DNA from: Dimargaris cristalligena
Taxonomy: Eukaryota
Length of the DNA stretch: 64,000 nt
Direction of reading: 5' to 3'
Assembly: GCA_003614675.1 (NCBI GenBank)
Contig: ML002226.1
Location: 1-64,000, forward strand
Shown: positions 1-64,000 of the stretch, piece after piece
Layout of the letters: each line of letters starts with the position of its first letter
Numbering within the stretch: position 1 is the stretch's first letter
The notes under the pieces: model-generated
What the model was told of the DNA's origin: nothing
The model's database searches: none
What the model saw: only the letters and a program-made list of their open reading frames with translations
Program-made: the position numbers and the translations under genes

Positions 1-1900
1 TGATAATTACCAGGTAGCCGGTGGCTCTACGAGAATGGGGATAGTCAGCCAGTTAGTCATATACCACCGCTTGAGTGGGGTATAACGCATATGATAATCG
101 GATAAATATCTGTCAGTTTTCTATATATATATATATATTATTGGTTCACCACTTCTCTATATGGGATTAATTTACACGGGTGTAGTTATTTCTTCTAATT
201 GCCACCAACTGATTTTATATAGATTAAACAAAAAGGCACGGCTGGATGCTGGAAGACCATAGGGGCTGTCAAATCTGGTCAGCTGAGGTAGATCGCTTGG
301 ATGGGAGAGAGAGAGGCTGGGGATTGTTGAGATGGGTAGTGTATTCCCTAATCGGGGACTGTGTCCCCCCCATTAGAACATTACCATTACCCACCCCCCC
401 TGGTGCAGTATCTATACATCGATGAGGTCATGGCGAGCAGTCCCAGAATAGAAGGCAGTCGGTCAGATTTGGGGAAGTACAGAGCTCAGGCGGGGTGCAC
501 ATGGATAAGCCGGTTGAAGGCCCGTCAGAACGGACGGAAGTGGTGTCACGACTGGGGGATGCCAAGCTCGGACGGAGGTAGCTCTGCCTCGCCTCGGGTG
601 AGCGGGAAGTCTTTCGAAAGCAGTCCAGGTGCGACAGCTAATGGCCAAAGAAGGAGATGGTAAGTCTTATAGAGAATACTAATTAAATAAACCATGGTCA
701 ATCAAATCCCGCCACCGCTTTCCAGGCTGGAACTGGCGGATTGGCCAATGGGGTGTGCCAATCCCGCCGCCCTCGCACTTTCCAACCGCCGACTAAAGAA
801 ATAAAGGAATATACTATAGAAGAGTACACTCGGCGGTATCCCCTCAAATTGCGAGACTCTTGGGCCGCTCTATACGGGTATTTGCTCCAGTAACCAGGCC
901 GATAAAAGTCTCCGGCCCAAAAGGCCCTGAGAGAATGGGGAGTTCTTATCTTTCCTGGTGGGGAGGAGGTTTAGTAGTCACAGTGGACATTTGGTTATAC
1001 ACATGGGACGATCCAGGGCGTATAGTGACTACCACAGGGGCCATTCATTTACTATATTATAATATAATAGTGAACGATGGACAGCTCAGCTGACCCACAC
1101 CCGGATGTCTTAGAGGGGAGCTTTGCCAATGATGACAGCAGCCTCCACCAGTTCAACCCTTTCCCACCCCCTTGACTTCGATGCCATTAGAGCCAAGAAA
1201 GGGGTTCGGTCCAATAAAGCAGTTGGTCCTATGCACGGGTATATTATGTATATGGGTGAGCGAGAGACCCGATGAAAAGAATACTTTACTCCAATGTGGC
1301 CTAGGGCTTTCTGGTGTAAAATCCCTTTCGAGGGGTGGTGAAGCCCCAGTTTAGCTGAGGCTGGGTCCACCACCTCTTTCGCTTAGTCAACCTCCCAAAA
1401 CTGTGATTATTAGTTAGTATATTTAAGTTTGGACTGAGGCCTGGCTACCGTACCACTTTATATTAACAACAGGGTCCATTCAGTATTGATTGGCCCTATT
1501 GTAATATGTAGCTGTAGTATTGGTCCCTATTGAGCCAGAGAGATAAGACCACCCCTCCGCTGCTTGATCTTCTCTGTTGTGTAACCCATCCGCACCCTTC
1601 GGCTTCTCTTTTTTCCAATGGATGAATGATGGAGTGGCCCATCCTCCGTGGCTGCGGCCAACGGAGGGTGGTGGTTGGTCCAACCAATCTCATTAATCAT
1701 CCGTTGCCCTATTGTTAGGCTCCTTTCCAAAATAAACCTCCCACCGTGGGGGGGAGAGTCTGCTCCAGCCCCGTTGGTGATTGGCTGGGATGTTGCCCCT
1801 CACTGTATGCGCCCTTAGTCCACTTCCCCCGCGGTTTTTTTTACCATATATACTTGTCCTGCGCCGCCCCTAATTTATCCACCCGCTTGTCTTTGCTTTC

Positions 1901-2088
1901 GTAAATCTTCAATTATTCTTTGAGTTTCTCTCCTACCACAGTACTTATCCGAATTCCCTGCTCGATTCTATTCCTTTAAGCTCACTCTCTCTTACTTTCC
2001 TATTCTCCTACACACTCCCTCCCCCCTTATTTTACCTCCCCTTTTATATTTCTAACCCTCTCGAGTGTTCCTCTCGAGGGTTTTGCAG
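1901..2088 (+). other. Probable 5'-UTR intron of the antizyme gene
   Basis: GTAAAT donor at 1901, CTAAC branch at 2052, TTTTGCAG acceptor ending 2088; size typical of this genome. Confidence 0.45.
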
Positions 2089-2415
2089 CGTCCCTCCCTT
2101 CGTCCCCCCTTCCAGATCCTTCAGATAGTCCTGTTCACGGGATTGTCGTAGCTTCCCCAGTCGCAACACTGGCCCAGTTTTTGGTCATCCTCCTCTTCTC
2201 TTCCTCCACAATTTGTAGTAAAGGCATCAAACCGAACAACCGTCACTAGTAGTGCAGTCCCTTTACCACCTACTCCGTTGTACTCTACCCCTTCCGCAAA
2301 CCCCAAACCCCTTTCGCCTTCGTTTTCCTTCTATTCCCGTATACCACCAACCCACTCCAGTAACCCCCCTATCCAACCCCTTCCCCTCGTTCAACCCAAC
2401 CCACCAACCGCCACC

Positions 2416-3247
2416 ATGTTGATGCAACACCACCAGCCCGCTTTCCCCAGCACCGAGTTTACCAACAATGACACGGAGGACCCATCTAATTATGACTCCG
2501 AGACCGGCAACGGTCTCGGGCCCGACCACTCTGCTACCCTGGCTGTCTTCTGCCAGAAGCGCGCCGCCAGTCACCGCCGTGAAAAGTACTTCTATCACGC
2601 GGGGAAGAAGGCCGGGTGGTGCGTTTGACGTCCCTTCGGTTTCCCGCGCCGGAGGGGGGGGATTGACAGCGGGAGTTGTGGCCACTGCCGAGGGAGGTGC
2701 GGGCGTAGTAGGCGGCGTTGTTTCGGCCCGAAAGGGCCAGCAGCAGCCTTCGCCTCTGCACGCTAATTCCGACGAAAGCGAAGCCGATGACATTAGTGAC
2801 GACGACGTAACCCTAACCACGGCCAGTCCCCTGCGCCCCCGAAGGGGCAACAACCAAACTGCTGTCCGGGTCGCCGTCCCGGACCACCACTTCGATCAAG
2901 ACCTCCAGGCCCCGGGCGCCGATGCCGTCCTGTGGTTGACCGTCCGTAGCTGGACCCATCCCCAGCACACCGGGACCTGGAAGGCCTTTACCCGCAGCGG
3001 CACCCTGTACATCGAGGCCGCCGGGTTTGCCCAGCTGTCTGACGCCGAGTTCCGCGACGTTCTCCTGGCTCTGCTCGAGCTATGCGAGGACGTACTGTAC
3101 TGCCAGGCCGTCGCCATGTGCATTGATCGATCCGAGCCGACTTCCGCCGACCTGGTCCGCGCCTTCATGTACGCCGGGTTTGAGCTGGTTAACCCCACCG
3201 TCTACCAGCACAACCCCGCCTACATTTTGATGGGTTACGAACTTTAA
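2416..3247 (+). CDS. OAZ1: Ornithine decarboxylase antizyme, decoded by programmed +1 frameshift (ORF1 2416-2628, ORF2 2627-3247; about 276 aa)
   Basis: First AUG after a long AUG-free leader, in GCCACCATG context. ORF1 ends ...GGG TGG TGC GTT TGA (GWCV*). The +1 frame continues D-V-P and encodes the antizyme C-terminal core (LLALLELCEDVL...C...DLVRAFMYAGFELV...YILMGYEL). Confidence 0.93.
2631..2675 (+). promoter_or_regulatory. Putative H-type RNA pseudoknot 3' of the antizyme shift site
   Basis: Paired by eye. Stem 1: UCCCUUCGG (2631-2639) with CCGGAGGGG (2649-2657). Stem 2: UUCCCGC (2641-2647) with GCGGGAG (2669-2675). Confidence 0.6.
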
Positions 3248-4231
3248 TGCCAAGTCCCTTCGTCCCCACTTTTTCTCGTCGCTTCCCCTAGTCTCAGCTT
3301 ATCTCATCTATATAGTCTCCCTTTAGTTGGTTGCTGCTTCTCTCCCTTCTTCCTCCCCTCCTTACCCTTTTCTCATATTTCTGGTCTCTCTCCCCCCTTC
3401 CGCTCTTTGATTGAGGCAATCGCTCCCACTTTTCTTGTATGGGGTGCTCCCTTTTTAGGCCCCACCCGCCTCCCTCTCGATTGAGCTGTTGTTTACTCTC
3501 TTGCTATTTGTGCTCTCGTTGGTCTCTTATGGTTGTCCTTGTATAGGATTGCTGAACACTTGTGTGTTGATTACCCCTGCCTCCGGTATTCTCCCTTCTC
3601 CCTTTTGGTGAATGGTGTTAGCGGGCGGCTAAAATATACGCAACGGAATGGATTCGTGGTGCTTGTATTTGTAACACATTACACTTGTACCCTAGTGCAT
3701 GGGGCTACTTAGTCAGCCCTCTCTCTTTCCACCCTGTTCAAAACCTTTCCCTTCACGTTTCCCTATTTTGTTAATTCTAATCTAACTTAGCTTAGTTACT
3801 TACTCTTTTCACCCTAACAATAAATACCATCTACCCTTTTTATATCCCCCAAGACCTCACATGTTAAATGTTTGAGTCAAGTGAAACTGTTACCTAAGAC
3901 CAAACATGTCGGTTTTGTACGATACCAAAGTACTCCAGTTGTTTGGCATGCTAGGCCAATTAAGAATACCACCTCATTATTGCCTTACTCAATCCGATAT
4001 CTGGTATAGCACACAGCAAAGTAAAAATGGTTGCGCCATTGAAGTAACGAGAAGGTTTAATTTAAAGAGTGTGTATTAACTAATCAATATACCATAATAT
4101 TCCCCCTTTTCCTACACACAACACTTCCTCCGTCGAACCAAATATCCGACGATGTATTACCACGTTGGCAAGGCATTGAGTACATAGGGCTTTTGGGGGA
4201 TAGGGGAAGGGGGTTAATGCAGGAATAGGGT

Positions 4232-5481
4232 TTACCAGCGATTTTTGGATGGCGACGGTGGGCGGTCCCAAGGGCCCGAGGAATGGCCATTACTAGGCGG
4301 TGGTCCAGGAGGAGGGGGGCCATACATATCGGGCCGACTATCGAAGCCAGGTCCACCCCGGCCGCCATTGTCCCGCCGGTCGGAGTCATAGGGCCGCCGG
4401 GGGCCACCGCTGTTATACCCACCTCCACCACCACCCGACTGGCTATGATCGCCGGAACCGCGGCTGGATGACCGGTGGTGGTGGTCATCGTAGGGTCGGC
4501 GGGCGTAATTTTCACGGCGCTGCTGGTGGGGACGGCGGTGGTCGGGCGGGAACCGACCTCCGCCCGGGGTGGGGTAGTTGCCACCGCGCCGGGACCGGTA
4601 GTCTCCCCCCGAGGAAGGAGGCCCGCCGTCATTGTGATGCCCCCGGTCACCGCCTGCGTAATGGTCGCCCCGGTGGGTGGACGAGAAACCGTCACGGTGG
4701 CCTGGGGGAAGAGGGGGTGGCGGATACCGACCGCCACTACCGTTATGACTGGCATGGTGGGGTGGAGGGTACATGTGGGGAGGGGGTGGGTACGGTGGGT
4801 AAGCGCCGCCACCACCACTATTATTACCGTACGGCGGAGGCGGGGGGGACTCCTCTACCGGAATGGTGGGGGGGAGGAGGTCTCGAGAAATCGCTACTAC
4901 TCATGGACGACAGTGGGTGGTGAGGCGGCCCAGTTCTTCCCCCTGCCGTTGGTCCAGCACCCGGGGTGGAGGAGCTCGAGGAGGCATGGCTATGGATGAC
5001 GGTGTTGATGATCTCTTGGATCTTATCCTGTCCCAAATCGGAATAGTAGGTTTCCACTTGGGCGATGTGTTTCCACCCTCGATTGTGGGCTTTCCGGACC
5101 GACGAGGAGTCGTGCGTCAGAAAAATATCGCAGTAGTCTATGGGAGGGGAGCGAAACAGGATAGTGAAGTACAGTGGTATAGAGATTCCAGTGAGTGGTG
5201 GGCTAATTGTTAGAAAACGGGTACAGGTGCAAACTTGCTCGGCTGGTGGCTCGTAAATCCTTCGCCAATCCAGGGGGAAATTGGGTCGTTTAAACAAACT
5301 ACCGTTGACCTGCGACGATCATCCCCGCCAAACTAGAAAGTTAAGATCGGGGTTTGGGGGGTAACGAACAAGTGTGTGGTCTTTCTTGTGGGCGAGGCGA
5401 TGGACGGACGCGTCGGTAGAGGTCGAGTGAGCAAACGGTAATGCGCGTTTGTGCAAACTTACCACAATAGTATTTCGGCAT
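4232..5481 (-). CDS. YHC1: U1 snRNP protein C (U1-C). Exon 1 5481-5463, exon 2 from 5137. 0-frame stops at 4824 (110 aa); a Pro/Gly/Arg-rich tail continues in the +1 frame to 4232 (about 307 aa if joined)
   Basis: Spliced N-terminus [30 protein letters not shown] is the U1-C zinc finger. GTAAG...TAG intron 5462-5138. Confidence 0.9.
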
Positions 5482-6340
5482 GGAGATAAAACACAGTAGG
5501 AATACAGACAAATAAGAAAGTAGGTTTTTTTATAAAAATGAAGTAAAAGAAAAGGATGGAATTAAAAAGGCCAAATAAAAAGCTCATTTAACAATGTCTA
5601 AATGGAATACCTCTCAATTCACGAAGGCGCCGGCCGCTTACAACATAGTAGTAGCCCTTTCCTGCTTTTGATTTGATATTGCCAGTTGCCCCCCTTCCAC
5701 AAGCATGATCAAGCGCCCTTTAGTCAAAAACCAGAAGGTATAAAGACCCTATATTACAACCCTGGTTAGTATACAGAATTCCCGTAGTGATCGTTATATT
5801 CGGTCCTAAGCCAAAGACGAACTGTAACTTCGTCCGTAGTACACTGTATTCTTTAAGTTTAAGCGGTCCCATTATCCAAACCCACACTCGGCCTTTATAA
5901 ATTTAACGAAAAGCCATGGCCGATAACGTTGGTATGTTACCCGAGCATAGTATAGTACTACTTTAGGCCCAAGTATATCCAGGACATCTGCTAGGGAACG
6001 TACATATATATCAGGAATGAGTAGAACCAGTCATACAGTACAATCGTTTAATCCGAAAGTAGGAAAATGAAGCACGATACAAGACAGGTAAATTAGTCGC
6101 CAGTTCCCACCCCTGCGACAAAGGCTGGCTCTGGTTAATTAATTACAATGGTACATAACCGAGCATAGAGAAGTTATACACCAACACCTTGGATTCTTTA
6201 ATATGTAGAGATTCATTGCGGATGGTATTTGACAGGAGGGCCAATGTTATTGGTTATTCTTACAAAAGTAGCTTAGATTCGTCCATTAGGTAACTAATGA
6301 GTAAGATAATGATTTGGTTTTCTCAGGAATAAGTCGAAGT

Positions 6341-7750
6341 TCAATCATCAGTACCAAAGTAGCGGCAGCCAAAGTCGCCTAGGCCGGGGGTGATGAACCG
6401 GTGCTCATCCAGACCATCGTCAATATCAGACGTGACGATCTGGAGCTTGGGAAAGTTCAAAACCACGGCAGCCACACCTTCAGGGGCACAGAGAAGGTTC
6501 AGAAACAAGATACGGTCTTCCTCAACCCCATGGTCAAGGAGAACCTGGATGGCACGAATGGCCGACCCGCCAGTGGCTGATTAGAAGATACGTGATATTG
6601 GTGGAGAAGTATAGGGTATGGGTGGTTAGATACACATTGGCAGATTTAAGAACCCCGGGATCGACATCGAATGGGACTCGGGTTGAGACTCGCCCAAGAT
6701 AAAATTGTTTAAAAAGTGCCAACAATATTCAAAATCAAATAGATTAGGTGTATGTGCTCTACTTACCCAGCATGGGGTCCAGAAGTAAGACGTAGCGCGA
6801 GGAAATATCCGAAGGGAGCTTGGCATAGTAGAGCTACACAATACAATTTGAATGCAATCGCAAGGATAAGCATAATAATTAAAGTTAATGGTTTTGTAAA
6901 TGAGTGGTCGGAGGGTCTAGTACATAGAATCCGGCAGGTAACCAAACGGGTGAGTGTCAACTATAGAGTGGAAGCTAACCAGACTAAATGGGGTGGCCAC
7001 GGCGTACCTTGGCTTCGGCGGTCTCCTCATCTCTCTGGATAAGAATTTTACCGATACGAACGCTCCTAGAGAGACATAATTGGGACATGCAAAGTAAAAT
7101 ACGATGAAATAAGAATGTGAGCCATGGGTAGAATGGGAAATCACCTAATAACAGCCCAATTCAAGAGCTGTAGGATATACCTCTCCAACAATAATGATTC
7201 ATTAAGGCAGGAATAATCAATCATCCAGTCTATATTAGTCGGTACATGTCACGGGAAAACCTACCGGCAACAGTCACGCAGCCCTTGTTCCATTGCCTCG
7301 CCGGCTCTCATAATGGAAACCCCACAGATTTTGCCAAGAAAGTCGACACCATTGTACTTGCTACCAGTCGGAGTCTCGATAACATTGTCGACGACGGGTA
7401 AGTGGTTGAGACCTGAAATTTATAAAGGCCAGTCGTAGTTATAGAGGGTACCTATGGGAGAGGTTAGTCGGTAGTCGTTTAGAACCAGCATTCCCCAGGG
7501 ATAGTTCGATATGATTATCTCAAAGGCAGAGCACACAGCCAAGGCGCCGGGGTCAAGACGGTATTGGGGGGTGTGCATTACCTTCTTCGACGAGCAGGCG
7601 GATAATACGGTCCGAGTAGAAGATAAAGTCGCCACGGTTGGTATTCTGATCGCGGATAATGGTGAGGAGGGCCTTGAGCTGCTGGGTCTGCTCGAGGAGA
7701 TGGACCTGCGGGTACTTTTGGGTGATTTCGAGGGCCTTGGCGCCGGTCAT
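6341..7750 (-). CDS. FUR1: Uracil phosphoribosyltransferase, 5 exons (7750-7582, 7412-7265, 7065-7008, 6833-6767, 6576-6341)
   Basis: Motifs [87 protein letters not shown]; all splice phases consistent. Confidence 0.96.
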
Positions 7751-8608
7751 GGTAATAACTGAGGTTGGGGAATGTGTACAGAGAAGGGTATGTAGAGAAT
7801 AATAGGTTGGGAGCGGAATGAAGTAGTTAAAGGACTGGTGATATTTGGGATAATAGGTAAAGGCAGGACAGAGGTGGGAAGGGGAAGGACACCCTCCTTC
7901 CCCTCGCTTAATAGGAGAATATCAAGTAAAGGTGGGCGTTTGGGTTACTACTTAATGTTACACAACTGGACTATATGGGGAGGAGCGACCAAGCCCCGTG
8001 ACTCAGGGCGTCTCGCCGGGTCGAACTTGGACAGGCAAGGAGTTGGCCAGGGACAAAGGAAAGGGTCGCTGCTGGCTTCGTTAATCGACTGCCCGAGCGG
8101 GCGGGGAAATAATCCAGGCCGGCGGGGTACTAAATCTTTCACTTTAATGCGCTGCAGTAGCACAGTGGTGTAGTAGCCATGCCCACCCACTCCGCTCAAG
8201 TCCCGCCACGTCAATTGCATTACCCGCCTACTTAGCAGTTGATTCTATGCTTGCCACACAAGCCAGTTAAGCCAAGCGCCCGTGGGACCCGCTTGATTTT
8301 GCCAAATGTATGCATCTGGGTTTGCTCACTTCTACGTCCAGCAGCCCGCTCCCCCTTTCTCTCCTTTTCTCTCCCCCTTCTCCTCCTTTTCGTAAACCTG
8401 TTCTTTTGGTTTGTCACTTTAGCCCGGGCTTCATCTGACCTTTCTACCGACCCCATCTCGGCCTGTCTGTCAGCCTCGTTACTACCTCCATCGCATCTAG
8501 TTGTATCCCTCTCCATCATCCCGGTCTACATATATAATCTACCGTTGAATTCCGCCTGTTCAGTGGCCGCTACTGTCATTCTAATCTACGCATTGCCCTT
8601 TACCGGCC

Positions 8609-11600
8609 ATGAACCATAATCAGCCCCCTCCGCAACAACCTCCACGCCCCCGGCCCTGGCAGGGTCAGCAAGGTCCTCCGCTGCCGGCCCAGCCGAACGG
8701 CCAGCCCCGCCAGGCTTATCCGCAATCATCTCCCGGTCAACCCCGGCCACGGCCTCCGCCAGGGTCGCTGCCTCCGCAACCCCAAAGCTACCGCCCCCAG
8801 CCCGCGGGTCCCCAGCACCCCGGGCAGCCGCGCCCCCCGGCTAGCTATGGCCAGCAGCCTCTTCCTCGTAAGTAGCTGCTTTTCGCATAAAAAAACCCCG
8901 TTGGTTAGGCGATCCTTGATTCATTGATTGTTAAAAAAGCGTCAAACTAGATGATTTTGATTGCAGCGGATGTGGTCGTACGGAATACCACCCATGATAT
9001 CTAAACCCTATCGAGCATTCCAGTCGCCCGAATTGCGGCCCGTCTCCACATACTAGCTGATCGATCACAACCCAATTTTAGGAGTGATATTTGTTGGCTT
9101 GGAGCAACCCCCCTCCCCTTCTCTGGAGCCTAAACAATCATTATAGTGATATTTTTCCTTCTCGGACTATTCCCACCCCCATCTAACCACCCGTTGTTTA
9201 CCGTACTCCTGGATTTCTTCTGCAGGCCCTCACCCCTCTGTTGTCGCAAACCGTGGCCCTGGTCCTCAACCGGGCCCGCGTCCCTCTGCCCCCGCTCCCG
9301 CCCCAGGAACCAACTATCACCCAGGAAATGTCGGGGCCCCCAACTACTACCGCCCCCCTACGACCCCTGCTCAATCAACCGGCGCTCAGCCCCCTTACCT
9401 CGCTGCTCCCAATTCCCCTAATTTCGCCTCCCCCATGGATAATCTGGCTGGTCAAATGGGTAACATGGGTTTGAACCCTCCGAATTCACCTCCCGGACCG
9501 CCACGCACCGCCCGCTCCAAGCGTGTCTATGCCCAGGACGGTGGATTAGGCGCCCAAGCAGCCCCTCCGGCCTCCCCCGGTCAGCAACCCGCACCCTCCC
9601 CGGGCTATGGGGGCCCCACCGGCTATCCCCCGGCCGGCCAGCCCTACCAACAGCCATATGCCCCCGGTCCTGCTCCAGGTCACCCGGTCCCGCCGCATCA
9701 CCAGCAACAGCAGCACCAGCAGCACCAGCAACCGCTCACCCCGCAGTACGCTCCCCAGCCCCCCTCCTACGAACCGGCCAAACCGCGCATTGATCCCGAT
9801 CAGATCCCCTCCCCTGTCCAAGTCCACGAGAAGGACCAAGCCCTGTACAGTGATACCCCCTATATGACTTCGCTCAAGACCAACGCCCCTTTGGCCGCTA
9901 CTCAGGTCCGTGTGATCGATGAGGGTAACGCCAACCCCCGCTTTATCCGAATGACCATGTACAACATCCCCCAAACCGAACAGCTGCTGCGGGATTCGAG
10001 CCTGCCCCTGGGTATGATGATTCAGCCTTTGGCTCCTCTGCGGTATGATGAAATGCCCATCCCCGTGGTCAACTTTGGCGAAAAGGGCCCCATTCGCTGC
10101 GGCCGGTGCCGGGCCTACGTGAATCCCTACTTTATATTCATTGATGGTGGCCGTAAATACATTTGTAACTTGTGTCGCTTTGAAAACGAGGTTCCCGCCG
10201 AATACTTCTACAACCTCGATATGAACGGCCGCCGGCTGGACTGGGAGAACCGCCCCGAGCTCCGCTACGGCTCGGTTGAATTTGAAGCCACGAAGGAGTT
10301 TATGCTCCTCGACCCTGCCCCACTGTCGTACATATTTGCCATTGACGTGTCATGGAACGCCATTCAGAGTGGGATGCTGGCCCAGTGTGCCCAGGCTCTT
10401 CGCCATACCCTATACGACGGAGAGGGACTACATGCTGGAACCCGCGTCGGTATCCTAACCTACGACAAAACGGTACATTTCTACAACCTGTCCCCCAGTC
10501 TGGAACAGCCTCAGATGCTGGTGTGCCCTGACATTCAAAACGTATTTGTACCCATGCATCATGGCTTCCTGGTGGATCCGCAGGAGTCGCGCGAAGTAAT
10601 CGAGGCCCTGCTGGACGGCCTGCCGGAGATGTTCGCCGCCAACCGAGTGGCCGAGTCCGCTCTGGGTGCAGTGGTGCAGGCCTGTCAGACAGCTTTGGCC
10701 AAAGTAGGCGGCAAGCTAATGCTCTTCCAAGCTTCGCTGCCTACCTACGGACCCGGTGCCCTTAAAGTACGAGACGATCCCAAGCTGTACAACACCGACA
10801 AAGAACGTACCCTGTTCGCCCCTCAAGAGAAGTTCTACCTGCAGTTGGCCGAGAAGTGCGTGGAATCGGGCATCAGCATCAACATTTACCTCTTCCCCAA
10901 CAGCTACATTGATACGGCCACCTTGAGCACGCTAAGCTCGGTGACTGGCGGGGATACCTACTTCTACCCTAACTTCATGGCTGACCGTGACGGACACCGT
11001 TTCGGTGAGGACCTTAAACTGGACCTGACCCGCGAGCACGGCTTCAACAGCGTCCTACGGGTCCGCTGCTCTGACGGTCTGCGTATTGACGAACACTTTG
11101 GTAATTTCTTTATGCGCAACAACACCGATGTGGAACTGGCCGGGATCGACAGCGACAAAGCCATCGGGGTCAGTTTCCGCCATGACGGTCAGCTCGATGA
11201 AAAGAGCGATATTTACTTCCAGGTCGCCCTTCTGTACACAACCGCCTGGGGTGCTCGCCGTATTCGCGTGCACAACCTGGCTATTCCTGTAACGGGCCTG
11301 ATCGGCAATATGTTCCGTAACTCCGAAATGGACACTTCAATGAACCTTTTGGCCAAGATGGCGGTGTCGGAAGCCCTGACCAGTCCACTCAAGTCGGTTC
11401 GTGACAAGTTAAGTGATAAGTGCGTCCGCGTCTTGACGGCTTATCGCCGACACTGTGCAGCGGGTAGTTCCCCCGGCCAGTTGATTCTGCCCGAGGCCTA
11501 CAAACTAATGCCCCTATACACTCTGTCCCTCATGAAGACCAACGCTCTCCGCCCAGTGATGACGTCGGTGGATACGCGGGTGGCTAACATGCGCATGCTC

Positions 11601-12113
11601 AAGAGTATCAACGTACAGCAGAGCGCCTCCCTTTTCTACCCTCGTATCGTGCCCGTGCACGAGCTGGCCCCGGAACATGGCCAGTACGACGCGCAGGGTC
11701 ACCTCCAAATGCCGGGACTGATCCGGGCCTCCTATTCCCGCCTGGCCCCCACGGGTGCCTACCTATTCGAAAATGGGCAAATTATGCGCCTGTGGTTGGG
11801 TAAGGATATTTCGCCCATTTTTCTGCGCGAAGCCCTTGGGGTCGAAAGCCTGGCCGAAATCGACGAGAATACGCCCGATCTACCCGGTCTGGATACCCCC
11901 ACGTCGCAGCAAGTGCGGGCCATTGTGGACCATATGCAGTCCCAGCGTACCCGTTACCTCCAGTTCCGGATTATTCGCCAGGGCATGGGCCAGAGTGACG
12001 TGGATTTCGCAAGTCTGTTGACGGAGGATAAGACAACCGATGGCCAGTCATACGTTGACTACTTGTGTGATATCCACCGGCGGATTCAGATTGAAATTAG
12101 CAAGACCTTCTAG
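8609..12113 (+). CDS. SEC24: COPII cargo adaptor Sec24 (Sec24C/D, Sfb3/Lst1-type); exons 8609-8867 and 9226-12113
   Basis: Pro/Gln-rich N-terminus, RIDPDQIPSP motif, zinc finger (RCGRCRAYVNP...CNLC), trunk (FAIDVS), GQLILPE, gelsolin-like C-terminus. Intron 8868-9225 keeps frame. Confidence 0.95.
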
Positions 12114-13049
12114 GGCCCCTGCTTTCGCCCACTCTTTTCTCACCGGTTCACCCTCTATAATCACGCATATATATCACATCTTTTTTATATACCCCTACTT
12201 TGGCGTTACCCGTACATATTCATTATTTACTTTCGCTTATACCTCAGCCGCTCATTTTAGATCGGGCGTACTTTTACTTTCCTTGGGTTCCTCTTATGAA
12301 GCCAAAATGTAGGCAAAAAGTGCACATATCCCCTCATAGTTTATTCATTTCTGCTGTCGTTTGTGTTGGCACCATTATCTTTTAAATTGATCATTTATGG
12401 GGACCGGCCTAGCTTATTAAATCGTCGTTTATTTATATAGAAAAATTATTTGGGGGTTTTTTTTGAATGGTTATTACGGCTGCCACTTTTAGGGTTAACC
12501 CCGTATGGCCAAGTCTAAGTCTATCATGAGATGGTCGGCCATTGGATTTGGTCAGGGAAGCCTCCTAATATAGGACAAAAAATATTTAGATCAGCATGAG
12601 TTAACAGCGTCTGAAAAACTCTGTTGAATTCACTATCCAATATACACCCATCTTTAATTAAGTCATGGTTTGATACAGTGGGGTGAGCTGGTAAATTTGA
12701 AGGTGTATAAAGCATACAACGGTGAAAAAAATAAAAGGACTTGAGACATAGGAGCCAATATCTATAATTTAAAAATAAATTAAGACATTCAAAGACAGAG
12801 CAGCTAGTGTTGAATGGGTACTCTTCTAGAAAAATAATATATATATATATATAATAATACGGGCAAATACCGGGTGAAAAAGGGGAGGGAGGCTCTCAAC
12901 TCTAGCGACTAAAGCGTACAACAGTAAACAAATACATGTGGGGAAAAAGTGGTGAGAGAAAGAGAATCAGTTCTATCGATATAGACGGTTTGTGCGCGCA
13001 CACATCAAATCATCCACCCCTCCCCCGCCTCCATCGAACCCGAGTTAAA

Positions 13050-15114
13050 TTACAGGGAGGTTTGGAAGTCACGAATCAAGGCCAAGATAGCCTGGTAGGA
13101 GCCAATTGAACAGCACAGGACACCGATCACAATGATAACGACGTTCCAAAGCAGTGTACGGCCGGTGAGCAAGTGCCAGCCCTGGAGCTTGTAGTAGATC
13201 AGCACCGGGAACACAAAGATAAGGGTGGAGTAGATGAGGGAGCCGAGGAGGGCCATGACATCGGCGAAGAAGGGGACGAAAACGGCGCATAACATGGTGA
13301 TAATCATGAGGGGGATACGCACGGCGGCACGCAGTTTGGGTCTCGGCCCGGGTTTGCCGAGGCCCGCGGAGCCGAAGACGCGGGGGTAGTCAGCCGCGAG
13401 TTCGTCTTCAAATTCGGAGGATACGCTGGTCAGCATGATGGGGGTGGTCATCAGCACATGGATGGTAACCATGACATTGGCGAAGGCCAGGGGCAAACCT
13501 TGGGGCAGGTTAAGGAAAACGGGGGACAGGGTATCGGAGTCGTAGACGGCGTAGCCCACGATGGCGACCAGGAGGTACATGATACAGACAATGGTGGTGG
13601 CGGTGGTCAGAACGCGGGGCCAGGCTTTGGGGTCCCGGAGGCCCTGTTCGACCTGCGGCCATACGACGTTGCCACCGAACGAGAAGCAAATGGAGGATAG
13701 GGCCAGGGGGAACCCCCACACGTCGACCCACTGGTAGGCGTGGGTGGGATGGTTAGGCAGGTCCACGATGCCCAGGCCGACGACGACAATAACCATTAAG
13801 CCGGTGGTCGCCGCGCCGAAAATACTGTTTAGGAAGGAGAAGCAGGAGGGGTGGGATATAGTAGGCCGCGGGGGTGCAATCAGGGGATTAGACTAGAAGA
13901 AGAGGCTTACAGGAGGAGCATGGCCAATCAATAGTATGGGGGGGGAAGTCATGGGGGATGATGGCCACCGCCGCATATGCTGGGCGTGGAAAAGGCTGAC
14001 GACGAGTAGATGTCAGCGTGATCCACTAACGGAAGAAGCAATAATGCAGGTAATAAAAATATAACCCTCCTATACTATTAACACCTGACCCGTCGCCGCC
14101 TCCCAGTCCAATGGGGGGGGGGGCACTACTACCCCTGGAAAACTTTTCTCTGCAGACGGCAGTGAATGGCCAGAAGGGAGACCAGAAAGCATTGGGAGGG
14201 ACCGGAGTGTGATCAACGGGTTCAATCGCCCATGGCATTGCTAAAGTTCAGGGGTATTACTATCACATACCTCATTATCACGGCATCCTGGATAGTGCGC
14301 ATAATCACATAGGGAACGGTAACCACCACCGAGCAGATGATAATCCAGTAGCGGACACCCGCCAAAGCGGCATCGGGGGTAAAGATGGCGTTGAGATTGT
14401 AGCCGGCGAGGATCATAAACAGGGTACAAGTGCCGACGGACGACACGTCCTTGAACACCCGGGTCACCCGACGACCGTGGGGGCCAAAGGCGGCACCCGC
14501 TACCTCCGAAAAGGAGTTGAGGCGGCGGCCATCGGCGGTGTAGAGGGAACGGATAAAAATGATACCCGTGTAGTTGGACACGACGGCAGCCAAGACAATC
14601 CAGAACAGACTCAGCCACCCGCCCTGCTTCAGGCAGTAGGGCAGCTGGAGGATGCCGGTGCCAGCCATGACACACATAATGTGGAATACGGCGGCGGCGT
14701 TGGAGCCCTTGGCGTGGTCTTTGACGAAAGACTCGGTGCTGGAACCCGGCAGAAGCGATTGGCTGTCGGGAGCCGGGGCGAGGTATCCGTCAGCTAACTC
14801 ATCTGGAACAATCGAAAGAGAAGGTGGAGGTGATTGGATTGGCCAGAGGGAAGGTAATAAAGTTATATTAAATAAGCGGGAATATGCGCATGGCGATGAG
14901 TAATTAGAGCCTGTATCAGAGGAGCTTGGGCATAATCCCCAGTGTGGGGGAATAGGCATATCAGCGGTGTATGCTACTACCCCACTGGCTTTTCATGTAG
15001 GGCGGGCGGCAATATAGACGAACGGAGCAGCTAGTTACCTGGGGTGAATTCCACCGACTTGGGCGAAATGGCGCCGTACCAACGGGCGCCACTGGGTTTG
15101 GGAGCTTCGGCCAT
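13050..15114 (-). CDS. Amino acid/auxin permease family transporter (Avt1-like); exons 15114-15039, 14802-14271, 13824-13050
   Basis: AGTGILQLPY, FSFGGNVVWP and VPFFADVMALLGS motifs; many hydrophobic helices; consistent GT-AG phases. Confidence 0.88.
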
Positions 15115-15768
15115 TGCGAGGTTGGGTAGCAAGACAAGGGAGAAGGCCGCTTCGGAGGAACGTTGCCTAGTTAATTGAGTAATTGAGAGAACGAAAGATA
15201 ATATGCTCTTTCACAGAGAGATAAACAAACAACTAGAGCCGGCTCAAATCGGCAGGAAAAAATGCGACCAAGTCTAGGGTTAGGTAGGAAACACACCACG
15301 CATAGTCACAAAACGAATAGTCTAGAAATATGGGTAGGAAGAAAAGCGCAATGCTAAGGTAAGAAATACGGGAGACGGAATAGAATATCGTGAATACTAG
15401 GCAGAAGGGGGGCGCGGTGGGAGAGGGGCAGGCGGAGTCGGCTTTATAGGAGGGAGGGGCGCGAGGATTGGCTGCTTCCCGAGCGGCGTTTTATGAATCA
15501 CCAACTATATGCAACATGCGGAACGGGTCCTGTTAAGTCAACCAACCCCTCTCTTTCTCTCCTGGTCAGCTGACTCACATCGGTTGACCCAGACTCCAGG
15601 GACCCCCCGGAACAACTTAAGGAAGAGACAAGGGGAACCCAGGGCCAGTGTACTCAAGTGGTTCCCAGATCCCAGACCCCAGAGCAAGGCACAGTACGAG
15701 ACGAGCGGGGGCGTTCTCTATTCCTGCCCAGATAAGTAAGCGACATAACGGCGGCAGTGGGAGGGGTC

Positions 15769-15797
15769 GGTTTTGGTTTTGGTTTTGGTTTTTTGGT
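15769..15797. repeat. (GGTTTT)n microsatellite
   Basis: About 4 copies, intergenic. Confidence 0.7.
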
Positions 15798-16413
15798 GCA
15801 GTGCACCACCGCCCTTCCAAAGCAGCAAAAAAACAACGCCTGTCCCTCAATAATCAGGGAGAATGAGTGAAATTTAGCTTGGATGGCGCCATCCACACGC
15901 CATTCAGTGGGTGGGTTATATGTGCAAAGCCCTTTTTACACGATCGGCCGGGCCAGCGTGACCCCCGGGTGCCTCCACAATTGGATGAACCAGTCGGGCT
16001 ATCCATCACATCCGTAGGCAGGCGAGAGTCTCGCTGGTCACAAGATGCGCAGAAGGGATGTCTACTGTATAGCATTAAAGTGGAGCGATGAATAAATGAG
16101 GGGTGAGGGTGATATAATATACCCATGGATAGGAACCGTATGAGCCCCCCTGCCACCCTTGAATCTAATAATAAGATAGGCGATCATCTATTAAAGCTGC
16201 GCGCCGGGAAGTTCTCCGAGGTCCGACTATAATCGGATAAGTGGCCTCTGGTCTGAAGGGTGAGTGCAATAATATATACCCCAGATACGTATGTGGTCGA
16301 CATTAGTTCTAAAATATTTCGAATTAACACCATAAAATCTCGGGCGGCAGAATTAATGAATGGTTTGCGGGGGACCATTACTACTCGCCCGCCGATCACG
16401 CCATCGCCAAACC

Positions 16414-16445
16414 AACTCTCTCTCTCTCTATATATATATATATAT
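16414..16445. repeat. Compound (CT)n(AT)n microsatellite
   Basis: Directly visible. Similar (TA)n tracts near 122, 12837 and 31640, and (GA)n near 49846. Confidence 0.8.
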
Positions 16446-18116
16446 CCCCCAGCTAGCAAATGAGTGTGGTGGGAATTAACAAAAAAGCGAGAGGAAAGGA
16501 GGACCTTAACGGCTGACCGCCTTCTAGCAGTAACAGCCCTGGCCCAAGGCCTTGTCAGCCGGTAATCACCGTCCCTTTATTTAGATTTCTCGGCACGCTT
16601 ACCAATGGAGGCAGAAGTACTTACTTACCTCACCAACAACCGTGTTTATAAGAATGAACACCAACCTATTTATATATTTATTATTAATGATGGGCGTGCA
16701 TGGGAGGAGGAACACAATGGGCGGAATACTGCTATTCTTACCCAATAACATCACCTGTCTCGTCAAACTGGGCTACTCTAGACCAATGTTAATATTATTT
16801 AAACCCCTATAATTGGCGAGCTATTTTAAGAACAACAACGGCCCTCCCAGGCTCACTCGTTAGCTGTCAAACTGCCCTTTAATTTGAGGAACACGGCGGT
16901 ACGCGATTGGCTATTTTGACCTGGAACAGGCGGTACTTTTTAGATGAGGGTGGAACGGGATCACAAATTAGATAACCCAGATTACAAATATACAGCTTCG
17001 TCGCCCTAAATGACCCTTCATCCACGACTAGTGATACTCTCCAACACTGGGCTGTTCTCCCAGTGCTCGCCATCATCGAAGCAACCGAATAATGTAGTGA
17101 TGGTCTTTTTATGGGGGCAGGTTCATGACTAGTCTGGTCTCCAACGAGTTCTCCGCAACTGCTTTAATGCGCACCGCTGCCCCATCATCACACAGCACTG
17201 GCTTGCTATATATGATCAGATGATAAACCCTTCCCGGTAGTGATGTCGATTGGACGGACGGGACGGAGGTAAACCAAGTGAAAGGAGAACGGCCCATTGG
17301 GGAGCGCTGTTTGCATTCTATTGCCGGGAATGACCGGTTGATGACTTGGTGGGAAAAGTCGAACCCCCCCCCGCTTCTTATAGTGTTAGGTTCACTCTTT
17401 GTAATCGGGAAAGGCCTAACTAGAGAGGCTCTGACCTGTACAGGATATAGCCGCGGCCGCTGCCTTTCGCGCGTGTGGGCCAGATCTTCCAAACGGAGGA
17501 TATTCCTTGGTCTGCACCCGGGGAGGGGGGATCGCCCTGGTCAGATTATATACCTCATGGTCGTATTTATAGCCTGGAGTGGCGCGCATGCCTGAGTGTG
17601 GATAAGCATTTCAGTAATTTTCCACCTCCTTCGGCTTCTATTTTGTGCCGTTGGGCCCTGTCTATTGTCCTTCTCTGCATAATACATGTACCACACAGAT
17701 CAGTCTAGTGGAGTGCATGTGCTCATCCAAGTGGTGGTCGGCTATATAAATACCCCCATCCTAACTCCGAATCCTCTATTGTATTGTTGAGCTTTGGCCA
17801 ATGTGCTGCCGTTACTCCATTGTCTTGTCTTATATGCCCCATACGGTACGGCCGATTTCTAAAAAGATAGAATCGTAAATTAAGAGGAAACTGCCGCAAT
17901 ATAGAACCCCTTTCCGCCCCGGCCGGCTTAAACGGCGTCCTTTCCCCATTCCTTGCCAGACCCCATTGTACTCTGCCAAGGGTCCCCACGACTTCTTCTT
18001 CACCAGCTCATTGTTGCAGCGTCGCCCTCTCACTTCTCCTGCTTATTCCCTATGACACATCCCCTATGGTGTTCTCCCGCATACATCCACCCACCATCTA
18101 TGCTACCATCTACCGT

Positions 18117-18168
18117 ATCTCTCGGCAGTGAATATATGCTCTACCATCTCTCGGCAGTGAATATATGC
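18117..18168. repeat. Direct repeat of a 23-mer (ATCTCTCGGCAGTGAATATATGC x2, period 29)
   Basis: Identical copies at 18117-18139 and 18146-18168. Confidence 0.9.
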
Positions 18169-19036
18169 GCCTGCTTTCCATTTCCCTATAACTGGGCTGC
18201 CATCCACCTGCCCCTCCTCCTTCGTCTTCTTCGTTTACTCTACCACCATTGAGTTCTATTCCTCTTTTCATTTAGTATACTATATTCCCCTTGGTGTAAA
18301 CACTCCCTTTCCCCCAACCTTGTCTCTTCTGCTTGCAAGTGTCTACTACTGTTTCCCCACCCACACTCCCCTCTAGTTCAAACCGCACGTTTTGCGTGGT
18401 TGGCCACGACCTTCTCCCTACCCTCCGCCCCCCTCTTAAAAAACTGCTCAGGCGGCGTTATTGTGTAAAAACCTTTTGGCAACCGTGGTCCGTCTCCGCT
18501 GACTATTCGCCTGGGCCGTTGTCCTACATGTAGATGATCCAGTGACGACCACCTTTAGATTCCACCGCTGGTTTCCTTACTATTCTTGTACTCAACCCCC
18601 CTTTTTCCTGTTCCGCTCCTCTATTGAACATTCGGGCCCAAGTTGGTATTTCCTTATAGCATAGCCCCCGCGCTCGACAGACGCCCCGAGCACCCCTTCC
18701 TCTGTTTCTCTTTGTTCCAACCCTCAACTTTTCCTAGCCACTTGGCTATTAGCTAAATCCCCCCTCTCCTTTTATTGGAGCACTTTTACTGCCCCCTCTC
18801 TCTCCATTTGACTTGGCAGACCTAATATTAATATTACTACTACTGCACTTCCCTCTTCTTCATCCTAATAGTTCCAGCTCTTCCTTTTGTTTACGAACTT
18901 TTCCAACCCCCTTCACCATTGGTGCTCATTGGCCCGTATTCTTATCCCTAGCCACCTGCTGCTATTCCTTAGATTATCCTATTATTAGATTGGCCCAGTC
19001 TTCTCCGCTAGTTACTGTGTCCACTAAAGCTCGACT

Positions 19037-21404
19037 ATGTCCGCCCCCATAACTAATACTAACCCCAGTTACCCTGCCGACCACCGGGTCGATTCAGCCC
19101 AATATTCGGACATATCCTCATCCAACACCAAGCCCGACCAGCAGAGCTACGAGACCGCTCACTCCTCCCCCGAGGGCCATCCCCAGCAGCCCCCACCGTC
19201 TCGCTACAGCGCCTTCACCTCCCCACCCACCAGTCCCCCCCACCGCGAACCCCCTTGCCCAGCACTCCAACTCTATCCGGAAGCTCAAGCCCCTACCGTC
19301 TAAACCCGGCGATTTCCCCATCGACTACGCTTTTCAGAACATGGCCCTCTCCCCACCCACCTCCACCATCCCCTCTCCCGGCGGTGGCCAGAACGGTTCC
19401 ACCTCCAATCACGGGCCGGGCTATTACTCAAGCGCTAGCTCCACCAGCACCACTGGTCCCGCCGCCGCCGACCGTCCGTTCGAAACCCTGGGGGAAGAGC
19501 TGACCTACCTGCGCCCCACTAGCCAGGAGCTCTACGACGCCCGCTTCCCACGTAACCATAGTTCCTACAGTTTGGCCAATTCCAGCGACAGCCGCGAATC
19601 CGCCCCGTCCGCCGCCGCTGTAGTGGCTAGCAATCGGCCTCGCATGGCCCCCGGCGGTCCCCCTTCCCCCCAGGACCAGGGCTTTGACAGCGGCTACCAT
19701 TCCAGCTCCTACAGCCACTACCATGCTTCGCCCATGCAGCCGGCTTTCCCCGGCTCGCCCTCCCATGCCCTGCCCCTCCCGCCCGTGGCCAAGAGTGGTT
19801 CCCATTCACCATCTCCCGGGCCCTCCCCCGTGCCTCAACCCTATTCAGGCCCCCGCTCCCCCTTGGGTGACAGCCACCTGGTTCCCCCGGGTCCCCCGCG
19901 CTTCAAAAGTCTCAACAACTCCACCCCGGATCTGGCCGCTCCTGCCTCCAGCGGCGGTGGTTTTGACGGGCCTATTCCCCGCGCCAACTCCCCCCACTAC
20001 GCCACCATGCGTGGCGCGCCCACCCGCCCCACCTCCTCCTATTACCAAATGCACTCCAACTCCTCGGGGGAACTCCGCCCCATGTCTATGGCCGACCCCA
20101 GTGGCTACCCCTACAATCGGCACTCGGCCTCCTCAACCTCACTGCAGCAGGCCGCCAATCGCCAGAGTGTAGCCTTCGGATTCGGTTCCCAGCGCGGCTC
20201 CCGTACATCCGTCACTCTTATTAACGAAAAGTCGGCCTTGGGCATGTATCGTGAGGCCGCCAAGAAAACCAACGATCCCCGCATTCAGCTGGAATTTGCC
20301 AAATTCCTCATCCAGTGCGCCAACGAGGATCCCGCCTTGGCATCCCCTACCGGGTCCGCCCATGGTTCCCCGCACAGCTCCCCGCGTCTCGGCCCGCAGA
20401 TGTCGGCCACTGATGTAATGAACCAGTTTGAAAATAAGCAAAAGCTCATGGAGGAAGCCGTGTATTGGATCCGTTTGCTCGAACGACAGGCCCACCCCGA
20501 AGCCTGCTTCATTGTCGCCGAATGGTATTCGGAGGGTAAATTCGGTCTGGCCAAGGACGAGGACAAAGCCACCGCCGCCTACCTGATCGCCTCCAAGCAC
20601 AATATCGCGTACGCATCCTACAAAATGGGCAAGTACTACGAGAAACGGCGCCAGAACTCCAAGGCCCTGTCCTTTTTCCAAAAGGGGGCCGCCCAGGGCG
20701 ATGTGTCGAGCAGCTACCGATTGGCGTTAATCCACCTGCGCGGTGAGATGCACCAGGTCAAGAGCGTCCGGCAGGCCCTGATCTATCTGCGGCGCTCTGC
20801 CCAACCCGATGAGCACTGCTCGGAAGGCGCCTATCTGTTGGCCCTCATGTACCTGGACGAATTCTACGAGTGCAAGGTTGACGACCAGGTCTTCAAAGAC
20901 AATGAAGAGGCCCAGAAGCTGCTGGAAAAAGCCGCCCAGTTCGGCAACGCCGACGCCCAATACCGGCTGGGTCAGGCCTTCGAGTTCGGTGAGTGCGGCT
21001 ATGAGACCGACCCCATGTACTCTGTGTCCTACTACCGCATGGCAGCTGAGCAGGGCCATAAGGAGGCCCAGATGGCTCTCAGCGCGTGGTATCTCAGCGG
21101 CTCCCCGGGCACCGTCGATCAAAATGACAACCTGGCCTACAAATGGTGCGCCAAGTCCGCCGCCCAGGGATTGGTCAAGGCCGAGTTTGCTATGGGCTAC
21201 TACTTCGAGGTGGGCATCGGGACCCCAATTGACGTTGAAAAGGCCAAAGAGTGGTACCACATCGCCATCTCCCACGGCAATAAGGAGGCCCAGCAGCGGA
21301 TGGACAAGCTCATGGGCAACTCCCGGGAAAGTAGTCGTGATCTGAAGCGGAAGGTCACCAAGAAGCGAGCCAAGAAGGATAATACCGGATGTCGAATTTT
21401 CTAA
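19037..21404 (+). CDS. Sel1-repeat chitin synthase activator (Chs4/Skt5-like). Main ORF 19341-21404; a coding-like N-terminal segment from 19037 needs a +1 shift to join it
   Basis: YREAAKKTNDP..QLEFAKFL, tandem Sel1 repeats (AQYRLGQAFEFG, AQMALSAWYLSG, AEFAMGYYFEVGIG), basic tail ending in CaaX box CRIF. Confidence 0.85.
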
Positions 21405-22693
21405 ACGCCATACGACTGATCTCTCTCTCTCACTCTCTGAGTTGGCAATGTCGCTCAGTTGTCGATCGGTTCGGTAGGGAGGGGGGAGTACGTGTGGTCG
21501 GTCATATTTCACTATTGTTTGGTTATATCTGGCCCCTCCTATATTTATTTCTATACTTGTAGATCTTTGCCCCTCCTCTTTCTCACTTTTGCTTGACTTG
21601 AAACATTCCAACCCGTGTGTTTATTTAAAAATCATTTACACCCCTTCCGAGTGTTCTTGTCCATTTCTCCTATTATTTCCATCGTTCACCATATTTCTGC
21701 ATTGGCTTAATTCTTATTATATAACCCATCGGGGCACCCTCACCAGTACGTACCTTGCAGTTGCGCCTCCTATTCGCCTCTTCTGCGGATGCTTTTGGTT
21801 TATGAATGCGATCACAGTATAGTATATTCTGACTGAGACACTCTCCGCCCTTATTTCTATTTTTTTGCGGTACTACTACTATCTCCATTTCATATCTTTT
21901 ATCTACTTTGATTTAAGTTTCCGAAGCCATTAAGCGTGCCCTCCTTCTATGCACGGTTATGTCTTCGTTATTCATACCCACGTGTAACTTCGCCACCAGC
22001 CGCATTGTATTCCGATCGACTGAACCAAAACTTGGGCACACTACACTTTTTTATTTCTCAGTGCAGATTGTGGATAAGCGCCCCGCATCAGCCCTTCTTA
22101 TATCCCTCCCCCTTACTTTATCGTTATCCATTATCTGGTTTTTGGTCCGGCAATACCCATGGTTTTCCCGTTAAATATTTTTTGAACATTCACTATCCCA
22201 CTGTGCCATTATCCATTCATCCACAATAAACCCCAGTTACACAATAAGTTTAAGTCAACAATGTGGGTAGTTTTGCAGCCGCTCAAGTGGGGTGCCTAAT
22301 CCAGAAAGGGGGAGGAGGAGGCCAACAGGTGCTCCCAGCTATGCTGGGATAGAGCTGGGTGGACTTAGTAATGGCTGGTCCAAAATAAATGGATTTCAAA
22401 AACTCCCCCCTGACAAACCACCACCCTAATGAGGAGCTACAGAGGAACCATATACGCATACAAGGCTTATGGCTCAGCTGGGAATTGGTCCCCAGGTTGA
22501 TTCCCATTTCCTGTTTCATGACTCTATTCTCTTTTATACTTGTTAACCACTGCCGAATTACCGTTTGCCCCGCAGGTCTAGTTAGTTGACCCTGTGGTAA
22601 CCAGCTACTATCTGCTTGTCGCCTTTGAACTGATCTCTCTTCTTGTTTATTACATACCCTACTATCTGTTTCCCCCAGCGACTCACGGAACAC

Positions 22694-24634
22694 ATGCCGC
22701 TTTCCGGGTCCGACGACATACAAAGTTTTTTCGACGAATTTCGCCGACAAACTTTATGTCCAGCCACCGGACCTTCCACATGTAAGCCCTGTTCTGCTTT
22801 AAGTCGAGTTTTAGGAGGACCGCCAATTCGGTTAGCTACCAGGCGGAAGGCGGCTCGCTTAAAAAGGGCTCCACTATTAATCCATGGGGCTTGGTAATAC
22901 TCGTTCATCCTTACCCAATATGCCATAGTATTTCAGGGTAGAGTCGATTTGCCTAAATTTGCGTTAGATACTCACATCTATTAAATTACATCGCTAATTC
23001 CCATTTTATGAGTGTTTTTTTTGTGTGTTATTGTATAATTCTTTTTTGTAAAAGCGCCCCATTCAACCCCAGTAGTAATAACTAAATTTAACTCCGACAA
23101 GGGCAAAACCGGTTCCGCGACGGGTCAAGACAATGTAAGTGATTTATACCATGTTATTTTTTTATGGGTAATTCTCCAATGTGAACTGAGGGAGTAGGGG
23201 CTACGTCTAAATGCCTTCGGGGGCCGATATACATGGCTCAAATAGGCTTAGTAGACCAACGTATATTCAATGCCAAATCACTCTACTGGACTGCCAGCGA
23301 TACTAACTTTGATACTATTTGAATTATGTTTAATAGGCTGTCCAATCCCGTTCGCAGGCGCAAAAAAAATGGTTCGTTAATTGTTTAGGCTACCCCTAGT
23401 GATACGTGAATTTTCCTTTGGGCATCGCGACCGTCACGGCTGGTTATACGCCTAGATCCCATTATACCACTGACAGTGGGGGGAGGTAACTGTTAGAATG
23501 TGAACTTGTTGACTACCCTTCCTACTTCTAACTTGCTCTTCCTCGGGGGAGTTTTTTTTTATGGTTGTGGTATCTATACCTCTTAATAATCCATGATAAT
23601 GGATGCGCAGCCTATAAAGTGGCTCTATTGCGAATGAAGTTTAAAAAAACTTCCAACAGCGCATGGCATCAGCGGGACACGATAACCATGGAGGAAATCC
23701 GACATTTTGGTAAGTATACTCCCCCACTTTATCGCCCAGTGGGGCTTCCTAATATATACCAAATGATGGGTGACTCCAAACCCCCCTACTCTACCTCTCC
23801 AATATTCGTTGCGGTTGGTTTTGGAATCACGGTAATCCATGTACTGTATGGGCTTCGTTTGGCCAGTCATCCGATGACCTCGGGTTATCTAACTATTAAT
23901 TTTAATCTTAACCTTAGTTCTCTACATTTATTTTCTGGGGTTTTCTTTGGATTTATTATGATTATCATGGGGGGTCAAAACCCACGCCCTTTTCGCGGAT
24001 CCCTTTATAAAACTAGCCAAACAAACCACCCAATTACCGCATTGCCAAAACCGCTGGGTCAAAGTACTGGGTTCGCTGTTTTTACCGGACTATTCGGGAC
24101 CGGCTTTACAAGCAGAAGCCCAACGATTGGCACAACTCGCGTAAGTGATGTCCACCTTCTTGCCATTCTGTGATTGGCCATATGGCGACCTAGACGGCAA
24201 CTACTACCGCTCTGTACTCGGTTATAGCCAATCCCTAGAATTCTGTAATCGGTTTGGGTCTAATTTTAGTATAGCCCAGTCCTGTCGTATCATACAGCTT
24301 ATCCTATGCATCTATTTATTTATTTATGTATCTTCCTTTTGTATTCTGGGTCCGCTTACTTTTCCACAGGCATGCCAATGATGCACCCAATCCAATCCTG
24401 TACATCGAATTGTCAGACAACTCCCTATCAGAAACATCCCATACGGACCCCCCACCATGTACGTTAGCAACGCCACCTGTTCCCCCATCAACCCAAGACA
24501 CCGTCTTACCCCCCCAGAGGGTCAAAAAGCGGCGCTACCATTCTATATCTCGCGCATCAGATCCCAATCAATCCCTTTCCAAAGAGGATCGTAAAAAATC
24601 CCTGGACGACTGGCTTGGCCTGGGCAATGCTTGA
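22694..24634 (+). CDS. Hypothetical multi-exon protein (exons 22694-22781, 23611-23709, 24017-24140, 24370-24634; extra small exons possible)
   Basis: Three GTAAG donors and YAG acceptors whose phases chain into one open frame; no family recognised with confidence. Confidence 0.5.
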
Positions 24635-25402
24635 TGGCAGATGTCCCCACCACGTTAAATTCCAATTAAATGGTTTTTATTATGTAACATATTCAAAAAC
24701 ATATAATAGAAATGATAAAAAATTAACAAGCTTTTTAGAAAGAGGGATATGGTTCCAAATACCTAGTATAGAGATCCAATAAAAAATAGGGTGAGAAATG
24801 CCATCAAAATGGTGGTACAATCAAGAGTTGGAGAGAAAAGTACATTTTAAGTGAACTAAAGGACTATAGCTAATAGTAGGTTCTTTTGAGCCAGACCGAG
24901 ACTTAGCGGAAAAGCAAAAAAGTTTGATAAACAAATGATAGATATTATAAATATTAATGATATTGGAGAGGGATACGTATATCCAGTTCCGTGAATGAAT
25001 TCACCAGGATACGCTCTGCATCCAATGGTAGTACAAAATGGGGAATAGGGGTATTCCAAATGAATAGATATTAAACCAAGGACATTTTTAAGGGAAGGAA
25101 ATAGCGGTCCCCTCGTATAGTACTGAAGAGGCCGACTATGGGGGAAGGGCGGGGAACACTGACCGAATACTTCATCAGCATTATTTTTTTTCTTCAATAC
25201 ATAGTATAAAGCAATGACAGTACTAGACCGCCACCGGGCATGCCACAACTTGCCATGTAATACTAAAGATGAACCGTACTGGCCACAGACTATATGTATG
25301 GCGAGCCCCCTTTTACCCTACCGTATCAAACTCAGAGCTGCGGGACAGGGATTATGTAAAGGATCAAAAGACATACGAAAAGGAGGTTACGACCAGCACA
25401 AC

Positions 25403-27578
25403 CTAGGAGCTACGGTTAGAATTGGTCTTGACGGCTGACAGAGGGTAGGACTGGAGGTGGTTAAAGTTCTGGAAGGAACCCACCAAGCCGGGGTCGGCTT
25501 GATTCAGGCCCGAATGGTAGCCATTGCCATTGCGTGAAGGAGGATGCAGCTGTCCCGGTCCGGACTGGTGAGAAAAGACGCGACCCGGGCCGTCCAATGA
25601 AGAGTCCCCGTGGAATGAGGCCGGTGAGAGTTGGGGAGAGGACATGAAGGGCCGGCGAGAGAAGGCGCCAGCGTGGTCGGGCCCAGTTGGGGATAGCATG
25701 CCTGCACCAAAGGCATGGGGGTAACGAGCCGTCGGGCTCTTTTCCAGTTCAAGGAGACTCATGGCTCGGGTGGTTGGGGCCACCTCCTCTTCCATAAAGA
25801 ATGGGAGTTCCTCGTCGTTGGAGTCGCCATTATTAGAAAAGGTGTGGCTTCCGGTATGACTGGTCGACTTGTGAGGGCCAGGTAAATGATCGGCCATATT
25901 ATCGCGACCACTAGAGCTAGAGGTGTTGGACGAGTGCACACGGGTATTGGGGGTGGCGGGGGTGGGTAAGTCACTGGATCGGGTCATTAGGGACGAGCTG
26001 TGTAGACGTGGGATGGGGAGGGCAAAATTGGGATCAAGTTTGCGCTTCTGAGCCTCAAATCCGGTCTCGGACATGCCTAAGGAGCCGAAATTGGGTCGAG
26101 TGGAGTTCGGCGACGCCGATAATGGGTCGGGATTAAGGAACGACCGGGACAGGGGCGAGTGGGTGGCCGTGGGGCTCCAGATGCTGGGGCTAAAGAAGGA
26201 ATCGGTGGCTGAGTTAGGCAGGGATCCCAAATTCGACAGTTTGAGGGTACCTACGGGACGAATATCGGCCTGGCGCAGCGGGGAAACGACCGAGCGCCCA
26301 GGAGGCGGGGGCGGAGGCGATGTAAAGAAAGAGTTTCCCAAACTCCGGCTAAACGAGTGGGATGGCCCGGGGTGGCGCTCGGGGTCCATGCTGGTAATCA
26401 GTTCTTCAAGAGACGACGGTAGAACCAAATCATCAGTTTCATCGTGTTGGTGGGGGGCGGAGCGGGGGCTAAAGGCGAGGGCCAGGTCCATTTGAATGGG
26501 CGCGGCGACAAGGCTGGTCTGGAGTGATTCGTGAATAGTAGTTAACGGACGGTGTAACGGGGATGGTTGGGCTCCATTGCCAGCACCAGTTCCCGAACCC
26601 AGGTTGCTCCTGAGGAAGTGTGAGTTCTGAGCGGAGGAATAATGATCGCTGCCTTCAGGGCGGCCAACATTGCCGAGCATATCCAGTAGGGAATTGTTCA
26701 TAGGCAATGAGGTGGACATGGGTTTAGAGGTGAAATTGGATAGATCGCGGCGGGCGCCCAAAGGATGCCCGAGGGTCTGGGTGGTCATACCGGATACGGT
26801 GCGCTGGCGGAGGGATAGCGGGGTTGGTGGCTCGAACTGAAAGGACTGTTGAGTGGGTGGGGCGGTGTAGACTGACGGAGCAGGGACCAAGTGACCGGTG
26901 GCCGAGGAAAACGACGGGGTCTGTATTTTCAAATTGGGGGGGCTCCCGGGTCCGCTCAAAGGAAGCGGAGTACAGATGGTGGGAGGTGGGCACCTGGCTA
27001 CTGGAAATAGTCCGACGGTGCAGGGGAGCCGGGCCCTGGTTATGGGGTTTACCCCGGGGATTGGGGTCGTGACGGGCACCGCCGACGGGGACGGCACCGT
27101 TGGGGAGAGTGTGGGCCAATGCGCAGCGGTTGCCGAACTTACAGTTACCCTTGAGGAAATAGCCGCAGATGCCTGAAGAAGGCACGGCGGTGTGGGAGAA
27201 CGGGCATTTATTGCCAGCGGCACAGGTCCCCTTTTGGAAAAACTTGCACGGCACGTGTTGCACGGAGCCACCGGTGCGCTCTATTTAGTCGTAGGCAGAG
27301 AGAGGAGGGTGGGGTTCGAATGAGCCACACGGATGGCATTGATATGTAGGTAGATATGAGTAAATATAGGGAGGGAAAGGGTTAGTATTCCGGTGGAAAT
27401 TGATAGGGACGGAGGGATATGCCAAACAAACAGGGTTTAGCAATGAGCATGGGAGAGGATGAGCCAGACGAGACTTGGGACGGGGCCTACCTTTTACGGG
27501 GGTGGCCTTTGCGGTCTTGTCTTCGCCCAGAGCGGGCGGAGGGGCCCGGGACCATTTGCCGGAATTGGGTTTGGACAT
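25403..27578 (-). CDS. Tandem CCCH zinc-finger protein (Lee1/Cps3-like). Exon 1 27578-27491, exon 2 from 27280. Finger frame stops at 26724; long Ser/Pro-rich tail is in the +1 frame to 25403
   Basis: HVPCKFFQKGTCAAGNKCPFSH...CGYFLKGNCKFGNRCALAH; tail contains DLVLPSSLEELI and EELPFFMEEE segments. Confidence 0.82.
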
Positions 27579-30500
27579 GGTTCCGATGGGGTAGCCGTGA
27601 TGGACTTTTACCAATTGGGCGGAATGGAAGAGAATAAAGAAAACGGAGGCTGAGGTATAGAGCGACCAGGCGGGATAGAGAACACTTTAGGTGAAGGGAG
27701 ATGGAAAGGTGGTGGAGAAGGAGCGCGGGTCTCTCCGGAAGGTCTGGGAGAGTAGGTTGGGGAGAAGAGTGAGAAGTGGTGGGGTTATGCCAAAGGAAGA
27801 GGGTGTTGTTGAAAGAGAGAAGGGAATACGGGGAAGTTATTGGCAGGGAAAGTGAAGGTCACTGAGAATATGAACCGCGAGCATACAGGCAGTCTATGCG
27901 CATAGAGACACCACACTACACTGGTAGAAGATATACTACTACTGCTGTCACAGGGGAGCCAGCCAAAGCAAAGCAAATGGGTGGATATATGTGAGGGTAT
28001 TCTTCAGCACAGCGTGTGAAAACAGCTCGAAGGACCGCGCCTCGGGGGGGGGAGAGTGGGGGTTGAATACCGCCAAATTACCGGGCGACAAAGAACCGAT
28101 TTGATGCGATACAGAGGGCCGAATTAGCACTATCCAACTGCGGTGGTGAGAGAAGACCAGTATAGTCTATAGAGGACAGGTAAACAGGGAGAGGAGGGGT
28201 CGCAGTGTGGGATAAGCGGCAGGTGGATACGGCTGAACCTTGGAGGTAGTGGTGCACACTCTTCTGCGCAGCCCGGGTCAGGTGGGGTTAGAGGGTTATG
28301 CTGCAGCTAGGCAGGGGGGACGGTGCGGTGTGGCTCGCGGTGACAATAAACCGGGGGGACACACACAGGCAATAGGCGGGGACCTCGGGCAGATACGTGC
28401 AACAACAGCAGCAACTAAAAGGGGGAATAATGGTAGACGGAAGATAGAATAGCGTTAAGGAAGGGGGTAAGTTAAATAAAGCCGAAGGGAAGATATATAG
28501 ATATGGGGAACAAGGAATAATTAGTTAGTTAGGTAGTGAGTCGAAGAGGAGGGCATGGATAGATGATAGTAACGACGGAAGAGCAGTCAGTGAGGGTTAT
28601 ATAAGCGGCGCGATCACAGGGGAGGGAAAGTGGCGGCAGTGAGGACGGAAGAGAGAGAGAGAGCATTCAGCCAGGGAGGCCAATCGCCAGCGATGGACAG
28701 ACACACCACCACCACAACCCTACCTACTTAGTAGTATATGTGTAGTTTAAAGTAGCCGAGTGGCCGCGGCTCTTCTTATTCGTGGGCTGAATCAGGCCTA
28801 ATGCCCCTGGCAAATAATCGCTTATATTCCCCTCCCCCTCTTAGACCGCCGTAAACGTGACCTGGGACAATAATCTCTCCCACTCCTAGTTTCCCACTGC
28901 CCTTTACCTCCCTTCCAGTCAGTACTACTAGCCCCGCTTTACTTTACGGATTGGCCATGAAGATGGGTGATGGGTTAATTAAACCGCCTTGTTACCACCA
29001 CCACTATACCACCAGTTTCTACCAGGCTAGCGAACCTAATCTAGCTGGGTTGTTTACCCCTTCTACGAGGGCTCCCCGTCCCAGGCTGGTTTATGAGCGC
29101 AGTGCTCTTGCACATCTTGAGCGGAGTTGCCCGTCGCCGCGGGGAGGGGGGCGTGCAGGGCGGCCCCTACCATCTGCCAACCCGGCAGCCCGTTCAACTA
29201 CACAAGAAGGCGTTTAAAACCACGATCATCCCGCCCGTATATCAGCAAAGTAGACGCCATTAGAAGACCATTCTAGTTTCCCTCGCCTTTCGCCCCCCTG
29301 TCCCCTTCTGATTGTTCTGCACCCCCCCACTTCTCGGGGAAACCCCAGCCCACCGAATGTGCGAAAGGAGGTACTTTACGAGAGGACCGTTCCAATTTCC
29401 TAGATTTTTATTTTGGGGAAGAGGGGGTGGCCTAAACAAACCCGCTGACCATCCAACCAATTAGTCCGAGCCGTACCACGATTGGCCATTTGGCTCAAAC
29501 ATCACAATAATCAAGGCGGGTTTAGGCGGGTGAAGGAACCCAGAAAACAGAGGGAAGTTGTAAAGCAGGGGAGGCGAGCCCCACAACAGAGGGGGTACAT
29601 AAATTAACCTGCTTTCATTATGAGCCGCGAGCAGGAGGAAAACGGGTGAAGGGGAAAGGGGAACTGCCTCACCAACGAAAAGGGCCTGGCGGAGTCACTG
29701 GTTAAGGCCCCCATCAAATAGAAAACGGGCTATCCTTTGCTTCATCACAGGCGGCCAGCCCAATGGATGACCAGACAGGTGCTATGGCCAATGGGGATTA
29801 TCGCCTTCCCTTTCCTGCTGTTCCGGTGCGGCTTCTATTTGCAAGGGTAAATCCAGGGATGTGTTGCAGACGAATACTGGCGATGATGCTCTTCAGGCGG
29901 AAGCCCTATTTAGCCAACTATCTATCTCGTTGGTCAGCCCAGTCCAGGATTGGATTTTTTAGGGGGGAGGGAATACCGCAGGTCGGTGAGCAAAACACGA
30001 TACTAATCCCCAAGGTTATTACCTATAATGTGTACGTGTAAAAGGGGAGAGAGAGGGGTGTCGGAGTAACAAAGCCCGAAGCCTGGGCTGGATAGGGTGA
30101 AGGTTTAAACTTGTCTCTTTGTCTTGGTGCAGGGGACCATGCAGGACGAAGTGCAGTCGAGCCTGCATATTGAATGGCTCAAATTCCGCAACCAGGTCGA
30201 ACCAATGGATATACCGGTCTACTGTATTATTTTTTTCTTGCGGTGGGTGGTAAAAACGGCTCGCAATAGGGTTCCGCCCCCTTCCCCAGCATTTATCTCA
30301 CTGGGGCGCAATCATTCGAGATGGCGGGAGGGGGGAAAGGAGTCACCTACAGTAACGTATGCCACGAGAGGGGTTCGATGAGCAGATGCACCTGGCGTGG
30401 TGATTAATAATAGGATTCCCGAAATTGAAGCGAAGGTGGCCAGGGTAATGGACGAATTCTTCCACAACCCGTTCATTGGAAACGGCTATATGGTGTCTTC

Positions 30501-33500
30501 AAAGTTCATGGCCCGACAGCGGGTGCAGTTGCCTTTTCCCAGACCCACGGCGGATACGGCCAATTACTATGGCTAGTTCCATCAGCCACATCGTGTTTCA
30601 GAAGCCGCCCTTGGGGATTGCATAGCGTTTCTATAAATATCCCCAAAGTGCCGTTCAAGAAGTAGCTTTGCTAAAACAGTCCATCCCAACCACATACCAG
30701 TGCGAAGGACTACTTCTTCACACTTGCCCAAACCTGTTCGAGCGGCTCCCAACCCCGTCCGTGGAAGCCGGGTCATCAGATTCCAGTCTTCAGTGGTAAA
30801 TGGTGGTTCCGTAGCCCCCTGGTCACCGAGTATAACCATCAGCGTGGGCATATCCCGTCGGGACACTATCATACTATTGCGGGGGTATCCCTTTCCCCAC
30901 TAAGGTCTAAGTGAGCCCGTTCATGCTTCGGTCCGATAGCCGGTAATCACGGATAGACTGTCACTTCCAGTCCCGGCCTCCCTAAATGGTGACGTGGAAG
31001 ATAAGAAAATAGATTCAGTGTCGATCATGGGAGTTCGCGAAACGACCATGCAGTACTGCAGTACAGGAGTGGCCTCTGACCCCCTTGTGAGCTTTAACCC
31101 TTATAGAGGCCAAGGGGCGGGTGGAGGGGGTTGGGCCACGCTATCCAGGGAGAGAGGATTCCATCCCCATGCTATCTACAGATCGTGCTTCAGTGCAGCC
31201 GCCTCAAGCCTATAGCCGCTGTCGGTCGGACGCATTCTCGGATTATGACACCTATACATTTTAGCACCGACTGTTACACTCAGGCACCGCTGGCATTATG
31301 GTATATACTGAGTAGATTAAAACAGGTTATTATAGAGCACACCTGGTATTTCCGTTTCTGCGGGAAAGCCATTGATGCAGCTATTCACATCACTGCGGGG
31401 AAACCTAACAGTAAATAGTACTCTCGTAAAAAATAGCGCTGGATCCAGAAAAAATTAGATTGTAAAGATGGCGACAAAATGGCGCTTCGTCATTCCAATC
31501 AATGGCGCCCGTTGTTTATACTGTAGAGCATCGGTAGTATGCAGTAATCCAGCGACTCCAGCTACTCTACTTAGTAAATGATAGACAATAGGTGGCTTGG
31601 TTATGTCTAACCTCCATTGTTGCCCCTTATATTTTGGCATATATATATATATATATATTCATTATACCACAGCCCCCTGTTAAAATGGGGTAGTGATCGG
31701 GTTTAGGTTTACTTGAGGGGGGTTTATATGGTAGGCGGTGGGGGCGAGGCTCTCGGTTTCGGTGGGCGGGCGGGACAAAAAATATGAAGGAGTTTTTCCC
31801 ACAAAATTCGTAAGTTGCGCTTCCAGTCCCAGGAAGGATTAATTTATATAAGTCGTATAGAATCGCCCACAAAAATCCATCCCGGTTGACCTTTATCTAC
31901 TGTCAGTGGCGCCACATGACCTATCAAGGCCATATACAGCCCGTTTATTTATCGCCTTATAAGGAGTGGCTCATTAAATCAGGTAGTATTAGTAGATATG
32001 GGTGAAGCAGGGCCCAAGCTGTATAAGGTTTTAATTGATATGTATCTGGGATAGCAGGCGGGATATTGATTTTCAACTAGTAATATTGCCCTCGCCCAAC
32101 GGAGTTTTCGTTATACAGCCCAGTTGACCCTCCCCCATATAGGGGCGCAAGGTAATCGCATTGTTTGTTCAGCGTTCAACAACCATAAATAAATAGCAAT
32201 ACATATATACGGGTTTATATATCCATTCAACCTAAGTTTAAAAGCCCTGCCATAGCCGACCATTTCACCTTGTTGAATCGGCCCACTGGGCGAAGGCTAG
32301 GTCCTGTATTAGACCACTGTGCTGTAACTTGATTCGAAACGAAACCAGCCGGATAGGGCATACTATATACTCTGCACCGCTTTATGCCCGTGCCTTTAGC
32401 TAGTTTAATATGCCGATCAAGCCCGCATATGACCGCCAGAGCGCAATATGAGACAACCCAGGTAGCTGATCATCTTTCGCTTTAGATCCATTCCCTCGGA
32501 TCATGGGCTTAGTGTATCCAGTATCTCTCACGCTTCTAACAATGGATGGCTGTCTATATATAGGGGAAAACGAGGGGGTCTGTGTGATATAGTGTGGGGG
32601 GTTGGGCCTCGGTTCATTTTTGTATGCTCGGCCAGAACCGCCGAAACCTCCCTTGGGCCCATCCATTAAGCCTGGGGCACATGTAATTTTGCACTGGTTT
32701 AGGCGTCCCGCTGAACTGAGGTCAGCAGCCTCTACTTCGGTTCCCCTTTTCGTAAGGTGAGTGGCCTTGACCATGACATAATTCGCCAAATGAGGCGCTT
32801 CCAGACAAATTGGGAGCGAGGCGTATTGTCCCCATGTTTAAAAAGTCGGCTATTCCTTTCAGTCCAACGTCAAGCGCTACATGGCGGTGATTTACGGTAG
32901 TTAATTTTGCCTTCAGACCTACCGGTGCGTTCAGTGTTACTATGGCTAGTCCAACTATTAGTCATCATCGGAACCCCAGAGTCGTCGAAACAGCAAAGAT
33001 GCCGGCCCTCCTAATCTGATTGTCTGGGGAACTAGCGTCCTTTCCCCAGCGTATTTCTTTATGTTTACCGGAACAATGGCCTGGACAGTTATCAAAACAT
33101 TTGGAGTTGTTTCACGACCCCAATTTCTGCCCAACAGGGATGTATAGCAGGAGAGAAAGTTCACTAGTCACCCCACTTTGATGGGGCTGTTCTTAATGAT
33201 CACATACGGTCTACTAAACGGTACCAGGGCGATACTATCTAAAAGGCCAAGGGGGAGCTTATATACCACTGCGGGTATGAGTGAGAGGGTAGTATGTGAT
33301 CGAAAAGTCCTCACTATCCAGTACAAATGAATTCAATGGCTTGGCGGTGGGGAACCGATTAAGGGTCATATATGTAGATGTATGTCCTAAATATATCGAA
33401 TTACGATAGTTGCATCTAATGATAGGCGAGCCATCCGCTCAACACTCTATCGTGTCAGAACCTGTAGGACCCACTGGTACCAAGGAAAGGCTGGGTCGGA

Positions 33501-35906
33501 TGGTGGCGACTACCACAATTAAGTGGACAGTTGGTATGCGGTTTTATAGCAAAGCGGGGCCCTACTGTTTCATGAACGGCTATATTTATCCCAAGCAAAG
33601 AGGGCCCCCAATGTATGACCTGTGGAACACCATTGCGCCAAGAAAGGTCGATTGTACGACCTAATCACCGAAATGTCCGACTATGGCTAGCTAAGTCACC
33701 CACATTGCTACCAATTTACTTAGTAATCCGAGCCAGAGTTGGTCTGTCGTTCTGAAACACACCGCAAGTGGATAGCAGGATGGGCTCACGGAAACAAGCC
33801 TACCAGATCGGCAACTATGCCCAGCCCAATAAACACTGGTTGTCTTTAGCCTCTTGGCACAAGTATTAAATTCACCTTTCATCACAAATAAAGGATACTT
33901 GGGTGGCTCGGCTTGATTTGGCAACAATAGCAGCCAAAGGACACGCTCGCTATGGGGATTAAACAAATTGAATCCACTCAAAAAAGGGGAAACGTCAGGT
34001 AGGGGCAGGGAACACAAGATGCCCAATGGGTGCGTTTTCCGTCTCCCTGTTTTATTTTGGGTGGCCTTTAGTTTTTTCAGATAGGCTTGTGGGCCGCCCA
34101 AATCCCCCCCTACCACCGCTGGGCCAATATAACGCTTTTCGGAATAAAAGAAAAGGGGAAGGCCACTTCGGCCTATGTATCTAATTTAGGTATACCAGGT
34201 GCTCTTGCACGAATGGCCGGAACTCAATTGAATAGTAATGGGAACTTTACCTTCCCGACTTGGCGGTCTACTGCAATCGGTCAAAGGATGTCAGTCTTAA
34301 GAAGGAAAGGCCTGTTTCATGACGCAGTCGTCCTGTTGTGGCCATTCAGACACAGTAAACCAATCGAACGCCAATCCTTAACCTGATTTGGACTGACCCA
34401 GTGGTCTAGAACGTTTCTGCGCCCCTTTACTAGGCCGCAGCAAGGTAATTTGGCCTAATAACTTGTAAAACTGGCTCAAATTTACGCCTGGGCCGGATAA
34501 GAGGTGTGCTATTCTACCCTTCCCTAGTCCCATTTCAGCCAAGAGTGCGCAGTATGGCTAACACGGCCCACACCACTACGAAGCTTCACCGCGACCCTCA
34601 GTAATGGTGAAATAGAGGCACTCTATCACAATTTAGCCAGCGTTAGTGGAACCAAGACGGGTGCATTTTGACACCGGTGTTCTTTAATCCCAACAAGGTG
34701 GGCAATAAAAAGAAATGTGGTTGGGAACACGCCTCCTTTCCCCTCATCCTCGAATATACCATTCAGGTGATCATTTTGACTGGCGTTAGCAATTTCCAAA
34801 TATAGCTATAGTATCAGCCGCCGTACTATCAAGGGTAGAGATAGTCTTCATACTTCATTATAGTTCAAGGTCTCTGACCAAAACCTATATGGCGATGATT
34901 TATCACAGGGGGGGTATGTTTCATAAATCCCCTTTACTAGATATGGCATGAACCGTGCATGGGGGTGGACAGCCGGACCAGTGTCTATCAACAGGTACCA
35001 TGTACCAAGGTTTCCTTCGTACCCAAACCCCTTTCAATTTACGGCAATTGACCCACGTTCATTGACATTCTTGGCATCCACTGATGGATAATAAATCAGT
35101 GGGAGAGGGCTCGAGTAAAGGAATACATAGAACAGTGCCATTGCGATGGTTTATTGGTGTAAGGACAAACTGTCCTTCTTTCGAGTCCGCTTGCATCGAC
35201 TGCCTGGGAATTAGGTGGTATACGAATCCCACAGCTTGAAATAATGGGCATGCGTTTGATCGTCAACTTGAAGAAATGGCCCAATGTGACCCGACAGAAT
35301 TTCATTTCTACCAGAATCAGCAACAAACAAAACCGATGAACAATGGCCGGATTCCAGTGATACAATATAGTTATAATAGGGAGTGGGGTGGTTAAAAAAC
35401 GGTCAAAGGATACTAAAAATGGTTCATGTAACCCAATTAAGGCAGATGTGGTATGGTATGAAGGGAAAGTATATCAAATCCCACCACAGCTACTCCATGA
35501 GAGGGGAACGGGCGCTATGTTTCCCATATAATGCTACAGGGAGTGTGGATCAGGGGACAAGTCACGCGTTACCGGATATACAATACATCTACGAATACGC
35601 TAGCAAACCCCTTATCCACTCTATCCAAGGACAAGGACGGGGTTGCTCTTTGTCGTCTGTACACCGCCCCTACAGCTGATTCAGAGAGGAAGCCATCAGG
35701 AGCCATTGGAATGTAGGTTGTTGGGCTGGTGTATAAGAAACTCCTCAAGTCACTTGACTCTCCCCCCAGACCGTTGATTTGGCCTATTTTGGGGAGACTG
35801 GCTGATCACTCCTACATCGGCCTGGAAATTTTTTGATGGGGCTTCCTTCCAGCCCATCAACCCTCCGACGGCTCAATGAATATCCCCCCAATCGAGTAAA
35901 GTCCAC

Positions 35907-38900
35907 TTACCGTTGATGCGCAAAATCCCGAATGCCCTGATATTCGTTCCAGCCTATTTCCGCCCCTTTTAATAACCGGGTGAGATCCGTGGCTTGCCGG
36001 TGGACCTGGTCATGGCGAACGGCGGATAGCCGGCCTAAGATATGCAGAGGTCGGATGGTGCGTTGCAGAGAATAGGTGTAATGGCCATGGGGGCATTGGC
36101 TCAATGATGTGCACCAAAGTCAGCAGAGGCATGAGTAATTGTCGGAGGTAATGGAATGGCCAGCAAAAGGATTGATTGAGCTTATCGCAGGAATCTAATG
36201 GGGTGCGCATCTGGCTAGTCGCCCCATCCTAGCCAGGTAGAATACCGGTAGCCTTTCTACTCATCAAGGGCGACTATGCTTAATACACCTTACTTTACCT
36301 TGCAAAAAATCCATCACTGTGCCAACGGGATCCGTCGTTTTTGAAGTGGTCGCTGGTATCGCCTGATCATTTTGAATGGATACCATTAATTTACCCACTG
36401 TTTTTTATCCAGTATAAATAATAGACAATAGACCAAGAATAGATGTAACCGGTATTAGCAAGGTGCCGGTTGTAATGAAAACGTGTTGTCATATGATAGT
36501 ACCGAGGGGGAAATGCCCAGTAGTATTGGGTTAGAGAAATTTACCTTGATCAGTTGCTGCATGCAGGTCGTGGGTCAGGAAAAGAGTGAACAAGGTGGCC
36601 TGCAGCTTATGCCAATTCCCTAAAATCATCCGTACCAAATAAAAAAAATGAGCGTTAGAGACGATATCCCAGCGAGCCAAATATAGCATTAGTAAAATAA
36701 TACAGCCTTCGCCCATCATGAAGTAATACAAAAAGCGTGTGGCGTTATTCAGGCACACCATGGCCTAGTTTACTTAGTGATGACTTACCTTGGTCAAACT
36801 CGTTCAATAATTGTTGGAGTACGGATTCAGGGGCCTGTTGGTTAAGATTGCCAAACAAATACAGCGGTATTTCAATTAATATTATATATGATTTAGTTGC
36901 TTGTGGTTCAGTGGTTACTTTGTTTATAGTAGCCATGATTACTACGTTCATAATACTATTTAGGTCATACGCCCTTGGATAACAGGGGGTTGATAAGTAT
37001 ATACCTTGAAAGACGGAATCCCCAACGCACTAGTCAGTCGTTGGTATAGTGGGTCAGACAGAATCCGTTCGGTAGTCACCAAGGCCGTCGGAGTCGTGGT
37101 TTTTTCATTGGAGTTTTTCCTGGCGTAGTCACTAGGGAAAAATAGGGATAATATTGGCGATAAAAATATGCCATTATATGGTCTGTATATACACTGCGAT
37201 CAGATCGAAAAAACCAGAAATATTTTCACAGCAAAATATCGCCCCGGGGATATTGAATTGGCCAGGCGACTTACCTTGGTAGTTCGACCGGCCGTAGAAT
37301 CACTAGATTGACAGAAGCGAAAGCGGCCAGCTCTTGCGCGATTTGCCCTGTGCATCGATTTAAAGTGCGAGGCAGATTATGGTTGAGACCCGGTACGCGC
37401 TGACCGACGATTCGCTCGATTAGATTTCGATTTTCGGTAATCATAGAGTTCTTTCCCGTCAGTACCAATAAAAGTGCCTGAATTTCGCGCATTTTCAGAT
37501 TCTGTATTTTGTTTTGATTGTTTTTTTTTAAAAAAAAGTGTGCCAGATCAACGTATAGGTAAATGTATTATAAAAAATGAGAATACAGTGGTGCGGTTGA
37601 TAAATTATCGTGGTGTTATGATTCCCAGTTGTTTGGGGCTCACTGAATAATACATAGTAAGTCGAGATTAACCCTGAATAATACTTACCAGCAGTGCCGT
37701 AGCGGCCTTGGCCTTACGTGACGAAACGGCATACTCACTCGCAGTTTGGCTAAGTTGCAGAGCCAAATCCGATTCCCCTTCGGCATCGATTAAAGCAGAC
37801 ATCGCGTCCAGGGCCATTTGGTGGGCCTGCGCATCGGTCTGAGTTGCTACAAGCTCCCAAAGAGCATCGGGTTCCACGTCCAGCGATTGAACTTGATCAA
37901 TCCCTGATGTTATCTCATACTGGGATGCAGCCAAATCCCATTCGGCCTGTAAATGCCTTATCCGTTGTTGTAGGGTGATATTTTGGATTCGACGCTGAAT
38001 ATGGTGCTGATGTAGCCGATGTAGCTCCTCCGCCGCCAAAGTGATGGTGGTCGTCAGCTCCTCGTTTGAATCTGTGCTACTCCACCGATCCAGCATGGAT
38101 CGACGGTGATCCATCCGCGCTTGGAAGTAAGCCATGGTATCTTGGGGGGATGGCCATTGTCGCTGCCGCTGACTGGATTCAATTAGAGCGGGCAGCCAGT
38201 CCACGGGTGGTTGATCAGACGCCTGGGACTGACTGGCCTGGCGGCGGTCGAGGTGTTTGGTAAACCAGTCTTCGAGCCGCTCAACGAGTTCAGCTAGTCG
38301 ATTGGGGAGGGCTTCAGTCGAAATAGATGTCGGTGGGGGGTTCTTGGAGCGGTCTTGGGCGACCCAGGCCTTCGCACCAGTCTTGCGATCATGAACTTGA
38401 CGGCGGAGGCTATGTTCGCGGTCGATCCTTAAAACAATGCCCGACTGGGTGTCCTGGAGGGTTTGGCGGGCTTGCGCTAGCTTGAGCTCTATATATCAAC
38501 ATACAATGAACCAATCGGTTAATGGATTGGTGGCTGTGAGGGTTAGGCGTCAACAACCATCTAGCAATCCGCATTTTCGGGATATCTGGAGCTGGCATGG
38601 TCATCGAAGGAACCACACCTGTGAATGTGTATTAAAAAGCCTTTGGGACAGGGCCGATTAGTAGCCAAGTAATCTAATAATTAACCAAAGAAGCTTACCC
38701 ATTTTCTGAATCTGGTCTTGCAGCAGCCTATTCTGCTCGATTTTGGCCTGCACTTGCCGGTTTAATTCCCGGTTGCGTCGGCCACTCGTTTCGACCTGGC
38801 GATATTTGGTCAATAGCAGGGGTGACGATTTCTCCCCTCCGCTGCTCTGGACCATATCGTCGGGGCGTTGGGTGAGCCAGTAGGTCTGGGTTTTCCGAAT

Positions 38901-39113
38901 CTGCCAAGTGGCCGAGGGCCCTTTGGTTCGCGGCAGTAGGTACTGGAATATACCACGAAGGGGTTGAGCCTCGACGGCGGCGAAATCACTCGCCGACCAA
39001 CGATTGGGCTCGGCAAGTAGGAGGGGCTGCCGTTGCTGGCGGAGGCCCAGTTCTTGGCTGACCCATTCCGCAACCTGGACGGCCAGGTCATTAGTAGGTT
39101 CATCGGTCACCAT
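35907..39113 (-). CDS. Multi-exon coiled-coil protein, possibly augmin subunit HAUS5-like; 3' end uncertain
   Basis: Phase-consistent exons 39113-38699, 38488-37689, about 37501-37275, about 37131-37005, and smaller exons below. Helical Q/E/L/R-rich sequence. N-terminal W..QELG...LRGIFQYL recalls HAUS5 (family call is weak). Confidence 0.55.
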
Positions 39114-39733
39114 GGTTATAAATAGGATGAATATTGGGGAAGAAACAAGAGTATGGGAATTGGCAACGTCAATGCTACCCTAATGTATACAGAATAAAAA
39201 AATAATGCAGTAAGCGGCTTTCTCAAGTAGGCTTGGTGGTCTATATCTGGTCACCTCGTCTGACCCAGGTGGGGGCGAGGGGGGTGGATACTCGTACCAT
39301 ATAAAAAAAGAGAGGGCACTGCAGTGCCTCTATCTAATGTGGGTCGAATTCAATGGAATCAACGACCCGAAGCCTGGGCACTCCGTGACTTACGGATGCG
39401 CTTTTCGCGGAGTACGAGACACGGGATTCAGTAACGGTCGTTCTGGTGCTCACAGGCTACTGTATAGACTAAAGAAAGTCCTATGGGTTGTGGGCTATTT
39501 AGGTAAACAAAACATTGTGTCGCGCCACTCAAAGGCAAATGGGCGGTGTTTGAACGAATATTATACTTACCACTCAGTTTTCCCATCGTGTCTGTCCATG
39601 TCATACCGGTCACTTAACTTTTCTTGCCTGATTCACTGCCATTATTTGCCCTTAAGCAACGCATTCTTTACTTCCCCTGCTCCATTCCTTTAGTGACACT
39701 GTTAGACTATACCGTTATTTCGACCTCGCTACC

Positions 39734-40800
39734 ATGACCTCCACGAGCCGATCGCGTCAGAACACCTTAAGGCCCGAACAGTTGAAAGAGATTGAGGAAG
39801 CCTTCAATCTCTTCGACACCGACGGGGACCTTCAGTTGGACTACTACGAGTTCAAGGTAATATAGCTTAACCTGGCGTAGCCATGTCCTCGAGCGACTGC
39901 CAATGGACTCGGCCTACCACTTCTCCCATCCCATGAGGCCGTTTCTTAAGCACGCATTAGACCAAACCAAACCACCCCACTCACTACTGGGCATATCACA
40001 CTCACCCTGACGACTAGGAACCCTTGTTTTTTATTGGTATGCTAATCGCACTGTATCCTCCCTCCTCTACCCAACTTTGGCATTACTATTGTGGGGTTTA
40101 TTTGATGGACTTTAGGTTGCCATGAAGGCCCTTGGCTTTGAGGTACCCAAAAGCGATGTCCTCAAATTGCTAAAGAGGTACGACCATCCCAACGGCCAGA
40201 AAATCTCACAAAAAGACTTCCAGGAAATTAGTAAGTCGCTCTTATTGAATCTCCTTTATGCTATCTTTACTCGCGGGATGCGCGACTGTTTACGCCCAAA
40301 AGTAGAGTACTAATCGCCGCAATTATTGATGTTACCATGTATGAACTGGCGTCCTGATTCCTAGTGATTGAGAAGATTCAAAAGCGGGACCCGATGGAAG
40401 AAATCAAGCGGGCGTTCAAGCTATTTGACAATGGTGAAAAGGGGAAAATCAACTCAAGTGACCTGCGTCGAGTGGCTGAGGAACTGGGCGAAACTATCGA
40501 CGAGCAAGAGCTACACGCCATGATTAAGGAATTCGACCTCGATGGTGATAACGCCAGTAAGTTGGACTGACAATGGTCAGAATCTATTACTATAAGGATG
40601 CCTATGCCGCTACTAATTGATTTAGTGGGTATAGGTCTTTGATTCGCCATCTGATATACACATTTTTATGGCCGACTTGACTAATCAAACGTGCTCTATT
40701 ATATTTGATTATTACGCCATACAATCCGGGCGGGACATACACGGCACCTATTATACCAGTCAACTTCGAGGAATTCGCGGCGATTATGCGTGAAGTTTAA
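39734..40800 (+). CDS. CDC31: Centrin (EF-hand spindle pole body protein); exons 39734-39856, 40116-40230, 40365-40556, 40760-40800
   Basis: EIEEAFNLFDTDGD..LDYYEFKVAMKALGFE, RDPMEEIKRAFKLFD, LRRVAEELGE, MIKEFDLDGD. Confidence 0.93.
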
Positions 40801-42416
40801 TAGAATCTTTCCGCGAAAGCGACTTCCAACAGGGACACTACGCTGCTTCTATATTTATAATGAATATCACCTAGCTGAATGGATTTGCGTCACCCAACCA
40901 GTTGTACCTACTCTATAAATAAGTTAATATTTTATCCACCGGAGCAACACCACTACATACGTAAGGGGGATTTTATGTAAATTACGTCTTCATAGACCTT
41001 AGAAATGTTATATTAGTAACCCAATCACTGCCGGGTCTCCCGGCTAGTTTACAGTTGGGTGCCCCCATAACTAAGGCGGCATGGAGGGTATGACCTGGCC
41101 GATTGTGCCCATTGAGCGGACAGTCCGTAGGGATAGATTGTAAACGAAATAATTCCCTGTAAAAAACCCTACCTCCATGGCCTTTTTTTAATATAGATTT
41201 ATATCACCCCGACCCCATGCTTCTTCCAAAGGGTATCCCAAGATAAACCGGCATTTCCCAGCCTCGATTTGTTCAATGGCGCAAGTAGCCCACAATATAT
41301 TCGATTGAATTAAATTGGTTGTACATTAAGGGAATTCTGCCCTTCGAATGGAATACGTTGGTGCTCTAGTGCAAGAAGAGGGGAGGCGTAGAGTGGATCA
41401 ACGGGGATTAACCACTTGGCACAGAGAACATCTCCTGTAGGCGCACCCACTGTATTGGCCGAGTGTGGAGGAGGATGAACTTGGTTAAGTCCCATATAGA
41501 TGTTCGCTAGGCTTGCAAGTAATCTTTTGGACTGCTTATCCCAGCAGGGATATGGTTATAAAAGGGCGCGTGTTATATAAATAGAACCCCCAATAAATAC
41601 ATACGGCATTTTTACTATTATAGCCGCGGGAAATGGAGCCGCAAAAGGTTCAATAGACTAGTCTTTTGGTCCATTGGAAACTTAATGGACGACCGGTGAA
41701 GACCGCCAGTATTAGTAGTAGTTAGTGCCTTCTCCACGGCATTGGTTTGGTTTGGCACCCAAGCTATATCTGTGCTGTGGACATCATTTGTATCGCGTAA
41801 TCGAACCAAGGGGGATGAAAAGCACCGACAATCATTGGTGACAATTTGGTAGTCGGACCTTGATTTAGAGGCAAGCGTTTGGTTTGACCCCACTGACCCA
41901 TCTAGTGACCTCCCCCGTGTGTGCGTGTCGGTTTGACTTTATTTATCGGTGGATCAATGGGCCAGCCATTTGTTTAATAGCAAACTCCCCTGGTTTCTGT
42001 AAGTTCCCAATTGCAGCATATCATCCCCCCATACACACCACTCACCAAGTCCTTAATCACCCCGGCTTAGTAGGGAAAGAGCCACTACTCCACCTGCTGT
42101 TCTTTGCCAACGATAGACACCCCTTGCCGCATTGCCCTTGTCCCAGCCTTTTCACGCTTCGCCACCCTTGTCCGCCTCCAAGCCTCTCTCCTCCTTTCAT
42201 TGCCACACCTCTCAACCTTTTCCTTCATATCCCCCGCTCTTTAAATAATTTCGCATTCCTTCGCACAGTTTCCTCTTGAAGCTTCCCTATTCAGTTTCAT
42301 TCTTCCTCTTTTGTTATACCGCTCAGTTTGAGTATATTTCCTTCCCCTCCCACTTTTATCCAAACCTCACACAGCCGCCAGTTGCCTAGTTTTAGTACCA
42401 TCCACCCTCCCAAGCC

Positions 42417-44405
42417 ATGTCATCGGAGGACCTCCACTACTATTCCCGCGCTCTGGACTACAATCGCCCAGTCGGGCACCATGCTCCTCCGCCCCGGCAC
42501 CCGGACGACCCCGCCAGCCCATCGGCCGCGACCTATAATCAAGCGGGCATTACCCGGTCGCTCGGGGCCGGTCGGCGTCGGGTCTCCAATACCGACCGGC
42601 GGGGCGGGTATCGCCAACAGGTGATGCTCGGGGGAGTCGGCAATTATCTCGACCACGGGGCGCAACTAGGAGGGGAGCACTACTCCCAAGGTGCTGCATC
42701 CCCTACTTCCCATGACCCCGTGTCCCCCGCGGGGATGGTTCCCCACCCTCCTCCAGGGAACCACCGGTACTTGTACCACCAGGATTCCAGCCCCCAGGGT
42801 TCGCCCCGGGCCCAGCGCATTCAATCGGCCGACCGTATAGTCCCCTCCACCTCCATGGCCGCCCCTTTTCCTAAACCCTCCATCTCTACCCAGGCATCCC
42901 TACGCCGCTCCACCGAATATCCCACGAAAGCCCGCGATAGTTCTGGCCCATCGTCGCCCACCGAAGGCTGCGTCTATGTCCAGTGCCGTTCACGCGTCAA
43001 GAAAGTCCGGCCGCCCACTCTACCGAGTGTGGGCCTGGTCACTGACTGGCTAGTGACTCTATACCAGGACACCTTCCAGGAATACAGCGTCAATAGCGAC
43101 TACATTCCCTACATCTGCCAGCCCCAATCGCTCACGGCCTACGAGCTGGAAGACATTAATGATCTCGGCTCCGGCTGTACGCTAAAGTTTAATTTGGATG
43201 ATGCGGTTGCGATGCAGCCCACCCCACCATCTGTGACAGACACCCTGGCTACGCAAGTGGCCACCATCGGATCGGAAACCAAGAAAATCAGCGATTTATT
43301 ACAGGCCTTGGAACTGACCCAGACCACCCGGTACGAGCAAATCATGGACCGGTTTAATGCCGCGCCGCGGGCCGAAAGCCCCTCCTCCTCCGCTGATTCC
43401 CAGCGCCTGGCCCGAGTCGCCTCCCCCTTGTCGACTCAGGCCTTGGAGAAGGAGCTTAAAACCACCCGGCAGGAGCTGAGTGTGCTGCGCCAGACCCACA
43501 GCCAATACCGCTCGGAAACGGAGTCCCTCCTGACCGAAATCCGCCGGGAGTACGACGCCATGAAACAGACCCTGGCCAAGGCCCCCAGCGCTCTCCGCGC
43601 CCTCATCGAAAGCGGTAAAACCAAACTGGGCAAATCCGCCGACGAAATCGCGGCCCGTAACGACGAGCTCCGTACCCTCATTGACTCGATCCGCCAGGAT
43701 ATCACCCAGCATCGGTCCCGCGCTAGCCCCAAGATCATGGCGTTCATCGAACGCGAGTGCGCGGCTATTGAAAAGGAGCTAGCGGACCACCTGGCGTTTG
43801 TGGAGGACGTGAAGCCCGTCTGGAAGAACGCCTGGGAGGATGAATTGCAGAACATCATGGGGGAACAGCTGTTCGTGAAGGACCAGCAGGCCCTCCTCGA
43901 GGACCTCCAGCACGAGAACAAAGTCATGCACAAGTTTTACCAGCAACTTAAGCAATACGCCACGATCCAGCTAACGGCCGGCGAGGATGGGGCCGGGGGC
44001 GCGCGGTCACCCCGGATTATCGAGGTGGCTCCCCCGGAGGACGGCGCCATGATTCTGCAGGACGTCTTCCAGGAGATTCACTGCATCGACGTGAATTCCC
44101 AGAAACGCCTGGAGGCATTCGAACGGGCCCAGAAGGTCCGCCAACGGGAACTGGAGGCCCGCACCAACGAATTCGAGGAGGAACTGTCCGGGTTCGTGCG
44201 GGACCAAAAGCTCCGCAAAACCGGGGGTACGGAGGAACTCGAGCGGCGGCGGGAAAAGAAGGACCGTGAAGTGCTCCGCCTCATGGACGAAACGCAAAAG
44301 CAATTGCTCGAATACCAGCGGGAACAGCGTGTGCTGCGTCAGAAACAAAAGGCGGAGCAGCAGCGGCTGTTGAAGGAGCAACAGTCGGCGCTGTCCGGTG
44401 TGTAA
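42417..44405 (+). CDS. BUD6: Actin-interacting polarity protein Bud6/Aip3
   Basis: Intronless 662 aa ORF with AIP3 motifs KPVWKNAWEDELQNIMGEQ and EFEEELSGFV...KLRKTGG.EE.ER.R. Confidence 0.88.
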   Translation: MSSEDLHYYSRALDYNRPVGHHAPPPRHPDDPASPSAATYNQAGITRSLGAGRRRVSNTDRRGGYRQQVMLGGVGNYLDHGAQLGGEHYSQGAASPTSHDPVSPAGMVPHPPPGNHRYLYHQDSSPQGSPRAQRIQSADRIVPSTSMAAPFPKPSISTQASLRRSTEYPTKARDSSGPSSPTEGCVYVQCRSRVKKVRPPTLPSVGLVTDWLVTLYQDTFQEYSVNSDYIPYICQPQSLTAYELEDINDLGSGCTLKFNLDDAVAMQPTPPSVTDTLATQVATIGSETKKISDLLQALELTQTTRYEQIMDRFNAAPRAESPSSSADSQRLARVASPLSTQALEKELKTTRQELSVLRQTHSQYRSETESLLTEIRREYDAMKQTLAKAPSALRALIESGKTKLGKSADEIAARNDELRTLIDSIRQDITQHRSRASPKIMAFIERECAAIEKELADHLAFVEDVKPVWKNAWEDELQNIMGEQLFVKDQQALLEDLQHENKVMHKFYQQLKQYATIQLTAGEDGAGGARSPRIIEVAPPEDGAMILQDVFQEIHCIDVNSQKRLEAFERAQKVRQRELEARTNEFEEELSGFVRDQKLRKTGGTEELERRREKKDREVLRLMDETQKQLLEYQREQRVLRQKQKAEQQRLLKEQQSALSGV

Positions 44406-45881
44406 CGTATGCTAACTCCAACCAGGCGGTTTCCAGCCCCGCATCCACACATACCTGTCGCCTTTTCCTTATATATTTTTTTTAAAATAGTTTATTCATT
44501 ATTACTTAGCCGCCGTCATTGAGCGACTCGGTCTTACTTAATCATTCTCGCCTCTTTATAATATTTACATCGTATCCCCCTCTCTTTTTTCGTTTGTGGA
44601 GATGGGTTGAAATGTTGCTTCAATTACATTGACCACCAATCCCACCCTTCCAATCCATAAACTTATTTACTGTGGACCTATAAATGTCCCTTATTCCCCC
44701 CTCCTAACCTTCATTGCACTCGCAGCGCCGCCTATTTTCCCAAAGAAGCAAATATCTAGGCTGACCCACCTATCCTTCTAACTCGACGAAATCCTCACCC
44801 TCCTCTCAAATACCGTACACTATTTTATTCATACAAATTGCCCTGTTTTTCTTTAATATTTTTATTCTGGCTCCCTTAGGGGCAACATTTCTTCCATGCA
44901 ATTCCCTGCTTTAGGTTTTTGCCTTAGTGTCGTACGCTCACATTCCCCCCTTCCTCCATTGTTTCGACCTTTAGAGATTTTTTTTTTTTCGTTTCAATAT
45001 AAATAAATATTGTCCATCTGGTTTCAAAGAGTTTGATGCAATGCATTTGGCGGACGGGGCTTTCCGGGCCACCAAAAAAATTTGCGTTAATTGCCATATA
45101 CCAGCCAAACAGCTGATATCCCCAAGAAATATAATTATATGCCCATGTATATACCATTCGGTACTTATAGAAGCGAATAGAGTGACTGAATTACATTGGC
45201 CACTGGCAATATCATCCATGCTTTTATACTGGCCATTGGCAATAGCGCAGCCATGTTAGTTGAATTACCAACTAGGCTTCGGCCTCAGCTATCTATGAGT
45301 GACCATCCTAATGGATACAGCGCACTGTAGTAAACACAGAAGGACAGATGGAGGTGATAAAATGGAAATGGCGTTTATTTTTTCAAAAAAATAAAAACAA
45401 AACTCAAAAAAATTGAAATTCCGAATAAAAGCGAGCCTAAGCTATGTTATCAAACAATATGGGGGGGGGGGATAATAATCAATAGGGGGTTTTGAAATAG
45501 ACCGAGGTTGATTAAGATGATGGCATGCGACCAGGTTAATAAATCCATCCATGATAGACCTCATGAGGGTATGTATATATTTAAATGTATAAACCGCAGT
45601 GTAAAGGAGAAGGGTACTATGTGTGAAGCTGAAATGATAGGAATTGAAGGGGGGAAGGGATAGGTGAAGGAGGAAGGAAGAGGGGCCTGTTGGTCAAGAA
45701 ACAATCAACAAGGGCATTGGGAAATTTCGAAAAAATAATAATAATCCGGCATGCCTTGCCGCTCGACCCAGACCCGACGGACTCGTCAAACATAGTGATT
45801 AAACGAGGGGGTTAGAAAGTAAACCCGAACCAAACCAAGATCAGACGAGATAAGGTGCGATAAAGAAGGCCGGGAGGCAAG

Positions 45882-48800
45882 CTACCACTCGGTACCCTCC
45901 ATCTGGAACGCCTGAGCAAAGGCAAAGTACCGCGTCACCAAACGGTGCAGCGGCGGCGCCAAGTTCATGGAAATCAGCACATTGTGAATTTTGGACAAGC
46001 CGTGCTCCCGAATTAACGTGGCCACATGGGCGGCGGTCGCTGAGGGGTAGACCATTTCGTTGTACCACCGTTCCTGGTAGATGGATAATTGCACCACGGC
46101 ATTGAGGGCCATTTGGAGGTTGCCCTCTTCGGTGTAGAGGGTCAGGAGCTGCAACCAGGGCTTGGGTGAAAACCGCTGTTGGACGCTGTGGATGTAGGCT
46201 TCCTTGGACTCGGCCTTGTAGAGGAGTCGCCAGGCCAGATCACCCAGGGCTTCCCATTCGGCTGCAGTGTGCCGGAAGGTCGACTGCGGGTTAGCTTGGG
46301 AGCGGTAGATTTCTGACATGGAATCAATATAGGCCCGCAGATCTTCGTATAGCACCATGAATAAATTATCCAACCAGCGTTCGCACAGCCGCTTGTGGTG
46401 GATCGAACCAATGGGGTCGCGGTGCGTGGCCGCAGTGGCCAGCGGGGGTTGCTTTTCCGGGAAAGCCTCGGCGAGGTCGGTCGGGCGAGTGGCGGACTCC
46501 ATGACGATAGTTCCATTCCCGTTCTCGGCTTCCCGTTCCTCAATGTCGGCCGCCGTCGACTCGGGGCCAGTCGCAGTGGCAGTCAACAGGGTAGCGGCCG
46601 GAGCCGTGAGGGTCGCAGGGGATGGGTCAGCGGATGTGGGGCTATCGGGGGACCGGTCCTTCGGCGGAGGGGACGGTGGCACTTCCGAGTTATCGGCATG
46701 TATATCCACGCTTTCTAGCGATTGGTTGTCATCCAAATCCACGGATTCGGAAGGGGTGATGGGCTCAGTAGCAGCCGGCGCTTCATCGTCGCTGATCATA
46801 GCAACGTGGCTTTCCAGGCTCGCGGGGGGGACAAATGGCTTAGGTTCCACCGCGTCAAAAGCATCCTCAAAGGTATCATCCATGGAGTCGGTTTGGGCCA
46901 TGGCGACCCCCAGTGGGCGGTCGTCGTCCAGGGCCAGATCCTCCAGCCGGCGATCCAGGTCCGACGTAAAGCCACCCGATGGGGAAGCGGGGGCGGGGTT
47001 GGACTGAGAGGGGACTGCCTCCGAGTCGGCTTGGGGATCCGTTGAGGTGGGGCCGCCATGGTTCGTTGGGGCGGCCGGTGGGGGGACCGCTTCCTCCCGG
47101 GCCTTCTGTTGCCGATATTCATCTTCCATCACGAATACCGACGAGCGGAGGCGCAGCAGCTCATCCCAGCCCACTTTCTTGACCAGCTGGGCCAGGAAGG
47201 CGTAGGCCTTGGCGAAAGTGCCCCGCAGACTGGGGGCCGGCAGCCGGAGCAAGTACGACTCGGAGGGGTCCACGGTTTTAGGTTCGTAATCGGAAAGGTC
47301 CATGACGGCACTCAGGTCCATTTTGGTCGGAAGGTGAATTTTGGCCGACTGGGGCATACGGGGGTAGTCCTTATCGGTGAAAGTGAACATGGGGCAGGAA
47401 TTCAGGGTAAGTAGGGCCAGTTCAAACTGATCGGACTCGATGTACATTTCGGTGAGTTTGGCCCAGGCCAGGAACTCGGAGGGAGCGGTTTTGACGGCAA
47501 ACTTGGCCAGCTGGATAGCCGAATTGTACCTTTTCTTGCGCTTCAGGAAATCGGCCTGTGAGTGAAGCAGGGGGTAACTAGCCGGGTGTTTCTGGAGGGC
47601 TTCATGCAGAATCTGAACTCCCTTGACCTCCTGGTTGGCCCCAAAATAGCAGTTGGCGAGCAGGGCACCAACCTCGGCGTCGCGGGCGTAGAGCGCTTTG
47701 AAAAACTCGGCCGCGGTATCAAACCGGCCGCAGTCTTCAAAGTACTTCATAAGGCCATCGTTGAGGTGGTTGCGTACGGTTGTGGTCATTTGGACTTCGG
47801 AGTTGGACCCTAGCTGCCAGCCTAATCCACGGGAAGGCATTGGGAGCGAGCACGGCAAACAGACGCAAAAGTATTAGTAAATGGGATTAAAAAGAGGTAT
47901 TTAGACGGCAGTGGAAGGAATCCCAAGGAAACGTCAACTATCGACATAAATAGTGGCAATCATAGGAATGTATCTGGAGTAGTTCATCAGGAGGGGACGG
48001 CATTTCAATTAGTATCACCATCAACGTACCATTCCAGTAGAGGGCGCTGCATGATTCCAGAAATTTGTTTTCCATCGACAAAGATGTAATGGGATACACC
48101 CGGCGCAGTGCGTGCAGGCGGTACCCACTTTCTTCGGAATATAAGACGGCCCGCAACATGGCTGATACGTGGCACTCCTGCCAAATCTGGGGGGTAGGTT
48201 CCAGCCGTTCGCCGCGTGGGGTTACAATATAACAATCCACTCCGCCAGGGATTTTCACTTCAACACGAACGTCCACATGGGAGAATGCGTTGTAGCAGCT
48301 AATCACAATGTATAATATAGGGGAGAAGGGGGCCATAGATGCAGTAAGTAAGTGTACCTCTTGTATCTAACAATTGAATCGGCAATGCGTGGCTGGTAAA
48401 TATATTCCCTTTCCATATCCGTAAAGTCTTAGTAAAGCCCCCGGACCTAGGTGATATTGCTGGACGGCTAAGGCGGTCTACTTACCAAAAAATACCTGAT
48501 CGAATTTTCCAAGTCGAAGATTTGCTAAACCAGCCTTGGGTATCGTCAACGGAGTAAGTAAGCGAATTGATGTAAGCGGCTAAACTCGCGGACGACGAGG
48601 CATCCACTCCGAGCACATTATGGTAGGAACCCGTCTGGATGAGTCGAAGGGAGGTTTCAATGAAAGGGGAATGATGGGTTAGATAAAAATAATGGATGGA
48701 AACCCAACAGCAACTAATTAGGATTGAACCCTGACTGCCATTTAGCGAACATTATATATCATGGCGCTTACCTCGCGAGAAGCGGACTTGTTGGCGACGT

Positions 48801-49110
48801 TGACTTTGGTTACGTGACAAAGATCGGGGGGACCCAGATCGCGAAACGCCGCTAAATCGATCAAGGTGTAGGTTTCGGGGGGTGTAGGAGTCACCGATAG
48901 TGGTTTATAAATATATATATATTTGTAAATTAGTTTTAATAAGTTAGGGGGATCGTTTTAGGGCGTCCTTAATGAGACCATGTAATGAGGAGAAACGAGT
49001 CAAGTTCGATCAAGTTGCATATACTTACCCAGAGATTCTGTCCGAACGGACAGCGATTCCCCGAGCTCGTTTTCGAAAAACTCGGGCACGTCACGCAGGG
49101 TATCGGCCAT
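45882..49110 (-). CDS. ChAPs-family exomer cargo adaptor (Bch1/Bud7/Chs6-like); exons 49110-49029, 48851-48772, 48634-48486, 48298-48030, 47821-45882
   Basis: DLGPPDLCH, GVDASSSASLAAYIN, CCYNAFS.VD.RVEVKIPGGV, ALLTLNSCPMFT, KRLCERWLDNLFMVLYEDLR. Confidence 0.93.
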
Positions 49111-50814
49111 ATTCAAGTTGAGTCGTCAAGCTATTAATGCGACTCCAATGGGTCGATTAGTCGGGTATCTATGTAAGGATTGGGATTATTAAGACATGGT
49201 CCAGGAATGTATCGCATAATCGAACCAAATGGTATAGGTTAGTTCGAAAATTGAGGTACTTGAAACCTCAAAAGATGGTGTATCAATTGGATTGGGCCGG
49301 TTATCCACGATATTCGGGCAGACACGTTCCCGCTGGGATCCTTTCGAGCTGGCGGAGGTGTGCGCATTAGAGAGCCAGCCGGAAAGGAAAGAAATCACAC
49401 ATAACCCAATGTGGCCTTTCGGGGGAAGTGGCTCCGGGGACATCCGAGCGGCCGGATGCGTGGAGCCAAGACTGTCGTCATCCGACTGGGCCTTACGAGA
49501 TGAACAAAGTAGAGTACGTACGAGATGGGCAATGCAGTTTGGGTTGGGCACGATAAATGACTGAGCGGGGCTACTTGAAAGAGAACGCCTGGACAATCGA
49601 AGAGTCAAGAAACCGAAGGAGGAGAAGCAGGCTAGGCAAACAAGCTGGTAAGATGAGGAAGAAGGAAGTAGTAGGCAACACGCGGGAGGAATTCAGAGAG
49701 TTCCGGGCCAAGTAAAGCAGAAGGACGGGGAGTAGTTTGGCCAATTGAGTGAGGTAAGGGGAGTTAAGTTCAGTTGGTTTCCTCGTGGCCTGCTGGTTTA
49801 ACGTAGCCAGCCGCTCTTCTCCCACTAAGAAATTCTTAGCCAAGATGAGAGAGAGAGAGAGAGAGAGTTGGCTGGAGCCCAGCCATACATACCTTCTATT
49901 TCGTATGTTCTTTCTTTTCTTAATGATAGGACTGACAGGGCTGGTAAACCAACAGTTCCTCCCCCCTTCATCTATTTTATGGCCTGTATATTGAGCCCCG
50001 GCTGGTTAAAATTACACTAAGGTAAACTCTAGTATCCACGCTAGGCTGAAGGTTAAGTGGACTTAGGCCAGCTAGCTACACCTGGCACGTTTAGACCCCG
50101 AGATATTGCAGTTGGGTATTAACGGTGTGCCTCACACTCCCCCCAGTATTTCCCCAACAGGCCATTAGGCCGGCCATATATTGTGAGGATGGGCCACGCC
50201 GATCAGTGGTCACTCCGACCTTTCTACAATGACCGATTCCATCTCCCAATCCTTAATACACTAAAGTGCTGAACCCACTTAAAAAATTAAGTGCAATGGG
50301 CGACTCTCCATCAATCCGACTAAGTATAATTTAAGTCTACATTAAAATTGAAGATAAATGGCACAGGAAGGGCTAATAAGTTATAGGGCTATAAACATAC
50401 ACAGGACAGTATCAGTGGTGCATAGTAATCAAAGATATATAATAATAGGGTTTGGGCGATTAAATATAAAGTGGGGTGGTCGAGGAATTCCTCGCCAACA
50501 TACCAACAACAGGCACGAATTAGGGGGGACTATCCCCCTCTATGCATCCATAATCCGAAATAAATCCCGTACTAAGGTACTCGAAAACATTTTAAGGCTC
50601 GATTAGCAATGAAGCCATGAAAAAAGAAGGTCGACTATGGGATAGCTCCGCGGGCAGGGATGAGATATGGGGTAGGAGCAGCAATCACCAGGTACTATCA
50701 GCCATCATTATCATCATCATCCTGCAGGCTACACCGTCAATTAGAAGTAAGAGGCAGTAGAGAATCTGCTGGAGGTATCCCATCATGCATGATGATGGAC
50801 CCAGAAAGGAAGTT

Positions 50815-52743
50815 TTAAAGGAAGTCCTTTTCATCGAGGCGATGGTGAAGCACAGGCAGAATATTCCGAAGGTATTTGATTTCGTATTTGTGGTGTTTGC
50901 GCAGGTAGAACAGACGCATTGACTGAGTGAGCAGGATAAAGCCGTAGCACCCGACAGCCGTCAGAGCGTGCCACCAGCCGTGGAACTGCAGCACCACGGC
51001 CCATGGCATACCCACGGTGTGACGCAGCTCCTGCAGTGCCGAGCAAAAGGCGTTGTCCAGGTTCCACATGGCGAACCCACTCAGAAAGGTGCAAGTGCTG
51101 AACCGCGCCAGTCGGGAAAGCTGGCGCTTGTATTCACCCTCGGGGATACGGCCCAGTAGCTGGACGATACGCAGTAGGATGACCACCATCTCCAAGCCGT
51201 AGGCTACTTGGTGGAACACGGGGTTGGGGCTTGAGATGTACGTGAAGGTGACGAAGACGCAGTAGGCCAGCAGTCCGGCGATAAGTTTGGCATTGTATTT
51301 CCGGGTACTGTCCATCTCGATCCTGGTGGGTGAAATAAAGCAAGGGTATTAGAAATTGTGGGTTTGCCGGTTAGTCATAGGGAGGAAACTCGGATCATCA
51401 GCCCAGGGATCAGGTAATTGGGGGCCTCCTCTATAGGCAATTTAACTTACAAGGCGTAGAGGCAAATACAAGTGGCGTAGATCACTATAGGGCAGGCGGG
51501 ATAAAGAATACAGTATGGCTGGGGTTAGTGGTACATCCTTCGGCTACCAGTTAACATGGAAAATTTGAGGCACCCAACAAAGTAGGGGCGAAGCAAAGGC
51601 GTTTGTTCCGAGGGTTAGGGCCAGGGTACTTACTAGGTAATTCGTCCATCAACTGCATCTCGAAATGCAGGGTGGTGTGGAACAGACAGCTAGGCATCGA
51701 ATAATGCGGCAGATAAGGATAGAAAGCAATCGAGTTAGTGTCAGGGAATGGGGTAGGTGTTAGTGCATCCGCTCCGAAGTTTGTACTAAGAAGGATTGCG
51801 GACTAATGGGTTGAGAAGGCAGCCTAAAAAAATAGATATCCAGGGGGAGGGGTGTACCTTACCTGCCAATTCCCACCAGTAGCATCCCGGCGTAGCACAC
51901 GGCGAAGCGGGTTTCCATTTGGTATTTGCGAATAAAATAGATCCCGAGAGCGGCCAGGCCGACTGTTAGAAAGCGGAATGAGGATGGTACATATCATTAG
52001 GGGCGATTAGTATGGCGATGTCTGACCACACAAGCAGGTTTAATGAGCAGGAAATCAATAAATTAGAATAGAATAGATAAACAGGGAATACCCCCAAAGG
52101 GGGTCTCTCTGACGCAGGGGCGGGTAAAATGAACTTACGGTAGCAAGTGTTGGTCATGGTGTTCCAAAACTCGGCTACATAGGGGCTGGTCAGGTAGTTC
52201 TCCTGAAGGTATTCGGGGAGGGATGATAATCATTAAGGGGAACAGATGTTGAAGGAGCTTGGGTTTAGATTCTACATGTAGCTTTAGTGAATGGGTGATT
52301 AGCACCAGAATAACACGCCATGAATGATAATCCCGCCGATATGAATACGGTCCCAAATCAGCCAATTACTACTTACCTCACACCAATCAAGAGTAGACGT
52401 TCTGGGGGGAATAGATAGATATAAGCAATAAATATGGAAAGAAAGAGCGGATTGATTAAACAAGAGAATGAGAGATATATAAGTAGATAGATAAAAATGG
52501 CGGGAATGCTTAAAACAAAGAGTATATGCGCATACAAGCGCCTTCCATGATACCCCGATTCACTTTATTCATACTGGTCTGGTCAGAACCATAGCCAATA
52601 CTAACTGCCTAGAGTCGATAAAGTACAGTTCGCGAAGTAGACCCTACAGGTACTTACGGTGGGCCCCAGTATTGCAGGGGAGGGTCCTCGAGGAAAACGG
52701 CAGGGCCCTCGGGGGCGGCCTGGAAGGAATCGTTGGGGTTCAT
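50815..52743 (-). CDS. Alkaline ceramidase (Ypc1/Ydc1/ACER3 family), 7 exons (52743-52658, 52401-52377, 52202-52139, 51962-51863, 51689-51634, 51484-51451, 51322-50815)
   Basis: YWGPPTSTLDWCEENY..SPYVAEFWNT, GIGS.LFHTTL.FEMQLMDELP, WNLDN.FC, HGWWH; all phases consistent. Confidence 0.93.
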
Positions 52744-54869
52744 GGTGCCGGGAGCAATCAAGTAGGGATGCTGGAAGCGAATGGGGGTACTAGAGCAAAC
52801 CAGGCTAAGCCAAACACGGAGAGAATGGGGGGAAGAAAAGGTGGAAATCAGGCGGAACCAAGGGCCAAGTAAAAAACTACGCGAGGGTGGGGAAAGAGAA
52901 CGAAGGAGAAAGAAGAGGAGAAGAAGAGGCAGGGAAGGTAATCCGAATAAGTAAGTGGGTAACTGGAGATGCGTCGACTACCACAGGAGGGGAGAAGGGG
53001 GAATAGACAAGGGGCAAAAGGACGACTATTAACTAAACCAACCACCCTTTCTTAGAATTGGGCTGCTATATCTTACCTGTTGTGTAGAAAAGGCTGTGGG
53101 CGGGTTTTGGATACCACCGGGTTAAACTATGCGGTGAAAAGTGGGTGGGAGTTTTATACGCTTCGGACTAAGGTAAGACAAAACCCCGGGTTCCTGGATA
53201 AACTTGCAGGGGCCGTGCAGTAAATAAGTAAGTATTATAGTGTACTCTATATATCACGTCTGGTCTCTCTTTGTTCAGTGACCACGCAAAACCCCCGAAA
53301 AAAATGGATCCCAATCGACGAGCGTGTGTGTTAGGGGTTCACTCCTCCACTGGAATGGATATATAAATAGCAGGGTCTGTTCAAACTAAAAATCATACAA
53401 CTGTGGAATCACAAACAACCATCAACACTGCTCAAAAAGCCACCATGCAGCCAAAAAAGGGGGAATGGGGGTTGGTAAACGAAAACTAGTAGAAAGGTCC
53501 GGACGCGCTAGCAGGGGCTGAATACAAATATATATATAATGTAGATGTGAAATAGGAAGGAATTGCAAGTAAAGGCATCGGTGAGAGATTATCCATTGAG
53601 CTGGCCCACGTAATCATCTATGACGACGACTCACTTTCCTATTGTTCAATGGGGGTTTTTCCTCGGATGTCTTTCTCACATTTAGGTATGTGTCCTTTTT
53701 CTTATATGTATATAGAGTGGTTTGGTGGAATTAGGGGCCATTGGCCAATAAACAAACACCCTTCCTAACCTCCGGTTCTTGGCGGCGATACTCCGGACCC
53801 CATGTTGCTAAATGACGAGGCACATGTGCCATTATCATCTACAAATCACTGAAATGCACCAGCTGATTCCGGCGAAGGGACAATGTTCTTCTTATTTTAT
53901 ATGATGGAAAGCAATTCGTTAGCCGAGTAATTTGATATTTATATGGGTGGAATTCAGTGCAGATGTATAAGGTTTTGAATAATACGCGTATGGGAAAATA
54001 CATGAGAGATCCATTATTAACCAGTGGTTTTTTGCCTCATCCAACGGATTTATATCCGTTATACAGTCTGGTTGAACCTTTTTCCCATATATATCCCACT
54101 GCTAGGAGAGGCATCCTCTACGGTACTCACCCAGCCACGTCACGTGATAATTAAATTACCGATAAAATAGGCACCTTAAACTATATGGCTTAAATCGGAG
54201 GGGTGCATAATACCAGCAGCTGTAGTATAGTGGTGCACGGTCTTAGTGGAAGTGCCACTTTAATATGGGTGAAGTTCAGCTTGGTTGTATAGGGGTTTAA
54301 CCGATATGTGTATGGGAAAATTGGTGGGATGTTTATTTTCAACCAACAGTATTTGCCTCATCAAATGGATTTTTCGTTATACAGCCTTGTTGAACTACTC
54401 CCATATCCAAGATTGTTTCACTCATAGCAATACAGGAGAGTTCAGCCGTAAAAGACAACTCGACACATGTTGAATAGACTGGACTCTACTGGATAATAGC
54501 GAATTCCCCTATTGCTTATAGTTTCAAAGCCTCCTTCCTATACGACTATACAGCTATACTGGACTGCGCTATTCCTAACCAACACCCAGTAACATCATCA
54601 TCACCCCCACTGGAAGAATATCCCACCACGGGGATATATCTTACACTAAAATTGGCACTCCTGCTCCCCCAACCTAGCCTCCCAAACCAAAATGGCACCC
54701 ACCCACTAGAAAGACCAAGCGGAATCTCCCTCCCTATACCAATCCAGCTAATGGAGCCGATTCGTTAATTATCTTCAACCCACTCATCGTGGATTCCACC
54801 CCCCATTCTCCGCCTATAATCAATCAATCCTTCCCTCTTTTATATTTTTTTATTTAATTACCCGTCGCC

Positions 54870-55369
54870 ATGCCTCTTCCGTTTGAAGCCGTAGTCCCCT
54901 TCGCCATCATCGCCGGTCTCATTTCCGTAACCGGTTACGGCTTGATGGCCACCCAGCGTATGGGCAATGCCGGCAAGGTAGGTTAGAACGCTCTTAGGAT
55001 TGGCTATCAGGTCACTCCCACCAAATGGTCAACGGCCAACGATCGGGTGAAGTTCGTTCCTCCTCCCCAAAAACAGCCTACCGGAGTTGGTTTGTATCTT
55101 CACTCGCTGTTGTTTTTTACCCTCGCTCTCTACCTACTGGCCCTAACTCCCCCCCCCCGTGTTGTATATCCAACTCCTTACGTTTCACGCGCATCCCATT
55201 AATACCTGCCCTTGACTAGCCCCGCCGCCACGACGTCGGTGAGTGGGAACTGAAAATGATGGAACGCGACCGCCGTCTAACCGGCAGCGCCAGTATTCAG
55301 AGCGACAACCCTATTGCGCCACCAGAGTTTGCCGTGAACAGCGTCTGGCATATCCACAAGAACATTTAG
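54870..55369 (+). CDS. NDUFA1: NADH:ubiquinone oxidoreductase subunit NDUFA1 (MWFE); exons 54870-54977, 55220-55369
   Basis: MPLPFEAVVPFAII..., GKPRR...W...MMERDRRLTG...QSD.P.AP.EF..NS.W. Not in the ORF track because it is split by an intron. Confidence 0.88.
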
Positions 55370-56461
55370 GCCGCTCCTTTTTCTCAGTCGACTCCTATTA
55401 TCTTACCCAAAAGGCCACTCACTCCCCCACACAGTCCCTGAAGAAACTGCCTACTTTTTACCTGTACCATATTCTTGGTCCGGCTAGTTTATCCCCGTGC
55501 CCTCAAGAATGGATCCCTTTTCAACTTATTGGCCTTTTATTACTATTACTTTCTTTTCATTGCGTTGAATTTTACCCGCCGCGTATTTATATTTATAAAA
55601 GCCCTCTTACTTGACAGATGTTAACCAGTGTCGGTGCTTTAGTCTGGATTGCTCCTATTTTGGGTCTTTCCGGCGGCGATGCTTTATTTGGCCCTGAGAA
55701 AAAGGGGGCGGGCTATGTATATGGGTTATAGGCAGAAAATACTAAGCTGAGTGAGAGGGATTTCAGATAATTTATCACGTGACTTAGTGTAGGACCAGAC
55801 AGCTTCCCTTACGATTGATTGATTTTATTCGGAAAAGAGTGGCATAGGTAGATATAATATAATAAACCATTTAAACTGGCGCAGTTCTTTGGTCAGCCTT
55901 TTTAGCAGCAGCACCACCACCACAACCTATGGAAAAAAAAACAGGAAAATACAGGAAATAATAAAAAAAAAGCCAACCTCCTCCTCCTCTGCCAACCGTA
56001 AGGGATTCCTCTACCAACCCTTTGGCTGCAGGGCGTAAGTGCCGCCCAAGCAATAAGTGTGTGTGGTGGTGGCTTTCTACCCGCAAATACCCTTTCCAGT
56101 GTAGTCTCTTTAGCGTTTTCGTTGACTATACTACTGGGCAAAAAACCCACTTGGCTAGACTAGACTAGAGCAAAGTGCCCTTCTCTTGATTCAGACATTG
56201 CTTCATCCCTTTACATATTCACTCCACCGACTCTCTTTTCTATCTATCTATCTACAGGTGAGTAGCAGCGACAATATAGTGCCGCCCTTGCTTACAACCA
56301 TTTCCCCTTCGTTGGAAGCCTTTACCCCTGTGCCCGATCCTTTCCCTGCGCATTGGGATAGCTGACCTATTTAAACGGCCCTTTGCTTTTCTAACTGACC
56401 TTCCTTCTACATCAACTACCCCCTGCTTCAACACTCAGTCACCGACATAGACCGCCTCACC

Positions 56462-58599
56462 ATGGACCAGAAAAAGTGGAATGCCCTTGACTCGACCAAA
56501 AAGGCCTTGTTGGTGCTCATCACCGAGTTCCTCGAGGCCAACCAGCTTCAGCTCACGGACAGTCTCCAAAAATGCATTGCCAAGGAGTCCAAGGCCTCCG
56601 GCACCACCGACCTACTGAAGATCTACCGGGGTCACGTCGAAAGGTAGGCTATTCGATTCCTACTAGTCTAGATATCGGCGGGGAAAACGCGCTATTCTTT
56701 TGATTTAGCTCCTCCCCCTTCTCTCCATCTCCCCCGCTTACCGGGAAATTAGATAACCCATAGCCAATCAAATCATTACACCCTCTTTAACTTAATGCCC
56801 TCCTAATTAATTATGCTTTTACTATTGATTCCATGCTTTACCTATTGGATTGTACTAGTCGCCACCAAAGTAAAGCCAGTGCACCCAAATCATCCTCCGA
56901 CTCGAGCTCCAGTTCCAGCTCTGATTCTAGCTCCAGCTCAGACAGTAGTAGCAGCGGCTCCGATTCCAGCTCCAGCTCCAGCTCTAGCTCAGACTCCGAT
57001 AGCGATGCCGAATCTGGGTCGGGCTCCAATAGTAGTTCGGATTCGGACTCGGATGCCGAGAAGAAGTCTGCTTCACTCAAGGCCATGGATGTTGATACCC
57101 CAGTAGTTGCCGCTGACACTAAGCAAGGCGGTGCTGCGAGCTCGTCCAGCTCCAGCTCTGATTCCAGTTCTAGCTCCAGCTCCAGTTCTGATTCTAGCTC
57201 CAGCTCCAGTTCTGATTCTAGCTCGAGTTCCAGTTCCAGTTCCAGTTCCAGTTCCAGTTCCAGCTCCAGCAGCGACTCGGATTCCGACTCCAGTTCTGAT
57301 GACGAGCCCGAAGCCGCCAAACCTAAAGTCGTCGCTATCGAGGTTGAACGCACCACAGTCATCACTAAGGAAGCAGCTCGCCCCGACTCGAGCTTTAGTT
57401 CGAGCTCCAGCTCCAGCTCCGACTCAGAAGACGCCGATGATGAATCAGACGCACCTGCCGGTGCCAAAGCCGACTCGTCTTCATCTTCTGATTCGTCCGA
57501 CTCCTCGGACTCTAGCTCTGACGAGTCCGAGGCTGAGGAATCTAAGCCCGTAGCCACTAAGCCGAAATCTTCCGACTCCTCTTCGTCCTCTTCATCCTCT
57601 TCTGACTCAAGCTCCGATTCTTCTTCGTCGTCATCGTCTTCTTCTTCTGATTCGAGTTCCGACGAGTCCAGTACTGAGGTCTCGAAGCCCGCCGCTACCA
57701 AGCCCGAGTCTTCGTCTTCCTCCTCCGACTCCTCTTCCTCCGACTCCAGTTCTGACGAGGCTGAGACCCAAGATTCTAAGCCCACCACTACCAAGGCCGA
57801 GTCTTCGTCCTCGTCCTCTTCTTCATCTTCTTCCTCGGACTCCAGCTCCGACGAGGCTGAGACCCAAGATTCTAAACCCGCCGCCACTAAGTCCGAGTCT
57901 TCCTCTTCGGATTCCAGTTCTGACGAGAACAAGGCTCGGGACTCTAAGCCCGTCGCCGCCAAGGCCGAGTCTTCATCGTCTTCCTCCTCTTCTTCTTCCT
58001 CGGGCTCCAGCTCTGACGAGGCCGATGCCAAGGATTCTAAACCCACCGCCACTAAGTCCTCTTCCTCGTCTTCATCCTCGTCCGAGAGCGAGGCTGAAAA
58101 GGCCGAGCCCAAGGCCGTTGCCGGTGAAAAGCGCAAGCAGCCCGATTCCGACAGTGCCAAGTCGGGCTTATCCTCGTCGAGCAATTCCGACGACAGTGAC
58201 GATGATGATGAGGATGATACCGCCTCTCCTCCCCCCAAGAAGCGCCCCGTCTTTGGCCAAACTTCCCAAACTCCCCAACCCCGGGGCAGCACTACTCCCC
58301 AGAGCCAGATCAGCCACGACGCCAAAACCAAGGCCGGAGGAGCCCGGACGACCCCGGGACAGCGTTTCAGCCGCATTGACCCCAAAGACGTGGTCTTCCA
58401 TGACCCCCGGCTGATGGATAACACCTTCACCAACAAGGGGGGCGCCGGCGGCTCTTATGGTGAGAAGGCCAATAATGATCTGATCGTAACCCGGGGCAAG
58501 CGTTTCACCGCCGAAAAGAACAAGAAGAAGCGTGGTGCGTACACCGGGGGCCGGATCGACTTGGACTCGCATTCGATCAAGTTCTCCTACGACGAGTAA
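56462..58599 (+). CDS. SRP40: Nucleolar phosphoprotein Srp40/Nopp140; exons 56462-56643, 56859-58599; probable 5'-UTR intron 56258-56438
   Basis: Alternating poly-Ser/acidic and Lys/Pro/Ala repeats; SRP40_C domain (FSRID...LMDNTF...YGEKANNDLIVTRGKRFTAEKNKKKRGAYTGGRID..SHSIKF). Confidence 0.92.
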
Positions 58600-59129
58600 A
58601 CTCTGCTTTATTCTATATTATTTTAGTATTTTTTTTATTTTAAAAAAATAGTTATTATTAGGCTGTGAATGATGTAGTTGGTGTGTGTGGTCTCCTCTAT
58701 ACACCATGCGGGGGGACCCACCAACCTTTAGCACTTCTCCATTTTTTGATCCACTTTGGCTATGATAAGCCCCCTTGATTTTTGAATACACTGCATGCCT
58801 CTCGGATATTATATTTTTCTTATTAGGGTTTTATCGTTCCTATTTTCCATTTTATTTTATTATATTATGTAGGAGTAGCATGCTTCTCACGTAAACGCCA
58901 TCTATTCATTACCTCTTCCCTTCTTTTATGCTATAAAAATGATGTTAATTTCGACTGTATTTTCTTGCGTCGACTGCCTCCAAGTGTCTGGCTAGTTAGT
59001 GCCTTGGTTAGATCGACCTGTGTCGCACCTGGCCCTAGGGAAACTATGGAAGTGTGATTTAAAAGAGTATGAAGGGGGGAGGGTACTACCTTTGACTTAT
59101 GGCTGGATTGGCGGGTAGGGTGACAGCAG

Positions 59130-59594
59130 CTAATGGGCGGTCTCGCCGAATAGGGGCCGTAGCATATCGGCTTCAACGGCCATTTCCTCCTCGGAGCGCG
59201 GTGGCCGTTCGGGGTTATCCACCCGGGCGACGGAACTCTTTTCCAGGTCCACATAGATATCGTCGTTATTCGTCCAATCCCCGAAGCGGCGAGGGATGAT
59301 ATGGACATGGACGTGGGGGACGGTCTGGCCGGCCGCGGGGCCATCCTGGACGGCCAGGGTCAGGGACTCGCCCCGGAATTGGCGTTCAATCACGCGGCCG
59401 ATGGTTTGGGCACTCTGAAACAGGTCGCTCACTTCGTCCGGGGTGAGGTCGGTGAAGCGGGGCACTAGGCGATGCGGAACGACGAGGACATGGCCCGGGG
59501 CAATGGGTTTGAGATTGACCAGGCCGTACGATAGAGCCGACCGGAAAAAGACCTGGCCGGGGCGGATAGTATGGGGGCCGAAGGTAATGGTCAT
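59130..59594 (-). CDS. HNT2: Diadenosine triphosphate hydrolase (Fhit/Hnt2, HIT family)
   Basis: LVNLKPIAPGHVLV, QDGPAAGQTVPHVHVHIIPR histidine triad, RSEEEMAVEA..LR. Confidence 0.94.
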   Translation of the reverse strand: MTITFGPHTIRPGQVFFRSALSYGLVNLKPIAPGHVLVVPHRLVPRFTDLTPDEVSDLFQSAQTIGRVIERQFRGESLTLAVQDGPAAGQTVPHVHVHIIPRRFGDWTNNDDIYVDLEKSSVARVDNPERPPRSEEEMAVEADMLRPLFGETAH

Positions 59595-60248
59595 GACTGT
59601 GGTTGTGGTTGTGGTTATAGTTGTTGGAGCAAGTAGACGGAGGAAGTAATACGACTGGCTAACTAGGGGCATATATGGTACTTGACCTATATAACCTGGG
59701 CTGTGTGTAACAGCGGCTCTCTTAATAAAACTGTTCGTTCGGCTGGCAATTGTAGCAAGAAGGCGCTCTCGTTCACCCAAGTTAAGTTCCCTTATTATTG
59801 GTTTGTCTATAAGAAAGTCGGACCAATCAGCCTGAGTCGCCCGCATAACTGCGCCTTGAGAGGAGGGTTAGGGCGGGGTGACTCCCCTGCCCATTCGTTA
59901 CCAACTGTCCGATTCTCTCTTACCCGCCCACTGCTGGGAAAGGGGAGAGAAAGGGCGGGTTTCGCTTAGGCTTACTTATCTTCCCGCCCACCTCACTCAT
60001 AAGCATGGGTTGGGCCTATTAAGTCCAAGTCTGCGGGGTTCTGTTTTTTTTACACCTCGCTCGTCTAATTGAATCGGCATTGGCATTCTTTTTAACTTAC
60101 TGTTCAGTTATTATTATTTTTGGTTAGTTTAACTCCATTTCATTAACACTATTTACTTAGGACCCAACATCCCTTTTCCTCTCGGTTGCTCAGTATTTGC
60201 CAGCATACATACTCTCCCACAAACAAATACCCTCTATCTAATCCCACC

Positions 60249-63200
60249 ATGAGTAAACGCGGGGCTGAAAAATACCTGACTCAGCTCAATCAGTTCGACC
60301 ACGAGGCCGACCAGGTAAGTATGCAATTGCTCTCTTCTTCGGCCCCAGCTCAACAGTAGCAGCAAGCTTCGCATCCCCCCCATTTTATCGGTATTCCAAA
60401 AGTGGATTCTATCCAACCGCCCTAGCAGAGGGGGGAAGGGGTAGTTCACAATAGGGCAGCTGAAGTGTGTCGTCGCCTGAAAGTTACTTCCAGTGTTATA
60501 TATATAGGTATACTTATCAATAGTACCCCCCTGCCGACGTCTGCTATATTTTGATGTATTCTCGCTATTTTACAACCCAGGATGCTGAGTCGTCCAGCGC
60601 TTCGCAGGCCTCAAGAGATGACGTCTCCAAGCGAATGTAAGTGGAACTCTTAAGCCTTGCTTTTGGTATAGATCTTAGTTGTACCTGTATAATTTCTTCT
60701 GGGCCATTAATTCCGTTGGTCAAGGACCGAGATACTCCTACATTCTCAGCCTACCTTCCGGACGCCGCCTTGCTAAATCGGGACTCTTATTATTGGCATA
60801 CTTCCATTATCATGCCGTCCAATTCATTCACTGATCCGGGATGATCCATTACTTAGCATCAAGGTGCCCAAATCCCGCAAGGCCTTAGCTTCCGCCAAGG
60901 TAAGAACGATTTAAAACTGTTTCTATCTCCGACTATCTCTCTCCCCAGAAACGTCAGCATCAATCTTATGGCCCAATCTTACCGGTCATTAAAAACAGGG
61001 TATTAATATGTTGCCCACTCAGCCATGTGTGTGGGTGGTATGAAGGGCACTTACTAATCGTCGCAAATATGAATACGACCATCACCTACCTATCATCTCT
61101 ATTTCCCCGGCATTCAATTCCCACCCCTTTTATAGACTGGTGGTACTGCTGCTAAACCGTCCCCTTTCTCTGGCTTCGGAGGTTTTGGGGCGCCGGCCAC
61201 TGCTACTTCCGAGGCCAATTCAGCCGAATCCGAACCAGTTGAGGAATCCAAGAAGGCCAACGTTTTCAGTGGGTTTAGCTTTGGCTCGGCCGCCAATGCC
61301 CCCACCCCCCAGTCTGGCCAGTCCTTCACCTTCGGGTCGGCCGCCCCTTCAGCTGGATTTTCATTTGGTGTTGCTCAATCATTCGCGTCCTTGGCGCAGC
61401 CTACTAGCAGTAGTGTGCCTGCTTCCACTGGGGCATTTGGTGCTACGTCGTCGTTCGGGGTCTCGTCTAAGCCAACCGGCAGTGCTATTCCCACGTCCAC
61501 CGGTACATTCGGTGCTTCGACGACCTTTTCTACGTTTGGGTCCTCCGCCCCGAAACTCGCTGAATCATCCACCCCAGTTGAGTCAGCAACTGCTAGTAAT
61601 TCCGAAGCTAGTGGCAGTGGAGATGGGACTAGTAGCAGTGGCGGTGACAGTGCTAGTGATAGTGAAGAGGATGCCCCCCAAAGTATTGCGCCTGCCAAAT
61701 TCCAGCCTTTCCAGCCTCCTTCCAGTTCGGTGAGTGCCAGCAGCTCTTTTTCGGAATACGGTATGAAGGACGCCAAACCTATCCAGCCCTTTCAACCCCC
61801 TGGTGCGGGGCCTGCCAAATCCGTACCTGTATCTGTATCCGACTCTACTCCCGAATCGGAATCCACTCTGGCACCCACTGTTGCTTCGTCAACCACGCCG
61901 GTCCCTGCGGTCAACGAGGAGCGCCTCAAAGATTACATGCTGAACCGTCTTGGTCTGAACCAGTGCTTTAAACAGTCGTTGGAGGAGTTTTTGAAAACCG
62001 ACCCCTACGTCGATCTCGAATTCAGTTTTAAGAGTTACCGGGAGCATATTGGGTCCATCCGTAAGCGATTCGCCGATGTCCTAGAAGACGCAGCGGCCAC
62101 GAAGCAGTCAACTACTGCTGTGCCCGTCAAAAGTCAACCAGCTTTTTCAACTCCGGCTCCGTTTTCTGCCCCTGCTCCTGTCCCCACTCCTGCATCCGTC
62201 CCTACTTCCCAGCCACCCGCTTCGGTTGCCTCGCCCTTCTCCTTCGATAGCAGCCGTAAACCATTCGAGAAGCCAACCGAAACTGCCCCGGCCGTACCCT
62301 TCATACCTCTTACCACCATCCCATCTTTTCAGCCGGCCACCACCACATTAAAACCCTTCGAGTCTTCGGAACCTGCTAAGCTGGTGGCGAGTCCATTTGC
62401 GTTTGGCGCAGCGAGTGTTCCGACTCCCCCACCTACATTCAGTGGCTTCGGATCGTCCACGACTTCCTTTGGAAACCCAGCCTCCGAATCCACCGATTCC
62501 AAGCCGACTACGAGCACCAGTTTCGGTGGGTTTGGACCATCGTCGACCTCCTTTGCGAAACCGGCCTACGAACCCACTGAATCCAAGCCGACTTTGGGCA
62601 CCAGTTTCGGCGCGTTTGGATCATCATCGACTACTTTTGGGAAGCTCACCTCCGAAGCCACTGAATCCAAGCCGTCTGCAGGTACTAGTTTCGGCGCGTT
62701 TGGATCATCGTCGACCTTTGGAAAATTGACCTCCGAAGCTACTGAGTCCAAGCCGGCCGCAAGCACTAGTTTCAGCAGTTTTGGGTCGACGCCTTTTTCG
62801 TTCGATAAACCGGCATCCGAGACCACGGAATCAAAGCCAGCCGTCGGTACTAAGTTTGGTGGGTTCGGATCGTCATCCACCTTTGGCGGATTTGGTGCCT
62901 CGGGGACCATGTTCGGTGGCTCGAGTGGGTTTGGACTCGGTGCCGCTGGATCGAAAAACAACGACGGGTCGGACAGCGGAAGTGAAGATGAAGAAGGTGA
63001 GGAAAACCAACACCCGGCCTACGAAGCTACGGGTGACCAGCCCGGAGCCGGGGAGGAAAACGAAGACTTATTGTACACGACCATTTGCAAAGTGTTCAAG
63101 TATGACGCCAATACCCAGATCTTCAAGGATTTGGGTAAGGGGCACCTCCGCATCAACAAGGACCGTAATACCGGCAAGGTGCGGTTCCTGTGCCGTCAAG

Positions 63201-63394
63201 CGAGTTCCGACCTGGTCACGCTGAACGTGGCGGTGTTCCCCAAGATGAAATTCAGTCGCCCGGGCGGTAAGAGGGATGTGGCCTTCGTGGCGGTAGGCGA
63301 TGACAGCAAGCCGAACAAGTATTTGGTTCGGGTAGGCTCTGACGACCTGGCCGCTACTTTACAGAAGGAGATGGAGGCGGCTGCTCAGTCTTGA
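60249..63394 (+). CDS. Nup2/Nup50-like FG nucleoporin with C-terminal Ran-binding domain; exons 60249-60314, 60581-60636, 60857-60899, 61136-63394
   Basis: N-terminal MSKRGAEKYLT...KRIIKVPK (NUP50-type), FG/FxFG repeats, GEENED...K...DLGKGHLRINK...RFLCR RanBD. Confidence 0.87.
62440..62900 (+). repeat. Coding tandem repeat of about 72-75 nt (FG..FGSSSTTF.KP.SE.TESKP) in the nucleoporin
   Basis: About 5-6 degenerate units; e.g. AGTTTCGGCGCGTTTGGATCATC occurs twice. Confidence 0.8.
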
Positions 63395-64000
63395 GGTGCA
63401 AGAGTCGGGTGAAAAGAACGGCCGGGTGATTGAACCACCTGTTTTTGGAGGCTGGACTATCGCTCTTTCTGGTGGTCTACCAGCATACTGACAACCAGGC
63501 TGGGGTAGTCACCGAGAATACTATGACTGCCCTTTCAGTAGTTTATAGGGGGTACCGGTTTCTTGGATATTAATTCAGATTCATAATAGCACGGTTGATG
63601 TTAGGTATTGCCATTGTCGTTTAAAACCATGCTCAAAGAAATATACTTCTATTCGAAAAACGTTCTACTCCGCCATATCCAACCTCTTTTTTTATAATGA
63701 TTATTTCCATTATCTTTAATCTATTTTCCCCATTCGCCCCCGTCCTTCCTGGGCTATAAAAGGATCCTATTTCCCATGTTAATGCGCGTTATCTTCGGTT
63801 TAATTCGCCGCTCCCCCTTCCTTTCAACCAACCCGAAAACTATATACATTGTTGACTTTTGCGGGATTAGTTGTTCCCACCTTGGCGTGCACAGGTTTGT
63901 GTATATGGAGGCCCATTTTTCCTACTCTCTTTTGGTGATTTTTATTTTTATTTTTTTGGACCGCCACTGCTTCTTACTTATGTTATTATCATTTCAACTT

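Follow-up and report, generated by a model that had tools for sequence, protein, structure and literature searches.

A putative compact 3′ pseudoknot beside the stop codon of a +1-frameshift antizyme gene in an early-diverging fungus

The 64,000-nucleotide stretch of DNA that was analyzed (hereafter the window) carries on its plus strand an ornithine decarboxylase (ODC) antizyme gene in which ORF2 lies in the +1 frame relative to ORF1, with a shift site at the end of ORF1, a UCCCU element just beyond the stop and, built on that element, a potential for H-type pseudoknot pairing that is rarer than chance would have it. Our favored but tentative reading, possible rather than probable, is that this potential marks a compact, class-I-like 3′ pseudoknot stimulator of the Dimargaritales antizyme mRNA that evolved independently. 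Should the pseudoknot prove illusory, the locus would still stand as a clean antizyme frameshift site that lacks annotation; its parts are as follows.

Positions 2416 to 2628, plus strand: antizyme ORF1, 70 codons plus the TGA stop, its ATG at 2416 in the context GCCACCATG.
Positions 2627 to 3247, plus strand: antizyme ORF2 in the +1 frame, 206 codons plus a stop, with the ODC_AZ domain in the C-terminal part.
Positions 2551 to 2619, plus strand: codons of CQKRAASHRREKYFYHAGKKAGW, the conserved C-terminal peptide of ORF1, which may stimulate as a nascent peptide or as a 5′ element.
Positions 2623 to 2629, plus strand: +1 shift site, GUU-UGA then C, of a known antizyme type.
Positions 2631 to 2635, plus strand: UCCCU linear element, beginning at the third base after the stop and forming the base of the 5′ arm of stem 1.

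The identity of the gene rests on the product of ORF2, which matches the Pfam family PF02100 (ODC_AZ) with an E-value of 3.8e-14 and 53 bits against a cut-off of 24.2; 180 relatives with E-values of 0.001 or below were found in the representative library, and the nearest named antizymes, those of Dispira parvispora and D. simplex, are 44-47% identical. The ORF1 stop is the TGA at 2626-2628, and the ORF listing has the frame of ORF2 open from 2423 to 3247, across that stop. When TGAC is read as a single step, a read-through protein of 276 residues results (...GKKAGWCV-DVPSVSRAGGGG...). An ODC_AZ domain in the ORF2 product, overlapping ORFs, a known shift codon before UGA, a UCCCU in the expected position and a poor termination context are together what a +1-frameshift ODC antizyme gene should present. 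The public model of the locus lacks ORF1, and the Dispira gene models (P0002 and P0003) and P0004 either begin past the shift region or lose it to splicing. A protein search with residues 30-130 of the read-through protein as query matched only the window's own model, and a pattern scan of genome contigs with alignment A1, in a collection without eukaryotic DNA, gave 239 pattern matches and no relative.

The surroundings of the gene speak to its host. The neighboring Sec24/Sfb3-like protein is 84% identical to that of Tieghemiomyces parasiticus, 79% to that of Dimargaris xerosporica and near 60% to those of other Kickxellomycotina, and further neighbors (ChAPs, AIP3/Bud6) are fungus-specific. 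Judged by these genes, the host belongs to the Dimargaritales, an early-diverging zygomycete order. Both the antizyme identity and the early-diverging fungal host proposed in the preliminary description are borne out by these matches and by the Dispira antizymes.

The shift site itself is of a familiar kind. GUU-UGA appears among the antizyme shift sites listed for C. neoformans, A. pullulans and others; C in the position following the stop is described as a poor termination context (PMC1874602). Positions 2626-2635 read UGA-C-G-UCCCU; as reported in the same source, most metazoa and many branches of the fungi have the UCCCU pyrimidine element beginning at the third base after the stop, and it overlaps the 3′ structure in metazoa and stands without an adjacent structure in many fungi (PMC1874602). 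An intron in place of the frameshift (GT at 2623, AG at 2652-2653, 31 nt removed) was considered from sequence only and set aside. An intron of 31 nt whose donor is GTTTGA would be out of the ordinary, and the ORF1 homology reaches within two codons of the stop; moreover, the stop with its C context and UCCCU is an antizyme hallmark (PMC1874602), which also disfavors splicing.

Upstream of the stop, the C-terminus of ORF1 (RREKYFYHAGKKAGW) is conserved in an alignment with other fungal antizyme models, the motif C..(E/K)R...RRE(K/N)YY..GKK.GW being common to the ORF1 of the window, P0012, P0014, P0016 and P0029. At the equivalent place, the Agaricomycotina have a proven nascent-peptide stimulator, YYYSTTFSGGP(G/E)WRF (PMC1874602; PMC4505036), and human antizyme 1 ORF1 is given as ending in ...RWCS (review PMC5009743), where the gene of the window has ...GWCV. 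Going by this conservation, signals other than a 3′ structure probably contribute as well. Beyond the shift site, the peptide is described as not conserved among antizymes (PMC1874602), and therefore the ORF2 protein sequence in this region may be shaped by the RNA. P0006, across its own shift site, reads ...GVFDVPSITLSDGDG..., and it has FDVPS in common with the window at the protein level only.

The structural features fall between the stop and position 2695.

Positions 2631 to 2639, plus strand: stem 1, 5′ arm (UCCCUUCGG), 9 of 9 standard pairs, stacking energy -18.7 kcal/mol.
Positions 2649 to 2657, plus strand: stem 1, 3′ arm (CCGGAGGGG), partner of 2631-2639.
Positions 2641 to 2647, plus strand: stem 2, 5′ arm (UUCCCGC), coinciding with the loop that stem 1 closes; 7 of 7 standard pairs, with -15.4 kcal/mol of stacking energy.
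Positions 2669 to 2675, plus strand: stem 2, 3′ arm (GCGGGAG), matched in alignment to ...CAGAGGGAUC, the conserved tail in the consensus of Rfam Antizyme_FSE.
Positions 2651 to 2661, plus strand: GGAGGGGGGGG tract with an 8-G run at 2654-2661, contributing to stem 1 (3′ arm) and to loop 3.
Positions 2690 to 2695, plus strand: alternative partner of 2631-2636, from the competing long-range fold proposed earlier.

Two bases (2629-2630) separate the stop from stem 1, whose two G-U pairs are 2631/2657 and 2636/2652, so that its first Watson-Crick pair is at 2632; a tenth pair, U2640-G2648, is possible and would leave a loop of 7 nt. All of the loop bases are complementary to 2669-2675, with one G-U (2641/2675), and the connecting loops would be 2640 (1 nt), 2648 (1 nt, the hinge) and 2658-2668 (11 nt). 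The stem 1 hairpin alone is worth -18.0 kcal/mol. A script thus recovered the two stems, the loop lengths and the start two nucleotides after the stop just as they had been drawn in the preliminary description.

Is such pairing more than chance? A scanner based on helix-stacking energies and a pKiss-like penalty, handling ungapped stems with generic penalties, took the best H-type pseudoknot that starts at most 8 nt from the stop and lies within 62 nt, and scored the native site at -21.9. Only 4 of 2000 dinucleotide shuffles of 2629-2690 did as well; so did 3 of the 14,210 start zones, taken without overlap from the two strands of the window, with the native site included (2 of the 14,209 others), and 2 of 1,006 G+C-matched zones, again counting the native one. 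Synonymous recodings that keep the ORF2 protein under the codon usage of the window, which gave the weaker control, reached the native score in 85 of 2000 cases. The whole arrangement is clearly unusual for this genome, less strongly so under recoding. Part of the rarity is explained by the encoded Pro-Ser...Gly4 peptide, which already favors pairing.

These controls bear directly on the possibility that there is no functional structure at all, the shift being driven by linear signals (the ORF1 peptide or 5′ module, GUU-UGA-C and UCCCU) and the complementarity being a chance product of a Gly/Ala/Val-rich, G-rich linker. That 4% of protein-keeping recodings do as well, that UCCCUUCGG finds at least two partners within 70 nt, and that many fungi are described as having UCCCU without an adjacent structure (PMC1874602) all favor such a reading; so do the ordinary fold energy, the generic energy models that never favor the knot and the sub-threshold Rfam match, to which we come below. 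The scarcity of equally good shuffles and window zones argues against it, however, as does the choice of codons. The three pairs of stem 1 that join third codon positions (2632-2656, 2635-2653 and 2638-2650) are all Watson-Crick, and the five Gly codons of the element (2651-2662 and 2672-2674) are all GGR, a form used by 119 of the 339 Gly codons (35%) in the long ORFs of the window. In agreement with the recoding test, this local codon choice points to selection on the RNA. A post-shift peptide described as not conserved among antizymes (PMC1874602), and perhaps shaped by the RNA, likewise weighs against the absence of structure, which we consider rather unlikely.

The two stems do not share the rarity evenly. 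Among shuffles, 20 of 2000 contained a hairpin of the stem 1 type as good as the native one, and among recodings 73 of 2000 did. Once stem 1 was fixed, dinucleotide shuffles gave an equally good stem 2 in 273 of 5000 cases, recodings in 204 of 5000 and tiles of the window in 23 of 1488, and the evidence for stem 2 given stem 1 is thus marginal (about 4-5% in shuffles and recodings). Stem 1 is the firmer part of the structure. An alternative reading is that stem 1 (2631-2640/2648-2657, 9-10 bp with a 7-nt loop) stimulates by itself in the manner of a stem described in beetles, the match between its loop and 2669-2675 being fortuitous in a G-rich linker. Stem 1 is rarer than chance and stable alone, it dominates the nested ensembles in most contexts, and stem 2 is marginal once stem 1 is given; against this stand the complementarity of 7 of 7 loop bases in a sterically sensible geometry (1, 1 and 11 nt) and two further observations taken up with the Rfam match and the animal pseudoknots below. 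On balance we hold that stem 1 acting alone is somewhat improbable, and the pseudoknot remains the reading we prefer.

Folding energies give the knot a mixed reception. The nested fold of 2626-2700 (-32.6 kcal/mol, z = -0.79) is ordinary, 40 of 200 shuffles folding as well. Stem 1 belongs to the nested minimum-free-energy (MFE) fold in 4 of 6 sequence contexts and has a pair probability of 0.84-0.99 in 4 of 7, dropping to 0.002-0.04 in sequences that end at 2700 or 2720. Under generic pseudoknot penalties the knot compares with the nested fold as -21.5 vs -22.8 kcal/mol (to 2680), -62.2 vs -63.5 (to 2760) and -75.9 vs -84.8 (to 2830); it is never the best structure, trailing by 1.3 kcal/mol with ends at 2680 and 2760 and by about 9 with ends at 2830 and 2900. 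Predicted thermodynamic support for the knot is accordingly equivocal. The G-run permits slipped registers, the G-rich sequence offers many alternative pairings, and nested alternatives exist for 2666-2678, a point in favor of stem 1 acting without stem 2. Slipped pairings are also predicted when 2631-2635 are withheld from folding. In the mammalian pseudoknot the first pairs of stem 1 are described as already melted with UGA in the A site (review PMC5009743); by analogy, the first pairs of stem 1 here, those of the UCCCU part, would have to be melted at that stage, and slipped pairings would then compete.

Two of the alternative folds could in principle make the site a switch, in which the knot or hairpin toggles with 2631-2636/2690-2695, or with a G-quadruplex in the GGAGGGGGGGG tract enclosed by stem 2, the balance being set by polyamines or cations. 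With the quadruplex option of ViennaRNA, the best fold of 2629-2680 is indeed a stem 2 hairpin around a two-tetrad G-quadruplex at 2651-2661 (-32.0 vs -22.8 kcal/mol), but two-tetrad quadruplex energies are generous in that model. The long-range competitor, which the preliminary description had drawn as 2631-2640 with 2687-2695, stands in reduced form: an ungapped helix of 6 bp (2631-2636 with 2690-2695) is followed by a mismatch, the full 9-10 bp requires a bulge, and the nested MFE fold of 2626-2700 contains 2631-2635/2691-2695. The two-state switch suggested alongside it is not supported, because the long-range pairing reaches a probability of 0.73 only with the 3′ end at 2700 and is 0.00 in contexts to 2830, where stem 1 has 0.84-0.97. 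Alternative pairings are to be expected in any G-run, and we consider a switching or quadruplex fold very improbable.

What, then, does the candidate pseudoknot resemble? A search of 2600-2700 (101 nt) with cmscan against 4227 Rfam families returned 4 hits, the best of them to RF00381 (Antizyme_FSE), in which the full model (1-59) is placed at 2626-2676 with 14.3 bits, against a gathering score of 40, and E = 0.93 over the 4227 families. The stop and the outer UCCC/GGGG fall on their counterparts in the model, as does the 3′ tail (GGGGAUUGACAGCGGGAGU over the consensus GGGgAcgGuCAGAGGGAUC; tail CAG.GGGA), and the inner 31 model positions are left unaligned. The match is gone from a shortened piece that excludes the 3′ tail, and two G+C-rich control stretches lack Antizyme_FSE, their hits (1 and 3) being unrelated ones with E-values of 1.6-4.6; it is normal for such stretches to match unrelated families at about E = 1. 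A search of 1101 nt does not list Antizyme_FSE, which appears only with 101 nt because E-values scale with search size. Against the 19-base 3′ tail consensus, 13 of 19 bases match at 2658, a level of at least 13 of 19 that is attained at 21 of 127,962 window positions and by 15 of 9,839 G-rich 19-mers. The Rfam match reads as a real architectural resemblance with a weak sequence resemblance, and not as family membership. It does place the 3′ arm of stem 2 at the conserved tail of Antizyme_FSE and it requires that tail, which tells against stem 1 acting alone.

Vertebrate class I pseudoknots are described as starting 3 nt after the stop, lying within 60 nt and having a one-nucleotide hinge (PMC1874602). 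The candidate of the window is likewise a 3′ H-type pseudoknot at an antizyme +1 shift site on the UCCCU region, and it would start 2-3 nt after the stop with a one-nucleotide hinge in fewer than 60 nt, features that are present as pairing potential only. It differs in its matched span (51 nt vs 59), in its shift codon (GUU vs the UCC of vertebrates), in being known here as pairing potential and in its zygomycete host. According to PMC1874602, class I occurs in vertebrate antizymes 1 and 2 only, is absent from tunicates and lancelets and originated within early vertebrates, a descent that does not fit a Dimargaritales host, and the RF00381 gathering score of 40 bits is not reached. Given that origin, the earlier suggestion of a retained pseudoknot is unlikely. 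With class I traced to early vertebrates (PMC1874602), an independent origin from the common UCCCU seed is therefore the economical reading, and the likeness is best read in this way. That a fungal ribosome could respond to such a structure has precedent: 3′ pseudoknots about 3 nt after the stop are described as stimulating antizyme shifting, and the vertebrate one as working in S. cerevisiae and S. pombe (PMC1874602).

Among fungi, the 3′ elements described are stem-loops 17-41 nt downstream, the S. pombe element and a putative pseudoknot in C. neoformans (PMC1874602; PMC4505036), and none of them resembles the site in the window. In the N. crassa/A. nidulans branch (Pezizomycotina) a stem-loop lies 31-41 nt after the stop together with a conserved sequence, twin stem-loops follow the stop at 17-19 nt in Basidiomycota, and for S. 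pombe the element is called undefined and not a simple structure (PMC1874602; PMC4505036). What the window shares with them is a fungal antizyme mRNA and, in some, a UCCCU in the matching position, but its structure would start 2 nt after the stop and theirs, at 31-41 or 17-19 nt, are not pseudoknots; the described stem-loops are ruled out as its identity by geometry. The statement in the preliminary description that characterized fungal stimulators are mostly of other types agrees with these two accounts. In the antizyme literature examined, no antizyme stimulator is described for any zygomycete fungus (a search combining antizyme with zygomycete taxa yielded no paper mentioning antizyme) and no stop-adjacent pseudoknot is established in any fungus.

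The animal elements offer other comparisons. Class II invertebrate pseudoknots (IIa and IIb) are reported to reach more than 90 nt, with a loop 1 sometimes above 35 nt and, in IIb, a hinge of 4-14 nt (PMC1874602). The site in the window has in common with them a candidate 3′ pseudoknot for antizyme +1 shifting with stem 1 near the stop, but its loop 1 and hinge of 1 nt each and its span of 45 nt rule out class II as its identity on geometric grounds. In the oyster class II case, disrupting stem 2 is described as equivalent to deleting the whole pseudoknot (PMC1874602), the second of the observations that speak against a lone stem 1. Simple stems near the stop have, on the other hand, been proposed for beetles, Priapulus and Rhodnius, beetle antizyme mRNAs carrying a G+C-rich stem of 7-8 bp that begins 1 nt downstream of the stop and closes a loop of 5-7 nt (PMC1874602); this is the precedent for stem 1 alone, which it resembles, although that of the beetle, an animal, lacks a second stem pairing with the loop. 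Lastly, "orphan" putative antizyme pseudoknots are reported from C. neoformans, Nematostella, sea urchins and Glaucocystis (Ivanov & Atkins, 2007; PMC1874602), the one in C. neoformans being called ambiguous. Our candidate, too, is a putative one known from a single lineage; it shares GUU-UGA with C. neoformans and, with Nematostella, a 7-nt downstream segment that pairs with the loop of stem 1, and it differs from the orphans in its Dimargaritales lineage and in a start that adjoins the stop, vs 40 nt away in sea urchin.

Taken together, the claim of a pseudoknot stimulator stands in part: the antizyme gene, pairings rarer than chance and a class I layout are on its side, and a marginal stem 2 that generic penalties never favor is on the other. 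The gene, its two frames, the shift site, the UCCCU element and the rare pairing potential can be taken as shown; in vivo formation of stem 1, closure of the knot by stem 2 and stimulation of the shift by either are inferred. As we picture the pseudoknot at work, a ribosome finishing ORF1 would have its P site on GUU and its A site on UGA-C, a weak stop, and two bases on, a G+C-rich hairpin of 9-10 bp (stem 1) would stand on UCCCU. Its 7-nt loop would pair with 2669-2675 (stem 2) to give an H-type pseudoknot of about 45 nt in the class I layout, which, at or inside the mRNA entry channel, would hinder the ribosome at the stop, such that a +1 shift (the U of UGA skipped and GAC read) could compete better with termination. 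Polyamines and the peptide conserved at the C-terminus of ORF1 would probably act alongside the structure. A bolder version, which we consider decidedly improbable, is that a zygomycete lineage has rebuilt the class I device from the UCCCU seed, even placing the 3′ arm of stem 2 where class I has it, with the competing folds of the G8 run adding a sensing of polyamines or cations.

Antizyme frameshifting is the classic case of autoregulatory recoding, and its 3′ stimulators vary between lineages. If the pseudoknot at this site is true, it would mean that a class-I-like pseudoknot had evolved convergently from the UCCCU element and would provide, at about 45 nt, a small and tractable model for how a channel-internal structure promotes a +1 shift; and if a zygomycete did rebuild the device, the class-I-type pseudoknot would not be a vertebrate peculiarity.

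The frameshift is missed by the public antizyme gene models (window 2416-3247, + strand; P0001 and P0004). P0001, the 251-aa model of the window's own gene, starts at an ORF2-frame ATG upstream of the shift site and is without ORF1; in the related model P0004 the ORF1-ORF2 junction omits the shift region, intron-like, and the Dispira antizyme models start at internal ATGs. P0006, the protein model of a distant antizyme (38% identity in the representative-library search, 28% in the alignment with fungal models), reads GVFDVPSITLSDGDG across its own shift site. Since FDVPS is common to P0006 and the window across the shift site, the protein implies that the same NUU-UGA-C-GUCCCUUC cassette would be present in this other lineage.

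Upstream of the antizyme ATG lies a long pyrimidine-rich (C/T) stretch (1860-2415, + strand), most likely serving as a CT-rich promoter or 5' leader; over positions 2001-4000 the GC skew is -0.25 and the AT skew -0.19. Directly downstream, and convergent with the antizyme gene, is a zf-U1 gene, the first of the neighbours listed here. The two ORF pieces of the amino-acid transporter are probably exons.

Neighbouring genes identified by Pfam
4232-5318, - strand, U1 snRNP C-type zinc finger (zf-U1, E 8.7e-14), then a long Pro/Gly-rich tail
9150-12113, + strand, Sec24/Sfb3-like COPII subunit
13050-14992, - strand, amino-acid transporter, two ORF pieces
19053-21404, + strand, Sel1-repeat protein
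42396-44405, + strand, AIP3/Bud6
45882-47873, - strand, ChAPs (Chs5-Arf1-binding)
56791-58599, + strand, SRP40 C-terminal domain protein
61136-63394, + strand, RanBP1-domain protein

In the ungapped pseudoknot scan, just two zones elsewhere in the window score at least as well as the antizyme site. They fall within G+C-rich coding regions, and an Rfam search of the two returned nothing above chance-level matches.

Other zones in the ungapped pseudoknot scan
about 61156-61217, + strand, score -23.3
about 43392-43453, - strand, score -22.0

The ORF1 C-terminal peptide CQKRAASHRREKYFYHAGKKAGW is encoded at 2551-2619 (+ strand); alignment with fungal antizyme models shows it to be conserved, with the pattern C.VER...RRE(K/N)YY..GKK.GW common to P0012, P0014, P0016 and P0029. 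The end of ORF1, WC plus the shift codon, echoes the ...RWCS of human antizyme 1, as given in PMC5009743. The peptide occupies the same place as YYYSTTFSGGP(G/E)WRF, which PMC1874602 and PMC4505036 describe as the polyamine-responsive nascent-peptide stimulator of Agaricomycotina antizyme. The ORF1 C-terminus may represent a nascent-peptide signal that is older and more widespread among fungi.
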